From the IMG/VR virus record IMGVR_UViG_3300035070_002626, positions 1 through 64,000 of that record: 64,000 nucleotides of DNA. The stretch is one strand, 5' to 3'. The notes beneath the pieces are model-generated. The model was not told where the DNA came from. It did no database searches and was given only the letters and a program-made list of their open reading frames with translations. Position numbers and translations under genes: made by a program. Positions 1-64,000 of this stretch are shown here, piece by piece. Numbering within the stretch: position 1 is the stretch's first letter; every line of letters starts with the position of its first letter.

Positions 1-267
1 GATGTACCTTGTGTTTTTGATGTTACCCACGCTGTCCAAAAGCCAGGAGGCAATGGGGAATCTAGTGGCGGTAATCGCGATTACGTTCCAGGTCTTGCTC
101 GTGCTGCCGCTGCTATGGGTGTTAGCAACTTCTTCTTAGAAGTACACCCTGATCCAGACAACGCACCTAGTGACGGACCTAATATGCTTAAACTAGAAGA
201 CTTTGAGGATGTGGTTAAACAAATCAAAGTTGTAGGTGACGCAGCAAGAGGATACACCTGGTCATGA
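1..267 (+). CDS. kdsA: KDO-8-phosphate synthase, C-terminal part (5' truncated by window edge)
   Basis: Frame 1 reads [17 protein letters not shown]...[18 protein letters not shown], the KdsA signature; its TGA overlaps the kdsB ATG (ATGA). Confidence 0.93.
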
Positions 268-941
268 CAACAGCAATACTAATACCAGCTAGGTATAACA
301 GCACACGCTACCCTGGTAAACCATTAGCTATGTTAGATGGCGTTCCAATGATAAAGCGTGTGTATGACGCTTGTGTTGCGTCTAACCTACCAACATACGT
401 GCTCACTGATGACATGCGCATCTTTAACTTATTCAATGTTGATAACTGCTGGGTTGATCAAACAGATTATGCCAATGGCACAGAACGATGCGCAGGTGCA
501 GTTAAGAATGACTTCTTTGCAAAATATAATCAGTTCATTAACGTACAAGGTGATATGCCTGATGTGACTTTAGAAATGATTGAAAAAACTAAATGGCATT
601 TACAACACTATTCAGTAACTACCATGTGCGCTATGATGCCAGCAGAACAGCAGAACGATCCAAACTCAGTTAAACTAGTAAGAGCAGCTGATAAGTGTTT
701 GTGGTTTGGTAGAGGCATGACAGGATATGGCGATTGGCACTTAGGCATTTATGGATATAAGCGTAATGCACTAGAAATGTATCCTAATTTGACCAGCACA
801 CGTGAAGAGCGATTAGAAGGTCTAGAGCAACTACGTTGGCTAAAAAATGGATGGGATATAGGTGTATTCCCATGTGTGTTTAATGGTACCGAAATCAATA
901 CACCAGAGGATGCAGAAGCGTGGCACAAAAACTTAAATTAA
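264..941 (+). CDS. kdsB: CMP-KDO synthetase (3-deoxy-manno-octulosonate cytidylyltransferase)
   Basis: [32 protein letters not shown] and LEQLRWL motifs. Confidence 0.93.
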
Positions 942-2458
942 AACGAATACTCGGAGTTAGTGCAGGATTTCATGATGCAGCATTAACTGTGTTGCATGAT
1001 GACGAAATTGTATTTGCTGGCCATAGTGAGCGTTACAGTAAACAGAAAAACGATAATAATATTTGCCTAGAACTTGAGATGGCAGCTCTTGCACACGGTC
1101 CATTTGATAAAATTGTATACTATGAAAAACCGTGGAAACGGCAGTTGCGTAAATTGCTCAGCGGTGAACCCTGGGGCGGTAACTGGCGACTAAGGTCGGA
1201 ACTTAAAAATACAATTCCAATAATAATGTCAGAACACAAAGGTGTTATAACCAGTGTTGGGCATCACATGAGTCACGCTGCTGGTGGATTTCAAACATCG
1301 CCTTACGAAGAAGCTGCTGTTGTTGTAATTGATGCAATCGGCGAAATAGATACTATCAGCATTTACAAAGCTAGATACGACGATGCTACCACTGGTTACT
1401 TGGGGTATAAGAAGCACAGACAGGCCCAGTACAAGCGTGTTTGGTGTCAGCAGTATCCTAACAGCATCGGCATGTACTATAGTGCTGTTACACAGCGTGT
1501 AGGCTTGCGCCCAATGGATGAAGAATACATCACAATGGGTATGGCAGCATATGGCGATGCATCAAAAGCATACCACACGTTGGTTGATAATTTAATAGAC
1601 AACACATCAACAGCAAAATTTAAAAGAAACCTGCACATTGGCATGCAAGACTTGGAGTTTTCTGCAGGCGTTGACGAAATGGATATTGCAGCCGCAGGAC
1701 AGCAACTTTGCGAAGAGCTGATTATGCAAGTGATGCACAAGGCCAAAGAATTAACAGGTTCAAACAATCTTGTTTACATGGGTGGTGTTGCACTTAATTG
1801 TGTAGCGAACAGCAAGCTGGGTGATATTTTTGACAACATATGGATCATGCCCAACCCGGGAGATGCAGGCAGTAGTTTAGGTGCCGCGGCACTAGCATAT
1901 GGTAAAAAGGTCAATTGGCGCACAGCATTACTGGGCACTGATATTCCTGGCAAGTATCCAGTAAAGAAATTAATCAAACAATTAAAGACTAAAAAGATAG
2001 TAGGAGTGGCAAGTGGTAAGGCCGAGTTTGGCCCACGTGCTCTTGGAAACAGAAGTTTACTTGCTGATCCACGTGGTGCCGAAATTAAAGACAAAGTAAA
2101 TGAAATAAAAAAGCGGCAAAAGTTTCGTCCTTTTGCTCCAGTGATACTTGAAGAACATGTACACGATTATTTCAACATGCCAAAAAATCAAAATACATCA
2201 CATTACATGCAGGTAGTAGCGCCAGTTAAACACCCGGACCAGTTTCCTGCTATTACACATGTAGACGGTACAGCAAGAGTGCAAACAGTGCCCAGCGACA
2301 GTAGTGGCATTAGACAATTATTAGAAGCTTGGTACGAAGAAACAGGGTGCCCGATGTTGTTAAACACATCATTGAATATCCGTGGCGAACCAATGGTTGA
2401 TGACAGAGCAGATGCAGATAGATTTGAAAAACAATATGGAGTAAAGGTGTGCAGCTAA
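920..2458 (+). CDS. Carbamoyltransferase, NodU/CmcH/TobZ family (copy 1)
   Basis: HDAA, ERYSKQK, HHMSHA, GGVALNC, EFGPRALGNRS, KRQKFRPFAP, HVDGTARVQTV, LNTSLN. Confidence 0.93.
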   Translation: MAQKLKLKRILGVSAGFHDAALTVLHDDEIVFAGHSERYSKQKNDNNICLELEMAALAHGPFDKIVYYEKPWKRQLRKLLSGEPWGGNWRLRSELKNTIPIIMSEHKGVITSVGHHMSHAAGGFQTSPYEEAAVVVIDAIGEIDTISIYKARYDDATTGYLGYKKHRQAQYKRVWCQQYPNSIGMYYSAVTQRVGLRPMDEEYITMGMAAYGDASKAYHTLVDNLIDNTSTAKFKRNLHIGMQDLEFSAGVDEMDIAAAGQQLCEELIMQVMHKAKELTGSNNLVYMGGVALNCVANSKLGDIFDNIWIMPNPGDAGSSLGAAALAYGKKVNWRTALLGTDIPGKYPVKKLIKQLKTKKIVGVASGKAEFGPRALGNRSLLADPRGAEIKDKVNEIKKRQKFRPFAPVILEEHVHDYFNMPKNQNTSHYMQVVAPVKHPDQFPAITHVDGTARVQTVPSDSSGIRQLLEAWYEETGCPMLLNTSLNIRGEPMVDDRADADRFEKQYGVKVCS

Positions 2459-3294
2459 AACACATAAAAACACGTTACAGTGAAAATTTTGCATATCATG
2501 CAAACGATTCGGTTATTGGCATGCAGTTAACACAGTATGGTGAGTATCAGCAAAGAGAAATCAATCTGTTATCCAATCTAATAAGACACAATGACGTAGC
2601 ATCGGTTGTGTGGGAAGTGGGCGCAAACATTGGAACACATGCTATGGCATTTTCCAAAGTGGCAAAACAAGTTGTATGTTGGGAAGCAAATCCTCAACAC
2701 TTTGCAATATTGAAATTGAATACCAAAGGCAAACTGGCTCCCAATATTCACTGTATTAACAAAGCCATTGGTGCACCTGATGTTGAAACTATTACAGTTG
2801 AGCAGTTCGACGACACAGTGCCTGGCAATTATGGTGCAGCAAGAGTTGGCAGCAAAACTGGAACAGTTGTTGAATGTCGCACACTGGACAGTTATCTAAT
2901 GGAACTGCCGCCACCTAGCGTGGTCAAGATTGATGTCGAGGGACATGAAATTGATGTACTAAAAGGTGCAATTGGTTTGATGTTAATCACAAAGCCAATT
3001 ATCTATATGGAAGCTGGTGAGCAAACTGACACCAGCGAACACTACAACATGCTTGACAAGCACGGATACAAGATGTGGTGGTATGCTTGCCCAAATTACA
3101 ATCCAGAAAATTTCAACAACAACACTGAAAATACCTGGGGCGACACACATATCTTTAGTATACTGGCTATACATGAAAGTGTTACTGGACTTGAAAACAT
3201 TGACTTGCCGCCAGTGGAAGGTCCTGATGATTCGTGGACAAGATTTTGCAATACAATTTCACCGTTAGGGGCCGAAGATTTTGCTGATAGATGA
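2449..3294 (+). CDS. FkbM-family SAM methyltransferase
   Basis: EVGANIG, EANP and KIDVEGHE motifs. Confidence 0.88.
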   Translation: MQLKHIKTRYSENFAYHANDSVIGMQLTQYGEYQQREINLLSNLIRHNDVASVVWEVGANIGTHAMAFSKVAKQVVCWEANPQHFAILKLNTKGKLAPNIHCINKAIGAPDVETITVEQFDDTVPGNYGAARVGSKTGTVVECRTLDSYLMELPPPSVVKIDVEGHEIDVLKGAIGLMLITKPIIYMEAGEQTDTSEHYNMLDKHGYKMWWYACPNYNPENFNNNTENTWGDTHIFSILAIHESVTGLENIDLPPVEGPDDSWTRFCNTISPLGAEDFADR

Positions 3295-3577
3295 TGTCAA
3301 AGAAGCACTACGTCAAGTGCACGATCCAGAAGTTCCAATTAATGTATTTGATTTGGGATTAATCTACAACATTGAAATAACCGGATCGCATTGCATGGTG
3401 GAACACACACTTACTAGCATGATGTGCCCGTTTGCAGATCAAATTTGCAATGACATCGACGTAGCAGTGCAAGGCGTTGAAGGTATTGAAACTGTAGATA
3501 GGCAACTAGTGTTTGATCCACCATTTAGCCTGGACATGGTGCCAGAAGATACTAAAATTATAATGGGCTGGGGTTAG
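3281..3577 (+). CDS. DUF59/SufT-like Fe-S cluster assembly factor
   Basis: DPE..NVFDLGLIY, TLTS..CP, LVFDPP motifs. Confidence 0.88.
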   Translation: MLIDDVKEALRQVHDPEVPINVFDLGLIYNIEITGSHCMVEHTLTSMMCPFADQICNDIDVAVQGVEGIETVDRQLVFDPPFSLDMVPEDTKIIMGWG

Positions 3578-4599
3578 AGATAACTCTCTAATCCACCTTT
3601 GCGCCTAATGTCTTGTGTGCAACAACTAATACCACCATCCCAGAAATAACTGTGACGCAGTTCGCTAATAATAGGATTGATTTTGTGCTTGGCGCAATAA
3701 TCAAATACTTCTTTATTATACGCACTAAAGACAACATTTTCTTCGTCTAACACAAGGCAGTTAACATCGAACACTGTGTCGCTGACAAAGCCAACCCATT
3801 TACTGAGATACTGGTCTACAAAGTTGCTGAATTCTTGTGTTGGGGTTTGTCCTTGCACATACCAAGAGCCGTTGAAGTTTTCTTCTTTAAACTTACCAAC
3901 TTCCATTGCAGCCCAGATACTACTATCCCATATTTTACAAACGTCCCATCCCGGAAAGTCTTCGGCTAAGTTGAGTTGATCATCCCACTTGCTTGAAAGA
4001 ATAACACCTGGTTTGAGAATGGCAAATACAGCATCGCCGTGGCCGTCTGTAATTGCTTCGTGTACACGATATTCTGGGCCTAATGCATTTTCTACAATCC
4101 ATTTAGTTTGATGCGGTTGTAAATAATCGCTATTGTCAAAGAACACGTCACGACCAACACGCACGATGCAACTAGCACTAGCACCATTTAAAATGCAATC
4201 AGGATCAAATGTTTCACCGTGTGGGTTAATAACTTGATCTCCGTATTCGGCACAAATATCATTTAATTCGTCAACTGGCAATACTCGCAACAGCTTGTCA
4301 CCTAAACTAATCTGCCAATCACGTGGTGTAAGCGGAGGCAATGGTGCGCCACCGTCGGCGACTTGGCCTCCTTGGAAATTGTCTTTATCGGGTAAACTAG
4401 GGCGTTTTACAACAGCACCATATTCTTCACAAGTCTTTTGCAAGTTGTCCAAGTCTTCGTTTGTTTCTGCTAAAATTTGTTGTAGCTGGTTACGAACTTG
4501 TGCATCGTCGATAAAGTCAAAGTAGTCAGGTGTGTATGCACGACCAACAATAACTTCTTCCAATGGTTGCCAACTAGTATAGCTGCTTACTTTGCTCAT
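3574..4599 (-). CDS. Amidinotransferase, glycine/inosamine-phosphate amidinotransferase family (copy 1)
   Basis: WQPLEEVIVG, PRD, HGD (catalytic H-x-D), DVNCL, C-terminal GGISCCT (catalytic Cys). Confidence 0.82.
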   Translation of the reverse strand: MSKVSSYTSWQPLEEVIVGRAYTPDYFDFIDDAQVRNQLQQILAETNEDLDNLQKTCEEYGAVVKRPSLPDKDNFQGGQVADGGAPLPPLTPRDWQISLGDKLLRVLPVDELNDICAEYGDQVINPHGETFDPDCILNGASASCIVRVGRDVFFDNSDYLQPHQTKWIVENALGPEYRVHEAITDGHGDAVFAILKPGVILSSKWDDQLNLAEDFPGWDVCKIWDSSIWAAMEVGKFKEENFNGSWYVQGQTPTQEFSNFVDQYLSKWVGFVSDTVFDVNCLVLDEENVVFSAYNKEVFDYCAKHKINPIISELRHSYFWDGGISCCTQDIRRKGGLESYL

Positions 4600-5771
4600 T
4601 TTAATTTTCCTAATATTGTTTCTAATCTATTGGCTTTGCTAGCCAAGAATAACTGTTGATTGTGCAGCAAATCTTCTTTACAATCTATATACATTTGATG
4701 TATTTTTTTAGATTTTGCAATTCGTTCCATTTCGTTGCACACTGCATTCCAGCGCTCAGTGTTGTTAGCAATGTTGTCATAGCTGTGATCAACCACATGA
4801 TCGAATGTCTTGTATCCCATGTCACGTAACTGTTGTATACTACCAGCGGCACCAACAATTACAAATGGCTGTGCATGCTTAATAGGTTTAAATGTTTTTT
4901 CTGTTAAGAACACACCATTGCTTTGATCTACATCTAAATGTGTTTCAATTACAAAATTAAAGTATGCATCGTCGTGATGTGCTGCCACAGTGTGATGGTA
5001 CAAATTATGTTCGTTGCTGCTCAACAGGTCAGCATGGAACGGGCATAGCTTTAAAAAGAATTCGGTGTGATGTCTAAGGCTACCAAAGCTATCAACTTCG
5101 ACTGGATTATCTTCTGGTAAATCACCCACACTAATATCAGCATTGTAACTAAAGAATCCTTTTTCGTGCAACCCTTTCATCCACAGTCTGGTCATTGTAT
5201 TAGCCCGCCACCATTTGTGTGTGCGCACAAGTGCAGTAAAATTTTTACTGCGTGGACGGTCATGGAATTCAGTTGCTAAACCTTCATTACGGAGCCGGTA
5301 TAACAGCTCGTCGTCACATAAGTAGCTGAATTGTGCAAGATCATGGCTTTTAGTGTTTGCGGTGGTAAAATGCAGGTTTTCTGGCGAAATGCCTGCTGTA
5401 ACCATTTGTTTTTTAATATGTTTTTTTATGCGAAAAGGGTTATCTCCTTCGCTGTAGAAAAACCAAATTTTTAGTTGGTTGTCTACGAGACGTTTTACAA
5501 CGTTTTTTGGGATAATATCAAACCATTCCACAGTGAAATCAAAAAAGCTAAGACTAATTGGATATATGCTGCCATTGGGTGCATCATCAGTTTTGACCAC
5601 AGTGTAGTCAATGCCTTCTTGTTTTAGATATTCGTAAAAATGCACTGGTTCGCTAAACGGGCTGTTCAAACTAAATTTGCGCCATTCTGGTGTGTACGGA
5701 GCTGCATCCCAAGTAGCACAGTTAGGAAAAGGCACATCGCCTTTAAATTGATCTGCACAAAATGTTACCAT
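4596..5771 (-). CDS. Putative glycosyltransferase-like protein ('ET..TEK..KPI..PF' family)
   Basis: C-terminal VIET...FLTEKTFKPI...QPF...GYKTF...SYD, reminiscent of the GT-B/GT10 donor-binding motif; start chosen at the ATG overlapping the upstream stop. Confidence 0.5.
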   Translation of the reverse strand: MVTFCADQFKGDVPFPNCATWDAAPYTPEWRKFSLNSPFSEPVHFYEYLKQEGIDYTVVKTDDAPNGSIYPISLSFFDFTVEWFDIIPKNVVKRLVDNQLKIWFFYSEGDNPFRIKKHIKKQMVTAGISPENLHFTTANTKSHDLAQFSYLCDDELLYRLRNEGLATEFHDRPRSKNFTALVRTHKWWRANTMTRLWMKGLHEKGFFSYNADISVGDLPEDNPVEVDSFGSLRHHTEFFLKLCPFHADLLSSNEHNLYHHTVAAHHDDAYFNFVIETHLDVDQSNGVFLTEKTFKPIKHAQPFVIVGAAGSIQQLRDMGYKTFDHVVDHSYDNIANNTERWNAVCNEMERIAKSKKIHQMYIDCKEDLLHNQQLFLASKANRLETILGKLK

Positions 5772-6877
5772 TGATTTGTCATTTCGTTGAGTTCGTCCCA
5801 TAGTATGTTCTCAAACTTGTCACTATAAAACCAGTCGAAGTTGTGTTGTACAGTATTACTTACAGCCTTTTGCAGAGAGGCTTTTTCTTTTTGGCTCATA
5901 TTGTTAATATCGTATAATACTTTGCCGATTTCCTGAGTTCGTCTGTCGTCTTCGTGCTCGTCGTAACTTTCGTCCCAGAATTCGCTGAATGTTTTAAATC
6001 CGTAACGGCGCAAATATTCTAAACTGCCTTTGCAACTCTGTATTATAAACGGCTGTTGCATTACTATAGGCTTAAATGATTTTTCAGTTAAGTGTTGCTT
6101 GTTACCGTCGTACGCTGTTTCTGTTACAACTTGTATTAAACTATTGTTTGCTTGTTCCCATAAATCAATTCTATGACTTTGTGCAGCGTATCCACTACCA
6201 TTGTCAATGGTAAGAGGTAATCGAACATTTGGTACCTGTAAGTTATACTTTTTGCATATAGCATTAATCGACAACCCTTCATATGGGCATGTGTCTGGAA
6301 ATGATATAAGATTTCGGTCCAACATATTTCTGTTTGCAAACTGATTTAAAAGTTCAATTCGATGTCGACGTTCACCACCAATTATATTATTAGGACAAAG
6401 AAATGTATTATATGGCTTGCGCTCTGCAAAAGGTTGTGCTAAACTAGTTCTGTTATATCCCCGATACCAGTCAAGTGCAGCCCATCCATGAAAAAAATAA
6501 TAGTCGCTAGTGAGTCCATAAGTATCACAAGCCCACTGAGCATCTTCGCTATTGTATTCACTGGTAACAAGTCTTTTGATGTTGGACTCAAACATATCTA
6601 AAAATGGTGTGATAAAATTATGAAATCTAAATCTATTCAACACTTCTTGATCCCAGAATATAACTCTAGTGCTATCTTTGGGATTTCCAGTTTGTTCTGG
6701 CAGCATGCTCCAATTGGCAGGCGGTTGACTACGTATGTTTTGAAAATCCGTTGTACCAAAGGGGTCAAACCAGTGCAAACCAACTCGATAGTTGCAATTA
6801 TCTTTGCAGCCTTCGTTGGTCTGTGCCAATGCACGTGGCAGAAAAACATTATCGTAAACTTCGTCGATTCTAATCAT
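5765..6877 (-). CDS. Putative glycosyltransferase-like protein (TEK family paralog)
   Basis: VTET...LTEKSFKPI..QQPF...GFKTF...ESYD. Confidence 0.5.
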   Translation of the reverse strand: MIRIDEVYDNVFLPRALAQTNEGCKDNCNYRVGLHWFDPFGTTDFQNIRSQPPANWSMLPEQTGNPKDSTRVIFWDQEVLNRFRFHNFITPFLDMFESNIKRLVTSEYNSEDAQWACDTYGLTSDYYFFHGWAALDWYRGYNRTSLAQPFAERKPYNTFLCPNNIIGGERRHRIELLNQFANRNMLDRNLISFPDTCPYEGLSINAICKKYNLQVPNVRLPLTIDNGSGYAAQSHRIDLWEQANNSLIQVVTETAYDGNKQHLTEKSFKPIVMQQPFIIQSCKGSLEYLRRYGFKTFSEFWDESYDEHEDDRRTQEIGKVLYDINNMSQKEKASLQKAVSNTVQHNFDWFYSDKFENILWDELNEMTNQW

Positions 6878-8450
6878 GTTTGATAAATTTTATTCCATAG
6901 ACATTAATGAAGCCTGCAAACTCAGCAGGACTAGGTACTTATGGGTATTAGATGACCGGTGTGATTATTCTAACTTTGACTTCTCCTGGGAGCCGGCACC
7001 TTGGGAAAGTGAACAAATACACGTGTGGCCCAGTCAGCACCAAGAAAACTCTGGCACTATGCTTGTCCCAAAACAAGGAGCTGTGGACAAAAACTATAAT
7101 CATGACATTATAAGACACACCGGGCAAGCACCTAGACTGCATATAAAACACAGCCCATCCAGTCCGGACTTGGGTGATATCAACACACGATATATCAGTG
7201 ATTACTTGGGCACAATGCGTCGAGTGTTAAAGAAAGTAGATTGGGAGTATTGTTGGGTTACAGCTGATGTTTGCAATTACGAAGATTTTGATTTCACTTG
7301 GCATCACAGTGAATACCAGCACGACATGCTGCACGTATTTCCTAGCAATGAACAAAAGTTTGGCGATACTTTTTATGTGCATGTGCCTAGTTTTTTAGCT
7401 AAAACAGAAAACTTAAAAATACTTGAATGGTTTGAAACACTGCATTTTGTTACAGATGTTTGGACAGTAAAACGTCAGCCTATGCCTTTTGTTGACTTCG
7501 ACGCAGACACTGTGGTTGATGCAGTATGGCAACACGAATTTGTTGAGCCTTATGCAGTATTTCGTCGTTATGACAATGCGCAGATTGATGTGCCAGCAAT
7601 TAGTTTGTGGCAAGAACAAACCAAGACAGTTGTCCCATTAGTAGCAGGTGCAAGTACTGTATTAATTCCGCGAGAAGTTAAGAATCATTTAAATGAGCAA
7701 ATTTATGACTATCCATGGTTGGATAAAAGCCGTCCTACACTTCCATCTCGGCCTCAGGATATTGTTTATATCAGTTATGATGAAATTGATGCTGAAAAGA
7801 ATTATAATACATTATTAGAAATAACAAAAGATTTGCCTAATACTGTGCATCGTGTGCACGGAGTCAACGGCATGCAACAAGCGTTGCAGGCAGCAAGCTC
7901 AAAAAGCAACACACCCTGGAGTTATCATGTGTTTGCAAAAACTGAACTAAATCCAGAGTTTAAGTTTGACTATGTACCCGATTATATGAAACAACCTAAT
8001 CACTATATTTTTAATTGCAAAAACATGAGCAACAATTTAGTATACGGGCACATGGGAGTTATATTATATAATAATCGCTTGGTAATTGAAAGTGCTGATT
8101 ACAGCGAGCTAGGACTAGACTTCACAATGAGCTTTCCAGTTGAAGTAGTTCCTGAGCTAAGTTGTTATGGAAACTTTGCTACTAGTCCGTATCAAGCTTG
8201 GCGTACTGCATTTAGAGAAGCTAGTAAATTGAGTTACTTCTTGGATGGAAATCCTAACATGGAAGCTCGTCATCGATTGCATGTATGGACCAGCGAAGCA
8301 TACGGCCCACACAGTGAATGGGTGTTAAATGGTGCCCGCGATGGTGTGGAGTTCTTTAAAGCAACTGGTCCAGATTTGCCTAAATTAAAGGCTGCATTTG
8401 ATTGGACCTGGCTGAGACAGTACTTTGATTCTAAGTACGGATCCCTTTAA
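6876..8450 (+). CDS. Multi-repeat GT-A-like protein
   Basis: Three related modules (W-V..D....FDF.W.P......HV(W/F)); C-terminal DIVYISYDE, YGHMGV and AWRTAFRE. Confidence 0.45.
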   Translation: MFDKFYSIDINEACKLSRTRYLWVLDDRCDYSNFDFSWEPAPWESEQIHVWPSQHQENSGTMLVPKQGAVDKNYNHDIIRHTGQAPRLHIKHSPSSPDLGDINTRYISDYLGTMRRVLKKVDWEYCWVTADVCNYEDFDFTWHHSEYQHDMLHVFPSNEQKFGDTFYVHVPSFLAKTENLKILEWFETLHFVTDVWTVKRQPMPFVDFDADTVVDAVWQHEFVEPYAVFRRYDNAQIDVPAISLWQEQTKTVVPLVAGASTVLIPREVKNHLNEQIYDYPWLDKSRPTLPSRPQDIVYISYDEIDAEKNYNTLLEITKDLPNTVHRVHGVNGMQQALQAASSKSNTPWSYHVFAKTELNPEFKFDYVPDYMKQPNHYIFNCKNMSNNLVYGHMGVILYNNRLVIESADYSELGLDFTMSFPVEVVPELSCYGNFATSPYQAWRTAFREASKLSYFLDGNPNMEARHRLHVWTSEAYGPHSEWVLNGARDGVEFFKATGPDLPKLKAAFDWTWLRQYFDSKYGSL

Positions 8451-9309
8451 GGGAATCAATAACATTAGCAACTTCTAATGCATTGCGTATGCCTGTGCTT
8501 GGTGTAGTACGATTAACAACACAATCTACCCAATGCTTTAATTCGTATTCCAAGGGCGAATATTCGTAATCGTATTCATATACTTTAGGGGAAGCATCGG
8601 TTATACTTCTGCGATCTTCTATACTGTGTTTGCTAACAGTAACAGTGTTAGCATCTTGGTCCCAAACAATTTGTCCTTTGGTTCCTAGCAACACAGTGCG
8701 ACGAATACGCACTGGACTATACCAGCTGACATCAATATCGTAACCGGGTGTGCCACTAAACCAAACTCTGTCAGGTACTACATTATTACTGTAGTTCCAA
8801 CTTTGTGCATTGGTTACAGTCATTGGGCCTTGGAAATAATTCACAATGCTGATATCATGTGTTGCTAAACTCAGCACTGGATCTGTTTTAGTCTGATAAA
8901 TTCCCCAATTTGATCTTTCACTGCGAATATAAGTCAAGTCGCCAATGTCGCCGTTATCCAGCATGCTTTTAATCAAATGTATTTGAGGATGGTGCAGGAA
9001 TATGTGACCTACCATTATCAATTGATCATCTTTAAGATGGCTGGCAATGTCTTCAATTTGTTCAGCAGTTTCGGCCATTGGCTTTTCGACATACACATCG
9101 TGCCCACGTTTAACCAGCTCAACTGTTTGCTCGTGGTGCTGCCACAATGGTGTTGCTAGTATAACTGGATCACTGTTGTTGATGTCATTGATGGTTTGGC
9201 CGTTGCGTATGTCAATTACTGTTGCATCAACATCGAACTGCTTCAAGCTTTCAAGGAGTTTACTTCCCCAGTAGCCCGCTCCGACCAAATTCATTTTCAT
9301 GATTTCCAA
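8431..9309 (-). CDS. Gfo/Idh/MocA-family oxidoreductase
   Basis: VGAGYWG, ATP..H, VEKP, MVGH, HD motifs. Confidence 0.9.
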   Translation of the reverse strand: MEIMKMNLVGAGYWGSKLLESLKQFDVDATVIDIRNGQTINDINNSDPVILATPLWQHHEQTVELVKRGHDVYVEKPMAETAEQIEDIASHLKDDQLIMVGHIFLHHPQIHLIKSMLDNGDIGDLTYIRSERSNWGIYQTKTDPVLSLATHDISIVNYFQGPMTVTNAQSWNYSNNVVPDRVWFSGTPGYDIDVSWYSPVRIRRTVLLGTKGQIVWDQDANTVTVSKHSIEDRRSITDASPKVYEYDYEYSPLEYELKHWVDCVVNRTTPSTGIRNALEVANVIDSLKGIRT

Positions 9310-10382
9310 CCTTTAACATTGTCTACTACATAATCAACTTCGCTGTCAGTCATGCTATACCAACACGGTATGCTGAGTATTTCGTCTACAGTGCGCTCAG
9401 TGACTGGCAAACTACGGCTCCACTGTGCAAATGCTGGTTGTTGGTGAGCAGCTCTCATATAATGAATGTTTGTTCCAATGCCAGCGTCATTGAGATGTGC
9501 TTTTAAACTTTCCCTATTGGCAGTTTGTATTACATACACATACCAGCTATGACTGTTACCTTCTACAGTAACAGGCGTTTTAATCACACTTGATAACTGT
9601 TCGGTATAATAGTTACAGATTTCTCTTTTGCGCTCAAGCCAGCCATCTAGCTTGGGCAATTTAGCCATAACAACATTGCTTTGTATGTTGTCAATTCTAG
9701 CATTGTATCCAACTTCTACAATGTTGTAACGACCAGTTCTACCATGATCTCTATACTTGCGAACTTCATTCATGTAATGCTTGCTGCCACTTACTGCGCC
9801 TGCATCACCTACTGCACCCAAATTTTTCACAGGATTAAAGCTCATACAAGTAATGTCACTGAGGCTTCCCACCGGACGACCGTTCCACCGGTTGCCCACA
9901 CTTTGTGCAGCATCCTCTACCATTGCAAGATTGTAATGATTGCATATGCTGCGCACTCGCTCAATGTCGGGGCATTGTCCGTAAATGTCTACAAATAGTA
10001 CAGCACGAGTGTTTTTATTAATCAGTGTTTCCAACTGATCAAGATCAACTAGCCAAGTGTCTGGATCAATGTCGCAGAACACCGGAGTAGCTCCACATAT
10101 AACAATACTTTCGGGCGTAGCAACAAACGTATGGCTCACTGTGATTACTTCATCACCTGGTCCGATGTTCAATGCCCGCATTGCACAATAAAGTCCTGTA
10201 GTGCCGCTACCGCAACTTGCTACATCATCGGCACCAAGGTATTCTGCAAACTTTAGTTCAAATTCTGTAACATCAGGTCCTGTAATAAAACTGTCGATAT
10301 CGAGGCAACGTTGTATTGCTGCATCGATATCTTGTTTACAATCCTGATATTGGGCTTGTAAGTTAGTAAATGGTATTTTCAT
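9297..10382 (-). CDS. DegT/DnrJ/EryC1/StrS PLP-dependent sugar aminotransferase
   Basis: SGT, GPGDEVIT, EDAAQ, SFNPVKNLGAVGDAG (PLP lysine). Confidence 0.93.
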   Translation of the reverse strand: MKIPFTNLQAQYQDCKQDIDAAIQRCLDIDSFITGPDVTEFELKFAEYLGADDVASCGSGTTGLYCAMRALNIGPGDEVITVSHTFVATPESIVICGATPVFCDIDPDTWLVDLDQLETLINKNTRAVLFVDIYGQCPDIERVRSICNHYNLAMVEDAAQSVGNRWNGRPVGSLSDITCMSFNPVKNLGAVGDAGAVSGSKHYMNEVRKYRDHGRTGRYNIVEVGYNARIDNIQSNVVMAKLPKLDGWLERKREICNYYTEQLSSVIKTPVTVEGNSHSWYVYVIQTANRESLKAHLNDAGIGTNIHYMRAAHQQPAFAQWSRSLPVTERTVDEILSIPCWYSMTDSEVDYVVDNVKGWKS

Positions 10383-11428
10383 GCAACTTGTGCTTTGTTA
10401 ACGGCCCAATAACTACTGTTTGTAAGCCAATCATAATAGATTTGAAAGCCTTCATCAATATCAACTTTTGGATCAAATCCAAAGTCTTTTCTTGCTGCAT
10501 CAATGTTTAGTGCACCACGACTTGGGAAGTCGTCGTCTTTTGCATGCATGCTAACTGAGCCTTTACCAGCTAGTTTAACTGCAAGATTTGCAGCCTCTTC
10601 CAGTGTGCAGCTATGACTCTTGGTGAGATTGTATGTGCCAACGTGCTCGCTGAATGTAGCAGCAATCATGCCATCAGCTGCATCATCAACATATGTAAAG
10701 TCCAGTTTCTCTGTAGCACCATTAACTTGAAGTGTTCCACCGGACATTGCACTAATAAGGAATTTGCTGATAACTCTATCACCTACATCTAACGGACCGT
10801 ACACTGCACTAGGACGAACAATCACATAATCTAAGTTGTGTGCACGTTTGTACTGACGCATGATTTGCTCGCCAGCTGCTTTCCAAATTGCATATGCACC
10901 TTGAGGATTTAGTACTGCATCTTCGTTTACATCATCTTCGAAGTCGCCATACACCATGCTAGAACTAGCATACAATACTTTTTTAACACCATGTCGTGCA
11001 CAACATTCCATGATGTTAATCAAGCCCTCGCCCATTGTGTGTGCTGCATCAATTGGGTTGTGCTTTACTGCTTTTTCTCTTGGAAAGCTAGCCAAGTGAA
11101 TAACATAATCTGGATTAAAGCTTGCAAAGACTTCATCAACTTTGCCATCACAAATATCTAATTTATAAATGTGGGTGTCTGGAGAAATCTTTTTAATACG
11201 TTCGTTGTATAGGTACTCTAGTTCTTCTTTGTTGATGCTGTTGTAGGTTGTGAGTACATCGATGATTTGTACTTCATGTCCTACTGATTGCAGCTTTGCG
11301 ACAACATTGTGACCAATAAGCCCCAAGCCGCCTGTTACTAGTACTTTACTTCCTACAGGTAATGTAGCTTCGGTTGCTACTTTTTCTGTTTGTTTTTTCT
11401 TTTGATTTGGGTGCTTCTTTTTAGCCAT
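10379..11428 (-). CDS. NAD-dependent nucleotide-sugar epimerase/dehydratase
   Basis: VTGGLGLIG, SSSMVYG, YAIWK (YxxxK), VYGP, DFTYVDD. Confidence 0.92.
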   Translation of the reverse strand: MAKKKHPNQKKKQTEKVATEATLPVGSKVLVTGGLGLIGHNVVAKLQSVGHEVQIIDVLTTYNSINKEELEYLYNERIKKISPDTHIYKLDICDGKVDEVFASFNPDYVIHLASFPREKAVKHNPIDAAHTMGEGLINIMECCARHGVKKVLYASSSMVYGDFEDDVNEDAVLNPQGAYAIWKAAGEQIMRQYKRAHNLDYVIVRPSAVYGPLDVGDRVISKFLISAMSGGTLQVNGATEKLDFTYVDDAADGMIAATFSEHVGTYNLTKSHSCTLEEAANLAVKLAGKGSVSMHAKDDDFPSRGALNIDAARKDFGFDPKVDIDEGFQIYYDWLTNSSYWAVNKAQVA

Positions 11429-11469
11429 GTTTGTTTACCTTTTATATTCTAGTAATTAGTTGCTTAATT

Positions 11470-12141
11470 CTAGGCTGTGTAGTTTTTAATGTTTGGAAAA
11501 ATATAGTTAATAACTTTTGCACAAGCATGAGCAATTTCCATATGCTCCTTTTGTGTGCCATTGGCACCACGCAAATCAATGTAATGAATCCAACTACGAA
11601 TAGTTCCGTTCATATACAGTCTTGTTTTTGTATTACCCTCGGGCAGCACTGCACGAGCTTGTTCTTTGGCAATGCCGTTTTTGATGGCCCAGTTGTAAGC
11701 TTCGCTGGCTGCATCAATTACTTTTTGCTGTTCAGTTGCCCAGGCATAGTGAATATCTTCTTCGCTGTCGACTTCTACACTGTTCTGCCTGTTCTTTGTA
11801 TCTTGCAAACGTGCTTCACGCAATACAAACATGTCTCCCATTTCTGCAGGATTAGCATAACGTTGACTGAACTCCTGGAATGAAAAACTTCTATGACGCA
11901 CAATTTGATGTGCAATATCACGTGTCGTTTCGATTTCCAAGCAAGCACTAACCATTTCAAATGGTGACCAATGCTGATGTTTAACAAGATAGTTAAGAAG
12001 ACGTTCGCTTGTTTCGTTGTTGATCTGTGCACTGGGATTTGATACCTTAGCGCAAAATGCAATCAAGTCTTGAAGGTCATCCAATCCTTCGGATACCAAG
12101 TCTTCTGTTGCCTTCGAATAGGAAATAAGTTTCACACTCAT
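11470..12141 (-). CDS. thyX: Flavin-dependent thymidylate synthase
   Basis: HWSPFE, RHRSFSFQEFSQRY ThyX motif, EQARAVLP. Confidence 0.96.
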   Translation of the reverse strand: MSVKLISYSKATEDLVSEGLDDLQDLIAFCAKVSNPSAQINNETSERLLNYLVKHQHWSPFEMVSACLEIETTRDIAHQIVRHRSFSFQEFSQRYANPAEMGDMFVLREARLQDTKNRQNSVEVDSEEDIHYAWATEQQKVIDAASEAYNWAIKNGIAKEQARAVLPEGNTKTRLYMNGTIRSWIHYIDLRGANGTQKEHMEIAHACAKVINYIFPNIKNYTA

Positions 12142-12440
12142 AAATTTGCCAAATACTTTCTAGTTAGGGGTTGAATTTGCTCGGCTACGGCAGCTACATC
12201 TATAACAAACATTAAGTTAACAATGTCTTTACCGAAGTCACCAATATTGCGATTAACTACAACTTCGATGTCTTCTATTAGTAAACCTTGTTTTCTTAAT
12301 TTACTAAGATTAATTGTTCGTTGCTTGCCACCACGAAGTTTAAACACTACCTTTTTAACACAATCAATTGGAATCATGTCCTGATCGATACTGTTTATAA
12401 CTTCGTCCCATTTTTCTGTTTCAGTGACGCTTAGATTCAT
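12138..12440 (-). CDS. Hypothetical protein
   Basis: ORF with tight overlaps to its neighbours. Confidence 0.7.
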   Translation of the reverse strand: MNLSVTETEKWDEVINSIDQDMIPIDCVKKVVFKLRGGKQRTINLSKLRKQGLLIEDIEVVVNRNIGDFGKDIVNLMFVIDVAAVAEQIQPLTRKYLANL

Positions 12441-13207
12441 TAAGCAACAGATGCTTTCTTAGACGGACGTCCACGTTTCTTGGGAGCATTGCCGTCAGCA
12501 GTGGTGTTAGTAGTAGTCTTGGTAGTTCTTTTTGCTTTGGCTTTAGGTGCTGGTTCACCTAGCATACTTGCTGCTTCTGCTTGCATGCGCTGTGATTCGG
12601 CAATCAAACTAGCTGCCTCAACTGCCATGCGGTCTGCTTGGGCTTTGAGGTTGTTTGCAATACTTGCATCATCAAGTGCACCTTGTGTTGGTGCAACCAT
12701 TGGAGAAGGGCGTGTACCCGGGTTAGATGTTTCATTCAACGAACCTTTGGCAATATCCTGCGGTGCACCAACTTCGCGACCGTAGTCATCTCTGCGACTT
12801 GCTTTACCAGTATAACCTGTGTTTGCATCAAGTTCGGCCATACGGCGCACTGCATCTTCGCCGGTTTTCATTTCATTGATAATCTTGTTCATTTCGTCTA
12901 AACGAACATGGCTCTGCGGAGTAGGCGTAACAATAACTTGTGCAGTTTGTACTTTCTTAATCATGCCTTCTTGGTGTAATCGCTGCAAGATAACTGTACC
13001 ATCACCGAACATTTTACTACCAAGCGCATCGCCTAGACTGTCAGCTTGTTGTGCTTCATTGCTTTCAATTGCTGCCATTAGTGTGTTATGCATGTTTTGC
13101 TGCAATGTGTCTGGGTATACCACTAGGCACATGTGCTCATCACCGGGCACTTCTCTAAAGATAATTGCTACTTTGCGATCACCTTGTTTACCAACATGTT
13201 TAATCAT
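12440..13207 (-). CDS. Hypothetical phage protein with basic tail (KKRGRP, AT-hook-like)
   Basis: ORF; GGAG RBS before MIKHVG; C-terminus PKKRGRPSKK. Confidence 0.7.
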   Translation of the reverse strand: MIKHVGKQGDRKVAIIFREVPGDEHMCLVVYPDTLQQNMHNTLMAAIESNEAQQADSLGDALGSKMFGDGTVILQRLHQEGMIKKVQTAQVIVTPTPQSHVRLDEMNKIINEMKTGEDAVRRMAELDANTGYTGKASRRDDYGREVGAPQDIAKGSLNETSNPGTRPSPMVAPTQGALDDASIANNLKAQADRMAVEAASLIAESQRMQAEAASMLGEPAPKAKAKRTTKTTTNTTADGNAPKKRGRPSKKASVA

Positions 13208-13430
13208 TTGTTTCTCCTTGCTCTGCAACATCTTCGTCGTCAGGCTTTGTTGTTTCAGTAACTGATGCTAACCAGCTTGATATTTTATCGTATGTTAATC
13301 CCACGACTTGCAATTCGTCTGCACGAAATGCACCTCTAGTGCTTGCTGTTTCAATTATTTGCTTACAGTATGCAATATCCTGTACTGATAAAGCAATTTC
13401 TTCTGCGGGTGTATCGTTTTCGTTTTCCAT
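13200..13430 (-). CDS. Hypothetical protein
   Basis: ORF preceded by the ATAAGTA motif. Confidence 0.65.
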   Translation of the reverse strand: MENENDTPAEEIALSVQDIAYCKQIIETASTRGAFRADELQVVGLTYDKISSWLASVTETTKPDDEDVAEQGETND

Positions 13431-13509
13431 ACTAATACTTATCGTTGTTATCGTTAACTGCGCAGTTTATCTGCTGTTATAAAGTGTTTTGACCATGATT
13501 TCGGTAAAA

Positions 13510-13686
13510 TTACCTGTCCATGTAGTAAGGTGTTTCAAATGGTTCGCCCCACTCGTACTTGTTATCAATTACCCATGAACGCTCTGCACCCAACGACACC
13601 TCCCAATCCCAATCTACCAAGATTTCGTTGCCGTTTTGCTCGGGCTGTTGATATTCGTATTCACATCCCGGAGTATCAGCCTTCAT
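13510..13686 (-). CDS. Small acidic hypothetical protein (MKADTPGC...)
   Basis: ATG overlaps the end of the VWA gene; the longer listed ORF is a shadow extension. Confidence 0.5.
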   Translation of the reverse strand: MKADTPGCEYEYQQPEQNGNEILVDWDWEVSLGAERSWVIDNKYEWGEPFETPYYMDR

Positions 13687-14923
13687 TGTATAGTGCCCAT
13701 GTTCCAAAGGGCGGGTCGGGATTAGGATCACCGTGAATAATCCAAACTGTGTCACAGTAATTAGAATCTCCCCAACTGTTCCATGGGTACCCATCTGTGA
13801 ACACCAACAAGCGTTTGGGTTCAATTTCTTCTTGTTTAAGATAGTTGAATATAGCATCAAAGTCAGTGCCGCCGCCGCCCATTAATTCATAGTCACCGAT
13901 GTCGTCTAAGTTGTCCGCAGTAAAGTCTTGTGGGTTGTAAACATTTGTGTCAAAGCAAAACAAGTGAATGTTGAAGTTACTAAACTCCTCCATAATACCT
14001 TTTACTTCGCTTAGAAAATCCATGCCCTGCTCTGCACTAATAGATCCACTCATGTCCATTGCAATTGCAACATCGATGCGCTCGTCGTAATCCATGCCCG
14101 GTAGAATAGCATCACAATCCCAACCTTTACGATTCAGTCGTGTAAATGTATAATCGCTTTTAATTGTGCTTTGCAATTGCATGCGCAACAATTCACGCCA
14201 GTCCATCTTGGGTTCTGTTAAATGCTGAACAAGTCGTTTCACACCACCTGGTATGTTTCCTGCATCTGATGTTTGTGCAGCACTCAGCATTGCTTCTTTG
14301 ATTTCTTGTTTAATCTGTTCACGTTCTTCCTTGCTGTACTGTGCTGGGCCTTTTTCATCACCGTCGCCTTCACCTTCACCGTCAAGATGTTGATCCAGCA
14401 TTTTATCTAACAAGTCTTGTAGATCAATTTTTTCTGCATTTTCGTACAAGTCATCGTATACTTCCTCTGCACTCCAGTCAGTGTACTTGGTGTCGTACAA
14501 ACACGGAACAGTGGTGATAAACTCGCCCACTCTGTGTTTTTTAAGATCAGCATTTACGCAATAATCAGCAGCAATGTTGAACAATTGCGGGTCACGCTCC
14601 CCCCGACGACCAAAATGGTCGTACACACAGTGCAATACTTCATGTCCAAACAAGAATTCAACTTCTTTGGGCTTGAGCATTTTGATAAATTTAGTGTTGT
14701 AATAAAAGTTTCTGCCGTCTGTTGCAGCGGTTGAACACCATTCGTCTGCGTTGACCAATTTTAAACGTGTAGCAAGGTTACCAAAAAAGCTGGCACGAAG
14801 CAACATGCCCACCCGGGCAGTTACTAGCAATTCACGCACTTCTCGATCTAGTTTGGGATCCATTGGGCCTAAGATGTCTTTGAACTGGTCAGATACATCT
14901 TTGTTTACTGTGGTAGTGCTCAT
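13676..14923 (-). CDS. DUF2201-type metallopeptidase + VWA domain protein (MoxR partner)
   Basis: TAATDG, HEVLH (HExxH), DMSGS MIDAS, GGGGTDF, FTDG. Confidence 0.88.
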   Translation of the reverse strand: MSTTTVNKDVSDQFKDILGPMDPKLDREVRELLVTARVGMLLRASFFGNLATRLKLVNADEWCSTAATDGRNFYYNTKFIKMLKPKEVEFLFGHEVLHCVYDHFGRRGERDPQLFNIAADYCVNADLKKHRVGEFITTVPCLYDTKYTDWSAEEVYDDLYENAEKIDLQDLLDKMLDQHLDGEGEGDGDEKGPAQYSKEEREQIKQEIKEAMLSAAQTSDAGNIPGGVKRLVQHLTEPKMDWRELLRMQLQSTIKSDYTFTRLNRKGWDCDAILPGMDYDERIDVAIAMDMSGSISAEQGMDFLSEVKGIMEEFSNFNIHLFCFDTNVYNPQDFTADNLDDIGDYELMGGGGTDFDAIFNYLKQEEIEPKRLLVFTDGYPWNSWGDSNYCDTVWIIHGDPNPDPPFGTWALYNEG

Positions 14924-14971
14924 GGCTTTCTCCTAAATGTTATATACATTGTAACACATGTGCATGCAAAG

Positions 14972-16075
14972 TCAACCTAATTCTTTCTCAGCTAATTCAA
15001 AATGTTGAGTTAAAAACAAGTCCATTGTGTATATTTGTCGCCCTTTGTATTCAAATACTGTGTTTTGATTGTGCTCTAGTATATCCGCGCATTCACTATA
15101 AAATGATTGTGTGCCATTTTTTATAATGTCCTGTAATTGTGCCAGCATTAATCTAACACGATCTTCGATACGTGGCTCGTTATCATAACTTTCGTCGATG
15201 ATACCGCTGAATGTCCGAAAGCCAAGTTGTTTCATATATTCTAATTGGTAACGAGTGGTTACTAATAAAAATGGAGTTTTTGTGATCAATGGTTTTATTG
15301 TTTTTTCAGTGATAAAATATCCACTATGATACAATGTCTCTGGAACAATTTCTAACCATGAGTCTGAATACAAATCCATTGACGGGTGAAAATCTGATGT
15401 TCCGGGGATAGTAGGTGGCAATTGATGCCCGGCCCAACTTGGTGTGTTGTATACTTGAGACTTGGTTGTATAGCTTGCATGCCCACAATCAAGTAATCCC
15501 GGAATATCATTAAGTTGTTTCCATAATACATTACGATGAGGACGTCTTCTTTTTTTGCTAGTAGTTAACAAGTAATCTTTTGAGCAATTGTGTTTATCTA
15601 CTGTAGACTTGTATATTCTTGCTGCAAATCCCAAACCTAATCCTAGGAAAAAATTAGTTGGCAATGTATGAATGTGTATGTTATTAAGATTATTTGCTGG
15701 ATGATTGTTAGTTAAACTTCCGTCAGGGAATAGAGTAACTGAGCCGGGTAATACATGCAAATCGAGATTAGATATCAATGAAAAATAAAGAATCATGTTA
15801 GGCAAATTATCTATGTCAGACCACACCCAAATTTTGTTGCCATTGTTACAAAATTTAATAAGTTGCGCCCTCAATGATTCCCATGTACATAGTTCATAAA
15901 AAATAGTATTACTAACAATTAGCAATGTAGAATCGTCTTGTGTTATACTTGGTTGCAAATTATATGTATTAGTATCACTGTCCCACAAATCATCTAGTGT
16001 GTAATCAATTTGATTAAAATCTAGGTAGCTGGTTAAGATATTCATTCCTTCGGCCCGAGAAACAACAATTTTCAT
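14972..16075 (-). CDS. Putative glycosyltransferase-like protein (TEK family paralog), AT-rich
   Basis: VPET...FITEKTIKPL..KTPF...GFRTF...ESYD. Confidence 0.5.
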   Translation of the reverse strand: MKIVVSRAEGMNILTSYLDFNQIDYTLDDLWDSDTNTYNLQPSITQDDSTLLIVSNTIFYELCTWESLRAQLIKFCNNGNKIWVWSDIDNLPNMILYFSLISNLDLHVLPGSVTLFPDGSLTNNHPANNLNNIHIHTLPTNFFLGLGLGFAARIYKSTVDKHNCSKDYLLTTSKKRRRPHRNVLWKQLNDIPGLLDCGHASYTTKSQVYNTPSWAGHQLPPTIPGTSDFHPSMDLYSDSWLEIVPETLYHSGYFITEKTIKPLITKTPFLLVTTRYQLEYMKQLGFRTFSGIIDESYDNEPRIEDRVRLMLAQLQDIIKNGTQSFYSECADILEHNQNTVFEYKGRQIYTMDLFLTQHFELAEKELG

Positions 16076-16308
16076 TTTTTTTCCTGTCTTAATTGTAATA
16101 TCCAGGCACCAGAATTAAATTTTACTTGTTCGTAGCTTCTGACATATCTATTAGACGATGCCCAATTCGGAAATTCTTTCATCATAGCACCTTGGCCAGT
16201 TATTACTCGTATTTGTTTTTTTCTTGCATGATAACTGTCCTGGACAAATACATTAAACTTCTTCCATGCATCATGTAGTACATAGCCGTGCAAGTCAATG
16301 GTCCTCAT
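16072..16308 (-). CDS. Stand-alone Smr-domain endonuclease
   Basis: IDLHG, VITGQG, NSGA Smr motifs. Confidence 0.82.
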   Translation of the reverse strand: MRTIDLHGYVLHDAWKKFNVFVQDSYHARKKQIRVITGQGAMMKEFPNWASSNRYVRSYEQVKFNSGAWILQLRQEKK

Positions 16309-16309
16309 A

Positions 16310-16654
16310 TTATACTCTTGAGTTAATTGGCCATTTGAGTTTAAAGAATGCAAGTTCTTTGTCACTCTTAATGTATATGCGCCGTTCGTTGTAACTGTTG
16401 GCCCAACTCCAGCTGTAGTTTACCATGCTCGGTGTATCTTCGGCAGTTAAGTTCCAAAGTAACTGTTGTTTGTGTGATTCTAATATGTACTGCCAGTCAC
16501 GTATTTCGGCGGTGTAACCGTAGACATCCATCATCCATTTTGTTGCAATATGGAATTGCAACGGACCTTCATGTTCCTTTTTAAATTCCAAGAAATATTT
16601 GAAATACTTCTTATGACTGTATCTACCGTCTAATTTTTTGGTAATATATTGCAT
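16310..16654 (-). CDS. Hypothetical protein
   Basis: ORF; ends in the F.LK(W/Y) pattern shared with 17621..17923. Confidence 0.65.
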   Translation of the reverse strand: MQYITKKLDGRYSHKKYFKYFLEFKKEHEGPLQFHIATKWMMDVYGYTAEIRDWQYILESHKQQLLWNLTAEDTPSMVNYSWSWANSYNERRIYIKSDKELAFFKLKWPINSRV

Positions 16655-17619
16655 TAGACTCCAAACCGCTTTACAACTGCGTTTTCCCAGACAAATTTGT
16701 CTTCAAATTGCAAGGTTTTTAGTTGGTTCTCCCAATGTGCAGCAAAGCTTCTTGCTTTATTGCTCACTGGAAATTTCACACAATCGAGGTATTCTAAATG
16801 CTCTATTGGAGTAGGATGATGATCGATCCGTCCACTTTTAATAAAATGCCGCCAGGTTAAAAAATCAAATTCTTCATCAATTTCTTTCATTACACTGGCA
16901 TCTACATTGTCGTCTTTTTCGTCAACAAAATCATTAAAAGCGGGCCAGCTGCTACCTGCTACTGCATTATATTGTTCAGCAAATCTTTCCAATTCTTCTG
17001 TTTCTTGTATTTTAGAATTACCTATAGCATGGTAATCCCGACTGTGCCAGTCGCCGTTGAAGATTGTTTCCCACACACTAGGTTTTACTTGCTGTATTAC
17101 ATGCGCATATAGTTCTAATATTTGTTTGGATATAACAGGAGATTGTTTTGTAAATATAGCAGGCACTATCTTTTCAACTGTTGACATCCATTTGTTTGAT
17201 TTAAAATCAAGATCAATTGGCATCATTGAAAAGAAATGTTGTTTGCACCCAATTTGAGTTAATAAATCATAACTACTTTGCATATAGGTAACAGTATCCA
17301 GTAGATACCCAGTTAAGTCCGTGAAGTTATCAACAAACTCTGCAGGATATGTACTATTGTATATACTACCTTGTGTAAACCATTTGCCGTTGAGGAATCT
17401 GTCTTCTCTTGCTTGACTACTCCACATTATAATAACAGTATCATCAGCAGTAATATTATTACGTTGGTTGCATTCAATTAAACTAGAATGGATATGTTTG
17501 TTTCCTGCTCCGTTTTCTCCCCAATTTTCGTAGTAATCATAGTCTTGGCCGACGATGTCAGCCCATGTAGGCCAAGCATAATTTGTAAAACTGCATCCAA
17601 ATGTAAAAAGACGTTTCAT
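16654..17619 (-). CDS. SGNH/GDSL-like hypothetical protein
   Basis: FGCSFT block I, GAGN, IMWS...R, C-terminal DHHP..H. Confidence 0.5.
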   Translation of the reverse strand: MKRLFTFGCSFTNYAWPTWADIVGQDYDYYENWGENGAGNKHIHSSLIECNQRNNITADDTVIIMWSSQAREDRFLNGKWFTQGSIYNSTYPAEFVDNFTDLTGYLLDTVTYMQSSYDLLTQIGCKQHFFSMMPIDLDFKSNKWMSTVEKIVPAIFTKQSPVISKQILELYAHVIQQVKPSVWETIFNGDWHSRDYHAIGNSKIQETEELERFAEQYNAVAGSSWPAFNDFVDEKDDNVDASVMKEIDEEFDFLTWRHFIKSGRIDHHPTPIEHLEYLDCVKFPVSNKARSFAAHWENQLKTLQFEDKFVWENAVVKRFGV

Positions 17620-17620
17620 G

Positions 17621-17923
17621 CTAGTATTTAAGTGAAAACATCACTGCATCTGATTCTTTTCGAAAATGAAATATTACATTAAGTGATTCAGGTTCGTCGC
17701 CTACGACATGATCAGGCCGCTGTATTAAGTCGAGTTCGTTGCTCCATTGCCAACGCTCACTGGGCCTGCCAAATGTACGGTGTACATCTTTTAACAAGTT
17801 CATCCAAGTTTCGTGATTATACGGGCTGATACAGTAACGCACCCGGTAATATCCTTCCAGGTGCCTGTCTAGTAATAAGTCTGTTTTGTCCAGTATTTCT
17901 TGTATATGGGTGAGACCCTGCAT
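17621..17923 (-). CDS. Hypothetical protein
   Basis: ORF in operon. Confidence 0.6.
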   Translation of the reverse strand: MQGLTHIQEILDKTDLLLDRHLEGYYRVRYCISPYNHETWMNLLKDVHRTFGRPSERWQWSNELDLIQRPDHVVGDEPESLNVIFHFRKESDAVMFSLKY

Positions 17924-17981
17924 AGCCCTATGCTTTCTTGATTACAGTTAGAAGATGGATCTCACCCATAACTTGTTCTAC

Positions 17982-19073
17982 CTAGCGCTCTTGGCTAGCT
18001 AGAATGTATTTGCCATACCGCTGATGGAACTCGTCGAAGTTCTTTAGCTTGGTTGGCTGGAACGGCAGATTGTATGTAGTAAGTGCAATTCGAGCACCCA
18101 TAACGACCAATTCAGTTTCAAAATTGTCCATGGCGTAGCGGAAGAAGTTGTCGCTCATCTTGTGAAACTCTGCATCTTTAACTTCGCCTAATGCTTGCTT
18201 GAGTTCGTAGCACATGGAGATAACCAGGCTATACATAGCCGATACTTCTTTAACTTCGAGTGTTTTAACTTTGCCACTCAACACATCTTCTGGATTGGGG
18301 AGCTTGCCTGCGATGCGTCGATGCGCCATAAACTTAACAGCGAGACCTTCACCAATGGAACCAGCAATCAAATCGGTCATTGTTACATCATCTACATCTT
18401 CGCTTAACAGCTCACTAACAAAGCTCCAGCTGCGGGGCGTAGCAAAACTACGGCTCACACTTTTAGCATCAAAGTCATACAAGTCTTGTTTAGCAAAGCT
18501 CAAATAACCAACTACATCTTCGTGGATGTCATTGTTAACAGCCCAATCCATCCAAGCTTCAAAGTCTGCCCGCATTTCGATGTGGATAAAGCGGTTAGCA
18601 AGCGGAGTAGGCATACGATACGTAACACCTTTGTCGCTTTCTCTATTGCCTGCTGCAATAATAACAACATTGTCGGGTAATTTATACTTGCCAATGCGCC
18701 GATTGAGAATCAACTGGTATGCTGCGGCTTGTACGCTAGGCGCTGCTGAGTTCATTTCGTCTAAGAACAATCCAACAACAGGATATTGTGCAGCAACTTC
18801 TTCGGTGGGAAGATCAATCGGTGGAGCCCAATCCATCAATCCCAAATCTTTGTTGAAAAATGGCATACCACGCAAATCAGTTGGGTCCATTTGTCCCAAA
18901 CGTAGATCGTACACAACACCATCCATATTTTCAACAATGTTGGTAACCACGTCCGATTTACCGATGCCTGGAGGTCCCCAAAGGAACACTGGGCGTTTTA
19001 CTTTAAATGCAACTTTGATTGCGCTAGCAGCGCCTTTAGCAGTTACGGTGCGATATTCAATTGCGTTTGACAT
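17982..19073 (-). CDS. MoxR-like AAA+ ATPase
   Basis: GPPGIGKS Walker A, LFLDE Walker B, AAGN, LANRF, TPRSW. Confidence 0.9.
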   Translation of the reverse strand: MSNAIEYRTVTAKGAASAIKVAFKVKRPVFLWGPPGIGKSDVVTNIVENMDGVVYDLRLGQMDPTDLRGMPFFNKDLGLMDWAPPIDLPTEEVAAQYPVVGLFLDEMNSAAPSVQAAAYQLILNRRIGKYKLPDNVVIIAAGNRESDKGVTYRMPTPLANRFIHIEMRADFEAWMDWAVNNDIHEDVVGYLSFAKQDLYDFDAKSVSRSFATPRSWSFVSELLSEDVDDVTMTDLIAGSIGEGLAVKFMAHRRIAGKLPNPEDVLSGKVKTLEVKEVSAMYSLVISMCYELKQALGEVKDAEFHKMSDNFFRYAMDNFETELVVMGARIALTTYNLPFQPTKLKNFDEFHQRYGKYILASQER

Positions 19074-19145
19074 GGGCTATTGTCCTTTGTTGTTTTCTAA
19101 CTGTATTACTATATTACTACAAATGATATACACTGTCAACCTTTT

Positions 19146-19571
19146 TTATGCTGCCTCTAAAACTGTAGCTGTGCAAACATATGGCTTGTTCCACTTGCCT
19201 ACATTGATGTCGGTGTAGTGGCTACGGCTAAAGTAGTCTGACTGAGAATCATCGTTGTTAAAATATTTGGGACCTTTCATAGCATCTACTAGCTCTACTA
19301 GAAAGTCACTTGCAGCACCGTATGTTTCTGGGTAGCAATCGTTTACTTGAAGGTAACCAGTGCACTCGTAATATGAGCGACCTGTGCGCTCAGCAAATTC
19401 CATGTTCTTTTTATTGGCTTCGCTGATAAAATCAATTGGGCCACTTTTAATATTAACGCAAATTGTGGAATGGTTGTAAACACTAATACTGGCTTTTACG
19501 TTGTATTTTTTCAATACCGCTTTAATAGCTGGAGCAAGTTCTTTTTTCATTTCTTGTGAAACATATGCCAT
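19146..19571 (-). CDS. Hypothetical early phage protein (MAYVSQE...)
   Basis: AGGAG RBS and an upstream sigma70 promoter. Confidence 0.7.
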   Translation of the reverse strand: MAYVSQEMKKELAPAIKAVLKKYNVKASISVYNHSTICVNIKSGPIDFISEANKKNMEFAERTGRSYYECTGYLQVNDCYPETYGAASDFLVELVDAMKGPKYFNNDDSQSDYFSRSHYTDINVGKWNKPYVCTATVLEAA

Positions 19572-19606
19572 CTTGTAGTCTCCTGTTTGCCTAACTGTTA
19601 CATACA

Positions 19607-19635
19607 GTATAGCCGAAACTAAAGAAAAGGTCAAC
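19607..19635 (-). promoter_or_regulatory. sigma70-type promoter
   Basis: TTGACC-N17-TATACT (approximate coordinates). Confidence 0.65.
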
Positions 19636-19650
19636 CTCTAAATGCCATTT

Positions 19651-20844
19651 TTAGAAAATTAATTTTGCAAATTCAGGAAAAGTTTTTTGAAAGTTTTCTT
19701 TGCGAATTTGATCCAACGCCCCGTTTACTTCTAGAAATTTGTCCCATTCGGCAGGATCCCTAGGTTGTTGGATAACATTAGTCAAGTCTTGGAATTCTTC
19801 GTCTTGACTGAGTTTTTCTATCACGGCTGTCTTTACCGATTCAGGCATGTTTTTAATAAACAAGTATGCCGGCTCGACCAGCAAATTCCAGTACGGTGGC
19901 AATGGCAGAATATTCATGATAGCTGCTTTAATTTCGGGTAGATAGAAAATGTTTAATACACCTACAGTGCAGATACAATCAATGTAGTATTTTACATTAT
20001 GCTCTTCAAAATATTTTTTCCAATCTGCGATATTGTTCTTAACAACTTCGTATTTTAACCCATGACGTATGTATTCAAAATGATCAGCAATACCGTCGAT
20101 GCTTACACCAATTTCAACTTCTTGGAAATGTTTAATATTTGGTATTTTGTGCACAATGTTAACACTGCCATTGGTATTGATGTATAATACAATATGAGAT
20201 GAGTGTCCAGTCTTTACTAATTGTTCAAGAAGTTTGATTACTTTTTTATTATACATAGGCTCGCCGCCGAATAATTCAAGACGCTTTAACCCAGGAGCCA
20301 TGTTGAGTATTTCTTCGAGTTGATCATCTGACCAATTTGTTGCAGCCTGATTGGTTACATAGTATTCTTTCCCGGTAAGTTTTTTTAGTTTTACGCTATC
20401 GGCTATCCAGCGATTGCTATCACCTGGATGACACACTCTACATTTAGCATTGCATATGTTTCCATTCTTGATAGTCAACACCTCTGGGCCACTGAGATAG
20501 TCACCGCTGTTAACTCGGTTAATTAATTCGTCAGCATATGTCTCGGAATCAATAAAAGAGTATTCACTTGTTGAATTAACTGGATCAAACAATCGCTGCC
20601 GCAAGCTTTTTTTATTGTTTTCTTCTTCGTGCCAGCAGCGGTTGCACACAGGGCTTTTTTTATTGTTAATAAAGTCCTGGCGCAGTTGTTCAATTTCGCT
20701 GCTACGCCATTGCTCTAGTATGCTGTTGCCTGATGCTTTCCATGTTGTGCCACCAAGATACGGGCAAGGGGAAAAGCTAGTTGACGGATGTGTAGTGCAT
20801 TGTATAAACGGGGCTACACAAAAATTCTCCGTCAACTTTTTCAT
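19651..20844 (-). CDS. Radical SAM protein with N-terminal twitch/SPASM-like Cys motif
   Basis: FCVAPF..PC..C..C N-terminus; CNAKCRVC; GGEP; TNGS; SIDG. Confidence 0.85.
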   Translation of the reverse strand: MKKLTENFCVAPFIQCTTHPSTSFSPCPYLGGTTWKASGNSILEQWRSSEIEQLRQDFINNKKSPVCNRCWHEEENNKKSLRQRLFDPVNSTSEYSFIDSETYADELINRVNSGDYLSGPEVLTIKNGNICNAKCRVCHPGDSNRWIADSVKLKKLTGKEYYVTNQAATNWSDDQLEEILNMAPGLKRLELFGGEPMYNKKVIKLLEQLVKTGHSSHIVLYINTNGSVNIVHKIPNIKHFQEVEIGVSIDGIADHFEYIRHGLKYEVVKNNIADWKKYFEEHNVKYYIDCICTVGVLNIFYLPEIKAAIMNILPLPPYWNLLVEPAYLFIKNMPESVKTAVIEKLSQDEEFQDLTNVIQQPRDPAEWDKFLEVNGALDQIRKENFQKTFPEFAKLIF

Positions 20845-20862
20845 TATATCAACCTTGTATTT

Positions 20863-20937
20863 TGGCATCCCGTAGGGGAATCGAACCCCTCTTGACGGCT
20901 TGAAAAGCCGTAGTCCTAACCGATAGACGAACGGGAC
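20863..20937 (-). tRNA. tRNA-Glu(UUC)
   Basis: Cloverleaf; anticodon arm ACGGC-TTTTCAA-GCCGT; GTTCGATTC T-loop; encoded CCA. Confidence 0.93.
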
Positions 20938-20940
20938 AAA

Positions 20941-21116
20941 TTAGGGGTGTATGTGAGTACCGCTTCAAAATAATCCTCTAGAGGTTACTCCACGCTTCCC
21001 ACTAACGACATACACTTGCCGGCATACTTGCATCGACCCTTTTTTTGTGACTGCGACATCACTTCAATCATATGGGATTTGGTAACCCATACTAGTTAGG
21101 AGCAACCTAACGTGTC
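20941..21116 (-). ncRNA. Candidate structured ncRNA between tRNA-Ser and tRNA-Glu
   Basis: No credible ORF; consecutive hairpins TTAGG/CCTAA, TATGGG/CCCATA, GTGA/TCAC and long-range GTGTATG/CATACAC. Confidence 0.4.
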
Positions 21117-21204
21117 TGGCAGACAGTGTGGGATTCGAACCCACGGAACCTTTCGGTTCGGCGGATTAGTAATCCGCTGCCTTCGACCACTCGGCCAACT
21201 GTCC
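21117..21204 (-). tRNA. tRNA-Ser with unusual ACU anticodon
   Basis: Class II cloverleaf with long variable arm; GCGGA-TTACTAA-TCCGC; G73; CCA. Confidence 0.88.
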
Positions 21205-21212
21205 ATTTATTC

Positions 21213-21287
21213 TGGCTCCGACGGTAGGGGTCGAACCTACGACCAATTGATTAACAGTCAACTGCTCTACCACTGAGCTACGTCGGA
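21213..21287 (-). tRNA. tRNA-Asn(GUU)
   Basis: TCCGACGTAGCTCAG...TTGA-CTGTTAA-TCAA...GTTCGAC...GCCA. Confidence 0.95.
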
Positions 21288-21300
21288 ATAACTTAATACT

Positions 21301-21329
21301 AATATAGTGGCTCACGTACCAAATGTCAA
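21301..21329 (-). promoter_or_regulatory. sigma70-type promoter for the tRNA cluster
   Basis: TTGACA-N17-TATATT immediately upstream of tRNA-Asn. Confidence 0.75.
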
Positions 21330-21347
21330 CCTCTATATTGCTTTTTT

Positions 21348-21938
21348 TTACTCTAATTCTAACTTTTTTATAGTCGCCAGCGGCAAACTAACTGGATGCT
21401 CGAAGCAACGTTTGGGAAATTCTTCTGGCAACGTTTCGATTAAGAAAGGAGTTTCTGCTGGTGACTGTCCCATTGGGCAACTACACTTTGCTAAGCCGTT
21501 CTTACCAATTTCGCAGTTCCAGCTAAAGCAATTGCTTGCATTGTAACCTTGCTTTAACTCACTTGGGCATTCTTGAATACTGGCTCGCATGTCTTTTTTG
21601 TTGTGAGAAAAATCATTTTGTTGGCGAGGATATTCGAAACGTGGCCAAAATGTGCTCCACACATGATTTTCATCTGTGGGTTCACATGAACCTTGCATGT
21701 TGCCTGCATTAACATCTGCTATGTTATTGCCTTTGAGAATTGGGCACGAGCATTCAACTTCCGGATATTCAACACCTTGACTGTTGGTAATTGTGCCGCC
21801 AGTTGGCACACATGCGCTAGCAGCACACAATGCAAACTGTCCATTACAAATAGTTAATCCGTCTGTGTCCTGTGCAAATGCAGGACTGGTTACAAATACA
21901 ATTGCAACAACTTGCAATAGCTTTTTAAAGAAATTCAT
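21348..21938 (-). CDS. Secreted cysteine-rich protein
   Basis: Signal peptide ending AFA-Q; 12 Cys in the mature region. Confidence 0.65.
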   Translation of the reverse strand: MNFFKKLLQVVAIVFVTSPAFAQDTDGLTICNGQFALCAASACVPTGGTITNSQGVEYPEVECSCPILKGNNIADVNAGNMQGSCEPTDENHVWSTFWPRFEYPRQQNDFSHNKKDMRASIQECPSELKQGYNASNCFSWNCEIGKNGLAKCSCPMGQSPAETPFLIETLPEEFPKRCFEHPVSLPLATIKKLELE

Positions 21939-21961
21939 TGTCAGTCTCCATGTTCTAATTA

Positions 21962-22219
21962 TTACACATAATTAGCCAGGTTATCTTCTTCTTCGTCTTT
22001 TTCTTCTTGATGCCTAGTGATGATTTCTTCCATTAGTTCACGACCAACCAACCCTTGTTCAATTTCGCGAAGTGCTGTCATAGCTTTGTTGCCCGGCTTG
22101 GTAATAAGTGGAGGGTCGCCGCGACCAATTTGCCGTGCACGTTCTACTGCAATCACAATGAGATCATATGGCGATCCACCAACGTTTTTGCGGCCTTTAT
22201 TGTTACTGATTCGAGCCAT
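21962..22219 (-). CDS. rpoZ: RNA polymerase omega subunit homolog
   Basis: MARIS...YDLIVIAVERARQI...K..TALREI..G, omega consensus. Confidence 0.85.
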   Translation of the reverse strand: MARISNNKGRKNVGGSPYDLIVIAVERARQIGRGDPPLITKPGNKAMTALREIEQGLVGRELMEEIITRHQEEKDEEEDNLANYV

Positions 22220-22300
22220 GGTATTCTCCTAATTATATGTCGTTACTAACTGCATACACAATCTAGAATCTCCAGACTGTGTATGCTTGTTTATAGTATT

Positions 22301-22329
22301 AGTATATAGGTTAGTAAATAATATGTCAA
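22301..22329 (-). promoter_or_regulatory. sigma70-type promoter upstream of rpoZ
   Basis: TTGACA-N17-TATACT. Confidence 0.75.
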
Positions 22330-22357
22330 CCATTATTGTTGACATTAGCGCAAATAA

Positions 22358-22627
22358 TTAGGCTGCGTCTTTGCCTTTTCCGCCAGATACAGTGCGTAGA
22401 TTGCTGCTTACAAAGCTGTACAGCTCGTTGGCTTTTTCAACAATCTCTTCTGGCTGATACATTTTAGGTGTGAAATCAGCCCAAAATTCGGCAATATCTT
22501 TGCCTTGCTCTTTCCATACGTCAAGTGCTTGTTTTGTAAAAGACTCTTGCATTTCAACTTGTTTGTCCAGCATGTCTTTTGCCATCTTTAGTGTTTCAAG
22601 GCGGATTTCAAATGGGTTCTTATTCAT
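22358..22627 (-). CDS. Hypothetical phage protein (NPFEIRLE.LKMA type)
   Basis: ORF with AAGGA RBS. Confidence 0.65.
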   Translation of the reverse strand: MNKNPFEIRLETLKMAKDMLDKQVEMQESFTKQALDVWKEQGKDIAEFWADFTPKMYQPEEIVEKANELYSFVSSNLRTVSGGKGKDAA

Positions 22628-23214
22628 GATATTTTTTCCTTTGTGTGTGTCATGTGTGTTTTAATATAGTCTACTACTCGTTGTGATTGCACAATTTCGT
22701 AGTGATTGCGGTCCACTGTTGCGTATTCTACATCATCCCTGCATGTCATACTGGAACGAGTAACCACACCGTCATTTTCCCCAACCAACCATGGTACATC
22801 TCCTACAGTGGTAACAATCTGCATCCATGGTATGTCGATATTTATCCCCTTGCTTGTTGAGATAAATTTACTTCTTGATGTTATATCTTTGAACAACTGA
22901 TAATGCGGAACAAACAATGTGCTCCATGCAGCTATTTCACTGCCATTAAATGGTGTTGCCAAACTTATAGCACCTACACTGTTTGGTATACAATTTTGCA
23001 AATGCACTCCGTATATACCTCCCAAACTGTGTGTTATATAATACACTGGTTTGTTAATGTTTGTCAACCTATTAATCATACGATCTAGATTATTTTCTGC
23101 ACTATCTTCCTTGTCATAATCAAGATATATTGGATCCATTGCTTGAATGCTTTGCTGTATATAAGCAAAACTTCGATTGCTTGCAGTTGCGCCGTGTATG
23201 TAAACTATTTGCAT
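22624..23214 (-). CDS. Alpha/beta hydrolase (lipase/esterase-like)
   Basis: YIHG, HSLGG nucleophile elbow, ATPFNGS, NDGVV, NH. Confidence 0.85.
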   Translation of the reverse strand: MQIVYIHGATASNRSFAYIQQSIQAMDPIYLDYDKEDSAENNLDRMINRLTNINKPVYYITHSLGGIYGVHLQNCIPNSVGAISLATPFNGSEIAAWSTLFVPHYQLFKDITSRSKFISTSKGINIDIPWMQIVTTVGDVPWLVGENDGVVTRSSMTCRDDVEYATVDRNHYEIVQSQRVVDYIKTHMTHTKEKIS

Positions 23215-23234
23215 CTAATATTTAGCCAGTAATA

Positions 23235-23256
23235 AAGGGGCGCCGAAACGCCCCTT
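23235..23256 (-). terminator. Intrinsic terminator downstream of the porin gene
   Basis: AAGGGGCG-TTTCGG-CGCCCCTT followed by TATT. Confidence 0.7.
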
Positions 23257-23285
23257 GGTGCCGTTGTTTTTATATTTTTAAATTC

Positions 23286-24104
23286 TTAGAATTTAAAGGA
23301 TAGGCTTACTTTTGGTGTTAGGTCTTCAGTGTTAAGGTCATAGTTGATGCCCGATGTTAATTCAGCACCTGCGAAACCCATTACATGCTCGCCGCCAATG
23401 TTTTGACTCATGTCATCTTCGTCACCGTTGATGTATGCTGTGAGACCATTATCAGCATTTACCGTACCCTCGTATGCCCAATGATTTGCATCATTGTCAT
23501 ATGTGAGTAGACTACCCAATTCTAGTGATCCTGCATTAATTCCGGAAAGTTCACCGCCCCATACATAGTTTTTACTTGTACGGTTATAATCTACACTTGC
23601 TGTTACGTCTGCAATACCTGCATCCATTGTGTATGCACCTTGTAGGTTGCTTACTTCTGCAATGTCTGTTGTGTAGCTGGAAAGACCAATTGCTACACTT
23701 GCTGCACCTGATGTTACCATTAGTGACTCGGTCATTGCTGGTTTTGTTAGTGTACCAGTAGCACCTGCAGCCGCTGTTGTTTCTGGCATTAGGTTGTTGT
23801 TGTCACCAAATGCTAGGTCGAGACCGTTTACTGTAGTTCCTACAGTCCATGTGTCTAATGTCAATGAATTGCCGTCTGTTGCTTTAAAGTCTAGGTCAAC
23901 AGTTGCAACATCGCCTGCATCAATGTCTAGTTCAACACCCATTGTGCCTTTGTATTTGTTGCTTCCGTTTTCAGCAAAGTCAAGATTTATTGCACCTGAC
24001 AATACTGGAGCAACCGGAGTTGCTGTGTCTTCTGCTAGTGCAGATGTAGCAATCATTGCAGCTACCGTTGCTAGTACGAATGTACGCATTTTAAATTTCC
24101 TCAT
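23286..24104 (-). CDS. Outer-membrane porin-like beta-barrel protein
   Basis: Signal peptide (ALA-E); acidic, Gly/Ala/Thr-rich alternating strands; C-terminal VSLSFKF BAM signal. Confidence 0.65.
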   Translation of the reverse strand: MRKFKMRTFVLATVAAMIATSALAEDTATPVAPVLSGAINLDFAENGSNKYKGTMGVELDIDAGDVATVDLDFKATDGNSLTLDTWTVGTTVNGLDLAFGDNNNLMPETTAAAGATGTLTKPAMTESLMVTSGAASVAIGLSSYTTDIAEVSNLQGAYTMDAGIADVTASVDYNRTSKNYVWGGELSGINAGSLELGSLLTYDNDANHWAYEGTVNADNGLTAYINGDEDDMSQNIGGEHVMGFAGAELTSGINYDLNTEDLTPKVSLSFKF

Positions 24105-24239
24105 AATTAATGATTTTCTCGTGAGCAGGATTCTCTTTTGCTCAACGTATTAATTATGTAGACCTAACCTGTAAAAATGCAAAATCCAGCGATTTTGTAA
24201 TAAGATAAAATGAGAATGTCACATTGCTGCAACACTCTC

Positions 24240-24520
24240 TTGATCGTTCTGTTGCTAGGTGATCCACCCCGGGAGCCTAACTAGGCTGCCATTGCCATTT
24301 CTGGCGCTCTATTTGCGTTTGCATTTAGAAAGTTTGTTCGCGGTAACGGCGCTTACATCCCGGTAACTCCACTCTGCTATCTCGTCAGTCGATCCTAGTT
24401 CTGCCCCATCATAATTACTCTACGCCGTAAATTTGTAGTTTTTACGCTACAAAGTAATTATGGTGGAGCAGCGCGGTACTGCCCCGCGGTCCTGTCCGTA
24501 TTCACATCACTTCAACGTTA
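24240..24520 (-). ncRNA. ssrA: Two-piece (circularly permuted) tmRNA, alphaproteobacterial type
   Basis: Acceptor piece ends ...CGCGGGGCAGTACCGCGCTGCTCCACCA at 24461; intervening spacer 24408-24460; coding piece starts GGGGCAGAACTAGGATCGAC at 24407; tag ANANRAPEMAMAA* at 24322-24281; 3' CTAGCAACAGAA. Confidence 0.92.
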
Positions 24521-24527
24521 CAATCTA

Positions 24528-24556
24528 TTTATACACTAGTATTAGTTGTTTGTCAA
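24528..24556 (-). promoter_or_regulatory. Promoter for tmRNA
   Basis: TTGACA-N17-TATAAA. Confidence 0.7.
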
Positions 24557-24703
24557 CCTATTTTTTAAAGGTTCAATTGCTGCCGTTGCTTGACTGCGAT
24601 TCCAATTAAACTTCTTCATAGCATCAGCATATAGTTGTTCGTTGTCCTTGGATGCAACAATAAGTCCACGCAAGAAGTTATCTATATCAATCCAATTGTT
24701 CAT
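24542..24703 (-). CDS. Small hypothetical protein (53 aa, MNNWIDIDNF...)
   Basis: Translated by hand; ATGA overlap with the upstream gene. Confidence 0.55.
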   Translation of the reverse strand: MNNWIDIDNFLRGLIVASKDNEQLYADAMKKFNWNRSQATAAIEPLKNRLTNN

Positions 24704-25140
24704 GCTGGACCACACAATTCAAACCCATCGAGATATTGTTTATAACTAGCAGCATCACCAAGGTACAAATGTTTGAATCCTTCTTGTTTGTAATAAGCAC
24801 AAATATAGTGCAGACTGCGAATACCCAGTCGTATTTTAGGTTTATGATATGTCCAAGCAAATTGATTTGCAGCTACATTTTTTGTATTATACCGAAACAT
24901 CAATGTAAACCCTACCATTACTTCGTTATCGTAGTATGCAAATACATCTGACTGTGGGTACAAGTATTCGTCACTGAACAGTGGCATAACACTGGGAAAT
25001 TTCTTGTACTGACAGTATGAGATATAAATTTTGTCAAGTTCGTCTGTGTTAAATGCTCGTATTAATCGAACTTTTAAGTCTATTTGCTGTATAGCATCCG
25101 GGCTGTAATTAGTTTTGTCTAAATCAATTCTGGCATGCAT
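24700..25140 (-). CDS. Aminoacyl-tRNA-protein transferase (ATE/Bpt C-terminal)-like GNAT-fold protein
   Basis: RLG..SL...C...K..G.KHLYLG...YK pattern resembles the ATE_C domain. Confidence 0.45.
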   Translation of the reverse strand: MHARIDLDKTNYSPDAIQQIDLKVRLIRAFNTDELDKIYISYCQYKKFPSVMPLFSDEYLYPQSDVFAYYDNEVMVGFTLMFRYNTKNVAANQFAWTYHKPKIRLGIRSLHYICAYYKQEGFKHLYLGDAASYKQYLDGFELCGPA

Positions 25141-25149
25141 GTTATACGA

Positions 25150-25566
25150 TTACTTGGAGGTTATAAACTCTCCATCCTGTATTTTAAATACTTCTACTTC
25201 GTGCGCACCACTACGGATATAAGCACGACCACCGTCAATCATCTTGTCTTCAATTACTTTGTAATCATGTCGATGCTGACTGTAATGATATTTACCATCA
25301 GCTTCAATCATGCCAAATGCCAATGCTTCAATGGTGTCGGCATTAGCAATTATTACATTTCCAGTAGCGTGAGGGTTTTTGTATAACCCGAAATAGTGAT
25401 TACCATATTCAGGATGCGGAGTGGCACGATAATAAACATCAGCTGCATATGTAGCATTTTTGTTGGTTGCACTTGTGCAAACATATTTTACTGTTACATT
25501 GTCTTTTTCAGAGTAGAGCTTTTCTATTTTTGCTGTATCGAAGATTGGTTGATGTTGGATATCCAC
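25150..25566 (-). CDS. Hypothetical phage protein
   Basis: GTG start after GGAG; YS.HRHDY...IDGGRAY; the listed N-terminal extension is a shadow frame. Confidence 0.6.
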   Translation of the reverse strand: MDIQHQPIFDTAKIEKLYSEKDNVTVKYVCTSATNKNATYAADVYYRATPHPEYGNHYFGLYKNPHATGNVIIANADTIEALAFGMIEADGKYHYSQHRHDYKVIEDKMIDGGRAYIRSGAHEVEVFKIQDGEFITSK

Positions 25567-25582
25567 CGTGCCACTCCGGCTG

Positions 25583-25747
25583 TTATTTTTTAGTCTTCTT
25601 AGCAGGTGCTTTTTTAGCTGCTGGCTTCTTGGCCACTGGCTTCTTAGCAGGTGCTTTTTTAGCTGCTGGCTTCTTTTTAGCAGGTGCAGGTGCTTTTTTT
25701 CCAAAAACACTGGCAATTTTGCTTGATAGTTTTTTAATCATACTCAT
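25583..25747 (-). CDS. Histone H1-like Lys/Ala/Pro-rich small protein (54 aa)
   Basis: MSMIKKLSSKIASVFGKKAPAPAKKKPAAKKAPAKKPVAKKPAAKKAPAKKTKK; AAGGA RBS. Confidence 0.75.
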   Translation of the reverse strand: MSMIKKLSSKIASVFGKKAPAPAKKKPAAKKAPAKKPVAKKPAAKKAPAKKTKK

Positions 25748-25789
25748 TTTTATTTCCTTGTATAGTATTACTATATTTAGTGCTGATTA

Positions 25790-25927
25790 TTATTCATCGT
25801 CATTAACTAAAAAGCATACTTTTACTACATTGCCTTTTTGTTTTTTAATAAGATACTCTAATCCATTGTCTTTGAATATTTTACGCAGATCTGCTGTACT
25901 GACTTCATTGAACGTTTGGGTACTCAT
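25790..25927 (-). CDS. Small hypothetical protein (45 aa, MSTQTFNEV...)
   Basis: Translated by hand; ATGA overlap with the SWIM gene. Confidence 0.5.
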   Translation of the reverse strand: MSTQTFNEVSTADLRKIFKDNGLEYLIKKQKGNVVKVCFLVNDDE

Positions 25928-26127
25928 GCTGATAACTTTTCTTCTACAGATTTTATATGCTTGCATTTTTTAAAAGCTGGACAATCGCAAGTAAAGCCTT
26001 TGTCCAACATTTCTATATTATAGATGTTACCTTTGCTGCCAACAGCATTCCACACTGTGTTAACCAACCAATGCTTTTTAGTATTGATGATCTCACTGGT
26101 GTAAACTTTTGGACCAAACTTTGACAT
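25924..26127 (-). CDS. SWIM zinc-finger protein
   Basis: FTCDCP...KCKHI. Confidence 0.78.
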   Translation of the reverse strand: MSKFGPKVYTSEIINTKKHWLVNTVWNAVGSKGNIYNIEMLDKGFTCDCPAFKKCKHIKSVEEKLSA

Positions 26128-26181
26128 ATTGCACCTCTATGTTATACGTTAATATAGCATATTAAAGACATGTTGTCAACC

Positions 26182-26424
26182 TTAATCGTAGCCTAGCACT
26201 GCAACTTTTTCACGTTCTTCTTCGTGTATTTCATTTAGCCTAAATTTGTAAGCTCGTTCAAACCCGTCCTCGTGCACAACATTTTCGTGATTACCCCAAA
26301 TTCTTTTGAAATATGAATCGTATAATTTTTTGATGGTTGTGTCTGATTCGGACTTGTCAATTAATTGGCCTTTGATGATCCAATTAAAACGGTTGGCTTC
26401 TTTACGTACATATGGACTGCACAT
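26182..26424 (-). CDS. Hypothetical protein
   Basis: ORF with RBS. Confidence 0.6.
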   Translation of the reverse strand: MCSPYVRKEANRFNWIIKGQLIDKSESDTTIKKLYDSYFKRIWGNHENVVHEDGFERAYKFRLNEIHEEEREKVAVLGYD

Positions 26425-26542
26425 GGTGGGACCTTTCCTTGTTGTATTTGTATTTACAACGGTTCCGCAATGTTAGCGTAAACTTGCACAAGTTATACCT
26501 GTTTAATACTGAATAATAAATACAGCACAAAGGATTTTTACT

Positions 26543-27037
26543 GTGAAACTATACACCCCATTCCAACTGTTTACACCCGAAGAATGTGAGCAAATTATTA
26601 AAGATACAGAAGAACTTGCTGAAAGTGATGGTATTGCCGGGGGGAAATATAATACTAGTATAAGAAATAATAAAATATTTTGGATAGATTATAAAGATAT
26701 TGAAAAGTTACGCAATCTTATGATGGATATCGAGGATTACAATATATCCTGGATACAAGAACCTATCCAAATTTCTAAATATGAAAAAGAGCAGTACTAT
26801 CACTGGCACACAGACCAATCAGTGGATAAAAGAACTAGCTCTCGAATACTTACACTAACATGCACACTTCAAACAGCGCCAGGCGCACATTTTGAAACAA
26901 GAGATCATACATTCGATCTACAGCAAGGCGAAGCAGTTATTATTCCGTCAACTGCCGAACACAGGGCGCTACCGCCAACCAGTGGCACACGCTGGGCGGT
27001 AACTGTTTGGGGTATGGGTGATAATCCTAATTTATAA
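26543..27037 (+). CDS. 2OG-Fe(II) oxygenase (prolyl-hydroxylase/PiuC-like)
   Basis: Y..WHTD (HxD), distal H-R..P...G.R....W. Confidence 0.85.
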   Translation: MKLYTPFQLFTPEECEQIIKDTEELAESDGIAGGKYNTSIRNNKIFWIDYKDIEKLRNLMMDIEDYNISWIQEPIQISKYEKEQYYHWHTDQSVDKRTSSRILTLTCTLQTAPGAHFETRDHTFDLQQGEAVIIPSTAEHRALPPTSGTRWAVTVWGMGDNPNL

Positions 27038-27041
27038 ATTT

Positions 27042-27129
27042 TGGAGTCAAGCCAGGGAATCGAACCCTGCCACAGCGGCGACTCGTGACGCCTAGTCGTG
27101 TCTATGCTGCTAGCAAACCTGCACTGACT
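27042..27129 (-). ncRNA. tRNA-like element with non-canonical D/anticodon arms
   Basis: Canonical T arm CAGGG-TTCGATT-CCCTG, acceptor-like AGTCA/TGACT and 3' CCA, but no 7-nt anticodon loop. Confidence 0.55.
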
Positions 27130-27308
27130 TATTTTATTCTTTTCCAATGTAATTCGCCATCCAACGGTAAACGCCCTCTGTATTCTACACCCGTTTCGTC
27201 GTCAATTAGTCGCCACTTACTTGGGCACTTGGTAATTACGTTAAGTTCAACAGCTACATCAATAGCGGGTACTTCTGTACCGTCTTGTAAAGTTCTAGTC
27301 AAGCTCAT
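27129..27308 (-). CDS. Small hypothetical protein (59 aa, MSLTRTLQDG...TKCPSKW..ID.ETG..Y)
   Basis: Translated by hand; GGAGG RBS. Confidence 0.6.
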   Translation of the reverse strand: MSLTRTLQDGTEVPAIDVAVELNVITKCPSKWRLIDDETGVEYRGRLPLDGELHWKRIK

Positions 27309-27723
27309 TCTTTATCCTCCATCGTGCAATAACGTTAGTTAACACTGTTGGAGTGTCAGTGAACCATTTACTTACATGATAGTCACATTCCAGTGGTTCT
27401 TCGAACATTTTATTTGTATCGTCAAATCGACTCTCTTTGATGGTATCCATCCAAACTGTAAAGTCTGCATCAAACTCTAATCGAAACCTGCGAGTAGGAC
27501 AAACAAAGTCTGCCACAGCAATTTTGCCTGCCATAACAACACCATCTGCCAAGTGTCGCATACGTACTGCTTGACGCATACGCCCTATTGGTGTAAAATC
27601 CCAATCGTTGTAATGTTTACGCACTGCATCTGCATTGATATGCACACCACCAATTAAATCTGCAAATGGTTTTGCTAATGTAGTCTTGCCACTACCTGGC
27701 AATCCAAAAATTAAAATTTTCAT
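27295..27723 (-). CDS. Adenylylsulfate kinase-like P-loop kinase
   Basis: GLPGSGKTT, NADAVR, DF...GR, ADFVCP, FEEP. Confidence 0.75.
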   Translation of the reverse strand: MKILIFGLPGSGKTTLAKPFADLIGGVHINADAVRKHYNDWDFTPIGRMRQAVRMRHLADGVVMAGKIAVADFVCPTRRFRLEFDADFTVWMDTIKESRFDDTNKMFEEPLECDYHVSKWFTDTPTVLTNVIARWRIKNELD

Positions 27724-27733
27724 ATTAAATAAA

Positions 27734-28456
27734 TTATGCCTGTTTAAAACTGTCCTCGATTAGATCTTTAATAGTGTGCAAGTTAGCACCAATATCTAAT
27801 ACCACTCTAGGCTCGTTGCTTCTGTTTAATACCCAATGGGCATATCTATAGTTATTAATCAAGTATGCATTGCGTTCAACAATTGGAAGATTTCCCCATT
27901 TATAAAAACCAAATTCATTGCCTTCACTCCATTTTAGAGGAATGTAAATTTTATTTAATGCACGGGCACCCTGGGTAGGATCAACGTGAGGGAAAAGATA
28001 TCCGCCTGGCGGCAACACATAAAAGTTAACAATGTTGATATCCTGGGGGTTTGGAAAAAGCTTCTCAACAAACTGTCTAATAGGGTGATCAACATTTAGT
28101 CGCCATTCAAATTTAAAGTCATTGCGGTGTAACATACACAGCCGGTCTTCGTCATTTGCTTTCTGTTTGTCTGCTGCAAATTTTACCCATGCATCCCAGT
28201 CTGCCGGGCCAAACAAAACTTGACCGTTCCATTCTTTGATTTGATAGTCAACCTCAATGTGTTCGTTGTCATTGGTAAACAGCCATTGCTGTCTCCAGTT
28301 GGTGCTTTGTTCTACTGCTTGGTCAAATACATTTTGATCAAACTCCGGGACATCAATGTTTAACTTGGTCCAAGGTACTCCGCTGTCTAGATAATGGTCA
28401 AGATCAAACTGGTTATTATTGCTTAGTTCTTCGATTAGTTTAGGGAATTTATGCAT
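27734..28456 (-). CDS. Asp/Asn beta-hydroxylase-like 2OG-Fe(II) cupin
   Basis: LPPGG.L.PHVD, IYIPL, H.V.N.S..PR. Confidence 0.7.
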   Translation of the reverse strand: MHKFPKLIEELSNNNQFDLDHYLDSGVPWTKLNIDVPEFDQNVFDQAVEQSTNWRQQWLFTNDNEHIEVDYQIKEWNGQVLFGPADWDAWVKFAADKQKANDEDRLCMLHRNDFKFEWRLNVDHPIRQFVEKLFPNPQDINIVNFYVLPPGGYLFPHVDPTQGARALNKIYIPLKWSEGNEFGFYKWGNLPIVERNAYLINNYRYAHWVLNRSNEPRVVLDIGANLHTIKDLIEDSFKQA

Positions 28457-28871
28457 CGTAACCGTCCATTAAAAACTTCCAAATTGGTGTTTTGATATCT
28501 AATTCAAATGTACCATTGTGATAAAACACGCTGCAAGGCTGATAGTAATCAGGTGGCAAAAATTCTCTATAAAAATTTTCATCATAGCAAGGAAAGTACT
28601 TTCCTTTGTAAAAATGATGTTGTAGATTTATGTCGTCTATTACTACTTTTACAAGTTCCACAAATGTGTCTTTTTCAGAATCGGGTATGTGTACTTTGTC
28701 AAAAAATTGTATTCTCAATTGATCAATTGGCGAAAAATCAATCTCAGTTGTTACTGTAAACTTTCCGTCTTGTACTGAATCATATTCTGTAGTGTTGTTG
28801 TGTCTATTAGAAACGCTGATTTTAGGATCGCCGCCAGCAACTGATCCTATAAATTCTAATTCAACCTTCAT
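28449..28871 (-). CDS. Hypothetical beta-rich protein (paralog family)
   Basis: GGGAG RBS before MKVELEF; similar to 33488..34081. Confidence 0.6.
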   Translation of the reverse strand: MKVELEFIGSVAGGDPKISVSNRHNNTTEYDSVQDGKFTVTTEIDFSPIDQLRIQFFDKVHIPDSEKDTFVELVKVVIDDINLQHHFYKGKYFPCYDENFYREFLPPDYYQPCSVFYHNGTFELDIKTPIWKFLMDGYDA

Positions 28872-29037
28872 AATTAACTCCCGCTGTGCATTAATCCTAT
28901 TAGTAAAGGATAGCAGTTTTGTGTCTTGCTCAGGACACTCTGGGCACCATTTGCTCAATTGTTTTACAAGAGGAACAAAACCCTATATGTGTAAGCTAAC
29001 CGTGGGCTTATACGAGCGTATTAAGTCGCTACACTAT

Positions 29038-29121
<84 letters not shown>

Positions 29122-29193
29122 ATGTATTACATTATATACTATCTACTTATAGTGTCAATCCTGCTCGGTTAAAAAAACTCTACAATACATAAC

Positions 29194-29424
29194 TTATTCC
29201 GGAATTGTTTTATATGTTCCTTCGGTGCTACTATATGCAAGTATTAATTTTTCCCACTGCCTGTCCGACATTTCAATCACTGATACCCACACATCATCGT
29301 CATTAATGGCTTGTGTAATTAACACTGATTCCTCTCCAAAATACATTTTTACATCTTGAAACTCACCTTGTGAGTCCAGTACTGTAACAACGGTTTCGTC
29401 AAACTCTTCTTCGACTGTGAACAT
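29194..29424 (-). CDS. Hypothetical acidic protein
   Basis: ORF between tRNA genes. Confidence 0.6.
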   Translation of the reverse strand: MFTVEEEFDETVVTVLDSQGEFQDVKMYFGEESVLITQAINDDDVWVSVIEMSDRQWEKLILAYSSTEGTYKTIPE

Positions 29425-29443
29425 TTTTACTTGCGTCCTAAAT

Positions 29444-29520
29444 TGGCGATCTCTGCAGGATTCGAACCTGCGACCTAGTGCTTAGAAGGCACTTGCTCTA
29501 TCCAGCTGAGCTAAGAGACC
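29444..29520 (-). tRNA. tRNA-Arg(UCU)
   Basis: AGTGC-CTTCTAA-GCACT; canonical D and T arms; CCA. Confidence 0.95.
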
Positions 29521-29533
29521 ATGTTATAATAAT

Positions 29534-29562
29534 AGTATATGATATAGTGTTACTGTTGTCAA
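29534..29562 (-). promoter_or_regulatory. sigma70-type promoter for tRNA-Arg
   Basis: TTGACA-N17-TATACT; the -35 box overlaps the upstream TGA stop. Confidence 0.75.
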
Positions 29563-30575
29563 CCTAAATAATCGATACACCCATCAGTGTCTCTATTCAA
29601 CTCATTTGTTAGGCAGGTCATGCCTTGGTTGAAAAAATGAGAATATGTAAAATCAACAAAAATTACTTCAATTTGATACTTGTTAAACTGATCTAGTAGG
29701 TATTGATTGTTTTTGTAATGGCTGTACATCATAACAGTGTTAGTGTCAAGACTTAATGTATTAACTGCTAGAACCGTGTTAGCAAAGTCATCGTCTTGAA
29801 TTTTATCGTCTACTAAAGTCTGAGGTAGACTCAACGATTTATCATGATCGGGATTAACATGAATGATATCCCAATTTCTAAAGTATTCTGGCAAGCTTTC
29901 TTTGCTATGATAAGTGAGCAACAGCCCTGGTCTCAGTATAGACAAATGACTATCCAAATGCCCACTAAAAACATTTTTATCCAACTGATGATATCGATAG
30001 TCTGGGTACATTGCTTGTAGCCATTGGCGCCCTAGTTCATTATGGCTTCCGCACCCGCTAACAAATATGTCTTTTCCGTACCTTAAAATTGCAGCACCGT
30101 CTAATATCGGATCTTGTTCTACTACAATGTCGTCATAGTCAACTTCTATGTTTTTGTAATCATGTCTGGGCAACGGCATGTTAAGCCAACGTGCGCCGCT
30201 TTGGAGTTTTTCAATTAGCAAATCTCTCCAGTAGTAAGTTTCAAACGTTCTTTCTTTTTGCCAACTAGCTGACTCAATAATGTCGTTGCCCATAACTAAA
30301 AACACATCTCTCGGGGTTAATGGTATTTTTGTTCCCATGCTATCCCAATAAGGAGTGCAAACTTGTGTGTTGTTAATACTAACCGGGCGATGAACTTTAA
30401 TATTCCTTGATTCAAGGATTTTTTGTATCTGATTGAGTTCTTTTTTTGTTTTGTTAAAAATATGAGTAAGTCTTGGGCGTTGTGCAGCATCGCAAAAATC
30501 TATCACATTGTGATCAACATCACCTAACATTATTTCTTTAACTGTGTCAAATGTATTAAACGAGTTTATTGTCAT
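29559..30575 (-). CDS. Amidinotransferase family protein (copy 2)
   Basis: PLTPRD, LDGAA, GHLDSH, LRPG, VNTLSLD, QGMTCLT. Confidence 0.78.
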   Translation of the reverse strand: MTINSFNTFDTVKEIMLGDVDHNVIDFCDAAQRPRLTHIFNKTKKELNQIQKILESRNIKVHRPVSINNTQVCTPYWDSMGTKIPLTPRDVFLVMGNDIIESASWQKERTFETYYWRDLLIEKLQSGARWLNMPLPRHDYKNIEVDYDDIVVEQDPILDGAAILRYGKDIFVSGCGSHNELGRQWLQAMYPDYRYHQLDKNVFSGHLDSHLSILRPGLLLTYHSKESLPEYFRNWDIIHVNPDHDKSLSLPQTLVDDKIQDDDFANTVLAVNTLSLDTNTVMMYSHYKNNQYLLDQFNKYQIEVIFVDFTYSHFFNQGMTCLTNELNRDTDGCIDYLG

Positions 30576-31111
30576 CTTTTTTCCCAAGGGTTGTTTGCAT
30601 TCTCGTCAAGGAATACCCAGTCTTCTTTGCTGCTAAGTATTTTTGATATAGGTGATTCTTTGTCAAATTTACTTTTCCAATCGTATCCTGCTGCAAATTT
30701 AAAAATTATTTGACCAAACCATCCAAACGTATTTCCATTGATGCCATATATAATATCTAAATAATGTTCCTGCTCGTCTTCGGTTAACTCATTCCACCAT
30801 TCTTGGTTTAGTATAGGTCTATAATCTGCATTATAAAAATTCAACCAAGCATTGTTGATCAAAATTGAATTTATTTTTAAATATTTGTGCTGTGCTTCTA
30901 CATTTCCTGAAAATTCAAAACAGATTGTGTTTTGCTCAGACTCAACATACTCGTTGTAAAATCTTATTGTTTCGCTGTGCACCACGCCTGGCGAGTATAC
31001 TTTTTCAAACATCACTGAATCATTAATGCTTACTTTGATTAAAACATCTGTGTTCTCATGATATACTTCGATTGGTATGCTATGTGAAAAAATCAATGAT
31101 CGGTTATTCAT
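30572..31111 (-). CDS. Hypothetical beta-rich protein (paralog family)
   Basis: VSIND...LKINSILIN...FGWFG...F.F. Confidence 0.6.
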   Translation of the reverse strand: MNNRSLIFSHSIPIEVYHENTDVLIKVSINDSVMFEKVYSPGVVHSETIRFYNEYVESEQNTICFEFSGNVEAQHKYLKINSILINNAWLNFYNADYRPILNQEWWNELTEDEQEHYLDIIYGINGNTFGWFGQIIFKFAAGYDWKSKFDKESPISKILSSKEDWVFLDENANNPWEKR

Positions 31112-31136
31112 ATCGTTCTTCGTCCTGCACATGTGT

Positions 31137-31211
31137 TGGAGCGGGTGATGAGATTCGAACTCACGACAACTTCGTTGGCAACGAAGAGCTCTACCACTGA
31201 GCTACACCCGC
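31137..31211 (-). tRNA. tRNA-Gly(GCC)
   Basis: CTTCG-TTGCCAA-CGAAG; U73; CCA. Confidence 0.95.
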
Positions 31212-31223
31212 TTGTAGTATTAG

Positions 31224-31940
31224 TTATACTGTATCTACTTGTTCGGTTAAAATTCTAAAAGTGTCGTTCCAGTCAGCAACTTTGTATGATTTGCCTCTGT
31301 TTTGTTCAGCTATTGCATCTGCTAAAGGGGCGTCATTGCCGCCGGGGAAAATCGCATCACCAAAAAAATGTAGTTCGTCAGTGTCGGCAAAATCAACTAA
31401 TATCTGACTTTTGTTATTGCCTTTTGGTGCAATATCTAATCCTGTTTCCCCACCTGATGTAGCAAGTAACTCTGGAAACATTAAGTTAAATGATTTAACA
31501 ATCCTAGCACGTTCACGTTGTGCTTTATCCCATGTAACGTATAATGCACGTTCGGTTAAACTAGCGTTACGACCTACTACACTAAAGTTTACCATACCAG
31601 ATCGTTCTTCGATGTGATTGCCAGTGCGTACTGGAAATTTACTTTCGTACTCACAACTGTCTAAGAAATACCTGGCAAGATCGGGTAACCTCCAATTACT
31701 AGTACGAACATTTTTATCGCCTTGCCACACATCACTACCAGAACATTGGTAAACACGCTGACATTTGTGGTAAATGTACTCGCCAATTTGTTCGACAGTT
31801 TTAGGTTTGTCGCTCCCAGTGACAAGATACACAAGATTGTTTTCACAAAACTTGCTAAACCACACAGCAAATTGTTTGTCCATGTGCTGCCTGCTATCAG
31901 TAAGTGTACCGTCTACATCAAATATGTACTTTTTTGCCAT
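31224..31940 (-). CDS. HAD-IIB phosphomannomutase-like enzyme (PMM family)
   Basis: FDVDGTLT, VTGSD, IE.R.GMVNFS..GR, GG...DI, FFGD...GGND. Confidence 0.85.
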   Translation of the reverse strand: MAKKYIFDVDGTLTDSRQHMDKQFAVWFSKFCENNLVYLVTGSDKPKTVEQIGEYIYHKCQRVYQCSGSDVWQGDKNVRTSNWRLPDLARYFLDSCEYESKFPVRTGNHIEERSGMVNFSVVGRNASLTERALYVTWDKAQRERARIVKSFNLMFPELLATSGGETGLDIAPKGNNKSQILVDFADTDELHFFGDAIFPGGNDAPLADAIAEQNRGKSYKVADWNDTFRILTEQVDTV

Positions 31941-33444
31941 CTTCTTTCCTGATTACATAATTGTTAATTATTAATACATCAAGACCGCATTTCTTAAATG
32001 TGGCAACTGCATCCTCGGGTGTTTCTACAATAGGCTCCTGGCAGTTGAAGCTGGTGTTGAGCAACATAGGAACGCCTGTTAGGGTATAGAATGCATTTAT
32101 TAAGTCGTAGTAGCAAGAATTAAACTCGCGCTGTACAGTCTGTATACGTGCTGTGCCGTCTACATGTGTTACACCAGGAATAGTATTACTTGTAACTGGC
32201 ATGATACGGCTCATGTACGGACTAGGCTGGTTGGTATCAAAATAATCTTGATAATGTTCATACAATACACTTGGCGCAAATGGTCTGAAGTCTTCACGCA
32301 GTTTAATTTTACTGTTGATAATATCTTTAATATCTGGCTTGCGTGGATCTGCAAGTATACTCCGATTGCCTAACGCTCTGTGCCCGCTTTCGCTAGCACC
32401 CTGATACCATCCAACTATTGCACCATCGGCAATAGCAGCGGCAACTTCAGTGTATACTTCTTCCATTGATTTTTGTTGATAGTACAATCCGTTGAATATA
32501 GCAGTGTCTACAATGTAGTCTTCTCCTGCATACACTGTAGGAATATGTGTGTTACCATTTAAAATGTAATCAGCATGCATGTAAACGCCTAATGCCTGGC
32601 CTTCGTCACCAGGAGCCGGCGGCACATGTACATTTGTGTAATGCTTTGTAAACTCTTCATTCATATAACCGTTGTATGCAACTCCGCCTGCAATGCATAA
32701 ATTGTCTGATGTTTTAAGAGGATATACGTGTTTTGTAACAAGTTCAAATGTAACTTGTTGTAGCGTAAATGCTACATCCTCTTTAGCAACACGCTGTATA
32801 ATATCATGTGCACCGTCAGGGAGTCGTTGATTGGGATTTTCTAAATAACGATGAATCATTGTGTAAACTTCATCGTTATATTTTCCAAATCCTACCAAGC
32901 CCATAACCTTGCCGGCTTGGAGGAATTCAAATCCAAGATTCTGTGCTAATGTGTTCCAACACCCGCCAATTGACAGTTCCTTGGTCAAGTCAGTGATTGT
33001 ACCGTGTTTATTAATAAAGATACAATTAAAATTATAACCCTTGTCGTCAATCGCTAGTACATCACTTTCTTTAAAGCCTGAATTTAGAAATGCATAAGCA
33101 GCATGACTTTGGTGATGGTCGATATAGTAATAACTATCTGTGTGTAATCTATCCCATAGATTGTTTGGCTTAAACTTTAAAAAATCTGTGTCCGGTAAGG
33201 TCTCTTCTACTAAGTCTTCAACATATTCATGTCCTAAATTAGAAATAGTAAATGCAAATACTTGCTCTTTATTATAGTTAGGCAAGAAATGGTCGTCGAA
33301 AAAATCCCTACAGGGCACAGGGTCACGCAAGAAATCCGGATTAAGATTATGCTTTACTCTGGTGTGCCGTTCTATTTGGTTATGAACCAGACCGTTGTAT
33401 GTATTGTGATCGTGGTGATTTACTGCTATAGAAAATATTTTCAT
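31918..33444 (-). CDS. Carbamoyltransferase, NodU/CmcH family (copy 2)
   Basis: HHQSHA, AGKVMGL, GGVAYN, RALGNRSILADP, REDFRPFAP, HVDGTAR, LNTSFN. Confidence 0.9.
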   Translation of the reverse strand: MKIFSIAVNHHDHNTYNGLVHNQIERHTRVKHNLNPDFLRDPVPCRDFFDDHFLPNYNKEQVFAFTISNLGHEYVEDLVEETLPDTDFLKFKPNNLWDRLHTDSYYYIDHHQSHAAYAFLNSGFKESDVLAIDDKGYNFNCIFINKHGTITDLTKELSIGGCWNTLAQNLGFEFLQAGKVMGLVGFGKYNDEVYTMIHRYLENPNQRLPDGAHDIIQRVAKEDVAFTLQQVTFELVTKHVYPLKTSDNLCIAGGVAYNGYMNEEFTKHYTNVHVPPAPGDEGQALGVYMHADYILNGNTHIPTVYAGEDYIVDTAIFNGLYYQQKSMEEVYTEVAAAIADGAIVGWYQGASESGHRALGNRSILADPRKPDIKDIINSKIKLREDFRPFAPSVLYEHYQDYFDTNQPSPYMSRIMPVTSNTIPGVTHVDGTARIQTVQREFNSCYYDLINAFYTLTGVPMLLNTSFNCQEPIVETPEDAVATFKKCGLDVLIINNYVIRKEDGKKVHI

Positions 33445-33487
33445 CAGACTCTCTGTTTTGTTAAACATATAATAACACTGATAGTTG

Positions 33488-34081
33488 CTATACGTCAACC
33501 ATTCTTTTTAAATCGTGAATAGTAAAATCACTATCTTTGGCGATAGTCACTATTTCGCCCATTCGTTCAAACACTTCTTCGCCATCTGCGGTCTCTGTTT
33601 GATTAACATGTGCCTGAGCTTCATCTAACCAAAACGTGGTAAAATAATCAATATCGCTATTGTCTGTAAAATTAAACTTGTATATACCATTGAATCCAAA
33701 ATAAAGGTTGTTAATAATGAACTCAGGCGGGGTTTCATTTTTTTCGTGGTAGTCACTAACAATATTCTCAGGCCAGTTAACATAAAACGGCATTGTGTGC
33801 AGCACTGTGTGCAGTATTGAATTATTATCTATTGTTATATCTAGTAGTTCAACGCTTAAATCAGCTACAATATTATTACTATCGTCAACAATGGTATCGT
33901 CGTTGGTTTTGTTATAGTGTTCAATGGACAATACATTTTGCAACAATGGTTGAATGTTTAACGTGTGTTCATTAATCTCAGAAATTTCAGTATCAACATA
34001 TACTGTATCGTTAACAGATAGTCTCACCTTAGGTGATTTTCCATTGGCACAGTTGCCACGGAGCTTAATCTTTATTTCCAT
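33488..34081 (-). CDS. Hypothetical beta-rich protein (paralog family)
   Basis: SPKVRLSVND...HYNKT..DT...VEL.DITID...LYFGFNG.Y.F.F. Confidence 0.6.
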   Translation of the reverse strand: MEIKIKLRGNCANGKSPKVRLSVNDTVYVDTEISEINEHTLNIQPLLQNVLSIEHYNKTNDDTIVDDSNNIVADLSVELLDITIDNNSILHTVLHTMPFYVNWPENIVSDYHEKNETPPEFIINNLYFGFNGIYKFNFTDNSDIDYFTTFWLDEAQAHVNQTETADGEEVFERMGEIVTIAKDSDFTIHDLKRMVDV

Positions 34082-34099
34082 TATGTGCTAGCCTGTTTT

Positions 34100-35653
34100 T
34101 TAAAAATTTTGCTTTGAATGTGCCCATGGTTCAATGATATCAGCTGATAAACTGTTCTGTTCTCGATCAAACTTTACATTGTTAATCATAGTTCCAGTAT
34201 TATCTGTTAGTAGCTGAACTTCGTTCCAGCTACTCAGCAATTGCTTTGTATAGTTTGCTGCTTCGAAAACTGGATACCCCAATTCTTCAACATGTGATTG
34301 TAGGATAATCCTTCTCTTCAATCGTTCCTTGTATGTTAATGTCGGATTATCAACACAAACCCAATCATTAACATGATCATTGTCCTGCACTAGGTTATAT
34401 TTTTCTCTATCATCATATAATGGAGTGCGTTTTAATAGATTCAGTGTAAGTCCTAAATTTACTTCTTCGATTGTGCCGTTATCTAGATATGGCTTGTATC
34501 GAGTAAACATCTCTTTTGTTAAATCAAAATCTTCTATGGTCTCTGTAGGATACCCTACAATCATTAACATACGTACTTTGATCCCTACTCTATCTAGTTG
34601 GGAAATGCTGTAGTTAAGATCTTCTTCGCTATATCCCTTTTTCATGTGTTCTCTCACTGCCGGAGAACCGCTTTCGATTCCAACTAACATTGTACCTGCA
34701 CCAGCTGCCTTCATGACATCAAAGTCTTCGGGTGGCATCTGTTTTGGCCCACGTACAATAAAATGGGTGTCCCATATAAACTTTTTTTCTTCTGGTAGTG
34801 TTTTTCTGTATTCAGCTAACTCTAGAGTCATTTCCCTAAATGCTTTCATACTACCATTAATTAGACTATCTGTAAATCTAAATGCAGTTGCACCATATGC
34901 TTCAACTTGTTGACGCATTTCGTCAGCAATATTTTTGCCACTGCGATAGTAAAACTTTGGCCACATACTTGCAACATCACAAAATGTGCATTTTCTTACA
35001 CATCCTCTACTGCCAGTAATCGGCAATGCTTCCAACCCTTTGGAATTAGTGTAGGTTTTTAGTTCGTAGTCGTCATAATTGGGAAAAGCTAAACTATCAA
35101 CATCTACGATTTGCTGAGGAGGCTTGCCATTAATTCCAGGATAATCAATGTTTCCTTTAAGTAACTCGACTAATGCAAGTTCTCCTTCGCCCCGTATATA
35201 TGCGTCAATGATACGATTTTCGTGCAGAGACTCTGCAAATTTAAAATCTGTAGCAATTCCGCCGCCTCCGATTACAATTTTAATAGCAGGGTTGAGCTTT
35301 TTAATTGCAACAGATAGTAAGCGAGTTGCTCGTTGACTATTATAACTAAACACACTCATACCAACCCATGTTGGATTTTGATTAACAATTTTTTCGGCCC
35401 ACGATTCGATAACAGGAGCTAATAATTTCCATGTTTTATTATTATAGAATGTGTGATAAAAAAAGAAGTTGTCAATGGCGTTATGTAGTTCGTGATTATG
35501 AAACTGCTGATCAATTTCGGCATTAAGGTCAAAGATAATACTACTAAATCCGTGTGCAGATAAACTTCCCTTTAGCAATGCTGCTCCTGCTGGAGTATAC
35601 CCAAAATCGTCAACGATTCTCGGCGGTATTACTAACACAATATCTTTATTCAT
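34100..35653 (-). CDS. B12-binding radical SAM enzyme (class B methylase-like)
   Basis: N-terminal cobalamin-binding fold (GMSVF, IVIGG, GEGE); SRGCVRKCTFC; GIESGS; IVGYPTET. Confidence 0.88.
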   Translation of the reverse strand: MNKDIVLVIPPRIVDDFGYTPAGAALLKGSLSAHGFSSIIFDLNAEIDQQFHNHELHNAIDNFFFYHTFYNNKTWKLLAPVIESWAEKIVNQNPTWVGMSVFSYNSQRATRLLSVAIKKLNPAIKIVIGGGGIATDFKFAESLHENRIIDAYIRGEGELALVELLKGNIDYPGINGKPPQQIVDVDSLAFPNYDDYELKTYTNSKGLEALPITGSRGCVRKCTFCDVASMWPKFYYRSGKNIADEMRQQVEAYGATAFRFTDSLINGSMKAFREMTLELAEYRKTLPEEKKFIWDTHFIVRGPKQMPPEDFDVMKAAGAGTMLVGIESGSPAVREHMKKGYSEEDLNYSISQLDRVGIKVRMLMIVGYPTETIEDFDLTKEMFTRYKPYLDNGTIEEVNLGLTLNLLKRTPLYDDREKYNLVQDNDHVNDWVCVDNPTLTYKERLKRRIILQSHVEELGYPVFEAANYTKQLLSSWNEVQLLTDNTGTMINNVKFDREQNSLSADIIEPWAHSKQNF

Positions 35654-35687
35654 ATTTCTATTTACCGCTAATCGCATATTTGTGTTA

Positions 35688-35763
35688 TGGTGCCCCAAGA
35701 GAGACTCGAACTCCCGACCTACTGATTACAAATCAGTTGCTCTACCAGCTGAGCTATTGGGGC
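35688..35763 (-). tRNA. tRNA-Thr(UGU)
   Basis: ACTGA-TTTGTAA-TCAGT; CCA. Confidence 0.95.
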
Positions 35764-35768
35764 ATTAG

Positions 35769-35849
35769 TTATCTTCTTACTCTACATTCCGGACAAAAGT
35801 CGTTAGTGTCTAGTTCTGATCTACATTCTGGACATGTTGTTTGCTGCAT
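35769..35849 (-). CDS. 26-aa zinc-ribbon microprotein
   Basis: MQQTTCPECRSELDTNDFCPECRVRR; ATAAATA motif just upstream. Confidence 0.5.
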   Translation of the reverse strand: MQQTTCPECRSELDTNDFCPECRVRR

Positions 35850-35935
35850 GAAAATATTTATCCAATGTGTAATACACCTTATTTTTTCTACTTTTGTTAC
35901 AAGCAATAACTATAGTATAACACAGGTAAAAGCAC

Positions 35936-36946
35936 ATGTCAATGAGTACATATATTCCAGATTCGTTCGCTGGACCAAATTTTAACAAGAAACTGCTAAC
36001 ACTACTTCGCGGTGCTGGAATTGATCCTATAATTGCATATTCAATACTTCAGCGGCCAATCGTTGGAGGTATGTGGACTGTGCAACTACCCGAAGTGCCA
36101 GAAGAGAAATGGAAGCAACCAAATTTTCGTTTGATATTGCATGCACAGGACTTTGTAAACTGGCACAATAACACATCTTGCCCCGAGTTGCTGTGGATTG
36201 AAAAACATTACACATACGAGCAACAGCGTAAAATTATAGTCGTACATTGGGATCACAGCCTAACTGACTACTATGAAGGAAATATACAATTTGTTGAATT
36301 TCCAAGTCATAGTTATGAACTAGTCAATCAGCTCAAAGAAAGATGGAACGAATGGAAGGATGTACACAATAAAGACTTCAAGTATAATTTTATTTGTTTA
36401 AACGGGCAACCAAAGCCGCATAGAAATAAACTGTTTGACCTATTGCGGAATGAACCAACTGTATACGCCACACACGGGCATAAGTGCCCGGCGCCGTTTG
36501 CTTTGTATGTGAAATACGACTGGAACAACACCAACAACTTTATTAACCTAATGCCATTGTATCAACAAGCCAAAGCTAGTATTGTGAGTGAAACAATATA
36601 TTCGGACGGCCCTGGCATTATCACCGAAAAAACATTATTAGCCATTGCTGCTAAACATCCGTTTATGTGCATAGGACACATGAACATACATCGAGAAATC
36701 GCTGAACGAGGGTTTGAAAATTTTGATGATCTATTAGATTTAAGTTACGACACACTGGATGCAACACATAGATTGGATGCGGCTATAGAGTTAAACTTGC
36801 CAATGCTGCAAGATCCAGACTGGGATACTAGTGTAGCAATTGAAAAAACTGAACGCAATTTTGATTTTTTAATGAATGATTATACAAAAAGCATCGAGCA
36901 ACGTGCACAAAAACAGATATACAAAATTATGGACCAAAACTATTAG
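35936..36946 (+). CDS. Putative glycosyltransferase-like protein (TEK family paralog)
   Basis: CLNG..K.HR; VSET...ITEKT......HPF...GFENF...SYD. Confidence 0.5.
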   Translation: MSMSTYIPDSFAGPNFNKKLLTLLRGAGIDPIIAYSILQRPIVGGMWTVQLPEVPEEKWKQPNFRLILHAQDFVNWHNNTSCPELLWIEKHYTYEQQRKIIVVHWDHSLTDYYEGNIQFVEFPSHSYELVNQLKERWNEWKDVHNKDFKYNFICLNGQPKPHRNKLFDLLRNEPTVYATHGHKCPAPFALYVKYDWNNTNNFINLMPLYQQAKASIVSETIYSDGPGIITEKTLLAIAAKHPFMCIGHMNIHREIAERGFENFDDLLDLSYDTLDATHRLDAAIELNLPMLQDPDWDTSVAIEKTERNFDFLMNDYTKSIEQRAQKQIYKIMDQNY

Positions 36947-37307
36947 TAAGCCATTTTTCAATATCACCGGTTAAGTTAACCATCATAGCATCTTGGCTAT
37001 TAAAAAAACTTATACGATGTTTACCGTAGTAGTAAGGCCATTTTATTTTGCGATCTAGTCCTAATATGACTCGCTTGTTATGTCGGTTCCAGTCTTCGGG
37101 CAACTCAAAATCCCAGTGCTGAAATTTTAATTTTTTCATTATGTGAAAGCCAGTAGCAGTTAATCTAAGTCCGCCCGAGTCTCGAGTGTTGTACCACCAG
37201 CTATTAAAAGCTGACTTGTATTCATACCCGCTAGCAGAATCTCCGTGCAAGTCCAAAAGAAGATGTGTTAATTCTTCTTTATTTCTCTTCACTGTAAACA
37301 ACTTCAC
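36927..37307 (-). CDS. Hypothetical phage protein
   Basis: ORF, GGLRLT..G motif. Confidence 0.65.
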   Translation of the reverse strand: MKLFTVKRNKEELTHLLLDLHGDSASGYEYKSAFNSWWYNTRDSGGLRLTATGFHIMKKLKFQHWDFELPEDWNRHNKRVILGLDRKIKWPYYYGKHRISFFNSQDAMMVNLTGDIEKWLTNSFGP

Positions 37308-37575
37308 CCTTAGTGAGCATTACCACACTAAATTTATCTGTTTTAAATTGTATGTTTAATTTTTTAGCTAGGCTAATAGCATGCCCTGGGTTAGCAAAGC
37401 TGACTTTCTTGTACTTAGGACCAGGGTATTGTACTAACATGTTTGATGTTTTCAAATTGATCGGTGACTTGTTGTAGTATACTGCCCAAATACCTTCACT
37501 ACCAAGAACTTGTTCAGTCTTGTAGGTAGCTTTATCGGTGATCTCAGCTAATATAGTAGGTTTAGGTCTGCTCAT
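37279..37575 (-). CDS. Hypothetical phage protein (MSRPKP...)
   Basis: GGAG RBS; ATAAATA motif upstream. Confidence 0.7.
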   Translation of the reverse strand: MSRPKPTILAEITDKATYKTEQVLGSEGIWAVYYNKSPINLKTSNMLVQYPGPKYKKVSFANPGHAISLAKKLNIQFKTDKFSVVMLTKGEVVYSEEK

Positions 37576-37641
37576 GATTTGTTATCTCCACAGTTATATT
37601 TATGATAACTGCGTAGATAACTAGGTTAACGGCTTAGTTAA

Positions 37642-37845
37642 CTACCAATCTCCGCCGCTTACTTCAACTTGCACTACTTCTTGATTGTTAGCATTTTGCT
37701 GTAATAATTCAATATCTAACAATAGTTTAGTAATGTCTCCGTGTAAGTTTTTTGCATCACTAAGTGGCCAGACAAAGTCATTGACTCCTTTAGCATCGCA
37801 TGTTTGCACACGATCAATAAATTTTCGTATGTAAAGTCCACTCAC
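37642..37845 (-). CDS. Hypothetical protein
   Basis: ORF with overlap coupling. Confidence 0.6.
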   Translation of the reverse strand: MSGLYIRKFIDRVQTCDAKGVNDFVWPLSDAKNLHGDITKLLLDIELLQQNANNQEVVQVEVSGGDW

Positions 37846-38288
37846 TTGTAAGTAAATCCGTCTTCATCTGTTGCAGGACCGCGATAAGGATAACGTTCAA
37901 GCAAAATAAGTTTAGGACAAAACTCGATAGTAGCTTTGCCGTTGACAATAATTTCGTACCAGCCAGCAGCATACCAGCTTTTTGATTTAGGTTCTTTGGT
38001 ATAGATAGGCAAACGAGTGTTTACATTATAAACAGCATTGTATGGTTTTGCATCAGTTTCGTATCCGTTGATTTGGTTTTCGGGATTAACAACTTTCTCT
38101 TGCTCATCCTCAAACGAAATCTTTGTAATATCACGAAGTGATTTGATGGTTTTATAGTTTGTAACACCACTGTTTGTGCGCAGTATATAACCACCTTGGG
38201 CTTTTTCTACACTTCCAACTTTGTGATCTTGATCTTTAACAATCCAAAATTTACCAGCAACAACTGGTCTAGCAATAGTTTTATTCAT
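37842..38288 (-). CDS. Hypothetical phage protein
   Basis: ORF with AAGGA RBS. Confidence 0.7.
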   Translation of the reverse strand: MNKTIARPVVAGKFWIVKDQDHKVGSVEKAQGGYILRTNSGVTNYKTIKSLRDITKISFEDEQEKVVNPENQINGYETDAKPYNAVYNVNTRLPIYTKEPKSKSWYAAGWYEIIVNGKATIEFCPKLILLERYPYRGPATDEDGFTYK

Positions 38289-38303
38289 TTTAATTTTCCT
38301 TTG

Positions 38304-39305
38304 TCATTGTTGCAATACTCCTTGATATCGTTGATTAAGCCAACGACCGTATTGCTCAGCTTGATCACTAAGTCGACTGAGTTCGTATTTACCACAAAAT
38401 TTCAAGAACTTTGAACCAACCTGTCCAATGTCTTTGTTAGTAACTTGGGTAATGATTGCTTGATCAACTCTGTTCTTAACATCATCAGGTTGTGCACAAA
38501 GATCAATTAGCTGCCGATTGCGATTGTAATCATCCAACACACGATGCTCGTCGCCGTTGTGATCAGTCCAACGCTGCAACATCATGTTGTTCCATGCATA
38601 ACCTTGTTTAACACGATCTTCAAATGCTTCAATAAGACCAACTTTGTTCTTAGTGCCTTTCTTGCGTACACCTGGATATGCCGAAAATACATTGTCGCTG
38701 CTATCGCCACGCATGCACTTTTCAAACAACAACCACTCTGGGTCAGGTATAGCTTTTGGTTCTTTAGTTTTTTTATCTAGCACTTTTTTACCTTTACTAT
38801 CGAAGATACCCTCTATAGTAATCAAATGGTCAGTGATACCGTTGAACTGTTTTACTTTATCTGATAGCAGCTGGTAAAAGTCACTGTCACTGCTGATAAT
38901 AACGTGTTCATCATCAGGGTGTAAATGTATCCAACGTGCTATAAGATCGTCTGCTTCTGCGTTAGGTTCTCTTAGTACACTGCAATTTGTCTTATCTTGC
39001 AAGTACTTATTGAAGTCATCAAAGGTGCTCCAAAAAAGTTGTTCTTCTTCTTGTTGTGCTTCTGTAAGAGCGTCACGAGCTGCCTTGCGGTTTGCTTTGT
39101 AAGGTGTGTAGTGATCCTTGCGCCAGCTGCGCCCTTCCAAACAAAACACAACATGGTCTGCATCAAACTTCTTGGCTACTTTGTTAATAGCTGCCATGCT
39201 AATGTGTAATGCGTATCCTACTTTTTCCCAAGGATCATTTGCACGAAATGCAACGTGTCTTGCACGGAAAAACATATTAGCAGTGTCAATAAGTAGATAT
39301 TTCAT
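38304..39305 (-). CDS. T4 RNase H-like 5'-3' exonuclease (FEN family)
   Basis: LIDTAN, WRK..Y..YKANR, EADD, SSDSDF.QL, GDSSDNV. Confidence 0.9.
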   Translation of the reverse strand: MKYLLIDTANMFFRARHVAFRANDPWEKVGYALHISMAAINKVAKKFDADHVVFCLEGRSWRKDHYTPYKANRKAARDALTEAQQEEEQLFWSTFDDFNKYLQDKTNCSVLREPNAEADDLIARWIHLHPDDEHVIISSDSDFYQLLSDKVKQFNGITDHLITIEGIFDSKGKKVLDKKTKEPKAIPDPEWLLFEKCMRGDSSDNVFSAYPGVRKKGTKNKVGLIEAFEDRVKQGYAWNNMMLQRWTDHNGDEHRVLDDYNRNRQLIDLCAQPDDVKNRVDQAIITQVTNKDIGQVGSKFLKFCGKYELSRLSDQAEQYGRWLNQRYQGVLQQ

Positions 39306-39356
39306 ACTAAGCCCTTTGTTGTTATAGTACTATACTAACACTATAACACGGTGTTG

Positions 39357-39539
39357 TCAACGGTTATATTCAACTACTTTAACTTTACATCCATGACTTT
39401 GTCCCCAATCTTTGGCTGCATTACGAGCTTGGTTGATGTTGGTGTATAAAACAGGAACCAGTAAATCACAACGTCCTGTATCTTCTGTAAGGTATATCCA
39501 ATCATCTTTTGCTAGCATTGCTTTAATTGCATACTTCAT
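39357..39539 (-). CDS. Hypothetical protein
   Basis: AGGAG RBS. Confidence 0.55.
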   Translation of the reverse strand: MKYAIKAMLAKDDWIYLTEDTGRCDLLVPVLYTNINQARNAAKDWGQSHGCKVKVVEYNR

Positions 39540-39547
39540 TTATTCTC

Positions 39548-40249
39548 CTATACAAGATTGTTAGCAGCTATATACTTGGTTAGATATTGTGCCCATACCC
39601 TGTGCCCATCTGGCCCGTAATGCCAGCTTGTTGGACTAACAGTGTTGCATGTATTACTTATCACTGCGTTGTATGTGGATTCTGGGTCATATGGCTCAAT
39701 ATAACTACTTCCCCATTCTTTGCGTGGCGAAGCCTTTTCAAAATGGTTGTTTCCATTGAAGAACACATGCTTGATTCCTAGAGACTCGAGTTCCAAATGA
39801 AACTGCCAGATTTTTTCATGCCATTCTTGTGTTATAGTGTTCCAATCTATGTCTGCAATAAACTCTTTGTATTGTTGTTGATGCGACTCGGGTACATCGT
39901 CGATTCCGGAAGCATTTAATTGATAGTACTCGCCATCAATTAACCATTCTTGGCGTTCCCATGTACTCCATTGTATAATCATTAATGTTTTATACAAATT
40001 GTGTGGATTTTCTTCTATCCATTTGCGTGTAGTCCTGATAATACGATCGTTACTACTAGCACTTTCTGCATCACACTTGAATCCGCAACTGAGCCGCTGG
40101 CTTAGTAATTTACCCCAACTTTGTGCAATATTATCTGGATGCGGTAGTCTCTGCATCATCCAGTACTTTGTATCATCGGCTGCAAACGCATGTGGATTTA
40201 CGCATTCTGCGGCTGCGGTATGACTGTCGCCGTTAACGTATAATATCAT
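39548..40249 (-). CDS. SGNH-like hypothetical protein
   Basis: NGDSH, SSNDRI.R, IQWS..ER, C-terminal H....H. Confidence 0.55.
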   Translation of the reverse strand: MILYVNGDSHTAAAECVNPHAFAADDTKYWMMQRLPHPDNIAQSWGKLLSQRLSCGFKCDAESASSNDRIIRTTRKWIEENPHNLYKTLMIIQWSTWERQEWLIDGEYYQLNASGIDDVPESHQQQYKEFIADIDWNTITQEWHEKIWQFHLELESLGIKHVFFNGNNHFEKASPRKEWGSSYIEPYDPESTYNAVISNTCNTVSPTSWHYGPDGHRVWAQYLTKYIAANNLV

Positions 40250-40632
40250 TTTACTTCTGTGTATCCGTCTCCGAGATCACGCTCTCTTGTAAAGCGTACT
40301 TCAGGATCTGCTTGGAATTGTTCGTATGTTTCCATAACAACATTACGGCATACATTTTGAAACCAGCGATCAACAATTTCGTGGTCAGGTTCATTTGGTT
40401 GTCCTTGGTAACCAGCCCTTACAAGATTTGCTATAAACTTTTCATTCCAGTCAAGTTCAAATGCGCCCTGGTCGATGTCACCTTCGGCAAGTTCCATGCT
40501 TAGTATAGCAACATAAGGCTCGCCCTTTTCAGTGGCAATCTCTTTGTCAGTTTTAGTTACTTTCTTGGGTTTAACAGCAGGCTTAACTTCTGGTTTTGTT
40601 AAGCCTAGTGTCTTTTTAAATTTATCAAACAT
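40246..40632 (-). CDS. Hypothetical phage protein
   Basis: AAGGA RBS before MFDKF; FELDWN..F motif. Confidence 0.65.
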   Translation of the reverse strand: MFDKFKKTLGLTKPEVKPAVKPKKVTKTDKEIATEKGEPYVAILSMELAEGDIDQGAFELDWNEKFIANLVRAGYQGQPNEPDHEIVDRWFQNVCRNVVMETYEQFQADPEVRFTRERDLGDGYTEVK

Positions 40633-41395
40633 GCGTGTTCCTTTTAAATACTGGGATAGGCTGCATCTTATGCAAATTGCGTTTGCGAATCTCAAGATAT
40701 TGTTTTACTTGAGTTTTGTCCTCTTCGCCAAGCGACTCAACATCAATACCTTGCTCGTCAATGTCCATGCATTTTTCTAAATCACTGTAGCTCATGCCAT
40801 GCAATTGATCCTCATCAACACGCCCATCATCCCACAATCCATCTGTGGGTTTGGCATCGATAATTTCTTGGCTAACTCCAAGTTGTTTACCTAATGCCCA
40901 TACTTCAGTTTTTGTTAAGTCTGCAATTGGAGAGATATCAACTCCCCCGTCTCCGTACTTAGTGTAAAAACCTACTCCAAAGTCTTCTACTTTGTTGCCT
41001 GTTCCGACTACAATACCGCCATGCGTTTGCGCTTTTTGATACAATGTCATCATGCGTAATCTGGCACGACTGTTTGCTAGTGCTAGTGGGGAATAAGCAT
41101 GTTGAAACAAGTCTTCAAACTTCTCGAATACATCTGTAAGATCGATTGTTTCAAAGCTGGCGTTCATGTACTGTGTGTTTAGGCGCAAGCAATGATCAAC
41201 ACCCAAGTCTGTTTGCTCTGCTTTTTGTCGAATTGGCATAACCAAGCACAACGTGGGCACACCGGATAACGCACACAGTGTACTGACAACAGCACTGTCA
41301 ATTCCGCCACTAACACCAACTACTAATTGATCAATCCCGTTTTTAAGTGCATATTCTCTAATCCATTGCGGAATATCTTTTGTTAAATCACTCAT
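40625..41395 (-). CDS. nadE: NH3-dependent NAD+ synthetase
   Basis: GVSGGIDS PP-loop, NSRARLRM, GTGN..E, GFYTKYGDG, PTDGLW, DEDQL. Confidence 0.92.
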   Translation of the reverse strand: MSDLTKDIPQWIREYALKNGIDQLVVGVSGGIDSAVVSTLCALSGVPTLCLVMPIRQKAEQTDLGVDHCLRLNTQYMNASFETIDLTDVFEKFEDLFQHAYSPLALANSRARLRMMTLYQKAQTHGGIVVGTGNKVEDFGVGFYTKYGDGGVDISPIADLTKTEVWALGKQLGVSQEIIDAKPTDGLWDDGRVDEDQLHGMSYSDLEKCMDIDEQGIDVESLGEEDKTQVKQYLEIRKRNLHKMQPIPVFKRNTHV

Positions 41396-41467
41396 AATTG
41401 CTTTCTTACTTTTTCGTATTGCTCTTCGGTAATCTTTTTGCCTTTAATATAATTCATGTCTTCTTTG

Positions 41468-42364
41468 CTAAGTCCCCCAGGCATTTCCGAATAAACTAAT
41501 GTGGAGTCGGGGAGTGAATCTCCATCCTTCGTCCATACACGCTTGGGCAACGTCATTAACATTGAGGGAATATTCTTCACTGCGACCGCCCATTGGCATA
41601 AGATATACTGGACATTGTACCCCGGCACTTTGATAAGCACTGACAGCTTTTTTGACTTCAACAAAATCGTCTTGATCAGCGACAACAAACTTAAAATAAA
41701 TGTCACTACCGTCAACAAGGCTGTACTCATGAGCAACATTAGGTTTAATAGCATCTTCCCAAGATTCTCCCGAAACACTAAGTTTTGGGGAACAACTCCA
41801 AGTGACTGTAAAGTCGTCATTGTTGTTGAGATAGTTGAAGAAATCATCGTGTAGGTGTTGTGTAGTGTTTGTTTCAAATGTAACATTTTTCAAGTCCTGC
41901 ATACGTGGGTGTTCAAATAGTTCAACATACAATCGTTGCCAAGCAAGCAATGGTTCACCACCAGTTAAGATAAGATGAACGTCTTGTCCATTGTCTTGCA
42001 CCCACTTACCATTGGGAGTAAGCGATAATAGATGTTCAACTACTTCGTCAATTGTTGCTTCTTTGTTAAAGTGCTTAAACTCGGGATAGATACTTGCATA
42101 TGTATCACAACCTGTGTGAATAATAGGCAAGTCATTAAACTCCTTAGTTGTTTTATCAACGCCGGCGTCCAATAATGCTTTTACTTCTGCATTGTAACGC
42201 TGCCCGTTTGCATGTTTTTCTGCACGACTGGGCTCATCTTTGCCGAGGCCAAAGTTCATACAACGCAAGTTACAACCAAAGGTGCGTAGGAATACACTGG
42301 GTACTCCTACAAACTTGCCTTCGCCTTGCACACTATAAAATGCTTCACTATATCTTAGTTTCAT
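41468..42364 (-). CDS. queE: 7-carboxy-7-deazaguanine synthase (radical SAM)
   Basis: FYSVQGEG, FLR.FGCNLRC...CDT, LTGGEP, FETN, SPK, RLH..LFG. Confidence 0.92.
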   Translation of the reverse strand: MKLRYSEAFYSVQGEGKFVGVPSVFLRTFGCNLRCMNFGLGKDEPSRAEKHANGQRYNAEVKALLDAGVDKTTKEFNDLPIIHTGCDTYASIYPEFKHFNKEATIDEVVEHLLSLTPNGKWVQDNGQDVHLILTGGEPLLAWQRLYVELFEHPRMQDLKNVTFETNTTQHLHDDFFNYLNNNDDFTVTWSCSPKLSVSGESWEDAIKPNVAHEYSLVDGSDIYFKFVVADQDDFVEVKKAVSAYQSAGVQCPVYLMPMGGRSEEYSLNVNDVAQACMDEGWRFTPRLHISLFGNAWGT

Positions 42365-42987
42365 TTCGATACCTCTTCGTTTGGATCCCAACGTTTCCAC
42401 CATTCTTCCCACGGAAATACTATCCAAGACGGGTCGTCGATTTTATTAATTTCTTCAGCGCAATATCTAATAGGTAATTTGCTTTCACTTGCAGTATTAT
42501 CATACAGCACAGCAACTCGTACTGTGTTCTCCCACACAAGATTCCACAACTGTTCGCTGTTGTCTCGACTAGGAGAACAATTGGCTTCCCAATCTTGCTT
42601 GATCCAGTTCAGCGTAGCACCACTGTCGTTAATATCGTCGACAATAAGGATTTTCTTTTTAAGAGATGGATCCCATCGTGCGCCAGACATACCAGTTTTA
42701 GTTTCATCATTGTAACCAAACGCTTCTTCGGCCATCCAGCAGTTACTTTCGCAATCTTCTGGTTTACCATCCCGCAACCGTACATCCAATGTGTGCATCT
42801 TAACATCGAGATACTGACTTATTAAGTTTGCAACTGTTAAGCCACCACGTGTAATACCGACAACATAATCTGGTTGCCAATTGTCAATTTGCATTTGTCG
42901 CAATATGTCTTGAGTTTGCCGTTGCACATCATGCCATGTTACAAATACTTTTTTCACACTTTTCTCGCTTTTACCATCATATGCCAA
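42361..42987 (-). CDS. Type I phosphoribosyltransferase (xanthine/guanine PRT-like)
   Basis: GITRGGL, LIVDDINDSGAT PRPP loop, WIVFPWE. Confidence 0.88.
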   Translation of the reverse strand: MAYDGKSEKSVKKVFVTWHDVQRQTQDILRQMQIDNWQPDYVVGITRGGLTVANLISQYLDVKMHTLDVRLRDGKPEDCESNCWMAEEAFGYNDETKTGMSGARWDPSLKKKILIVDDINDSGATLNWIKQDWEANCSPSRDNSEQLWNLVWENTVRVAVLYDNTASESKLPIRYCAEEINKIDDPSWIVFPWEEWWKRWDPNEEVSK

Positions 42988-43730
42988 CCCAGGTATTCGT
43001 TAACTGCTTCACGCATTTCCTCGCTCATAGCAGCAAACCAGGGTTCTAACACATAGTTTCCCTTCTTGTACTCTTCTATATTATACATGAAACAGTGGCT
43101 TTGGCGCAACCTTTCAATTGTCCATTTTGTAGTAGGCAACAACTCATATATCTCGTCTTTGCTATATGCTTGTGCATAAGGACACGCATCTTGTGCTTCG
43201 TATTGATCCAGACCTTTTTGTATCATTGCCATTTTCCAAGAGTTTTTAGCATATACCAAAAGACGCAGTTCGCCGCCGTCAACTAGTGCATTGTGCATGT
43301 TGTTCAAGCTCAATTCAATGTCTGGAAAATGGTGTATTACTCCCATGCTGTATACAAAGTCAAATTTACCAAGATCGCTAAGGTCATCCTGTACATTACG
43401 CACATGAAACTCTCCGGGTAATCCTAGTACATCAAATCTCTGTTTACAAAGATCGATGCTTACACTAGAAAGATCAATGCCTACATATTCAGCTCCGTGT
43501 TTAGCAAATTCTTCAGCTTCGGTTCCAATGCCTGATCCTACTTCAAGTACTCGTTTTCCTTGCCATTGGTGATATCCAGCAAATTCACGTAGGTGCGGCT
43601 CGACTTTAAATCGTCGCTTGCTAACTTCGGCAAAAAACTCTTTAGTACCAACAGGGCTTGTGCCATGATTGATATTACACGGCTGAGCATTCCAGTAATC
43701 TGCAATGCGTTGTTTTAAATCACTGCTCAT
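42954..43730 (-). CDS. Class I SAM methyltransferase
   Basis: VLEVGSGIG, GIDLS, FDFVYS.GVIHH. Confidence 0.88.
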   Translation of the reverse strand: MSSDLKQRIADYWNAQPCNINHGTSPVGTKEFFAEVSKRRFKVEPHLREFAGYHQWQGKRVLEVGSGIGTEAEEFAKHGAEYVGIDLSSVSIDLCKQRFDVLGLPGEFHVRNVQDDLSDLGKFDFVYSMGVIHHFPDIELSLNNMHNALVDGGELRLLVYAKNSWKMAMIQKGLDQYEAQDACPYAQAYSKDEIYELLPTTKWTIERLRQSHCFMYNIEEYKKGNYVLEPWFAAMSEEMREAVNEYLGWHMMVKARKV

Positions 43731-44556
43731 ATTTCCAAGTTCCTAAAAATCCTTGAGGGTCGTTTTCTCTCATGCGTGTCCAGACGTCATACCCGCCTTT
43801 ACGTGCACCATCTAAATATCCATTGTCTTGACCAAGTCGTTTGCGGAACCATTCCATTTTGTAACCCCATAGAATCCTTGTTTGCGCAGTCGGGGGATAA
43901 AGAAAATCCTTGGGGTTAGACATGTCGCCTTCGAGTCGTTCTGGCTGTCGCTCTGCATATGTTTCGTCGTCGTTGTTGCCAGTTAAGTCAGCTCTGTCGT
44001 GGATGCACTCGCTTTTGAGTTGAATCATTGCATCACATATATATGCTACTTGACTAATCCATCCGTCGGTAATAACATGCGGAGATACACAGCCAAAAAG
44101 TATCAACCAATCTCGGGGAATAACCGGAAAGATAGCATATGGATGACCGTGATTATCTGAGAATCTTTGTACTGCAAATTGCCCTGAATGGCTGAGAATT
44201 TCAGTGTCCCATCCCTTGCTCACCATTATAGCATCATCATTCCAAACACACAGCCATTCGCCTTTACTATGCTGGGCTAATATATTAGTGTATTCGTTTA
44301 GTCGATGATATCCCATGCGAGGTTGTGTAAACACATACAGATCTAAATCTGCTTCTTCAAAATATGGAATCATGTCACTTTCAACATAGTCAATAGTTTT
44401 TTGATCATCGTCATCAATTGCAATCATGAATTCAATATCATGCGGGTTATCAGCAGTATCAATCATGCTCTGCATACTGCTCAATGCTTGTACTGGTCTC
44501 CCGCGAGTTGGGAACATTACAGATATTTTCTTACTTGGATTAATTTGAAATGTCAT
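43720..44556 (-). CDS. GT2-like (GT-A) glycosyltransferase
   Basis: ISVMFPTRGR, IDDDD, WNDD (DxD-like). Confidence 0.75.
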   Translation of the reverse strand: MTFQINPSKKISVMFPTRGRPVQALSSMQSMIDTADNPHDIEFMIAIDDDDQKTIDYVESDMIPYFEEADLDLYVFTQPRMGYHRLNEYTNILAQHSKGEWLCVWNDDAIMVSKGWDTEILSHSGQFAVQRFSDNHGHPYAIFPVIPRDWLILFGCVSPHVITDGWISQVAYICDAMIQLKSECIHDRADLTGNNDDETYAERQPERLEGDMSNPKDFLYPPTAQTRILWGYKMEWFRKRLGQDNGYLDGARKGGYDVWTRMRENDPQGFLGTWKYEQ

Positions 44557-45173
44557 TATCGTTTCTCTATAATTTTATCAGCCAAGCCCCATTCAACTGC
44601 TTCTGCCGCAGTAAGGAATGTATCAAACTTCATAGTCTCTGACATTTCGTCATATGTCTTGCCGGCTGTGTTGTGCTTAACGTAAAGCTCTGTAAGGCGT
44701 CGATTTACTTTTTTGCTCTCTTCCATGCTGCGTACTGCATCTTCAAACTGTAGCTCTTGGACATACACACTACCGCTTGTTCCACGTGTACCTGAGCTCA
44801 CACGGTGAATCATTGTTCGTGATTCTGGCAATACAATACGCTTGCCTGCTGCACCTGCTTGTGCAAGGAATGAGCCCATGCTGCATGCTTGTCCGATAAC
44901 TACTGTGGATACATCGCACTTGATAAATTGCATGGTATCGTAAATACCAAGTCCTGCACTTACCTGCCCTCCTGGGCTGTTAATATAAAGCAAGATGTCC
45001 TTGTCTGGGTCTTCGCTTTCTAAAAACAACAGTTGTGCAATAATTGCATTAGCCATATTGTCCTCAACTGGACCATTCAGCATGATAATACGATCTTTCA
45101 GTAATCGACTGTAAATGTCGTATGCACGTTCGCCTTTTGAAGTAGTTTCAACTACCATTGGAATTAAGGACAT
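44556..45173 (-). CDS. clpP: ATP-dependent Clp protease proteolytic subunit
   Basis: [24 protein letters not shown] (Ser), MIH (His). Confidence 0.95.
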
Positions 45174-45649
45174 TATTCAGAAAACCTTTCTTTGCGTACA
45201 ATAAATGGTGTGTAAATTGCGCTGTTAGCACCGTGCTCCATGCACTCTGCAGATTCGCACCAACAACGATTGTCTGTTGCTTCTCTAATAAGTTTATCAG
45301 CAAACTTCCATGCGTGTTCTGCAAACTTTTCTGCACCCACTCCGTCTAGTACTGTAACTTCTGCTAGACCCATGTTTTCAAGTTCTGCAAACTTGTACAA
45401 GAACGGATCTTCTCTATCAATTACTGTCTTATGATCAAATGTATCTTCTAGCCATGCTTTAAGAGGTTTAAGTCCTCCAAAGTCAACGGCCCAGTTTTTA
45501 TTGTCTAGCTCGCTACATCCAAATGTAAACTTGAAACCCAAACTATATCCGTGTAAGAATTTACAATGTGAATGGTCTGCATGTGGTTGACGGAACACCG
45601 CTGAAAGTCCGATGTTGTGTCCGTAAGTTTTTGTTGAATAATGTGGCAT
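45173..45649 (-). CDS. queD: 6-carboxy-tetrahydropterin synthase
   Basis: [22 protein letters not shown]-terminal E...N.A. Confidence 0.9.
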
Positions 45650-45675
45650 TCTATTTTCCTTAATGTAACAGGTCA

Positions 45676-45708
45676 GAATGTTTTAAGACGGATGATCCTT
45701 CGACGTCT
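45676..45708 (-). promoter_or_regulatory. Candidate preQ1-I-like riboswitch upstream of queD
   Basis: AGACG-UCGAAGGAUCAUC-CGUCU-UAAAACAUUC: 5-bp P1, UCG...C loop, A-rich tail, possible GAA:UUC pseudoknot. Confidence 0.5.
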
Positions 45709-45718
45709 ATAATAGTTA

Positions 45719-46444
45719 TCAGTTCTTCCAGACGTGTGCAGAATAACCTTTACCATTGGTATCCCCGCCCTGATTGTCTAGTTCTTCTCCATTGTAAGAC
45801 ACACCGTCGATGATGTCTTCCCCGTTTGGATATTCATTGCAGTGGAACATCAGTTTCTTAGGATCAAATTCGCCTACTGTTTTGATGATAGCATCAAAAA
45901 AACTGCCTTTTTCACTGCTATACATTTGTAGTACGTATTCGCCTTGTTCTTCATACTCTTCACCTTCGCCCCAATCGGTGCCTTCAACCTCGTAATTGGT
46001 TTCCTCTTGCAACTTGTCAACTAGGTCGCTTACTTTGTCGTCAATTACATCAGCAACATGCTTGCTCATGTATTCATCACTGTCAACTTCGTTGATAATA
46101 AGATAAGCACTACTGTATTCAACTCCCATTTGGTGACAAAACTCATTAGGTGCTTCGTACCAAGGTGATTTAAATGCGGATTCGCCATATTCAGTTAGAA
46201 AGTCTGCTTCTTTCGGAATAGTTCCTAGTTCATCGTAATCACAATCGTCTGGATCATCATTGATCAGATACTCTACCAAGTCGCTGTCGTGATGCTCTTT
46301 TAAGTGTGCGTTCCAAAATTCATATGCTTCTTTGGTGATATTTATGTATGCTGCTTCACCACCATAACCTCCAATGCTAAGACGATAATATCGTGGGCCC
46401 TTGATAGTGTCAATTAGTTCTTCTTTTTGTTCAATACTAGCCAT
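45719..46444 (-). CDS. Hypothetical highly acidic protein
   Basis: GGGAG RBS before MASIEQK. Confidence 0.65.
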   Translation of the reverse strand: MASIEQKEELIDTIKGPRYYRLSIGGYGGEAAYINITKEAYEFWNAHLKEHHDSDLVEYLINDDPDDCDYDELGTIPKEADFLTEYGESAFKSPWYEAPNEFCHQMGVEYSSAYLIINEVDSDEYMSKHVADVIDDKVSDLVDKLQEETNYEVEGTDWGEGEEYEEQGEYVLQMYSSEKGSFFDAIIKTVGEFDPKKLMFHCNEYPNGEDIIDGVSYNGEELDNQGGDTNGKGYSAHVWKN

Positions 46445-46823
46445 TTGTATAACTCCCTGCGCCCGGAATAACATTGCGAACACCGCCAGTTGGGTCAGCG
46501 CAATCCCCTTCACGACGGAAAATTAAATGTACATGAGGATACATACAAGTTTGCCCGGCGCTCTCGCCTATGTTAATGCCAACATTGTATCCAGTGATTT
46601 CATTATTTTGTACTTGAACATTTTCGTGTCCCATGGTGCATGCATATTTGAAACACTTCATAATGCTATCCAGTGTAGCATCACGAGGTACAACAAGAGT
46701 ATGCCCAGGAGTAACCGGAAAACCATCGTTGAAAATTACAAAATCTCTAGTTTCAAACTGCACATTAGTCCAAGGTGCTCGACCTTCGGCTTGTGCTACG
46801 GCTAACGTATCTAGTCTATCCAT
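46437..46823 (-). CDS. HIT-family nucleotide hydrolase
   Basis: FPVTPGHTLVVP, GYNVG.N.G..AGQ...PHVHLI. Confidence 0.9.
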   Translation of the reverse strand: MDRLDTLAVAQAEGRAPWTNVQFETRDFVIFNDGFPVTPGHTLVVPRDATLDSIMKCFKYACTMGHENVQVQNNEITGYNVGINIGESAGQTCMYPHVHLIFRREGDCADPTGGVRNVIPGAGSYTNG

Positions 46824-46873
46824 TGTATTCTCCGTTGTGTATAGATTTATTGTACTATGTTTAATAGTATATG

Positions 46874-47746
46874 TCAACCTTTTTCGAGTAATCTGTGCAG
46901 TGACTTAGAATCAGTAGGAAAAATATTTAGGCCATCACATCGTATTTCGTAACCCAAAGATCGCAATCGTTGTTGTACAATTGAAGCAGCAACTATGTTT
47001 AGTTCTTTCCAACTAAACGCAACATCGTTAATAGTATTATCAACGACAACATCTAACAAATTAAACTCGTCTATTATATATTGTTGTTTTTTTATCCACT
47101 CTTCGACGAACAAATCTATGTCGACCATTGCTTGTGCATTGCAAAAACTAAAAATACGGGTGATAGCATCTTTGGTCTGAAATAACATCTCAGTAGTGGA
47201 TATTTTTAAAAAACTATCTGGTACTTCGTATTTTGAATTAATCCATTGTTGCACGTATGTAACATAAAACAAACTCATCCACTCTCGCCATTCCCAGGGT
47301 TGCATTTGACTCCAGTGTGTATACTCGCTGTTCCATTTTACAATATCACATTCATTTCCAATGGCAAATGTTTCGAGACCTAGCTGACGCCTTTTCCCTA
47401 CTGCAATTTTATGATACTGGAACAATAAGTTGAGTTCGGCTGCCCGTAATGATTCTGCATATATTAATATATTTTTACTAGAGGGGGTAAGCGGATACGT
47501 TTCTAAAATTTTAGAAAGGGTCCCGTCTCTGGTTGGATATATAGGAGTGGCTATTTCTGCGTCTATGGTTTGATTATAAGCCGACATACTAAGTGGATGC
47601 CAAGATTTTGCAAACCCGTGAACAGAACCGTCGGGTTGTAAACCACGATCCAACAGTTCCGGATTTGTAAAATTATTACTAAACTCTCTCAGTATATACT
47701 CAACTGTTGAGCCAAACATACCTGGCACAAAAAATATCGAGATCAT
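46874..47746 (-). CDS. Hypothetical protein, AT-rich insert
   Basis: Long ORF; no recognised motif. Confidence 0.6.
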   Translation of the reverse strand: MISIFFVPGMFGSTVEYILREFSNNFTNPELLDRGLQPDGSVHGFAKSWHPLSMSAYNQTIDAEIATPIYPTRDGTLSKILETYPLTPSSKNILIYAESLRAAELNLLFQYHKIAVGKRRQLGLETFAIGNECDIVKWNSEYTHWSQMQPWEWREWMSLFYVTYVQQWINSKYEVPDSFLKISTTEMLFQTKDAITRIFSFCNAQAMVDIDLFVEEWIKKQQYIIDEFNLLDVVVDNTINDVAFSWKELNIVAASIVQQRLRSLGYEIRCDGLNIFPTDSKSLHRLLEKG

Positions 47747-48445
47747 TTACTTTCCACAGGAAAACTCTTGTTGCAATTTGATGTTGTCAAAGAATTCTTT
47801 CTTTGTACCAGAGTCTTCCCTGAAACTACCTTTAAGCACAGTTGTTTGGGTAAGACTACTACTCGCCATAATGCCGCGATTCTCACAACAACCGTGTGTT
47901 GCTTGGATATACACACCCAGGTTTTCTGCACCGGTGGCGCTGGAAATCTCCCGTGCAATATCATTTGCAAGTTCTTCTTGTAGAGTTCCACGCCGAGCGC
48001 ACCATTGTGCAATACGTGTGTACTTGCTGAGTCCAATAAGTTTATCAGCAGCAATAATACCAATGTATGCTACACCGCTTACTGGCTGGTGGTGATGACT
48101 ACACATGCTCTTTAGCTCACTGCGCACTACTAGCATACCTTCATAGCGATCGTCGCTGTCATTGGGAAATGCAGTTGCACTTGGCATAGGATCATAACGT
48201 CCTGCCATGATCTCGTTAAAGTACATCTTAGCCAGTCGACGTGCAGTGCCGTGTGAGTTAGGGTCGTTCTCTCGATCAATCAACAGTGTGTCGAGCACAC
48301 CTTCAAACGCTGTAGTAGCCTCGTTAATCAAATCTTCTTTAATGTTAGGTGTAATATAATCTGAAATATTATCGCCGGCCCAGTATCGTTTGCCTTCTGC
48401 TGTCATATTATCACGCAGAATTTGCGATGTTGTTTTGTTTGTCAT
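47747..48445 (-). CDS. folE: GTP cyclohydrolase I
   Basis: T.RR.AKM, SMCSHH, IGLSK..R, LQE, H.C...RG. Confidence 0.95.
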   Translation of the reverse strand: MTNKTTSQILRDNMTAEGKRYWAGDNISDYITPNIKEDLINEATTAFEGVLDTLLIDRENDPNSHGTARRLAKMYFNEIMAGRYDPMPSATAFPNDSDDRYEGMLVVRSELKSMCSHHHQPVSGVAYIGIIAADKLIGLSKYTRIAQWCARRGTLQEELANDIAREISSATGAENLGVYIQATHGCCENRGIMASSSLTQTTVLKGSFREDSGTKKEFFDNIKLQQEFSCGK

Positions 48446-48451
48446 TTGTTT

Positions 48452-48478
48452 CTCCGAGTTAGGGTCGTGGATGACCAC
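48452..48478 (-). promoter_or_regulatory. Candidate compact pseudoknot leader sequestering the folE RBS
   Basis: GGUC-AUCCAC-GACC-CUAAC-UCGGAG; loop UCC is complementary to GGA of the Shine-Dalgarno. Confidence 0.4.
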
Positions 48479-48488
48479 AATTGTTTAT

Positions 48489-48517
48489 ATTGTAATGTAT
48501 ATTTAGACAGATGTCAA
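48489..48517 (-). promoter_or_regulatory. sigma70-type promoter for folE
   Basis: TTGACA-N17-TACAAT, with a nested CTAAATA motif. Confidence 0.7.
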
Positions 48518-48518
48518 C

Positions 48519-49115
48519 TTAGTCGGTAATTTTTATTTTAGTGAGATCTGGATAAGTTACTTTTTGTGTATCTGGGTCTTTGAGTTGATTTGCGGCAAGC
48601 ATTTCTAATCCTTTAACACAATCTTCAATGGTAGGACGATAATGGTATCCAACTTGAAAGTTAATTTGGTCTTGCCAAGGACTTATACTTAAATCTCTGC
48701 CATCGTAACTAGCACGTTTCAGCCAATGATATTCTTCTTCGTTGTCCAACAAGATTGCGCCACCATGTCCTATTTCCAGTGTTTTGCTGTAACCAAAGCT
48801 CAAACACTGTTGTTGTCCTGGACGGTACATATCACGCTCAAAGCGTCTTGCACTGTCCCAAATATTTGTTGGAGAAATTTTATATTCCCCTTCCCAATCA
48901 TATTCGTCCATTGAGTATGGTATTGCAAGTTTATGAAATATCATTGGCACACTGAGATAAGTTCTTGTAGGAATTCTACATCTTAGTAGGAACCTTTGTT
49001 GCCGTCTCAAACACAATTCAATTGCATGTGTGCAGCAATCTGTTAATACAACATAAGGAGCGCCAGTGAATTTGCTTAGTGCTTGTTCGAATTCAGTAAA
49101 CTTAGTGAAGCTCAC
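48519..49115 (-). CDS. Short DegT-like PLP aminotransferase
   Basis: DCCTHA, TYLSV, WDSA, SF...K.L..G.GGAIL. Confidence 0.72.
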   Translation of the reverse strand: MSFTKFTEFEQALSKFTGAPYVVLTDCCTHAIELCLRRQQRFLLRCRIPTRTYLSVPMIFHKLAIPYSMDEYDWEGEYKISPTNIWDSARRFERDMYRPGQQQCLSFGYSKTLEIGHGGAILLDNEEEYHWLKRASYDGRDLSISPWQDQINFQVGYHYRPTIEDCVKGLEMLAANQLKDPDTQKVTYPDLTKIKITD

Positions 49116-50067
49116 GTGTATACCACTTCCATGCATGTTCAACAATATCATCAGTATGATATTCATTTTGCCAATTTGCTACTTCAAAAAACTTTTTGTT
49201 GTCAGCAACTAATATGTTAGGATCACCGTCACGCATAGGTCCTTCGATTATCTCACGGGGCTTGCTGTTAGATACTACACAACATTTGTTGATAATTTCT
49301 AGATTGCTAGCACCAAGTCCGGTTGATAGATTGTAAAATCCAGCTGTTACTCGATGTTCTGTTGCATAATAGTGCGCTTTGGCAATGTCTGCAACATGTA
49401 CATAATCACGCACACAAGTTCCGTCATCTGTTGGCAATCCTACACCATTGAGTGTAAACACCTGATTATCTCTAATAGCTTCCATTACTCGTGCAATGAT
49501 GTGTGTAGCTGACTTTTCTTGCCCGTGCCGCCCAAGTGGGTCTGCACCAGCAGCATTAAAGTAACGAAATCCAACATAGTTAATGCCATATGCATGACTA
49601 TATGTTTCCAACAGTTGCTCTACCATGTATTTGCTCATGCCATAAGGAGAGATTGGAAACTTGGGGTCGTCTTCATGTATAGGTGTTGCAATTGGATTTC
49701 CATACACCGCAGCACTACTTGAAAAAATAAACTTGCTGTGAATTTTGCGTTCTACCATATAATCCAACAACGTTTTAGTAGCAATAAAGTTGTTGTCATA
49801 GTATGTCTTTGGATCCATAAGACTGGGCCCAACTAAACTTGATCCTGCACAATGCACAATAGCATCTGGGCAATGGAAACTAAAACATTCTAAACCAGAA
49901 GGCGTTGCATATGATTCTTCGTAGTATGAGTCATACCATTGTACAAGGTGCGAACTCAACGGCCGGCGATCTATGCCAACAACTGTCCACCCTTGTTCTT
50001 TGAAATAGATTGCTGTTTGCCCACCGATGTATCCAGCAGCTCCAGTAATAATTACTGTTTTACTCAT
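49102..50067 (-). CDS. galE: UDP-glucose 4-epimerase-like enzyme
   Basis: TGAAGYIG, FSSSAAVYG, SPYG.SK, RYFNAAGA, DGTCVRDYVHV.D. Confidence 0.9.
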   Translation of the reverse strand: MSKTVIITGAAGYIGGQTAIYFKEQGWTVVGIDRRPLSSHLVQWYDSYYEESYATPSGLECFSFHCPDAIVHCAGSSLVGPSLMDPKTYYDNNFIATKTLLDYMVERKIHSKFIFSSSAAVYGNPIATPIHEDDPKFPISPYGMSKYMVEQLLETYSHAYGINYVGFRYFNAAGADPLGRHGQEKSATHIIARVMEAIRDNQVFTLNGVGLPTDDGTCVRDYVHVADIAKAHYYATEHRVTAGFYNLSTGLGASNLEIINKCCVVSNSKPREIIEGPMRDGDPNILVADNKKFFEVANWQNEYHTDDIVEHAWKWYTRELH

Positions 50068-51257
50068 GACTCGATCTTTTTTACTGCATACTTTGCACTA
50101 GCTACATGGTCTCTATAACGATTGCCGGTACGTAGCCATTCTTCGCCATTGCCTTCCATAATATCCACAATTCGGTCAATTGTGCCATCAGTCCAGTCGC
50201 TAATTAATCCCATGTTGTGATGCGGCTCACGCAATAGGTTAGTTAGTTTGTTTTCAGCATCATCAATACTCCACGGAACATACAGTCTATCAGGATCGTT
50301 TGCAAATGTTTCCGGAAAGCTTCTATATGCTGGAAACAACACATTACATCCTAGTGTGTCTGCTTCGCTTACTGTGTTGGATACCCAGTCTTGTAACGCA
50401 CAGTTAAACAGCACACGACTGTCGTTAACAATCTTATAATACTCATCCTTTTTAAGATTTTCGTGAATCTCTAAGATGCCTTGGTCTTGTAATTTTCTAG
50501 CACGGGTTATATAATCTGGATTGTTCGATCGCAATGGACCGCCTTGCAGAATAGCAAATGTTTGCTTACCTGGATAAATCTCGCTATATCGTTCTACTAG
50601 ATCCATAAAGAAGTCAGGTTGCTTTTCTTGATCAAATCGTGCTGTAAATACAATTCGATTAGCACGTTCATAGAAAGGTTTTATTGCTTCTCCTACACGT
50701 TCTTGCACCTCTTGTTTGCCAAATGCAAGCCCAGATACATTGTAGATAGGTGCTTCCCAGCCTGCAATTTTCATGTGTGCTACCATTTCTTCATTGGTAG
50801 CCAGCACTGTTGCAAACTCGCAAACCATCTTTTCGTACAATCCCATCCACTTTGCCATGCCCCAAACATGAACAAAATCATCAGGGTCAATTGCTTGTGC
50901 TAGGCATCGAACAAACACTTTTGGACGTTGATCCGCTGGAATCTGGTCCATGATGTATGGAAGACTTTCGATGCCTGGTTGAAACATGTCTTCAAAATAA
51001 ACTGCATCTTCGCCGGTGCATTCTCCGTTGCGCATCATTTGCACTAGGTTCATAATCTGACTCATACCAAAATAACTGCGTCCGTGTGCATCAAGCACTT
51101 GCCCTACGCTAATACTTTGTGTATCATCAATTGTTTCACCTGGAACATAAACAACATCAAGTCCTCTACGGTCGAAGACACGTTTGTTCCAGTCAGTTAA
51201 TTGAAGGGTGTAACGTGCCTCGTAGCTTTCGAGGCCCATGTAGAAGAGTTTACGCAT
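50064..51257 (-). CDS. GT-B fold glycosyltransferase
   Basis: F.ARFDQEK.P, NCALQDWVSNTVSEA..LG..V..P...SFPE (GT4-like donor motif). Confidence 0.72.
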   Translation of the reverse strand: MRKLFYMGLESYEARYTLQLTDWNKRVFDRRGLDVVYVPGETIDDTQSISVGQVLDAHGRSYFGMSQIMNLVQMMRNGECTGEDAVYFEDMFQPGIESLPYIMDQIPADQRPKVFVRCLAQAIDPDDFVHVWGMAKWMGLYEKMVCEFATVLATNEEMVAHMKIAGWEAPIYNVSGLAFGKQEVQERVGEAIKPFYERANRIVFTARFDQEKQPDFFMDLVERYSEIYPGKQTFAILQGGPLRSNNPDYITRARKLQDQGILEIHENLKKDEYYKIVNDSRVLFNCALQDWVSNTVSEADTLGCNVLFPAYRSFPETFANDPDRLYVPWSIDDAENKLTNLLREPHHNMGLISDWTDGTIDRIVDIMEGNGEEWLRTGNRYRDHVASAKYAVKKIES

Positions 51258-51260
51258 AGT

Positions 51261-51539
51261 TTATCTCCGGCCGTTATAAGGAGTACGGCTTTGATTAGAG
51301 TTGCTTCGATTGTCATTTGAACGGCGAGGACTATGCCCTGCAAAACGCTTGGCATCTTCTTCCCACATATTTTTACAGTTTTTTCCAGCTTGGAATTTAC
51401 GGTATTGCTGATATGGATATTTTTTATTATTATAAAGATCTTCGGGATTATATCGATATCCATAATCGCGACAGAATGAAATGTATGACTCGAGGTCGTT
51501 CCACACTTGGGTTGTTCGAGAATTTTTATAGGTAGCCAT
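51261..51539 (-). CDS. Hypothetical protein
   Basis: AAGGA RBS; within the deazaguanine cluster. Confidence 0.65.
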   Translation of the reverse strand: MATYKNSRTTQVWNDLESYISFCRDYGYRYNPEDLYNNKKYPYQQYRKFQAGKNCKNMWEEDAKRFAGHSPRRSNDNRSNSNQSRTPYNGRR

Positions 51540-51619
51540 TGTATATTCCTTGATGACTAGTTAAAATAAGTGTAGTCAATTTTTTGCCTACAAATATATT
51601 TATACACTGTTTTTTTGTG

Positions 51620-52039
51620 TTATGAATTATTATAATTTATAGTACATCCGTTTTCGCCATCCTCGCTAACTTCAATGACAACATTTCGCCCTGGGTATTT
51701 GCCAGCTACATTAAGATAGATATCGTCTGCAATCATTTCGCAACTTTTGTAATCCAGTGACAAAATTCCATCGCCAAACAGTTTTTGCAACCAACGTGAA
51801 AACTGAATAAACTCGATGTCTCTGTCATTGTGGAATACATCAATTCCCACACGAAAATGAAACATATGCCTGTGCGGATGTCCTAGAAACGATACATCGT
51901 CCCAATCGCCTGTTGCTAATTTAGGATCAGTTAATGCTGCTGGATACTTGTGTATGCCTTCCTTTTGAAAGGTTACCCAAATTTGCCGACGTGCAGATTG
52001 CATCGTTGCATCAATCACGGTGCGTTCATCTTGATTCAT
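51620..52039 (-). CDS. QueD-paralog T-fold protein, DpdL-like (putative CDG decarboxylase)
   Basis: FLGHPHRHMF matches LxxxHRHxF; DRDIEF, SCE, VSEDGENG. Confidence 0.65.
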   Translation of the reverse strand: MNQDERTVIDATMQSARRQIWVTFQKEGIHKYPAALTDPKLATGDWDDVSFLGHPHRHMFHFRVGIDVFHNDRDIEFIQFSRWLQKLFGDGILSLDYKSCEMIADDIYLNVAGKYPGRNVVIEVSEDGENGCTINYNNS

Positions 52040-52545
52040 TATACTACCTTATCTTGTGTGTAAGCACTCCAGGGAGTGAATTTTTCTCTATCCATTAAGT
52101 TGTGCAAACTATGGCACCACACTCCTGGATTTGATTCATTGAAATCAATGTCATCAACTTTGACCATTGCGTTATATCCCCATTGTGATACATATGGAAT
52201 AGATACACGTATTTGTGGAATGAAGTTATCGTATTCGACCATACCGCCTTCTAAACACCATTCTAAGTTAATGTTACTTGGAATATCTAAACTACATATT
52301 ACATCCTTTTTTAGCAAAGGCACTAGCATTTGTTCCCACGCTTCAAACTCATCTGCTGTTTGAGGATTATAACTATGATTAGCTCCAAAGAAGATATGCT
52401 GGCAGTTGTTAGCTTTATATTTGGCTAGTATGCTATCAACCGGCTGGACACCTACTACAAACAAGGTTTTTAATCCATAGGCCGGTGTACGTTCTACTTC
52501 GGTTCCAACAAAGTAGTTAACACCGTCATGTCCTTCACGATCCAT
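52039..52545 (-). CDS. Hypothetical protein linked to the deazaguanine cluster
   Basis: GTEVE.T...G.KTLFV, HIFFGAN, N.GVWC; coupled to the DpdL-like gene. Confidence 0.65.
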   Translation of the reverse strand: MDREGHDGVNYFVGTEVERTPAYGLKTLFVVGVQPVDSILAKYKANNCQHIFFGANHSYNPQTADEFEAWEQMLVPLLKKDVICSLDIPSNINLEWCLEGGMVEYDNFIPQIRVSIPYVSQWGYNAMVKVDDIDFNESNPGVWCHSLHNLMDREKFTPWSAYTQDKVV

Positions 52546-52723
52546 CTTCGATTCCTAACTGTGTTTTTAGTTTTGTCATTTCGTCTTTTACTGCAAGTTT
52601 TTTCTTCTTGATACTGGTAATAGTTTCAACAGAGGTGCTATCACTCTCAAGGTACGAGATCATGTCGTGTAATCGTTTGTGTTCTTTGACTAAGAATTCG
52701 TAGCGTGTTTCTGGAGTTGCCAT
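52535..52723 (-). CDS. DUF465/YdcH-like small coiled-coil protein
   Basis: L..EH..L...I...KKKKL..KDE. Confidence 0.65.
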   Translation of the reverse strand: MATPETRYEFLVKEHKRLHDMISYLESDSTSVETITSIKKKKLAVKDEMTKLKTQLGIEDGS

Positions 52724-52753
52724 TACTAAATAATTCCTTCCTACATTAAACTT

Positions 52754-52782
52754 ATTATACACTAACTATACCATGCTGTCAA
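52754..52782 (-). promoter_or_regulatory. Consensus sigma70 promoter
   Basis: Exact TTGACA-N17-TATAAT. Confidence 0.8.
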
Positions 52783-54289
52783 GTAAATCTAGAGCATTTT
52801 GATCTAAATCTATTTCTTGTTCTGGCTCTTCTACTTCAAACAAACTATTAAACTGTGTTGCTGCATTAACAATACGCTTTCCGGTAAATCCTCTCGTACC
52901 TTTGACACTATCCCAAAATTTGCTGTATTCATTGATGATGCTCATACTTTTATTAAAGTCTTTTGCTGCAAATACACGTTCGACTACATCGCGGAACAAT
53001 ATTCTATCAAATGTTTCTTGTACTAACATGGCAGGAATAACTCCAGCATCGTATTCTCTGTTGGCACGTTGCACCGATTCGATGTGCATCCATACATTGT
53101 GCCCCATAAGCAATGCATACGAAAAACTATCCCATGAAGTTTTTCCTTCTTTGCCAATTTTGTTTAGCATACCTGGGGCATAATGGCATATATCCCCGAT
53201 GGTCATACGTTCTGTAATAGGACTGTTTTCAAAAAGTTTGTGCACACCGTCCTTGAGTACTGCATCTCGGAATGGTGTTGTGTCGCCTGCATATTTTTTG
53301 TTATCAATTGTGGGTTCCATTTGGTAACTCCACTTGCCACGATCTTCAATTCGAATACTATTGTATACTTGCCCGTTTGCTGTAGCAAGAAATGGGCTTG
53401 CACAGTCAAAGCTGATAGTGAAGTTTGCATTTGCATGACGTCTTACGCTGCGTTGAATATCAGTAAGCAAACACGCCCACTCTAGCTTGCTTGTTCCCAG
53501 GAAGTGCATCCAGTCATGCTGCCCTTTTTCAAGCAAACCTTCGTGTATAAGTGTAACCAAACGTTTTAGAACTAGATGCACATCACACATGTTTTGCCCG
53601 CCCATTGCCCAGCCGTTGAATGGTCGATCCATCTTGTCACTGCAAAAGCCTTTCATTTTGTCATACCAATGATCTGCTTCCTGGTGATTTGATCCTTGCA
53701 GCACGTTTAACACCTTTAGGTCGCCACCGCGATTTGCCATCCAAAATTCGTTGTTAAAGTGTGTAGCTGTTACTGCATCATCATAACTATGAATCCCGCA
53801 CAGTGCACTTGCTTTTTTATCCAAGTAAGTCCATGTTGGAATATCCATAGTCATGCCATGTGTAGCAATTCCGTGTTGCCATGCAATAACTTGCTCACGT
53901 TTCTTTTCTGCATTTTTGTCTTTGGGATTAGCCCATTCACCGGGCCACACACCTTTGGCAATCTGGAACCCGCCGCTGTCGGCTAGCATGATAGTGTCTG
54001 CTTCTCTATTACGAACCATGTCTTCTTTTGGCACATGCTTTGATAGATCCATGTCAGCATGCCCAGCACTATACAAACTATATTTGTATGGAAACAACCC
54101 TTCTTTGCTGTTAAGCCAGTTTAAGCTTTCCATATTAGGGATACCTTTAGGCAATCGATCACCGATTATGCTTTTTGATTCATCTGGGTATCGTTCTTTG
54201 CCAATATATCCAGCATAAAAACTGCTAATAGCAGGCAAAAATATTGCATAATCATTTTGTTTTTGTGTTAGGTTATCTTGTTTTAGCAT
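52766..54289 (-). CDS. TGT-superfamily base-exchange transglycosylase, DpdA-like
   Basis: DSGGFQ, MDIP, VLQG, GWAMGG, HFLG, SFD..S and HN motifs; no CxCxxC zinc site; next to clamp/PolB and que genes. Confidence 0.75.
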   Translation of the reverse strand: MLKQDNLTQKQNDYAIFLPAISSFYAGYIGKERYPDESKSIIGDRLPKGIPNMESLNWLNSKEGLFPYKYSLYSAGHADMDLSKHVPKEDMVRNREADTIMLADSGGFQIAKGVWPGEWANPKDKNAEKKREQVIAWQHGIATHGMTMDIPTWTYLDKKASALCGIHSYDDAVTATHFNNEFWMANRGGDLKVLNVLQGSNHQEADHWYDKMKGFCSDKMDRPFNGWAMGGQNMCDVHLVLKRLVTLIHEGLLEKGQHDWMHFLGTSKLEWACLLTDIQRSVRRHANANFTISFDCASPFLATANGQVYNSIRIEDRGKWSYQMEPTIDNKKYAGDTTPFRDAVLKDGVHKLFENSPITERMTIGDICHYAPGMLNKIGKEGKTSWDSFSYALLMGHNVWMHIESVQRANREYDAGVIPAMLVQETFDRILFRDVVERVFAAKDFNKSMSIINEYSKFWDSVKGTRGFTGKRIVNAATQFNSLFEVEEPEQEIDLDQNALDLLDSMV

Positions 54290-54291
54290 TT

Positions 54292-54762
54292 TTAGCCTTC
54301 AAGTTTATAGCATCCAGGACTGATTAGTGCCCATTGACAATGATCGTTTATTATAGCATCCACAGTAACATACTGTTGATCCTCAGTGACTATTCCCCAT
54401 TCGGGAAAAATATAAAAATTATGATCTTCAAGGTGCTTTAATTTAGTAACACCCATTGGACCATAATGTATACAGATGTTCCATGCCGCACCAACTATAA
54501 TCCAATTGTTTGTTTTATGTTGGTGCGACAAGAACTCGCTGGTACTATTTAGATAGATAGTATCATTGTCAAACGTTTCTTCAATTATTGCATCTATAGG
54601 ATCAGATTCAGTCTTTCCGCAGCAGATTTTACTCACAATAGTTAAATTGTTTAATTGTTCAACAACCCGTGTATAAAACTGCCTTGTTGCAGTTTCGTTA
54701 CGCATTCCGTCTACTTTAGAATTCGCTGCCCAGCAATCAATGAATACTACTCCCCAATTCAT
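54292..54762 (-). CDS. Hypothetical protein (weak cysteine-hydrolase-like pattern)
   Basis: VVFIDCW, IVG.AW..C. Confidence 0.5.
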   Translation of the reverse strand: MNWGVVFIDCWAANSKVDGMRNETATRQFYTRVVEQLNNLTIVSKICCGKTESDPIDAIIEETFDNDTIYLNSTSEFLSHQHKTNNWIIVGAAWNICIHYGPMGVTKLKHLEDHNFYIFPEWGIVTEDQQYVTVDAIINDHCQWALISPGCYKLEG

Positions 54763-55493
54763 TACTTGCTTTGTGCTGGCAGAATGTAGTTGTAAACTGC
54801 CAACCCACTATCAACTGTAATTTTAGCAGCGCCGCCATCTGAAATGCGTACAGTTTTATCGCCAGTTAGATTCATAATTGCAATAAACTGCGCAACTGGC
54901 CAACTCCATGATCGTGTTAAGTTGCCTTCTACATCATGATGAAATACAAAATCACCAGCGTGTGTGCTATGATCGCCAAACAAGAACTTCAAGTGCCCAT
55001 CTTCAGTTTTAGTCTGAAAAGTCAATTCTTCAGCATTTGCTTGTGCCATCATTTTTAAACGCATAATACTAGCAGATGTAGGTTCAAACTCAACATTCCA
55101 TGGAATGTCTTTCATCTTAGCATTTTTAAGTTTTTCGTTAACAATTTCACTTACCATGAAGCGATAATCGTTTTTAAAGTCGCCTGCGGCATTTTTAAAA
55201 TGCATACCAACTGGTGCTGATTCGCCGTTACGATCTTGCCGAGTTACGGTAATTTCAGCATTTTCCTTGTATTCAGCAATGTTTAACAGTATCTTTAGTT
55301 TACCCAAGTTGGGCATACCAAATGTACCTATAAATTCAGCAACAGGTGTGTGATACTTTGCATCTAAGACAACACTCTTGTCTTCTGCTAAGCCAGTAAT
55401 AGTTGTTTCAGTATCGCTGCCTGTAATTTTAATAAGTTGGATACAGCCCAAATCATGACTGTGTTCAACCAAGTCTAGTAGATAATCTCTCAT
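54762..55493 (-). CDS. Putative DNA polymerase sliding clamp
   Basis: 243 aa clamp-like beta/alpha pattern; C-terminal ITVDSGLAVYNYILPA; two genes from PolB. Confidence 0.6.
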   Translation of the reverse strand: MRDYLLDLVEHSHDLGCIQLIKITGSDTETTITGLAEDKSVVLDAKYHTPVAEFIGTFGMPNLGKLKILLNIAEYKENAEITVTRQDRNGESAPVGMHFKNAAGDFKNDYRFMVSEIVNEKLKNAKMKDIPWNVEFEPTSASIMRLKMMAQANAEELTFQTKTEDGHLKFLFGDHSTHAGDFVFHHDVEGNLTRSWSWPVAQFIAIMNLTGDKTVRISDGGAAKITVDSGLAVYNYILPAQSK

Positions 55494-56461
55494 TTATTTT
55501 CTCCGGTGTGTTGTATTAAGTGTTTAATTTTGCCCAGGCTTTGCCCGCCTTTGATGCTAGTTCTAATTCCTGGTTTTTGTATTTCTAACCAACTTACGTT
55601 CTTCTTCATATCAAAGCTTGCTACTACATTAAATCCATATCGGGTACACGCTGCTTTTACCAAGTGGCCCGGAGTATAAGTGTAATACGAATTTCTAAAA
55701 TTGTCAATACCAATTGGATAATCACAATTATTATAGGTAAAAATGGCTGTACCTCCTGGCTGTAAAACAGAAAAAATATCGGATAGATACTGTTCAATGA
55801 GCCTCAGAGGGCGAAAATTAAAGTAATCAATTGCAACAACTAACCCAATTTGCCCAGTTGGTAAGTCATGTAACACACTATCTTTTGTTTCATCGACAGT
55901 GTAGTATCGTACTCGGCGCTGATAATCAGTCTTCCATAATTTTTTAACTTCCTTAAACATATCTTGATGATCATCAACTAGGTACAACGGATCACAACTT
56001 ACTAGATGATCAGTTACATCACCTAGTCTAGGGCCGAGTTGCAATGCAGAATGTTTCCAGTTAACATGCTTTGTAATTCGTCCTACAAGAAAATCTCGAA
56101 TTTCGGGATCACCTAGTAGATTTTTAAATCTATCTCGATCAAGTTTATAGTCAGCATCGTCCCTTAACCCTTCTTGGTAAATCTCTTCACTTTTCTCATT
56201 CAAACACGGACCTTCTATTTCACCGAGCTCTTGGCCTAGACACACCCTAAACTTAGAAATATCCTGGTATACTGCGTCTAATTCTCTAATTATATTTTTA
56301 TGTCGGTCCAGTATATTGCTCTTAAGATTATTAACATCAATATCGTATGTATTTAGATCGTTGTTAAACTTCTGCAATAATTTTTCAATTGCTTGCCTTG
56401 ATTCCGTTAAATCTAACTCGTCTAACAGATGTTTATAGTTAACAAGGTTGACTAAATCCAT
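55490..56461 (-). CDS. Coiled-coil + degenerate methyltransferase-domain protein
   Basis: LQLGP..G, ...L.PGG.AIFTYN. Confidence 0.55.
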   Translation of the reverse strand: MDLVNLVNYKHLLDELDLTESRQAIEKLLQKFNNDLNTYDIDVNNLKSNILDRHKNIIRELDAVYQDISKFRVCLGQELGEIEGPCLNEKSEEIYQEGLRDDADYKLDRDRFKNLLGDPEIRDFLVGRITKHVNWKHSALQLGPRLGDVTDHLVSCDPLYLVDDHQDMFKEVKKLWKTDYQRRVRYYTVDETKDSVLHDLPTGQIGLVVAIDYFNFRPLRLIEQYLSDIFSVLQPGGTAIFTYNNCDYPIGIDNFRNSYYTYTPGHLVKAACTRYGFNVVASFDMKKNVSWLEIQKPGIRTSIKGGQSLGKIKHLIQHTGENK

Positions 56462-59121
56462 TATTCAAACTCAAATAAACTGTTAAATGTGTTGCTAGTG
56501 TCGGTGTCTTGCTTTAGATTCCAATCTAGCACACTAAGCAAATTATCAATTTTCTTATCAACAACAGCCGCTTCCATTTCAGCATCGTCAAACGGCAGCT
56601 CTTTGAACCAAGATGGGATGTGCAGCTCATCTGTTGGATACCCAATGCTAGTCCAATTAAGCGGATTTGCCTTTAGCTTACAAACAATAGTTTTCATACC
56701 GTCGATGATACTTTGTGAATAGTTGTCGCCATTCATTTTTTTCATCTGGTTCCAGTTCATTGCTGCTCTAACATGCCCGGGCATGTTTGCACGACCTAAA
56801 CGTTTTTCTTCTGCTGCGTACTTGGTTAAATTGTTAACACGTTTGGGCGCACCCTTTTCCCATGCAGGGCGTTCTTTAAAGTCATACTTAAAGCTCTTGA
56901 TCATCTCAACAATTTCAGTGCGCTCAGCACCCCCGAGTACGCTGGTTAACAATGTTAGCAAGAACTTTTGAATTACAACTGGCGTGTCGCTGCGTTTCAA
57001 GTCTAATCCCATTGCTTTGATTTTGCCTTGTTTGCCTTCTACATCAAGTCGCTTGCCTTCGTCATCATAGATGTTGATTGCATAACGTTTCTTTGTAATA
57101 AACAATCCACGATCAGCAACACTCTCACGACCGCCTTTGATAATTGCACCATTTTCTCGTGGCACATGAAATGCTTGTTCCATAAATCCTGGCCAGCTTT
57201 CATTTAGCTGATCACTAATAGCATCATAGAGCTGGATACAAGTTTCTTTGTTCCATTCCATTCTGCCGTCTTCGACGTCTTTCTTGATCACTGGCCAGGC
57301 GCTAAAGTATACACTGTCAGTATCACCATAGATAACACTTTGTCCAGTGTGATCGTATTTGCCTGTGATACATTCGTTTACAAAACTGTCCATATGATGT
57401 GCAATAGCCCTACCAGTTAGTGTAGTGCTTTGTCCAATACGTTTGTCAAAGAATCGACATCCAGGATTGAGAATAGCACCATACAAACTATTTAGATTAA
57501 TCTTCTTCACCAGCTGACGTTTATCTAAAAATTCACGCTCCTCGGGATCAGTTGATGCACGAAGTTTTGCTTGAATCTCCTGGCGTTCTCTATACCAACG
57601 TGCTAACAGCCCGGGCACAACGCCTTCTTTTTCATATGAAAAGATAGTACCGTTTGCACTTAATATCCAAGGTTGATTGCTGTCAAATATGATCTTCCAA
57701 ATCTCGGCTGCACTGTGCACACTTTCTTCGCCATTCTCCCAGTCGATTGTAATCTCGCTGCCGATCTCTTTGTTCATAACCGAAGTGTATTCCAACGATC
57801 CGAACAGTCCTTCCCATGCCATAGCAAAACTGCTTTTTTTGTCAATTTTGTTTTGGATATAGCGTTCAGTCATAGTTGGACGCAACTGCCCAATGATTGT
57901 TTCATTGCCCATGTTTAGTGCACGAATAGCACTAGGATACAAACTATTAATGTCAATGGCACCAATCCATTCGTGTATACCCTTCTTAGGATAAGCAACA
58001 TATGCACCTGCTGCCGCAGTATCCTCACTTGAGTCTCGTTCACGACGATTGGGAACAACCAAGCCTTGCTCGTGCGCTTCGTTGATAATTGCTTGCTCAG
58101 TAACAGCAACCGCACCCATTGTAGTTTGTAGTAGCACTGTGTTTGCGTGTGCTAGTTCGTTTGCAAGTGCAAGAAAGCGTAGTTTCTTATCCAACTTGTC
58201 CAACAGCAATGTATCCTGCCTGTTGTATTCGATAAAAGTTTTAAAGTTTTGGTTGTACAAGTGATCCAGTGTGCCTTCGTATGCAGTTTTACGTTCACCT
58301 AGCTCGTGTTCACCAATTGCATCCAAACTGTAGCTGTGACGCTCTTCGTATGTGTACTTTCGATACAATTGCATATAGTCCATGTGTACTCTGCCAATGA
58401 GATCAAACGTAACATTCTCTGCACCAAACCGTTCAAACATGCGTTTCTTAGGAAGTTGTCCCCACAAACAAAAACGTCTTGTGTCATCCTTGCTGAGTAT
58501 GCGATTTACTCGATTGACAGTGTACGGAATATCATAACCTTCGCTGTTCCATCCACTAAGCACATCTGCATCTTCAATAAGATCAAGAAACACCTTCAGC
58601 ATTTCTTCTTCTCGTTCAAACAACATAGTGTTTTCAAACTCGTTGCATATTTCCTGTGCGGTTTCCCAGCTCATGCCTTTTGGTGGAATAACCAGCGTAA
58701 CTAGTTGTTCCATCCATTGTAAGTACACAGAGATAGCAGTAATTGCATTAAACGGATCATTTGTTGGACTATAACCACGCTCTGGGTCAAAGTCAACTTC
58801 GATATCGAAAAATGCAGCTTGCAGTGTAGGCGCAGCTTGATCTTTGTAGTTCTCTTCAAAACAGCGAAACACTGGATTGATATCACTTTCAAAGATGTTT
58901 TTACCCGAATGCATGCGTAGTTCCTTGCGGAACTCTTTGTTGTTACGGGTACCTACTCTACTCACAGGACTGCCGTAAATGCTTTTGTGTTTACCTCGTG
59001 GATCCTCATAATAGAACACATAGTTAGCCGGATACTCTTTGTATATCCGTTGTCCCTCTACACGTTCTACCACATGAATGCGATCTTTTTCTCTGTCAAA
59101 CAGAGCGTCAACATAACTCAT
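56461..59121 (-). CDS. Family B DNA polymerase
   Basis: FDIE (ExoI), GWNSEGYD, YN.QD, DINSLYPS, K..LNSLYG, YGDTDS, KKRY. Confidence 0.97.
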   Translation of the reverse strand: MSYVDALFDREKDRIHVVERVEGQRIYKEYPANYVFYYEDPRGKHKSIYGSPVSRVGTRNNKEFRKELRMHSGKNIFESDINPVFRCFEENYKDQAAPTLQAAFFDIEVDFDPERGYSPTNDPFNAITAISVYLQWMEQLVTLVIPPKGMSWETAQEICNEFENTMLFEREEEMLKVFLDLIEDADVLSGWNSEGYDIPYTVNRVNRILSKDDTRRFCLWGQLPKKRMFERFGAENVTFDLIGRVHMDYMQLYRKYTYEERHSYSLDAIGEHELGERKTAYEGTLDHLYNQNFKTFIEYNRQDTLLLDKLDKKLRFLALANELAHANTVLLQTTMGAVAVTEQAIINEAHEQGLVVPNRRERDSSEDTAAAGAYVAYPKKGIHEWIGAIDINSLYPSAIRALNMGNETIIGQLRPTMTERYIQNKIDKKSSFAMAWEGLFGSLEYTSVMNKEIGSEITIDWENGEESVHSAAEIWKIIFDSNQPWILSANGTIFSYEKEGVVPGLLARWYRERQEIQAKLRASTDPEEREFLDKRQLVKKINLNSLYGAILNPGCRFFDKRIGQSTTLTGRAIAHHMDSFVNECITGKYDHTGQSVIYGDTDSVYFSAWPVIKKDVEDGRMEWNKETCIQLYDAISDQLNESWPGFMEQAFHVPRENGAIIKGGRESVADRGLFITKKRYAINIYDDEGKRLDVEGKQGKIKAMGLDLKRSDTPVVIQKFLLTLLTSVLGGAERTEIVEMIKSFKYDFKERPAWEKGAPKRVNNLTKYAAEEKRLGRANMPGHVRAAMNWNQMKKMNGDNYSQSIIDGMKTIVCKLKANPLNWTSIGYPTDELHIPSWFKELPFDDAEMEAAVVDKKIDNLLSVLDWNLKQDTDTSNTFNSLFEFE

Positions 59122-59148
59122 GATGATTCCATTATACTATAAGTTAAG

Positions 59149-59400
59149 TTAAAGTGTGCGGCCTGCTGTTGTTAGGATTTCTTCAAGAAGTTCTTGATCT
59201 TCTTTTTCAGCAGCATAGCTGGCTTTGTGTGCAATGCGAATTGCTTTTTTCAAGACACTGGGCTTGATTTGCAGTTCCTCACCAATGGCTTTGATTGTGT
59301 CTGACAGTCCTGCATTGAGTGCTTCGACTTCACTCATAACTTGCATGCCTTCATTGATAATCTGTGTTAGTTTAGTTTTAGAATTGCTGTCAAAATTCAT
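59149..59400 (-). CDS. Small dsDNA-binding protein (T4 DsbA/GapR-like)
   Basis: Helical 83 aa protein; ..I..E....P..L.K.I...HK pattern; upstream of PolB. Confidence 0.45.
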   Translation of the reverse strand: MNFDSNSKTKLTQIINEGMQVMSEVEALNAGLSDTIKAIGEELQIKPSVLKKAIRIAHKASYAAEKEDQELLEEILTTAGRTL

Positions 59401-59426
59401 AGTATGATCCTTATGTTTGTTTGTTT

Positions 59427-59455
59427 ATTGTAGTACAGTTGTTGCAGATTGTCAA
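59427..59455 (-). promoter_or_regulatory. sigma70-type promoter for the replication operon
   Basis: TTGACA-N17-TACAAT. Confidence 0.75.
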
Positions 59456-59460
59456 TAGAA

Positions 59461-59578
59461 TAGTTTGCCTACTCGTAAATTAGATTATGGCACTTCAAAC
59501 ATTAAGGGTAGCGATATCTTAAATGTTCAGGGCAGGTCCCGCCAGCAGCCATTAGACATCGGTCCTAAGGCTACACAA
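59461..59578 (-). ncRNA. Candidate structured ncRNA
   Basis: GC-enriched intergenic stretch downstream of TATAAGTA; three hairpins and a possible pseudoknot. Confidence 0.45.
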
Positions 59579-59611
59579 CTACTTATATAGGAGTTTTAAG
59601 GATGAATTATT

Positions 59612-60340
59612 TTAGTTAAGTTCCACACCAGTCATGTCTGCGGCCATGTCGCCCATTGCAAGACTAATTCTTCCATTGCGATTGTATAGAAAGAACTTCC
59701 CGTTTCCTTCATCAGGGCGCATTGTAATTTTACCAACCTTGGCTTTGCCAACAATGTTCTTAGCAACAACAGTAAATGTACGCTTGTTGTCTTTGCTAAT
59801 AGCTGAGTCATAACTAATTGTAAGTTTGTCGCCACGGTTAACACTATCCCACATGTCTTGTGACATAGCGCCTTCGTTGACGCCTTTCTTGTTAGCAAAG
59901 TCTTTCTTGGCAGATTTTGCTAAAGACTTGGCAAGATTTTTAGTCTTAATAATATTGCCAAATTGGTCTTTCTTTTCGCCTTTGTAATCTTGCCATCCAG
60001 AGTCGTACTCTACATCGCCTTCTGCTTCGCTAACGCCCTCTTTTTCCAGCATTTTCTTGCCGTAGTCCATCATCTTCATGATACTAGTACGACTAACGCC
60101 CGTTCTCTTTTCTAGTTCTTGAATGCTGCTAGCACCAAATGATGCACCGTAAGAAGTTAGTTCATTGCCCACTCGGCTAAGTGCAGTTGATAATGCATCG
60201 TCCTTGGTTGTTGCCGCTTTATCCATTAGCTTGCGACCAATGTTTGCAAGCTTTCTTTGTGCCGGGTTAATTTCAAACTTAGCCGGGATATCTGATTCAG
60301 AGACTGGTGTATTATCTTCAAATAAATCTAAAAAACGCAT
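59612..60340 (-). CDS. Hypothetical protein, possible internal head protein
   Basis: N-terminal MRFLDLFE; modules separated by VSE/VNE. Confidence 0.6.
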   Translation of the reverse strand: MRFLDLFEDNTPVSESDIPAKFEINPAQRKLANIGRKLMDKAATTKDDALSTALSRVGNELTSYGASFGASSIQELEKRTGVSRTSIMKMMDYGKKMLEKEGVSEAEGDVEYDSGWQDYKGEKKDQFGNIIKTKNLAKSLAKSAKKDFANKKGVNEGAMSQDMWDSVNRGDKLTISYDSAISKDNKRTFTVVAKNIVGKAKVGKITMRPDEGNGKFFLYNRNGRISLAMGDMAADMTGVELN

Positions 60341-60342
60341 TA

Positions 60343-61443
60343 TTATTCATCCATATAATCTAAATTGTGTGGCGTAGTCTTTTGTATAAAGGACTCGCAT
60401 GCTTGTACGGCATCCGCAAGTTTACCGAATGAACTTTTAGATTCTTTTCCGTTAATCTTTACTCTATATCCGTCATCTTCGTTGCCGAAGATTTTGAGTG
60501 ATTTACCGTTAGCAGCTTTATAGCTCTTAACTGGTTCTTTGATTACTTCTTGTACTGCACTTGTGTCAACATCTCTAAGGTAGTCCATAATACTACGCTT
60601 TTTGCTAACTTGATCTTCTTTGGTCATTTTTGATAATTGTGTAGGATCAACTGACCCCTCAGGGGCAACTGGGCCTTTATATCCACTGTTGCCTCCCCCG
60701 GCAACTTGGCTAGTACCCGGGCTTACACCGTCCCATGACTCTTCGTCGCCTGGGTTGGAACCTTCTTTCATATCACTGTAATCGTTATCCAATGCTTGAA
60801 AATCATCATAGCTAATGTACATATCAGTGTCCGGATCGTAGTACATGCCTTCTTTTGGATCGTAATAAACAACTTTGCCACTCAGTGTAGTGAATGGACC
60901 TTCAAGTCCTTTACGTGCTTGATACTTGTCATCCATTGGAGGCATAACTTTATAGCCTTCGTCCAATTCGTTTTTCATGTAATCACGAGCTGTGTCAAGA
61001 TAGTCGAGTGCTTTGGTAATCTTTGCTTGTACCCATTCAGGCAAGTTGTCACCATCGGACAAGATACTTTCGAGCTCTAGTGCAGCATCCGCAGCTCTAT
61101 TAAGATCGCCTTTGGCCATATCGCCTTCTTGATCGTATTCACCTACATCTTCAGGATCGATATTTTCGCCAACAAAGTAATCGCCATAAACATTCTTTTC
61201 TTCGTCGCTGCCCAGTACTGGACTTTGATTTGGCATGTCGTACTCTGCTGGTAGAGCTTTGGCACTTTCAAAAGGTGTCTCACGATACATATTCTCAAGG
61301 ATTGCACTCATGTCGTTTGCTGCCAAACCTTCTTCAAGATGATGTGGCTTAGACGAAGAAACACTTTCTCCGCTTTCTAGCTGATTCATCTTGGCGACTA
61401 GGTCTGCAAAACTTGAAACTTCTTTTGGGTCTACATTACTCAT
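60343..61443 (-). CDS. Hypothetical acidic modular protein, possible internal head protein
   Basis: LEE/VGE/LDE/MKE boundaries; LPEWVQAKIT and YYDPKEG.YYD modules. Confidence 0.6.
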   Translation of the reverse strand: MSNVDPKEVSSFADLVAKMNQLESGESVSSSKPHHLEEGLAANDMSAILENMYRETPFESAKALPAEYDMPNQSPVLGSDEEKNVYGDYFVGENIDPEDVGEYDQEGDMAKGDLNRAADAALELESILSDGDNLPEWVQAKITKALDYLDTARDYMKNELDEGYKVMPPMDDKYQARKGLEGPFTTLSGKVVYYDPKEGMYYDPDTDMYISYDDFQALDNDYSDMKEGSNPGDEESWDGVSPGTSQVAGGGNSGYKGPVAPEGSVDPTQLSKMTKEDQVSKKRSIMDYLRDVDTSAVQEVIKEPVKSYKAANGKSLKIFGNEDDGYRVKINGKESKSSFGKLADAVQACESFIQKTTPHNLDYMDE

Positions 61444-61886
61444 TATGCTCTACTTCCTTTGAGAAAACTGCGTAACATCCATCCGTGTTTGTTATGTGCA
61501 TCTAGCCTTTCAGCAATAAAGTTAGCAATGCCTTCGTTGTTTTCATCCACGGCTGATTTGAAAGTTTGTGTTAGTATTTGCAACATTGCATTGTTGTCGT
61601 CGGCTAATTCTTGTATCATTAGCATAGCCCGTGGAATTTTTGTCTGGCCACTGATAACACTAAGCTCTCCAAATCTTTCAAATGATCCCGGAGTGTATAC
61701 GTCGAGGGTTCTAATATATTCAGCTGTCTGATCAATTGTGTTTTCGTACACTTCGCTGTACAAGTCTCCAAAGAACTGATGGTACTGTGCAAAGTCTGGA
61801 CCTTCAACATTCCAGTGAAAGTTCTGTGCTTTAATTACAAATGCGTATTCTGTTGCCAATAGCGTTTTTAGATCATCTGCTAACAT
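61443..61886 (-). CDS. dps: Dps/ferritin-like DNA protection protein
   Basis: K..NFHWNVEG..F...H..F..LY...D..AE..R; H.K..WML. Confidence 0.92.
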   Translation of the reverse strand: MLADDLKTLLATEYAFVIKAQNFHWNVEGPDFAQYHQFFGDLYSEVYENTIDQTAEYIRTLDVYTPGSFERFGELSVISGQTKIPRAMLMIQELADDNNAMLQILTQTFKSAVDENNEGIANFIAERLDAHNKHGWMLRSFLKGSRA

Positions 61887-61945
61887 TATGTTTCCTGTTT
61901 GGTTATTATAAGAGTATTTATCTTGTGCTTGTATTTATTAAATGA

Positions 61946-62110
61946 TTATCCAAAAAGTGCTATTAACAATACAATAAGTATGAACCATCCTGTTATCCCA
62001 ATGCCATTGTTGCCGACAAGCCCTTTGCGTTTAGCACAGTTATAACAGTATCTATACTTTGAATTAGTTCGATTACTGCAAAAAAACGCAGCACAAGTTT
62101 TTTGACTCAT
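61946..62110 (-). CDS. 54-aa Cys4 zinc-finger + C-terminal transmembrane microprotein
   Basis: MSQKTCAAFFCSNRTNSKYRYCYNCAKRKG...GWFILIVLLIALFG; AGGAG RBS. Confidence 0.65.
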   Translation of the reverse strand: MSQKTCAAFFCSNRTNSKYRYCYNCAKRKGLVGNNGIGITGWFILIVLLIALFG

Positions 62111-62124
62111 TAAAAACTCCTATT

Positions 62125-63159
62125 TTATAATCCGGCAAACCATGTATCAGAAAAGTCTCTAACTTTAGCAAGTTCGATTTGTGCTGGTTCGTATTCAGGG
62201 TGCACAGGACTAAACACATGATGGAAGTTGTATTCCTCAAGCGACCAAGAGCCCCACATTTGCAATTTAGAATATTCCACTATGTCTACATCAAATTCCT
62301 TGCAAAAATAGTAAAATGGTTCTATTTCTTGATAATTTTGCTGTTGTAAAATCATCCTGGTATGTAATTTAAAACCTAATTCATGTTTCTTGTTTTGTAA
62401 AAAATGCATTGCTTGTAGTAACTTTGGCCATTTCCCACCGCGGCGTATTTTTTCGTATGTGTCGGCTTGTGATGCATCAATACTTACAGTTATTTTGTTA
62501 ATGTTATTAACTTTGTTTCCGAATCGATGCCAGTTTTGTTCGCACAGCAACCCATTTGTACCAAAGTCAAATTCTACATTGGGAAATTTATCAATATCAA
62601 TTGAGTTTACAAAATCCATTAACATAGGACTAGCAAACACTTCACCTGCCCCGCCAAGTTCTATTTTTATTTTTTTATCTGTTGCGTCAGCAAACAAGTT
62701 GTTAGAAAGAGTTTCGCCTAGCTTGCGCTGTTCTTCTTGTTTTGATAATGGAGTTTTTATAATATGACGTCGGCAGCTAGGACAACTTAGATTACAAGTT
62801 TGGTCCCCATTGAAACTAATATGATGAGGCATTTCAAATTTTGATGGATCGTCGAATAGTTCTCTTATGTTCGGCGGCACTGACTTGATCTTGTTTAGCC
62901 CGTTGTTAGCAATTACAGCACACCAATCTGCATCACAATAAACATAAGATCCATCAATGATACTTTGTCTAATTTTTTGTGCCAGTTCAGACGACAACAA
63001 TTCCTTTAGTGTGTTTTCTTTTAAATTTCCAATGGTAGTTGGCATCCATCGGTTACATCCACACATTCGAACATCGCCCTCTAGGGTAACCTCGATCATA
63101 ACAAATGGTGACAAACAGTACTTCCCTTGGTACTGTTTAGCCGGAAACATTTCAATCAT
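62125..63159 (-). CDS. Radical SAM protein with N-terminal SPASM-like domain
   Basis: YCLSPF..G.V..C, IGN; CNLSCPSCR; GE.FAS; TNG; SIDA...YEKIR.GG.W. Confidence 0.85.
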   Translation of the reverse strand: MIEMFPAKQYQGKYCLSPFVMIEVTLEGDVRMCGCNRWMPTTIGNLKENTLKELLSSELAQKIRQSIIDGSYVYCDADWCAVIANNGLNKIKSVPPNIRELFDDPSKFEMPHHISFNGDQTCNLSCPSCRRHIIKTPLSKQEEQRKLGETLSNNLFADATDKKIKIELGGAGEVFASPMLMDFVNSIDIDKFPNVEFDFGTNGLLCEQNWHRFGNKVNNINKITVSIDASQADTYEKIRRGGKWPKLLQAMHFLQNKKHELGFKLHTRMILQQQNYQEIEPFYYFCKEFDVDIVEYSKLQMWGSWSLEEYNFHHVFSPVHPEYEPAQIELAKVRDFSDTWFAGL

Positions 63160-63319
63160 ACTTAACAGCCCGTACTGTGTTGGCATATTTTCGTTTAATC
63201 TTTTTCACAGTGGGCTTGCTGCGAGAAATAACTGAACCTAATGGTGCCGAAACTGTGGCAATACTACCACTTGCTGTTCCGCCTGTACTTACATCTTCTA
63301 GTAACTCTCGAATCTTCAT
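63152..63319 (-). CDS. 55-aa protein MKIRELLE... (possible internal head protein)
   Basis: Translated by hand; ATGA coupling with the upstream gene. Confidence 0.6.
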   Translation of the reverse strand: MKIRELLEDVSTGGTASGSIATVSAPLGSVISRSKPTVKKIKRKYANTVRAVKYD

Positions 63320-63603
63320 GATGCTAATATCTCAAATGTTTCATTATCTATTATAGATACCAGTCCTTCGGTGCACTTTAATCCACGTATTTTAAATTTG
63401 CCTTTGTCAAGTTTTTTTATGCGTATCTTGTAAATACCAGCAGGGGCATCAAGTTGCAACATCTCTGTTAAGTATTGCGGCCCACTCCATATATAATTGC
63501 GCTCGGTAAACATCTCGTCATTGACATATACTCTATATGCAGGCGGATTGGTTTGCCAATCACAATATAAATCAAATTCAATTTTAGTAAAATCTGTTGT
63601 CAT
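63316..63603 (-). CDS. Hypothetical beta-rich protein
   Basis: P.YRVYVNDE.FTER; the listed longer start is a shadow extension. Confidence 0.6.
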   Translation of the reverse strand: MTTDFTKIEFDLYCDWQTNPPAYRVYVNDEMFTERNYIWSGPQYLTEMLQLDAPAGIYKIRIKKLDKGKFKIRGLKCTEGLVSIIDNETFEILAS

Positions 63604-63604
63604 A

Positions 63605-63952
63605 TTAGTAACGTGATTTTCTAGGGTATTTGTCTGCAAGTTTATCACGTTTGAGATTGGCAGAACTAAATGGATCATCCCAAGACGGAGGAAAAAAAGT
63701 ATCAACAAAATTATCAAATACATCTTGTGCACTTGCTGGTCTAGTCCGAGTATCAAATTGTTTGATAAGCAATCCAGCTGCTTTGCCTACACCTGCTTGT
63801 CCCTCACGAGACAGTTTTGCAGCTTGGGCAATAACTTCATCAGATACTTCGCCTTGTGGATCAATCTTTTTAAGATCTTTAATAGCTCTTGCAATAGCAG
63901 GCATTATATCTTCGGGGCCTCGATCTTCGTTGATTACTTCAAACATTTTCAT
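63605..63952 (-). CDS. Hypothetical protein (MKMFEVINE...)
   Basis: AAGGA RBS. Confidence 0.6.
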   Translation of the reverse strand: MKMFEVINEDRGPEDIMPAIARAIKDLKKIDPQGEVSDEVIAQAAKLSREGQAGVGKAAGLLIKQFDTRTRPASAQDVFDNFVDTFFPPSWDDPFSSANLKRDKLADKYPRKSRY

Positions 63953-64000
63953 ACTGTATTCCTTTATCTGCCTTGTGCGTAACTGTAACAGCCTTCGGTA

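What the first reader, a model, noticed from the sequence alone, without database searches (positions are those of the whole stretch)
920..11428. Phage pathway for a guanidino/carbamoyl sugar (streptidine-like logic)
Seen: epimerase/dehydratase, DegT aminotransferase, Gfo/Idh/MocA dehydrogenase, three GT-like proteins, an amidinotransferase with intact H-x-D/Cys, an FkbM methyltransferase and a carbamoyltransferase, all next to kdsAB. Established: oxidation then transamination then amidino transfer is how streptidine guanidino groups are made (StrI/StsC/StrB1 families), and NodU/TobZ enzymes O-carbamoylate sugars. Inference: the phage builds a heavily decorated, cationic glycan for the virion, host surface or DNA.
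Basis: partly seen in the sequence, partly recalled or inferred. Interest (0 to 1): 0.75.

Follow-up and report, generated by a model that had tools for sequence, protein, structure and literature searches.

The report
Phage glycan island with amidinotransferase
An uncultured T4-like jumbo phage carries a conserved block of sugar-modifying, sugar-transferring and amidino-transferring genes, back to back with a radical-SAM/carbamoyltransferase operon; it probably builds an unusual cationic glycan or glycoconjugate, but no product is known.

Summary
The four Pfam-blank ORFs are now resolved. One is an AGAT/StrB1-family amidinotransferase (AT). Two are paralogous GT-B proteins nearest to GT10 fucosyltransferases. 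One is a multi-domain GT-A-like protein.

The window starts a 300-kb IMG/VR record of a T4-like jumbo phage. In relatives with full flanks the block is nearly always intact: SDR, DegT, inverted GT-A, GT-B2, GT-B1 and AT upstream, and the carbamoyltransferase (CT) downstream in 74 of 74. So "unlinked in relatives" is refuted.

The pathway logic needs correcting:
- The SDR has an epimerase-type SSS motif, not a dehydratase motif.
- Gfo and its C3-type DegT are a cassette found in only 4 relatives.
- kdsAB, FkbM and SufT are strain-variable.
- CT is not in the AT operon. It ends a convergent operon of N-terminal-twitch radical-SAM paralogues, which also holds an ultra-conserved 33-aa ORF.
- AT, CT and radical SAM stay linked in a distant marine virus that has no detectable homologues of these GT-Bs near its AT.
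- No cyclitol-forming or lipid-carrier genes were found.

A guanidino sugar is plausible but unproven, and a modified-peptide product is a real rival.

The parts
1..267 (+). KdsA (Kdo-8-P synthase), C-terminal part. The gene is cut by the start of the record.
   Evidence: Pfam DAHP_synth_1, 2.3e-13. The full 270-aa gene lies in the 99.9%-identical contig L012:14333-15145, 7.3e-56. Found in only 1 of 84 related loci.
264..941 (+). KdsB (CMP-Kdo synthetase)
   Evidence: Pfam CTP_transf_3, 1.5e-23; NCBIfam KdsB models, 1.6e-48, below their cut-offs. Strain-specific: 1 of 84 loci.
920..2458 (+). NodU/CmcH/TobZ-family carbamoyltransferase (CT1). It is a late gene of the radical-SAM/33-aa-ORF operon.
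   Evidence: Pfam Carbam_trans_C 1.6e-52 and Carbam_trans_N 2.5e-36; phrog_1601 3.8e-107. Present in 74 of 74 relatives with at least 5 kb downstream of AT. Lies directly downstream of the 33-aa ORF on the same strand in 104 of 118 loci.
2449..3294 (+). FkbM-family methyltransferase (variable slot)
   Evidence: TIGR01444, 9.3e-26; Pfam Methyltransf_21, 8.1e-13. Found in 16 of 84 loci at about 38% identity.
3281..3577 (+). SufT/PaaD-type Fe-S cluster assembly protein. It probably serves the radical-SAM enzymes.
   Evidence: Pfam FeS_assembly_P, 3.8e-16; TIGR02945, 2.2e-27. Found in 8 of 84 loci. PaaD was noted in radical-SAM-rich T4-like marine viral genomes in PMC5332604.
3574..4599 (-). Amidinotransferase AT1 (AGAT/StrB1/HsvA/SxtG family), last gene of the GT operon
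   Evidence: PDB phmmer and profile searches. D94, H187, D189 and C326 are conserved. Median 79% identity across 84 loci, against 37-59% for its neighbours.
4596..5801 (-). GT-B glycosyltransferase-like protein 1, GT10-like (an alternative start at M11 gives 4596-5771)
   Evidence: AlphaFold pLDDT 94.9. VIA Z 13.2 to HpFucT 2nzx and 12.3 to T4 BGT. E118, R199, E286, E301 and K302 are invariant in 80 sequences. No Pfam hit.
5765..6877 (-). GT-B glycosyltransferase-like protein 2, paralogue of the previous gene
   Evidence: BLASTP 1e-12 over the TEK region. Aligns full-length in A2 with the same invariant residues. Present in 62 of 62 relatives with full upstream flank.
6876..8450 (+). Multi-domain GT-A-like protein, inverted relative to all its neighbours. 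It is 513-1784 aa long in relatives.
   Evidence: pLDDT 85.9. Foldseek: PcManGT 1e-5, K4CP, SunS, WrtF, Mimivirus R699, PBCV-1 A64R. VIA Z 11.7 for residues 292-435. Invariant V-F-A-K sits where I place the DxD motif, judged from the secondary structure. Present in 62 of 62 relatives.
8431..9309 (-). Gfo/Idh/MocA oxidoreductase, likely a sugar 3-dehydrogenase (strain-specific cassette with the DegT below)
   Evidence: Pfam GFO_IDH_MocA, 4.7e-9. Best NCBIfam is UDP-GlcNAc 3-dehydrogenase, 3.7e-21, far below its cut-off. Found in only 4 loci, all of which carry the window's DegT type.
9297..10382 (-). DegT-family PLP aminotransferase of the C3-aminotransferase group
   Evidence: Pfam 5.5e-103. 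PDB: 7b0d 5e-86, QdtB 7e-77, WbpE 2e-72, DesV 2e-66. Most relatives carry a DegT only about 27% identical to it, with the same PDB ranking.
10379..11428 (-). Extended SDR, NDP-sugar epimerase-like (not a 4,6-dehydratase by motif)
   Evidence: Pfam Epimerase, 6.3e-46. It has GGLGLIG, ASSSMVYG and YAIWK. SSSMVYG is conserved in orthologues. PDB hits are spread over RmlB, UXS and GalE at about 1e-25.
11470..12141 (-). ThyX, conserved flank of the block
   Evidence: Pfam Thy1, 4.7e-44. Found in 44 of 62 relatives.
19651..20868 (-). N-terminal-twitch radical SAM paralogue inside the window
   Evidence: NCBIfam NF033640, 285 bits against a cut-off of 170.
27734..35698 (-). Second AT/CT module. 2OG oxygenase 27734-28456. 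AT paralogue 29559-30587. PMM-like protein 31224-31940. Carbamoyltransferase 2 at 31918-33498. B12-radical SAM 34100-35698.
   Evidence: CT1 and CT2 share 34% identity, 9e-53.

Best explanation
Window 920-11428 is this record's share of a larger decoration island of a T4-like jumbo phage. The island consists of two convergent operons.

Operon A, minus strand: SDR epimerase-like enzyme, then a C3-type DegT aminotransferase (plus a Gfo 3-dehydrogenase in this strain), then GT-B2, GT-B1 and AT. An inverted multi-GT-A gene lies inside it. I read operon A as a nucleotide-sugar tailoring and glycosyl-transfer line.

Proposed steps, all inferred, with no product observed:
1. A host NDP-hexose or NDP-HexNAc is epimerised.
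2. It is oxidised at C3, by Gfo in this strain and by an unknown enzyme elsewhere.
3. It is transaminated to a 3-amino sugar.
4. The amino sugar is transferred by the GT10-like GT-Bs and the GT-A protein to a soluble or protein acceptor.
5. AT moves an amidino group from arginine onto the sugar amine, giving a guanidino group. This could happen at the nucleotide-sugar stage or on the finished glycan.

Operon B, plus strand, of which only the tail lies in the window: N-twitch radical-SAM paralogues, an unknown 358-aa protein, a 33-aa ORF, then in this strain MetK, KdsA and KdsB, then carbamoyltransferase, FkbM and SufT. It supplies further decoration (O-carbamoylation, methylation, radical chemistry) together with its own SAM and Fe-S support. 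It probably works on the same final product.

The target is most likely a virion or other phage-made acceptor, not a lipid-linked host polysaccharide.
For: Shown:
- Family or fold of every gene.
- AT keeps its Cys, its His-x-Asp and the D170-equivalent Asp. It is under strong constraint, 79% identity against 37-41% for the GTs.
- Stop/start overlaps join GT-B2, GT-B1 and AT, and join SDR, DegT and Gfo. The same holds in relatives.
- Block conservation in relatives with at least 8 kb upstream of AT: GT-A 62/62, GT-B2 62/62, DegT 59/62, SDR 57/62. CT is present in 74/74 with at least 5 kb downstream.
- DegT was replaced by a 27%-identical DegT of the same C3 group while the block was kept. This is a non-orthologous swap that keeps the function class.
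- An independent case: cyanophage S-SCSM2R ORF302-310 reads GT, GT25, GT, DegT-like, radical SAM, GT, 2OG oxygenase, AT, GT2.
- The same genome holds further sugar modules: PMM; UDP-Glc/GDP-Man dehydrogenase; a second SDR plus DegT plus a kinase-nucleotidyltransferase fusion.
- No Bac_transf or WecA/MraY-type priming transferase was found, and no ThyA-type hydroxymethylase.
- AT and CT recur as a pair three times: AT1-CT1, AT3-CT2 and AG-345-D19.
Against: - No enzyme in the AGAT/StrB1 family is known to act on a nucleotide sugar or glycan (my own knowledge; the literature searches found none).
- AT scores no closer to StrB1 than to AGAT, HsvA or SxtG.
- The AGAT D254 triad position is Ser or Asn in AT1 and is variable across the viral family. 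AT1 also has Ser where 109 of 120 relatives have His, just before the catalytic Cys.
- In AG-345-D19, where AT is 26% identical, CT and an N-twitch radical-SAM gene remain next to AT, but no homologue of these GT-Bs flanks it. So the oldest partners of AT are CT and radical SAM, not the sugar genes.
- In most relatives no enzyme that would make the keto sugar for DegT has been identified.
- The GT-A protein lacks a canonical DxD motif.
- Synteny within one phage lineage is partly inherited and is not independent evidence.
Confidence: 0.4

Rival explanations
1. Peptide-centred pathway. The ultra-conserved 33-aa ORF in operon B is a precursor or scaffold peptide. It is modified by the N-twitch radical-SAM paralogues, then carbamoylated by CT and amidinated by AT on its many Lys residues. 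It may be glycosylated by the GTs, giving a RiPP-, glycopeptide- or cofactor-like product, comparable to PqqA/PqqE or mycofactocin (MftA, MftC, the glycosyltransferase MftF, the methyltransferase MftM).
For: - The 33-aa ORF occurs in 75 of 84 loci and in at least 120 further contigs.
- It has 60 distinct nucleotide versions with abundant synonymous changes, but an almost invariant C-terminal LEIRYRKKLKELRKRDPFIYK.
- It overlaps its neighbours by 4 nt.
- The 358-aa unknown protein lies directly upstream and CT directly downstream, on the same strand.
- AT, CT and radical SAM stay linked at 26% AT identity, where no homologue of these GT-Bs is detected.
- Glycocin S-glycosyltransferases SunS and ThuS are among the GT-A fold matches.
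- A B12-radical SAM in the second module matches RiPP C-methyltransferase models.
Against: - In known RiPPs (my own knowledge) the core region varies and the leader is conserved, and radical-SAM/SPASM maturases usually target Cys, Trp or Tyr. This peptide has no Cys.
- No peptidase or RiPP-recognition element was found.
- The 358-aa partner has no recognisable family.
- The peptide was not found in AG-345-D19 or in any isolated phage.
- The radical-SAM operon also carries sugar-activation genes: KdsA, KdsB and an RfaE-domain-II-like nucleotidyltransferase.
- It could simply be a small basic nucleic-acid-binding protein.
Confidence: 0.22
2. AT makes a free small guanidino compound, such as guanidinoacetate, homoarginine or an amidinated polyamine like the HsvA product. 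It sits beside the sugar genes only because auxiliary genes accumulate in this hyperplastic region.
For: - All characterised family members act on small amines (my own knowledge).
- AT scores best to AGAT and HsvA.
- The genome has 3-4 AT paralogues in different contexts, often beside 2OG oxygenases rather than GTs.
- S-SCSM2R ORF266 AT lies beside 2OG oxygenases and was found in virion preparations.
- One AG-345-D19 AT lies next to replication genes.
Against: - AT1 specifically overlaps the stop of GT-B1 and is kept in that position in all relatives examined.
- The AT-in-GT-cluster arrangement recurs in S-SCSM2R.
- The neighbours turn over rapidly while the arrangement persists.
Confidence: 0.18
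3. The island remodels the host envelope (LPS, Kdo or capsule) during infection, for example for superinfection exclusion. In this view it does not decorate a phage product.
For: - kdsA, kdsB and an RfaE-domain-II-like nucleotidyltransferase lie in this strain's island.
- S-SCSM2R also has kdsAB beside an AT.
- LPS-type genes are well known in T4-like cyanophages (my own knowledge).
Against: - kdsAB is in only 1 of 84 loci.
- No lipid-carrier priming transferase was found. Flippase, polymerase and ligase genes were not searched for.
- The GTs are virus-specific families.
Confidence: 0.12
4. DNA hypermodification: the GT-B proteins glycosylate phage DNA bases, and AT and CT decorate the adduct.
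For: - T4 beta- and alpha-glucosyltransferases are among the better fold matches, Z 12.3 and 11.1.
- ThyX flanks the block.
- The phage has a T4-like DNA polymerase.
Against: - No ThyA-family hydroxymethylase is present in the 86%-complete record.
- The GT10 fucosyltransferase is the top structural match, and the invariant residues fit its pattern.
- GT-B similarity at this level is generic.
Confidence: 0.05

Closest known systems
Streptidine and bluensidine steps of streptomycin-family biosynthesis: StrI (Gfo/Idh/MocA dehydrogenase), StsC (DegT aminotransferase) and StrB1 (amidinotransferase). Bluensidine additionally bears a carbamoyl group. (My own knowledge.)
   Same: The same three enzyme families lie side by side in the window: Gfo, DegT and AT. 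AT is homologous to StrB1, profile E 7e-26. A carbamoyltransferase is linked to AT.
   Different: - No cyclitol-forming enzyme was found, and no inosamine kinase was identified.
- Gfo is in only 4 of 62 relatives.
- DegT groups with nucleotide-sugar C3 aminotransferases.
- AT is no closer to StrB1 than to AGAT.
- CT lies in another operon.
UDP-sugar C3 oxidation and transamination pairs: WbpB/WbpE (UDP-GlcNAcA) and GnnA/GnnB (UDP-GlcNAc3N). (My own knowledge.)
   Same: A Gfo/Idh/MocA dehydrogenase lies next to a DegT enzyme that matches WbpE at 2e-72 and QdtB at 7e-77. Gfo's best model is UDP-GlcNAc 3-dehydrogenase.
   Different: The Gfo score is far below the family cut-off (75.9 against 450 bits). 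No N-acetyltransferase follows. An amidinotransferase takes the place where an acyltransferase would normally act on the new amine.
Virus-encoded glycosylation machineries: PBCV-1 A064R, Mimivirus glycan clusters including R699, and mycobacteriophage virion glycosylation. (My own knowledge; the PDB entries are among the fold matches.)
   Same: The genes are virus-specific GT-A and GT-B proteins together with sugar-nucleotide tailoring genes, and there is no lipid-carrier pathway. PBCV-1 A64R and Mimivirus R699 are structural matches of the 524-aa protein.
   Different: None of those systems is known to include an amidinotransferase, a NodU-type carbamoyltransferase or an adjoining radical-SAM array. 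The target here is unknown.
Synechococcus phage S-SCSM2R ORF302-310 and ORF264-269 (PMC12801897)
   Same: AT is embedded among GTs, a DegT-like gene, a radical-SAM gene and a 2OG oxygenase. A second AT lies next to KdsA and KdsB.
   Different: That phage belongs to a different lineage. Its nearer AT (ORF266) is 31% identical to AT1, and ORF309 gave no hit in the AT1 search. The gene order differs. The authors read the genes as 'antibiotic synthesis genes' without experiments.
H. pylori alpha-1,3-fucosyltransferase (family GT10)
   Same: It is the best structural match of the 401-aa protein, Z 13.2 over 272 residues. The phage family has invariant Glu, Arg and Glu-Lys residues (E118, R199, E301-K302). 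From memory these parallel HpFucT E95, R195, E249 and K250.
   Different: The Pfam GT10 model does not match. Identity is about 8%. The residue correspondence was not verified in a structural alignment, and the donor sugar is unknown.

Membership tests
AGAT/StrB1 amidinotransferase family (guanidino-group-modifying enzyme superfamily) | End-to-end sequence homology to characterised amidinotransferases | tested here: met
   phmmer: AGAT 2.1e-15, StrB1 8.4e-12. Profile: AGAT 1.7e-33, HsvA 2.2e-29, SxtG 9.9e-28, StrB1 6.9e-26. The match includes the N-terminal VSSY..W.PLEEVIVG motif and the C-terminus.
AGAT/StrB1 amidinotransferase family (guanidino-group-modifying enzyme superfamily) | Catalytic Cys nucleophile (AGAT C407) | tested here: met
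   C326 aligns to the Cys of AGAT 'GGFHCWT'. The column is Cys in 118 of 120 viral-family sequences.
AGAT/StrB1 amidinotransferase family (guanidino-group-modifying enzyme superfamily) | Catalytic His and the two guanidinium-binding Asp residues (AGAT H303, D305, D170) | tested here: met
   H187-G-D189 aligns to MHID, and P-R-D94 aligns to PRD170. In the family the columns are H in 118/120, D in 120/120 and D in 116/120.
AGAT/StrB1 amidinotransferase family (guanidino-group-modifying enzyme superfamily) | Third triad residue (AGAT D254) | tested here: not met
   The HMM alignment places S141 there. MAFFT with the paralogues places N138, where the paralogues have D or E. Neither column is conserved in the viral family, while D321, a residue specific to this family, is nearly invariant. 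The consequence for catalysis is unknown.
AGAT/StrB1 amidinotransferase family (guanidino-group-modifying enzyme superfamily) | Arginine as donor, transfer to an amine acceptor rather than hydrolysis | not testable with these tools
   This needs an enzyme assay.
Streptidine-type aminocyclitol pathway | A source of cyclitol (inositol-1-P synthase or a DOI/DHQ-type synthase) | tested here: not met
   PF01658 and PF01761 are absent from the 300-kb record, which is 86% complete.
Streptidine-type aminocyclitol pathway | The dehydrogenase, aminotransferase and amidinotransferase trio is conserved together | tested here: not met
   DegT and AT are conserved together (59 of 62), but Gfo is in only 4 of 62 relatives.
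NodU/CmcH/TobZ carbamoyltransferases | Both Pfam domains above the gathering scores | tested here: met
   Carbam_trans_C 177.9 bits against 27; Carbam_trans_N 126.3 bits against 24. The NodU equivalog model itself is far below its cut-off, 145.7 against 1000.
GT10 fucosyltransferases (GT-B) | GT-B two-Rossmann fold with GT10 as the nearest structure | tested here: met
   VIA Z 13.2, 12.9 and 12.5 to HpFucT entries; FUT9 11.2.
GT10 fucosyltransferases (GT-B) | Match to the family sequence model PF00852 | tested here: not met
   No Pfam hit even at E up to 10. PF00852 finds nothing in the whole record. The Atlas feature score to GT10 clusters is only 0.78-0.79.
GT2-like GT-A glycosyltransferases | GT-A fold | tested here: met
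   Residues 292-435: Z 11.7 to B4GALNT1, 11.5 to 6p61, 10.9 to WrtF, 10.6 to SpsA. Foldseek probability is 1.00 for several GT-A enzymes.
GT2-like GT-A glycosyltransferases | DxD metal- and nucleotide-binding motif | tested here: not met
   After the third strand of the domain the invariant residues are V352-F353-A354-K355. The position was judged from secondary structure, not from a residue-level superposition. PF00535 gives no hit over its cut-off.
NDP-hexose 4,6-dehydratases (RmlB type) | The Thr-Asp-Glu catalytic motif in addition to YxxxK | tested here: not met
   The window SDR has A-S-S-S-M-V-Y-G and Y178-x-x-x-K182. SSSMVYG is conserved in orthologues. This is the GalE/WbpP-type pattern (my own knowledge).
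N-terminal-twitch radical SAM (NCBIfam NF033640) | Score above the curated cut-off (170 bits) | tested here: met
   285-335 bits for five paralogues, including window 19651-20868. Eight places in the record match, three of them over the cut-off. None of 14 control genomes scores over the cut-off.

The most novel reading that the evidence does not exclude
A widespread lineage of uncultured T4-like jumbo phages makes a product class not yet described for viruses. One form would be a guanidino- and carbamoyl-bearing glycan displayed on the virion. The other would be a glycosylated, amidinated and carbamoylated peptide derived from the ultra-conserved 33-aa ORF and matured by a battery of N-terminal-twitch radical-SAM enzymes. 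Either way it would be the first AGAT-family enzyme acting on a sugar or a peptide.
Probability: 0.25. Interest if true: 0.85.

Novelty: new variant of a known kind. Interest (0 to 1): 0.6.

Why it matters
Virus-encoded glycosylation is established for giant viruses and a few phages, but an amidinotransferase wired into a glycosyltransferase operon has not been described. If AT1 amidinates an amino sugar, it would add a new reaction to a family known only for small amines and inosamine phosphate. It would also define a new cationic sugar and give a handle on how abundant environmental jumbo phages decorate their particles or products.

The block is common: 494 AT-encoding stretches in IMG/VR, and at least 120 contigs carrying the 33-aa ORF. 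The enzymes are small and soluble-looking, so the question can be tested directly by heterologous expression even though no isolate exists. The adjoining radical-SAM operon, which carries its own MetK, MTA/5'-dA nucleosidase and SufT, is an unstudied enzyme set of comparable interest.

Tried and rejected
- Megablast of window 1-12000 against GenBank phages: no match.
- Pfam, NCBIfam and PHROGs gave nothing useful for the four blank ORFs. PF00852 found nothing in the record.
- Contexts of distant AT homologues (P0132, P0133, P0137): short contigs of ORFans, uninformative.
- Genome-contig scan: only three hits. One is a 148-kb contig with a 77%-identical AT, binned in a Haliscomenobacter MAG. 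I did not test whether it is a mis-binned phage contig or a host hint. The second is a 24%-identical Clostridia homologue beside very large ORFs. The third is a fragment.
- Single-protein search for AT3 relatives: only 3 near-identical loci.
- T4 late-promoter motif TATAAATA: 2 sites in 64 kb against 5.4 expected. The sigma-70 and terminator scans were at chance level. No timing information could be drawn.
- Complex prediction of the 358-aa protein, an N-twitch radical-SAM enzyme and the small peptide: no verdict (score 0.00, low pLDDT). This is not evidence either way.
- Atlas search for the 358-aa protein: noise-level hits.
- tblastn of the 33-aa peptide against isolated phages: no match, and the low-complexity filter may have masked the query.
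- Literature searches for guanidino sugars, AT in polysaccharide loci, N-twitch radical SAM in phages, and cyanophage radical SAM with carbamoyltransferase: nothing relevant.
- Cyclitol (true streptidine) reading rejected: no inositol-1-P synthase or DOI/DHQ synthase.
- SDR as a 4,6-dehydratase rejected on its motif.
The D254 question therefore rests on alignments only.

Full report
**What the window is.** The window is bases 1-64000 of a 299,910-bp linear IMG/VR virus record, estimated 86% complete. GC content is about 40%. Its 886-aa DNA polymerase is T4-like. The nearest isolates are jumbo myoviruses: Sinorhizobium phage Phosso (52% identity), Agrobacterium phage Atu_ph07 and Vibrio phage 2.275.O. 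The two ends of the record do not join. A 99.9%-identical contig, L012, runs 6.4 kb past the window start.

**Checking the observation.** All the named genes are present at the stated coordinates:
- kdsA C-terminus, 1-267
- kdsB, 264-941
- carbamoyltransferase (CT), 920-2458
- FkbM methyltransferase, 2449-3294
- Gfo/Idh/MocA, 8431-9309
- DegT, 9297-10382
- SDR, 10379-11428

**The amidinotransferase.** ORF 3574-4599 (341 aa) matches solved amidinotransferases. With the single sequence it matches AGAT at 2e-15 and StrB1 at 8e-12. With a profile of nine viral homologues it matches AGAT at 1.7e-33, HsvA at 2e-29, SxtG at 1e-27 and StrB1 at 7e-26.

I mapped residues using the residue numbering of chain 1jdw, and took the roles of the AGAT residues from my own knowledge of the AGAT structure papers.
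- D94 corresponds to D170.
- H187 and D189 correspond to H303 and D305.
- C326 corresponds to C407.

These four columns are nearly invariant in 120 diverse viral-family members. The third triad residue, D254, is not conserved. The HMM alignment puts S141 there, and MAFFT puts N138. Both columns vary across the family, while a family-specific D321 is almost invariant. AT1 also has Ser where 109 of 120 relatives have His, immediately before the catalytic Cys. The enzyme is clearly a member of the family and under strong constraint, but its exact chemistry and acceptor are open.

**The three GT-like proteins.**
- The 401-aa protein was folded with an 80-sequence alignment (pLDDT 94.9). It is a GT-B. 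The best matches are H. pylori alpha-1,3-fucosyltransferase (Z 13.2), T4 beta-glucosyltransferase (12.3), exostosins, Gtf3 and FUT9.
- The 370-aa protein is its paralogue. Both families share invariant E118, R199, E286 and T-E301-K302. From memory this pattern matches the catalytic and diphosphate-binding residues of GT10 enzymes. The Pfam GT10 model does not match.
- The 524-aa protein (pLDDT 85.9) has a GT-A domain at residues 292-435, with Z up to 11.7. Its overall arrangement resembles multi-GT-A proteins such as K4CP, LH3 and Mimivirus R699. Invariant V-F-A-K stands where I place the DxD motif, judged from the secondary structure.

Catalytic competence is inferred, not shown.

**The sugar-tailoring genes.**
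- The DegT ranks with C3 aminotransferases: 7b0d at 5e-86, QdtB at 7e-77, WbpE at 2e-72 and DesV at 2e-66.
- Gfo's best model is UDP-GlcNAc 3-dehydrogenase (3.7e-21, far below the cut-off). Oxidation followed by transamination at C3 is a reasonable reading for this strain.
- The SDR has ASSSMVYG plus YxxxK, and the SSSMVYG part is conserved in orthologues. That is the epimerase pattern, not the T-D-E of 4,6-dehydratases. I therefore do not accept it as the source of a keto sugar.

**Relatives and synteny.** AT1 has 1,842 hits in the 5.8-billion-protein set. The best 120 are 79-91% identical and lie on contigs up to 350 kb. IMG/VR holds 494 encoding stretches. I compared 84 loci.

Presence of each gene in relatives with enough flank:

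| Gene | Loci with at least 8 kb upstream of AT (n = 62) |
|---|---|
| GT-A | 62 |
| GT-B2 | 62 |
| DegT | 59 |
| SDR | 57 |
| GT-B1 | 51 |
| ThyX | 44 |
| Gfo | 4 |

CT is present in 74 of 74 loci with at least 5 kb downstream of AT.

Median identity to the window's proteins:

| Protein | Median identity |
|---|---|
| AT | 79% |
| CT | 59% |
| SDR | 56% |
| GT-B1 | 41% |
| GT-A | 39% |
| GT-B2 | 37% |
| DegT | 27% |

- Most relatives carry a different DegT of the same C3 group.
- Gfo travels only with the window's DegT type.
- kdsAB (1 locus), FkbM (16) and SufT (8) are variable.

The rapid turnover of GTs around a constant AT resembles a diversifying glycan locus.

**Two operons, not one.** Gene orientation and overlaps show that AT is the last gene of a minus-strand unit: GT-B2, GT-B1, AT. 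The SDR-DegT(-Gfo) unit lies upstream on the same strand, and the GT-A gene is inverted between the two.

CT is a late gene of a convergent plus-strand operon. In relatives this operon runs through four to six radical-SAM genes, an unknown gene of about 360 aa, a 33-aa ORF, sometimes DUF1289, and then CT. In this strain L012 shows the same operon with extra genes:
- MetK
- an MTA/SAH-type nucleosidase
- an RfaE-domain-II-like nucleotidyltransferase
- KdsA and KdsB
- FkbM and SufT

The radical-SAM genes belong to NCBIfam NF033640 (N-terminal twitch), scoring 285-335 bits against a cut-off of 170. At least eight places in the record match, and none of 14 control genomes scores over the cut-off. 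MetK, the nucleosidase and SufT look like support for radical-SAM chemistry. PaaD-type genes were noted in radical-SAM-rich T4-like marine viral genomes before (PMC5332604).

**Independent contexts for AT.**
1. In Synechococcus phage S-SCSM2R an "inosamine amidinotransferase" lies inside a co-directional run: GT, GT25, GT, DegT-like, radical SAM, GT, 2OG oxygenase, AT, GT2. A second AT lies next to KdsA and KdsB and two 2OG oxygenases. The authors called these "antibiotic synthesis genes" and found the second AT in virion preparations.
2. In marine virus AG-345-D19 an AT only 26% identical lies two genes from a CT that is 51% identical to the relatives' CT. An N-twitch radical-SAM fragment sits beyond the CT, in a rearranged order. 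No homologue of these GT-Bs flanks that AT, although two of its neighbours have no recognisable family.
3. In the window itself a third AT paralogue (29559-30587) sits two genes from a second CT (31918-33498, 34% identical to CT1). A PMM-like gene, a B12-radical SAM and a 2OG oxygenase lie nearby.

AT therefore recurs both with GTs and DegT and with CT and radical SAM. The second association is the deeper one.

**What is absent.** The record has no ThyA-type hydroxymethylase. It has no DOI/DHQ synthase or inositol-1-P synthase. It has no Bac_transf or WecA/MraY-type priming transferase. This argues against DNA glycosylation of hydroxymethyl bases, against an aminocyclitol, and against phage-encoded lipid-linked assembly. 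The record is only 86% complete, so each absence is weak evidence.

**The 33-aa ORF.** It lies just outside the window, at L012:16209-16307.
- It occurs in 75 of 84 loci, and its back-translated motif hits at least 120 further viral contigs.
- Sixty distinct nucleotide versions carry many synonymous changes, yet the C-terminal 22 residues (LEIRYRKKLKELRKRDPFIYK, then stop) are almost invariant.
- All 193 copies end at the same residue.
- It overlaps both neighbours by 4 nt.

It is the most conserved element of the island and may be a substrate or scaffold peptide. This is the basis of the main rival explanation.

**Conclusion.** The best-supported reading (confidence 0.4) is a phage-encoded glycan or glycoconjugate decoration island. 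In it an amino sugar is made, transferred by virus-specific GTs and amidinated by AT1, with carbamoylation, methylation and radical-SAM steps supplied by the adjoining operon. Every step beyond family and fold assignment is inferred.

Rivals:
- a peptide-centred product (0.22)
- a free guanidino metabolite (0.18)
- host-envelope remodelling (0.12)
- DNA modification (0.05)

The finding is real, conserved and unusual, but its chemistry is undetermined.

Noticed in passing
L012:16209-16307 (-), just beyond the window start; also L008:13312-13413 (-) and L010:13889-13990 (-): An ultra-conserved 33-aa ORF (M.W....I..I.LEIRYRKKLKELRKRDPFIYK) lies inside the radical-SAM operon, between an unknown gene of about 360 aa and the carbamoyltransferase. 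It has 60 nucleotide versions with many synonymous changes but a nearly invariant C-terminal 22 residues. It occurs in 75 of 84 loci and in at least 120 more viral contigs.
   Followed up: partly
window 27734-35698 (-): A second AT/CT module. It holds an Asp/Arg-hydroxylase-type 2OG oxygenase (27734-28456), an AT paralogue (29559-30587), a PMM-like HAD protein (31224-31940), carbamoyltransferase 2 (31918-33498) and a B12-binding radical SAM (34100-35698). The last matches P-/C-methyltransferase and RiPP C-methyltransferase models.
   Followed up: partly
G000:C1:293159-299910 (+), the far end of the record (L007): N-terminal-twitch radical-SAM paralogues surround another AT paralogue (295803-296792, 33% identical to AT1). 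In relatives these genes lie next to the carbamoyltransferase. The record is therefore cut inside the island, and several kb are missing between its two ends.
   Followed up: partly
L012:15124-20881 (-): The phage encodes SAM synthetase (MetK), an MTA/SAH-type nucleosidase and an RfaE-domain-II-like nucleotidyltransferase interleaved with the radical-SAM genes. The SufT gene lies in the window at 3281-3577. Together they look like a self-supplied support kit for radical-SAM chemistry.
   Followed up: partly
window 6876-6877 and 8431-8450: The GT-A gene is inverted relative to all its neighbours. Its start overlaps the start of the divergent GT-B2 gene by 2 bp, leaving no intergenic promoter space. 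Its end overlaps the convergent Gfo gene by 20 bp. The inverted orientation is kept in relatives, where the protein ranges from 513 to 1784 aa.
   Followed up: no
G000:C1:127930-130584 and 190425-194435: Further sugar modules elsewhere in the genome. The first holds a weak AT-like ORF, a 2OG oxygenase and a UDP-Glc/GDP-Man dehydrogenase. The second holds an SDR, a second DegT and a fused NTP-transferase/APH-type kinase.
   Followed up: partly
window 3574-4599 (AT1 residues 138-141, 321, 325): Viral-family ATs lack a conserved equivalent of AGAT D254 but have a nearly invariant Asp (D321) five residues before the catalytic Cys. AT1 orthologues have Ser instead of the usual His directly before that Cys.
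   Followed up: partly
L102 (NZ_JBBAKG010000003.1, 148 kb): A contig carrying a 77%-identical AT is binned in a Haliscomenobacter sp. MAG. It may be a mis-binned phage contig or a weak host hint. I did not test this.
   Followed up: no
window 13676-14923 and 17982-19073 (-): A DUF2201 metallopeptidase/VWA protein and a MoxR-type AAA ATPase lie close to the island. From my own knowledge this resembles the CobT/CobS-like pair common in marine T4-like phages.
   Followed up: no

Follow-up and report, generated by a model that had tools for sequence, protein, structure and literature searches.

The stretch analysed here, called the window below, is the first 64 kb (64,000 nucleotides) of IMG/VR record IMGVR_UViG_3300035070_002626, a single linear contig of 299,910 bp with 40% GC that is rated 86% complete (CheckV, from the IMG/VR record). 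ARAGORN identified nine tRNA genes in this genome, of which seven lie in the window, all on the minus strand, and one, at 21117-21204, is the sole tRNA-Ser. This gene was called, in the window as well as in the whole genome, as an 88-nt class II tRNA with the anticodon ACU. A sequence-only reading of the window had pointed to the loop UU-ACU-AA on a serine body at this position, and to a tRNA-Arg(UCU) gene carried by the same phage; ARAGORN, Rfam and the sequence itself confirmed the former, and ARAGORN also located the latter. The features considered here are as follows.

21117..21204, minus strand: tRNA-Ser(ACU) (ARAGORN; Rfam 56.5 bits; folding z-score -3.07; cloverleaf pairs kept in 18 homologues)
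21170..21170, minus strand: A34 wobble base, T on the plus strand (sequence; ACT in 14/14, 26/26 and 53/53 homologues)
21213..21287, minus strand: tRNA-Asn(GUU), 8 nt upstream of tRNA-Ser (ARAGORN; Rfam 73.4 bits)
21301..21329, minus strand: predicted sigma-70-like promoter, TTGACA-17 nt-TATATT, 11/12 matches (consensus scan)
20863..20937, minus strand: tRNA-Glu(UUC), 179 nt downstream of tRNA-Ser (ARAGORN)
29444..29520, minus strand: tRNA-Arg(UCU), the cognate AGA reader (ARAGORN; Rfam 69.4 bits)

The candidate promoter lies 13 nt upstream of tRNA-Asn(GUU), which is probably the first gene of a transcript shared with tRNA-Ser(ACU). One metatranscriptome contig covers the Glu-Ser-Asn segment, a result in which DNA carry-over is possible. 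In some relatives tRNA-Glu directly abuts tRNA-Ser, as seen from the array order in contigs L009 and L434 and from metagenome joints that link 21204/21205 to 20857/20862, and the presence of such joints in metagenome variants indicates that the order of the tRNA array varies among strains. Within 20857-21205 these joints go back by approximately 345 nt, with CATTC in between. Just upstream of the tRNA cluster, an 85-aa ORF (21962-22219, minus strand) matches the Rpb6/omega family (PF01192, E 5.4e-09) and is kept in close relatives. Two radical SAM proteins are encoded at 19651-20868 and 34100-35698, both on the minus strand, one of them with a B12-binding domain; the ORF at 19651-20868 starts within the 3' end of tRNA-Glu.

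The match of tRNA-Ser(ACU) to Rfam family RF00005 (E 4.3e-10) is well above the gathering score of 29, and the folding z-score of its strand was calculated relative to shuffles. From the Rfam alignment and the sequence, the molecule has a 7-bp acceptor stem, a D stem of 3 bp plus G13-A22, and an anticodon stem GCGGA/UCCGC that encloses the loop U32 U33 A34 C35 U36 A37 A38. The variable arm, between positions 44 and 48, consists of a 5-bp stem with a GAAA loop, and is followed by a T stem of 5 bp, the discriminator G73 and a gene-encoded CCA. In E. coli, the identity set of tRNA-Ser comprises the G73 discriminator together with G2:C71, A3:U70 and C11:G24, and all of these elements can be read in the phage tRNA. 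When 18 distinct ACU tRNAs were compared, G2:C71 and C11:G24 were invariant and A3:U70 was present in 17; those with the window's own body type (family A) carry a G1-U72 wobble pair. SerRS recognizes its tRNA by the long variable arm together with the D and acceptor stems and ignores the anticodon, so that an ACU anticodon leaves serine identity unaffected and a change of G34 to A should not disturb charging; serine charging by SerRS is thus expected. The gene therefore shows the tRNA-scoring cloverleaf, the long variable arm and the identity set of a bacterial-type class II tRNA-Ser, with ACU in place of the GCU anticodon of the bacterial tRNA-Ser of the AGY box.

Homologues were collected with a pattern that covered the anticodon arm and the start of the variable arm and in which the anticodon was written NNN. 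In IMG/VR, this free-anticodon scan returned ACT in 14 of 14 contigs of family A (88 nt) and in 26 of 26 contigs of family B, another body type (93 nt, with the loop CUACUAA). In metagenome contigs it returned ACT in 53 of 53, representing 11 full-length sequence variants, some of the 53 being the same as IMG/VR records. A34 is thus conserved in all 93 free-anticodon homologues (14 + 26 + 53), with no reversal to G. The gene is furthermore covered by contigs from independent marine runs, two of DNA and one a metatranscriptome, and no variant at 21170 was found among the variants listed.

Covariation was analysed in an alignment of the 18 distinct ACU tRNAs, which represent families A and B as well as two minor types and a bacterial metagenome-assembled genome (MAG). 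Standard pairing was found in 450 of 450 cells (18 tRNAs, 25 pairs), and 18 of the 25 pairs showed compensatory change on both sides, including all five pairs of the variable arm. The covariation score was 0.65, versus 0.20 in shuffles, and the signal was lost when the partners were slid relative to each other. Columns U33 to A38 were invariant in these tRNAs, and ACU stayed while the stems and the D and variable loops underwent many changes. The fold of tRNA-Ser(ACU) is under selection. The sequence-only reading had named an assembly error as the outcome that would overturn it, and the possibility that the anticodon results from faulty assembly or sequencing, or that the gene is a decaying pseudogene, is already refuted: the same base occurs in every free-anticodon homologue from IMG/VR and the metagenomes, in contigs from many independent metagenomes of 17 studies, within an intact cloverleaf with compensatory changes, an encoded CCA and a promoter-like site upstream.

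The DNA polymerase of the phage is of the T4 type, and its closest relatives are those of Sinorhizobium phage Phosso (52% amino acid identity) and Agrobacterium phage Atu_ph07 (46%), with those of Rak2-like jumbo phages next. No close DNA relative was found among GenBank phages, and in Phosso and Atu_ph07 no close homologue of tRNA-Ser(ACU) was detected, only T-loop matches. The 3-kb stretch around tRNA-Ser is present in 20 public runs from 17 studies, all of them marine, seawater, estuary or salt-marsh metagenomes except for one wastewater metagenome. The phage-like genome and the mainly marine runs identify the source as an uncultured marine large phage, the host of which is possibly an alphaproteobacterium. 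The window encodes a permuted (two-piece) tmRNA of the alpha type at 24238-24573 on the minus strand (Rfam alpha_tmRNA 101.3 bits, tmRNA_permuted 104.6 bits), the tag of which, read off the Rfam alignment, is about ANANRAPEMAMAA; permuted tmRNAs are also present in related contigs L002 and L011. The tmRNA did not lead to the host: four chosen genomes gave no match, and of 401 genomes sampled from the class to which G001, a Thalassobium (Rhodobacteraceae) MAG, belongs, 5 gave only weak matches of 40-60 nt.

Two NodU/TobZ-like carbamoyltransferases are encoded in the window, at 920-2458 on the plus strand and 31918-33498 on the minus strand (PHROG 1601, E about 1e-107 each). Carbamoyltransferases of this type combine a YrdC-like with a Kae1-like domain, a pairing also met in t6A synthesis, and tRNAs that read ANN codons need t6A37. 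Several of the phage tRNAs are readers of ANN codons, and a tie between the carbamoyltransferases and t6A37 of these tRNAs is pure speculation.

In order to follow the anticodon across related phages, we made use of a gene for a MoxR-like AAA ATPase (window 17982-19073, minus strand; PHROG 1297) located 2 kb from tRNA-Ser. This ATPase is unusually conserved. No fewer than 600 IMG/VR stretches encode relatives of it, with 71-100% amino acid identity in the top 80, on contigs of up to 340 kb, and the protein is a handy marker of the phage clade. AGY-type tRNA-Ser genes within 10 kb of the ATPase, a sample chosen independently of the tRNA, amounted to 20 loci, 12 with ACU and 8 with GCU, and never both. 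In the ATPase tree, ACU rows fall into two clades in which every row is ACU (3 of 3, namely the window and two others, and 10 of 10). Each of these clades adjoins GCU rows, which forces two state changes, and within either clade (13 rows) there is no reversal.

Additional ACU body types are represented in the clade sample by L436, by L447, L463 and L466, by L453 and by L488. The identity of ACU to GCU bodies does not exceed 76% within this sample and 86% when all sampled GCU tRNAs are considered, and an unusual D arm is common to L488 (ACU) and L472 (GCU). The tRNA tree places ACU in four positions, and a single ACU clade is also compatible with it (p-AU 0.68). Among viral tRNA-Ser genes with the D arm of the window type, GCU is the commoner anticodon, with more than 120 loci versus 41 for ACU. 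Both an ACU and a GCU serine tRNA are encoded on one related contig, L003, which suggests that the two are not redundant.

No ACU homologue was found among GenBank phages, in which the best match, from Aeromonas phage TSW001 (84% identity), has GCU, as do many phage arrays in IMG/VR. In cellular genomes, only one of 120 pattern matches is a tRNA. It is a chromosomal tRNA-Ser(ACU) at L219:6459-6551, in a bacterial MAG with 32% GC (G004), beside flagellar, SpoU and sigma-70 genes. This MAG also carries tRNA-Arg(ACG) and a TadA-like ORF, and no GCU anticodon was seen among the 31 tRNAs found in it; the homologous tRNA is GCU in 28 of 28 relatives, and the ACU of the MAG could reflect either recent mutation or an error. 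The literature searched contained no description of a natural phage tRNA-Ser(ACU). What the sequence-only reading had presented as a single oddity is instead a fixed, inherited trait of a large group of environmental phages.

We also considered whether these phages follow a general A34 strategy. Other A34 calls are approximately tenfold enriched in ACU arrays, but they were weak on inspection and the idea was set aside. The Leu(AAG) calls, which recur in family B arrays (L015:130-206, L034:3775-3851, L041:6444-6520, L051:5478-5554 and others), are 77-nt class I tRNAs that lack a long variable arm and have C33 instead of the universal U33, and the Phe(AAA) calls, of 96 nt, are doubtful. A split-box A34 is found in a tRNA-Asn(AUU) at L043:13498-13573 and L046:3905-3980, which is one sequence on two contigs and represents the G34A form of a body found with GUU in L041 and L017. 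A family A contig encodes a tRNA-Arg(GCG) (L002:6015-6091), with G34 where bacteria normally have ACG; Arg(ACG) itself is present in none of the ACU-bearing loci versus 13 in GCU-bearing loci. Within the clade defined by the ATPase, ARAGORN also reports tRNAs with the amber-reading anticodon CUA, labelled Pyl, in L448 and L504, which are possible suppressors.

Codons were counted in 275 long ORFs of the phage genome. The sequence-only reading had proposed a comparison of AGT with AGC, and AGT turned out to be the commonest serine codon, with 2353 codons (41% of Ser), as compared to 1326 (23%) for AGC. Other tRNAs of the phage match frequent codons that end in A or U, such as GAA, ACA and TTA. 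AGT richness accounts for the carriage of a tRNA for the AGY box; it does not clearly account for the choice of A over G. Indeed, in loci selected by pattern, the share of AGT is equal in ACU and GCU arrays (34% each), and AGT richness therefore fails to explain why A34 replaced G34. In clade-matched loci, those with ACU are more AT-rich, with a T3 of 0.62 versus 0.54 for GCU, and their AGT/AGY ratio is 0.63 versus 0.51 (p 0.07), a comparison that comprises only two independent contrasts.

Textbook wobble rules have A34 avoided, particularly in split codon boxes, where inosine or loose pairing would lead to missense errors. Among the closest known systems is the canonical tRNA-Ser(GCU) of bacteria and phages, which has the same class II architecture, G73, G2:C71, A3:U70, C11:G24, U36-A37-A38 and codon box. 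It differs in its G34, which pairs with AGC in Watson-Crick fashion and with AGU through wobble, whereas the phage tRNA has A34. A natural unmodified A34 is known from the translation-competent tRNA-Thr(AGU) of Mycoplasma, which serves a four-codon box. Tolerance of A34 in such tRNAs belongs to reduced genomes and four-codon boxes in which loose reading is harmless; the phage tRNA resembles them in retaining an encoded A34, unmodified in Mycoplasma and probably so in the phage, but serves a split box, for which a strict U reader would be expected. Context for the Mollicutes is given in PMC3711424.

Direct decoding data come from an engineered tRNA with the ACU anticodon in E. coli (Schmitt, Tittle and Fisk 2024, PMC11066159). 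This orthogonal tRNA reassigned AGU at 9.4% and AGG at 0.36%, AGC and AGA being below detection, and cDNA sequencing gave no inosine signal. It shares with the phage tRNA the anticodon, U33 and A37-A38; it is, however, a man-made molecule on an archaeal body, that of M. jannaschii tRNA-Tyr, with C32 and charged with tyrosine, whereas the phage tRNA is natural and has a serine body with, in family A, U32. The analogy is limited by these differences in body and loop, and by the fact that the TadA of the phage host may differ. Of the effects of A34 suggested in the sequence-only reading, a preference of the unmodified base for AGU is the best-supported, given that AGT is the top serine codon and that the ACU tRNA in E. 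coli essentially reads AGU only (PMC11066159).

Alternatively, as the sequence-only reading had suggested, host TadA could deaminate A34 to I34, and the tRNA would then read AGU, AGC and partly AGA, placing serine at arginine codons. We regard this as very unlikely. The loop UUACUAA does offer an encoded A34 after U33, both U33-A34-C35 and A37-A38 agree with a TadA substrate loop, and some bacterial TadA enzymes also accept tRNA-Leu(AAG) (PMC8266599; PMC11066159). However, the window tRNA departs from the Arg2-type loop C32-U33-A34-C35-G36-A37-A38 at U36 and also, like the rest of family A, at U32. In the E. coli study, an ACU tRNA stayed unmodified even in an otherwise identical loop and alterations of position 32, 37 or 38 blocked TadA on other anticodons; its authors regard the enzyme as highly specific for the loop of tRNA-Arg2 (PMC11066159). 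The same comparison sets the phage tRNA apart from tRNA-Arg(ACG), which TadA converts to ICG and which also has an encoded A34, U33, C35, A37 and A38; I34 is harmless in the four-codon box of the latter, whereas in the split box of the phage tRNA-Ser it would misread AGA. No TadA-superfamily deaminase (PF00383, PF14437) was found in the phage genome, which is 86% complete. Since AGA makes up 28% of Arg codons (976 codons), deamination would be costly, and yet ACU is strictly conserved; tRNA-Arg(UCU), moreover, would compete against any misreading in the AGN box. Only slightly less doubtful is the proposal that the altered anticodon serves defence evasion, with a host anticodon nuclease or other tRNA-targeting effector recognizing G34 of tRNA-Ser(GCU) and the A34 copy escaping it and restoring AGY decoding. 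Resistance of phage tRNAs to host tRNases through changes in the anticodon loop has been documented (van den Berg et al. 2023, PMC10264068), and the ACU trait is clade-wide and stable. Such phage-encoded tRNAs likewise have an anticodon loop off the cellular norm, but the changes in them spare the anticodon and its reading and correspond to known nuclease targets, whereas in tRNA-Ser(ACU) the anticodon itself is altered. No nuclease specific for tRNA-Ser(GCU) was found in the literature searched, and PMC10264068 describes Ser(GCU) of mycobacteria as a serine tRNA that is not targeted. Furthermore, A34 forfeits the reading of AGC, a cost that a change at 32, 37 or 38 would avoid, and RtcB was not found in the phage genome. 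A search there for T4 RNA ligase, for which the positive control did not work, also gave no match and carries no weight.

Neutral drift under AT pressure is a serious rival, although we consider it improbable on balance. AT-biased mutation would have changed G34 to A34, and the change would have been tolerated, since the anticodon is of no concern to SerRS and AGU is more frequent than AGC, and then inherited without any advantage of A over G. The equal AGT share in pattern-selected ACU and GCU arrays and the higher AT content of ACU loci in the clade sample are in line with this, and the singleton ACU in the bacterial MAG, against GCU in all of its relatives, indicates that the mutation arises sporadically. 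On the other hand, the absence of any reversal from A to G, both in the 93 free-anticodon homologues and in the 13 rows of the ATPase-tree clades, argues against neutral drift, the more so as stems, D loop and variable loop changed repeatedly in the meantime. The occurrence of ACU in at least two separate clades, and the retention of both ACU and GCU by contig L003, also speak against drift.

The explanation that we favour, and consider probable, is that the gene is a functional phage-encoded serine tRNA, specialised for AGU, in which A34 is unmodified and kept by selection. In this tRNA, the G34 of the usual AGY reader would have been replaced by A34 with serine charging retained. A34 would most likely stay unmodified, with A37 probably carrying t6A, and, by extension from E. 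coli, would pair with AGU in Watson-Crick fashion and essentially not at all with AGC, AGA or AGG. The molecule would thus act as a codon-specific supplement for AGU, the most used serine codon of the phage, the reading of AGC being left to the tRNA-Ser(GCU) of the host. Its transcription would probably proceed together with tRNA-Asn, from the strong promoter-like site just upstream, and the ACU trait would be inherited and selectively maintained in a large group of environmental large phages.

A wider formulation, to which we give somewhat less than even credence, is that the phage clade marked by the ATPase (at least 600 IMG/VR stretches) swapped G34 for A34 on two or more branches of the ATPase tree and has retained the change. 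Its ACU tRNAs would then be the first natural, selected split-box A34 tRNAs, acting as unmodified decoders of AGU only, with the AGY box divided between phage and host.

If true, the phage would have a tRNA supply of its own for the serine codon that it uses most. A natural and strongly conserved tRNA-Ser(ACU) family, present across many environmental phages, would be an evolved, rather than engineered, counter-example to the avoidance of A34, and would provide a direct route to how unmodified A34 decodes in vivo. It also opens the questions of how TadA discriminates ACG from ACU, and of whether phages adjust the decoding of individual codons instead of pairs of codons. For genome annotation, ACU serine tRNAs should not be corrected or discarded as errors, and models of codon adaptation in phages would have to handle AGU and AGC separately.

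What the first reader, a model, noticed from the sequence alone, without database searches (positions are those of the whole stretch)
24240..24520. Phage-borne permuted tmRNA identifies the host lineage
Seen: acceptor piece, spacer and coding piece in permuted order; GGCAGUA T-loop; tag ANANRAPEMAMAA. The spacer ends pair (AUAAUUAC/GUAAUUAU). Established: two-piece tmRNA with this T-loop is typical of alphaproteobacteria, and ANDNRAP... tags are typical of Rhodobacteraceae. The D-to-A change at tag position 3 could alter adaptor recognition (inference).
Basis: partly seen in the sequence, partly recalled or inferred. Interest (0 to 1): 0.6.

Follow-up and report, generated by a model that had tools for sequence, protein, structure and literature searches.

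The report
Phage-lineage two-piece tmRNA gene
A marine jumbo phage carries an intact, alphaproteobacterial-style two-piece tmRNA (ribosome-rescue RNA), but its tag and sequence belong to a large virus-only family shared among many marine phages, so it marks a phage lineage and does not pinpoint the host family.

Summary
A permuted tmRNA gene spans about 24556 to 24212 and passes both Rfam models (104.6 and 101.3 bits). The T-loop GGCAGUA, G3:U70, encoded CCA, tag ANANRAPEMAMAA and pairing spacer ends are all present. The window is the first 64 kb of a 299,910-bp marine jumbo myophage.

ANDNRAP tags are indeed Rhodobacterales-specific among the bacteria scanned. This tmRNA, however, is not a host copy. 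The same tag occurs on four other viral contigs, and ...PEMA(L/M/I)AA tags occur on at least 120 viral contigs but on 0 of 401 sampled alphaproteobacterial genomes. A tree puts it with viral tmRNAs, outside all sampled bacteria; grouping it with Rhodobacterales is rejected (AU p = 0.003). Close viral relatives read ANDNYAP instead. The published phage Melnitz carries an alpha-type tmRNA yet infects a gammaproteobacterium. Ala at tag position 3 is recurrent in this viral family (19 of 27 viral versus 0 of 56 bacterial ANxNRAP tags).

Strong covariation across 56 family members supports function. The phage lacks SmpB and SspB but encodes ClpP, ClpX, ClpA and ClpS. Phage two-piece tmRNAs are already known, so this is a new member of a known kind. 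The host is probably a marine alphaproteobacterium, family unresolved.

The parts
24528..24556 (-). Promoter-like site: TTGACA (24556..24551), 17-nt spacer, TATAAA(TA) (24533..24528). It also fits the T4-type late motif TATAAATA.
   Evidence: Read directly from the sequence. The consensus scan did not list it because it requires T at position 6 of the second hexamer. Its function has not been tested.
24461..24521 (-). Acceptor piece: 5' strand of helix P2, T-arm CGCGG-GGCAGUA-CCGCG, 3' acceptor strand CUGCUCC, then ACCA (CCA encoded, ending at 24461).
   Evidence: Rfam alignments. Pattern unique in the window, 0 of 100 shuffles. T-stem and acceptor stem covary in 56 relatives.
24408..24460 (-). 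Intervening spacer (53 nt), removed on maturation. Its ends form a helix that continues the acceptor stem, and it has an internal hairpin.
   Evidence: Spacer-end helix: 8 of 10 pairs show compensatory changes across the family, 94% of cells paired. The MFE fold shows the continuous stem. The same spacer occurs in L279, L280, L336, L343 and L346.
24238..24407 (-). Coding piece: 5' acceptor strand GGGGCAG (G3:U70), D-loop analogue AGGAUCGAC, 3' strands of P2, pseudoknot PK1 (24362..24340), tag frame, stop-codon hairpin (24286..24275), 3' pseudoknot (about 24270..24242).
   Evidence: Rfam. Covariation in P2, PK1 and the stop hairpin. The 3' pseudoknot stem exists in more than 25 complementary versions among relatives; here it is only GAUC/GAUC.
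24281..24322 (-). Tag reading frame: resume codon GCA, 13 codons plus UAG, giving ANANRAPEMAMAA. It contains the hairpin GCCA-GAAA-UGGC.
   Evidence: Read directly. Identical tag on L322, L332, L344 and L353. Synonymous codon changes within the family keep A-(L/M/I)-A-A.
24203..24239 (-). Intrinsic-terminator-like hairpin (12 pairs) followed by a T-rich tail, directly after the coding piece.
   Evidence: 4 terminator-like sites found against 0.5 expected in shuffles; MFE fold.
23286..24104 (-). g31, a 272-aa protein that appears from its sequence to have an N-terminal signal peptide. It is the conserved downstream neighbour of the tmRNA in many related viral contigs. No family assigned.
   Evidence: No Pfam or PHROG hit. 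Syntenic at 64-71% nucleotide identity in L372, L322, L353, L281, L292, L338 and others. No match in cultured phages.
44556..45173 (-). Phage ClpP, a candidate protease for tagged proteins. Its partners lie outside the window at genome coordinates: ClpA 71480-73765, ClpS 143555-143896, ClpX 146941-148152.
   Evidence: PF00574 at 220 bits. NF001368 at 260.8 bits, above its cutoff of 249. Ser, His and Asp motifs present. ClpA: and IGF loop. ClpX at 532.7 bits, above its cutoff of 359. ClpS. The link to the tmRNA is inference.

Best explanation
This is an intact phage-encoded two-piece tmRNA (ssrA). It belongs to a large, virus-specific branch of alphaproteobacterial-type tmRNAs that is shared and reshuffled among marine phages. 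Shown: a promoter-like site and a terminator bracket a precursor of about 310 nt. All defining tmRNA elements are present and are maintained by compensatory evolution in relatives. Inferred from established tmRNA biology: the precursor folds so that the spacer ends extend the acceptor stem. Host RNase P and a 3' nuclease remove the spacer, leaving an acceptor piece ending in CCA and a coding piece. Host AlaRS charges it through G3:U70. With host SmpB (the phage has none) it enters stalled ribosomes during infection, frees them, and appends (A)ANANRAPEMAMAA to the unfinished protein. The hydrophobic C-terminus then sends that protein to Clp proteases, either the host's or the phage's own ClpXP and ClpAP, keeping ribosomes and amino acids available for phage production. 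As a host marker it supports, weakly, an alphaproteobacterial host in the sea. It does not resolve the family.
For: Identity: both Rfam models are above gathering score. The bit scores are like those of cultured phage tmRNAs (Phosso 108/113; MD18 and DSS3_MAL1 110-119). Function: in 56 family members, 96.3% of pair cells are paired against 81.3% in shuffles and 35-47% in slid controls. There are 330 double-sided changes against 101 expected, and G3:U70 is kept in 56 of 56. The fold z-score is -4.4. Own terminator. Viral lineage: identical or near-identical tags on many IMG/VR contigs; tmRNA 72-86% identical over about 320 nt with the neighbour g31 in synteny; 114 of 120 such contigs share genes with this phage. 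The PEMA tag pattern is in 0 of 401 alpha genomes, and blastn of the whole RNA finds only 5 weak acceptor-piece hits in 401. Tree and AU tests. Phage context. Host hint: the nearest cultured phages by DNA polymerase and portal are Sinorhizobium phage Phosso and Agrobacterium phage Atu_ph07 at 46-52%, and Phosso also carries an alpha-type tmRNA. Marine origin: 12 studies. No SmpB, SspB or ArfB. ClpP, ClpA, ClpS and ClpX are present. Prior art: PMC9004378.
Against: There are no expression, processing or charging data; only DNA runs were found. ARAGORN rejects this copy. Its 3' pseudoknot stem is only 4 bp and part of P2 has mismatches, so this particular copy could be weaker than its relatives. 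The bacterial sample in the tree lacks named SAR11, Caulobacterales, Rhodospirillales and Rickettsiales, and low versus high GC could help separate viral from bacterial rows. The Clp link is not specific: Atu_ph07 and PA5oct have ClpP, ClpX and ClpA without a tmRNA, while MD18, DSS3_MAL1, Melnitz and Lacusarx have a tmRNA without Clp. The portal of Pseudomonas phage PA5oct is nearly as close (49%), so phage taxonomy does not fix the host class.
Confidence: 0.8

Rival explanations
1. One reading: the tmRNA is a copy of the host's gene, so its ANxNRAP tag identifies a Rhodobacteraceae host, with D3A as a private change.
For: In bacteria ANDNRAP tags were found only in Rhodobacterales. Some of these end in AMAA (ANDNRAPVAMAA in Donghicola and Tateyamaria) or have 13 residues (ANDNRAPAMALAA in Nioella). 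Cultured roseophages MD18 and DSS3_MAL1 carry tags ending in ...APMEMAIAA, so ...EMA.AA tags do occur in phages of Rhodobacterales. A clade of all viral tmRNAs plus Rhodobacterales is not rejected (p = 0.34).
Against: The closest tags are viral, not bacterial. Sister RNAs read ANDNYAP and other variants. The body is least similar to Rhodobacterales (70-83% against up to 92% for viral, rough). AU tests reject this phage plus its sisters with Rhodobacterales (p = 0.003). True Rhodobacterales tmRNAs score 290-300 bits on RF01849 against 101 here, and have a post-stop region about 45 nt longer. The phage is 40% GC. Phage tags differ from host tags in every cultured case examined. Melnitz is a counter-example (PMC9004378).
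Confidence: 0.12
2. Specialised tag: the viral tag (Ala, Val or Thr in place of the invariant Asp; PEMA core; M or I before the final AA) has been reshaped. Phage-tagged proteins would then escape the host SspB adaptor and be handled by the phage's own ClpAP or ClpXP, or be read at a different rate.
For: Asp3 is present in 56 of 56 bacterial ANxNRAP tags but in only 8 of 27 viral ones (Fisher p = 9e-13). In E. coli, SspB binds the first seven tag residues and blocks ClpAP (PMC9963277). This phage encodes ClpA with an IGF loop, ClpS, ClpX and ClpP, but no SspB.
Against: Nothing here measures binding. Every ANAN tag in the aligned family uses the same codons, AAC-GCA-AAU, so the change may have a single origin spread by recombination rather than repeated selection. 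The Clp kit and the tmRNA occur independently in other phages. The PEMA core may be constrained at the RNA level by the GCCA-GARA-UGGC hairpin rather than as a peptide. The determinants read by alphaproteobacterial SspB could not be read from the library.
Confidence: 0.2
3. The host is not an alphaproteobacterium: the alpha-type tmRNA is a legacy of the phage lineage, as in Melnitz, which infects OM43.
For: The Melnitz precedent (PMC9004378). tmRNA bodies and tags are mosaic across phages. Core genes are almost as close to Pseudomonas phage PA5oct as to the alphaproteobacterial phages.
Against: The two nearest cultured relatives by both polymerase and portal infect Rhizobiales, and one of them carries an alpha-type tmRNA. 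All other cultured carriers of alpha-type tmRNA seen here infect Alphaproteobacteria (MD18, DSS3_MAL1, Lacusarx, Phosso).
Confidence: 0.2
4. Non-functional remnant: an att-site fragment or a decaying pseudogene picked up from a host tmRNA locus.
For: tmRNA genes are common integration sites. ARAGORN does not accept this copy, and its last pseudoknot stem is short.
Against: The gene is complete, with both pieces, an open tag frame, a promoter-like site and a terminator. It is maintained by compensatory change across the family. No tyrosine integrase is found in the 300-kb record.
Confidence: 0.04

Closest known systems
Two-piece ssrA of Methylophilales phage Melnitz and related pelagimyophages (Buchholz et al. 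2022, PMC9004378)
   Same: Marine myophage; permuted alpha-type tmRNA; sits behind a promoter; no phage SmpB; carried by part of a phage group as a lineage trait.
   Different: Melnitz's tag is ANDNYVPVDYALAA and its RNA falls in a different viral clade. Melnitz has a glutamine riboswitch at the 3' end; none is found in this window. Melnitz is 141 kb and has no Clp genes.
ssrA of roseophages Phaeobacter phage MD18 and Ruegeria phage DSS3_MAL1
   Same: Alpha-type two-piece tmRNA at 110-119 bits; lies within a tRNA cluster; the tag ends in ...EMAIAA and lacks Asp at position 3 (ANTNAAPMEMAIAA).
   Different: Only weak nucleotide similarity, confined to the T-arm. A 98-nt spacer. A GOLLD RNA lies next to it. 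The phages are about 149 kb with no Clp genes. They group with the Lacusarx and Phosso tmRNAs.
Unannotated tmRNA of Sinorhizobium phage Phosso (PV764938, 349553-350242)
   Same: Phosso is the nearest cultured relative of this phage (DNA polymerase and portal, 52%). It has a permuted alpha-type tmRNA with the same shortened post-stop region, and it also carries ClpP, ClpX and ClpA but no SmpB.
   Different: A spacer of about 410 nt; tag ANDNVSTKVALAA; soil phage of 469 kb; the RNA is in another viral clade.
Chromosomal two-piece tmRNA of Alphaproteobacteria (Caulobacter model; Rfam RF01849)
   Same: Gene order acceptor piece, spacer, coding piece; T-loop GGCNGUA; G3:U70; AN.N tag start and xAA end; PK1 and a 3' pseudoknot.
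   Different: Bacterial copies score 230-310 bits against 101 here. They have about 45 nt more after the stop codon. Asp3 is invariant in the 59 distinct bacterial tags read here. They form a separate clade.

Membership tests
Two-piece (permuted) tmRNA, Rfam RF04321 / RF01849 | Covariance-model score above the curated gathering score | tested here: met
   104.6 bits against 47, and 101.3 bits against 50; confirmed on the whole genome.
Two-piece (permuted) tmRNA, Rfam RF04321 / RF01849 | Permuted gene order: acceptor piece with encoded CCA, then spacer, then coding piece starting with the 5' acceptor strand | tested here: met
   24521..24461, 24460..24408 and 24407..24238.
Two-piece (permuted) tmRNA, Rfam RF04321 / RF01849 | tRNA-Ala-like acceptor stem with G3:U70 | tested here: met
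   GGGGCAG/CUGCUCC; the U:G pair is kept in 56 of 56 relatives while neighbouring pairs covary.
Two-piece (permuted) tmRNA, Rfam RF04321 / RF01849 | Short open tag frame starting at an Ala resume codon and ending in a hydrophobic xAA degron | tested here: met
   GCA...UAG, giving ANANRAPEMAMAA. Synonymous variation in relatives preserves A-(L/M/I)-A-A.
Two-piece (permuted) tmRNA, Rfam RF04321 / RF01849 | Helices P2, PK1 and the 3' pseudoknot maintained by compensatory change | tested here: met
   In this copy the 3' pseudoknot stem is short (4 bp) and mid-P2 is imperfect.
Two-piece (permuted) tmRNA, Rfam RF04321 / RF01849 | Works with SmpB, is charged with Ala, and tags proteins (trans-translation) | not testable with these tools
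   No SmpB in the phage, so a host SmpB would be needed. No RNA or proteome data.
Rhodobacterales chromosomal tmRNA (a host-copy reading) | Tag ANDNRAP(V/M/A)(A/M)(L/V/M)AA | tested here: not met
   The best bacterial match is 10 of 13 residues (ANDNRAPAMALAA; ANDNRAPVAMAA with a gap). Asp3 is present in 56 of 56 bacterial tags but is Ala here.
Rhodobacterales chromosomal tmRNA (a host-copy reading) | RNA body clusters with Rhodobacterales tmRNAs | tested here: not met
   It falls outside the bacterial clade (99/94 support). AU p = 0.003 for this phage plus two sisters with Rhodobacterales. Caveats: short alignment, GC bias, limited bacterial sampling.
Viral 'PEMA' tmRNA family (defined here) | Tag AN(D/A/V)Nxx-PEMA-(L/M/I)AA, compact post-stop region, found on low-GC viral contigs | tested here: met
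   Identical tag on 4 contigs. At least 120 contigs carry the pattern. 72-86% nucleotide identity. Median contig GC 37.6%.

The most novel reading that the evidence does not exclude
A virus-only family of tmRNAs has rewritten the degradation tag. It has lost the otherwise invariant Asp in the adaptor-binding half, fixed a PEMA core, and placed M or I before the final AA. In jumbo phages that also bring ClpX, ClpA, ClpS and ClpP, this would form a phage-controlled 'tag and destroy' circuit that bypasses the host SspB adaptor and re-routes rescued nascent chains to phage proteases.
Probability: 0.15. Interest if true: 0.7.

Novelty: new member of a known kind. Interest (0 to 1): 0.4.

Why it matters
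Phage-encoded two-piece tmRNAs are already documented in marine phages, so the gene itself is not new. Three things have practical value.

1. A phage tmRNA should not be used as a family-level host marker. Here tags and RNA bodies are exchanged among phages and sit outside the bacterial clade.
2. A large viral tag family (...PEMA(L/M/I)AA, often without the conserved Asp) was not found in 401 sampled alphaproteobacterial genomes. Its tag strings also returned no relevant paper in the searched literature.
3. tmRNA co-occurs with a full ClpXP/ClpAPS kit in one phage genome. This gives a direct test of whether phages control the fate of rescued proteins.

ARAGORN misses this copy and Phosso's, so surveys based on it undercount such genes.

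Tried and rejected
- **ARAGORN:** run through the tool and locally with relaxed thresholds; it does not call the gene.
- **First viral scan:** it used a mistyped pattern with one N too many, so its zero result is meaningless. Corrected and validated.
- **blastn against cultured phages:** the tmRNA gave nothing at E of 1e-5 and only short weak hits at E of 10.
- **blastn against 401 alphaproteobacterial genomes:** five weak hits, all on the acceptor piece.
- **Neighbours of the tmRNA:** Pfam and PHROGs left g31, g33 and g34 without a function. g31 has no cultured-phage homologue.
- **First AU test:** 'this phage alone plus Rhodobacterales' was unfair because it tore the phage from its sisters. 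It was replaced by fairer groupings.
- **A dedicated tmRNA-Clp module:** co-occurrence in cultured phages does not support a strict link.
- **Lessner et al. 2007** on alphaproteobacterial SspB is not held in the library, so statements on adaptor determinants rest on E. coli data (PMC9963277).
- **Metagenome contigs:** these give presence and breakpoints only. No RNA run was available, so expression is untested.
- **Not used:** protein searches of the large databases, structure prediction and complex prediction were not needed.

Full report
**What is there**

The finding lies on the minus strand. Rfam's tmRNA_permuted model matches 24521..24281 at 104.6 bits (gathering score 47). The alpha_tmRNA model matches 24573..24238 at 101.3 bits (gathering score 50). 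The sequence itself shows the following parts:
- an acceptor piece (24521..24461) with T-arm CGCGG-GGCAGUA-CCGCG and an encoded CCA;
- a 53-nt spacer (24460..24408) whose ends AUAAUUAC/GUAAUUAU are complementary;
- a coding piece from G24407, with acceptor stem GGGGCAG/CUGCUCC carrying G3:U70;
- the tag frame at 24322..24281, which reads ANANRAPEMAMAA.

TTGACA, a 17-nt spacer and TATAAA(TA) lie just upstream (24556..24528). A 12-bp hairpin with a T-run lies just downstream (24239..24212). The predicted transcript of about 310 nt folds with a z-score of -4.4 and reproduces the T-arm, the acceptor stem continued by the spacer-end helix, and the terminator. ARAGORN does not call this copy, although it of 56 relatives.

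**Context**

The window is the first 64 kb of a 299,910-bp IMG/VR virus record. It is linear, estimated 86% complete and 40.0% GC. It encodes nine tRNAs; the seven in the window share the tmRNA's strand.

The record encodes a tail sheath, portal, baseplate and fibre proteins, DNA polymerase B and ribonucleotide reductase. No integrase was found. Near-identical sequence occurs in marine, seawater and estuary metagenomes from 12 studies.

By DNA polymerase and portal, the nearest cultured phages are Sinorhizobium phage Phosso (52%) and Agrobacterium phage Atu_ph07 (46-52%). The Pseudomonas PA5oct group is close behind at 49%.

**Is the RNA functional?**

I aligned this gene with 55 distinct relatives from viral contigs (alignment A1). 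For 40 base pairs in eight helices:

| Measure | Observed | Control |
|---|---|---|
| Cells paired | 96.3% | 81.3% in shuffles; 35-47% when partners are slid |
| Double-sided changes | 330 | about 101 expected |

The acceptor stem, T-stem, outer and inner P2, PK1 and the stop-codon hairpin all covary, and G3:U70 is invariant. The helix formed by the spacer ends shows compensatory change at 8 of 10 pairs. The last pseudoknot stem exists in more than 25 complementary versions; in this copy it is only GAUC/GAUC. Synonymous changes in the tag codons preserve A-(L/M/I)-A-A.

**Does it identify the host?**

A capped scan of one genome per bacterial species for the ANxNRAP coding pattern returned 56 tmRNAs, all reading ANDNRAP.... 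The named ones are Rhodobacterales, apart from two oddly labelled records.

The phage RNA, however, is not a Rhodobacterales copy. Five lines of evidence point the same way:
- **Score and length.** True alpha tmRNAs score 230-310 bits on RF01849, against 101 here. They are about 45 nt longer after the stop codon.
- **Sequence similarity.** blastn of the phage RNA against 401 genomes sampled across the class gave only five weak hits, all on the acceptor piece.
- **Tags.** At least 120 IMG/VR contigs carry alpha-type acceptor pieces, and at least 120 carry tags of the form ANxNxxPEMA.... That tag pattern was found in 0 of 401 sampled alphaproteobacterial genomes. The exact tag ANANRAPEMAMAA is on four other contigs. 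Close variants are common: ANANRAPEMAIAA ×9, ANANRAPEMALAA ×6, ANDNRAPEMALAA ×8, ANDNYAPEMAMAA ×19 and ANDNYAPEMALAA ×31.
- **Shared genes.** These contigs are 34-42% GC. Their tmRNA is 72-86% identical to this one over about 320 nt. Many keep the downstream gene g31 in synteny, and 114 of 120 share genes with this phage. For the identical-tag contigs the shared genes reach 88-94% protein identity, though in a different gene order.
- **Variable tag residues.** Within this family residues 5-6 vary (YA, RA, YQ, HQ, YS, KA and others). Contigs with the same 53-nt spacer as this phage read ANDNYAP... or ANANYEP.... 'RAP' is therefore one variant among many, not a lineage signature.

A tree of acceptor piece plus pre-tag region (79 rows, tag excluded) puts all 18 bacterial rows in one clade (support 99/94) and all phage rows outside it. 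This phage groups with two viral contigs (99/99). MD18, DSS3_MAL1, Lacusarx and Phosso group with each other rather than with their hosts' orders. The AU tests gave:

| Grouping forced into one clade with Rhodobacterales | p (AU) | Result |
|---|---|---|
| This phage plus its two sisters | 0.003 | rejected |
| All viral rows | 0.34 | not rejected |
| MD18 and DSS3_MAL1 | 0.25 | not rejected |

A recent capture is therefore excluded, but the deep origin remains open. Caveats: the alignment is short, GC content differs between viral and bacterial rows, and SAR11, Caulobacterales and Rhodospirillales could not be sampled by name.

**What is already known**

Buchholz et al. 2022 (PMC9004378) found 53 two-piece tmRNAs among 18,146 phage genomes, 50 of them aquatic. 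They showed that Melnitz, a phage of the gammaproteobacterial OM43 clade, carries an alpha-type tmRNA.

Tags read here from cultured phages all differ from the tags of their hosts' orders:

| Phage | Tag |
|---|---|
| Melnitz | ANDNYVPVDYALAA |
| MD18 and DSS3_MAL1 | ANTNAAPMEMAIAA |
| Lacusarx | ANDNDVVTAEVRLAA |
| Phosso | ANDNVSTKVALAA |

The common viral 'ANDNFA...YALAA' type matches Melnitz ssrA. The PEMA type has no cultured counterpart. Its tag strings returned no relevant paper in the searched literature.

**The D-to-A change**

Asp at tag position 3 is present in 56 of 56 bacterial ANxNRAP tags but in only 8 of 27 viral ANxNRAPEMA tags; the other 19 have Ala (Fisher p = 9e-13). Over all PEMA tags the counts are D 85, A 32 and V 3.

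All ANAN tags in the aligned family use the same codons, AAC-GCA-AAU. This suggests a single origin spread by recombination. In E. coli, SspB binds the first seven tag residues and thereby blocks ClpAP (PMC9963277). Whether the alphaproteobacterial adaptor reads this Asp could not be checked here.

**Clp context**

The phage has no SmpB, SspB or ArfB, so it must rely on the host's SmpB. It does encode:
- ClpP, with an intact catalytic triad;
- a ClpA-type unfoldase with an IGF docking loop;
- ClpS;
- a bona fide ClpX, 533 bits against a cutoff of 359;
- an IbpA-like small heat-shock protein.

A phage-run 'tag and degrade' circuit is therefore possible. The link is not obligatory, though. Phosso has both tmRNA and Clp. 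Atu_ph07 and PA5oct have Clp without a tmRNA. MD18, DSS3_MAL1, Melnitz and Lacusarx have a tmRNA without Clp. None of the seven has SmpB.

**Metagenomes**

Assemblies break inside the tmRNA. Many short contigs pile up on 24272-24539 and run off into different flanks. This fits a segment shared by several co-occurring phage genomes. These are contigs, so depth and expression cannot be inferred from them.

**Verdict**

The RNA is an intact phage two-piece tmRNA of the alpha type and a member of a large virus-only family. It gives a weak pointer to an alphaproteobacterial marine host. It does not identify Rhodobacteraceae. It is a new member of a known kind and of moderate interest. The most interesting open point is whether the rewritten viral tag changes adaptor and protease routing.

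Noticed in passing
L148:1501-2190 (PV764938.1 349553-350242, minus strand): Sinorhizobium phage Phosso has a permuted alpha-type tmRNA (108 and 113 bits, tag ANDNVSTKVALAA). It lies in a gap between annotated CDSs and is not annotated in GenBank. Its two pieces are separated by an unusually long spacer of about 410 nt, whose content was not examined. ARAGORN misses it.
   Followed up: partly
L388:1893-2356 and L389:1736-2203: A GOLLD RNA (RF02032, 160-170 bits) lies directly upstream of the tmRNA, within a tRNA cluster, in roseophages DSS3_MAL1 and MD18.
   Followed up: no
window 24408-24460; also L279, L280, L336, L343, L346 (alignment A1): The same 53-nt spacer occurs in tmRNA genes whose bodies and tags differ (for example ANANYEPEMALAA and ANDNYAPEMAMAA). 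The spacer, the body and the tag appear to be exchanged as separate modules.
   Followed up: partly
window 24298-24309 (minus strand; within the tag frame): A hairpin GCCA-GAAA-UGGC (GNRA loop) spans the codons xxG-CCA-GAA-AUG-GCx. In 56 of 56 relatives Pro is CCA, and the preceding codon ends in G although it varies (GCG, CAG, UCG, AAG, GAG). The 'PEMA' core may therefore be constrained as RNA as well as peptide. The sample was selected by the PEMA pattern, so this needs an unbiased set.
   Followed up: partly
window 44556-45173; genome 71480-73765, 143555-143896, 143938-144381, 146941-148152: The phage encodes a full proteostasis kit: ClpP, ClpA (with an IGF loop), ClpS, an IbpA-like small heat-shock protein and ClpX. 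The ClpP/ClpX/ClpA set is shared with Phosso, Atu_ph07 and PA5oct.
   Followed up: partly
window 21117-21204 (minus strand): ARAGORN calls a tRNA-Ser with anticodon ACU, which is unusual (A at position 34). Rfam confirms a tRNA at this place (56.5 bits).
   Followed up: no
window 1-260, 920-2458, 11470-12141, 13676-14923, 19651-20868, 26543-27037, 27734-28456, 31918-33498, 34100-35698, 45173-45649: A dense set of auxiliary enzymes: two carbamoyltransferases, ThyX, a DUF2201 metallopeptidase/VWA protein, two radical-SAM enzymes (one B12-binding), two 2OG-Fe(II) oxygenase-type proteins and a QueD/PTPS-like protein. The window starts inside a frame that looks like KdsA; that is my reading of the translation and was not searched.
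   Followed up: no
window 24272-24539 in runs X1, X2, X3, X7: Metagenome assemblies fragment at the tmRNA. Many short contigs cover it and continue into unrelated flanks, as expected for a sequence shared by several phage populations in one sample.
   Followed up: partly
genome 273839-287359 (outside the window): A single open frame of 4,506 codons on the plus strand near the end of the record. It was not analysed.
   Followed up: no
L039 and L102: Records labelled Nocardioides marinus and Luminiphilus sp. (a small MAG contig) carry Rhodobacterales-type tmRNAs (ANDNRAPVALAA). These are probably contamination or mis-binning.
   Followed up: no
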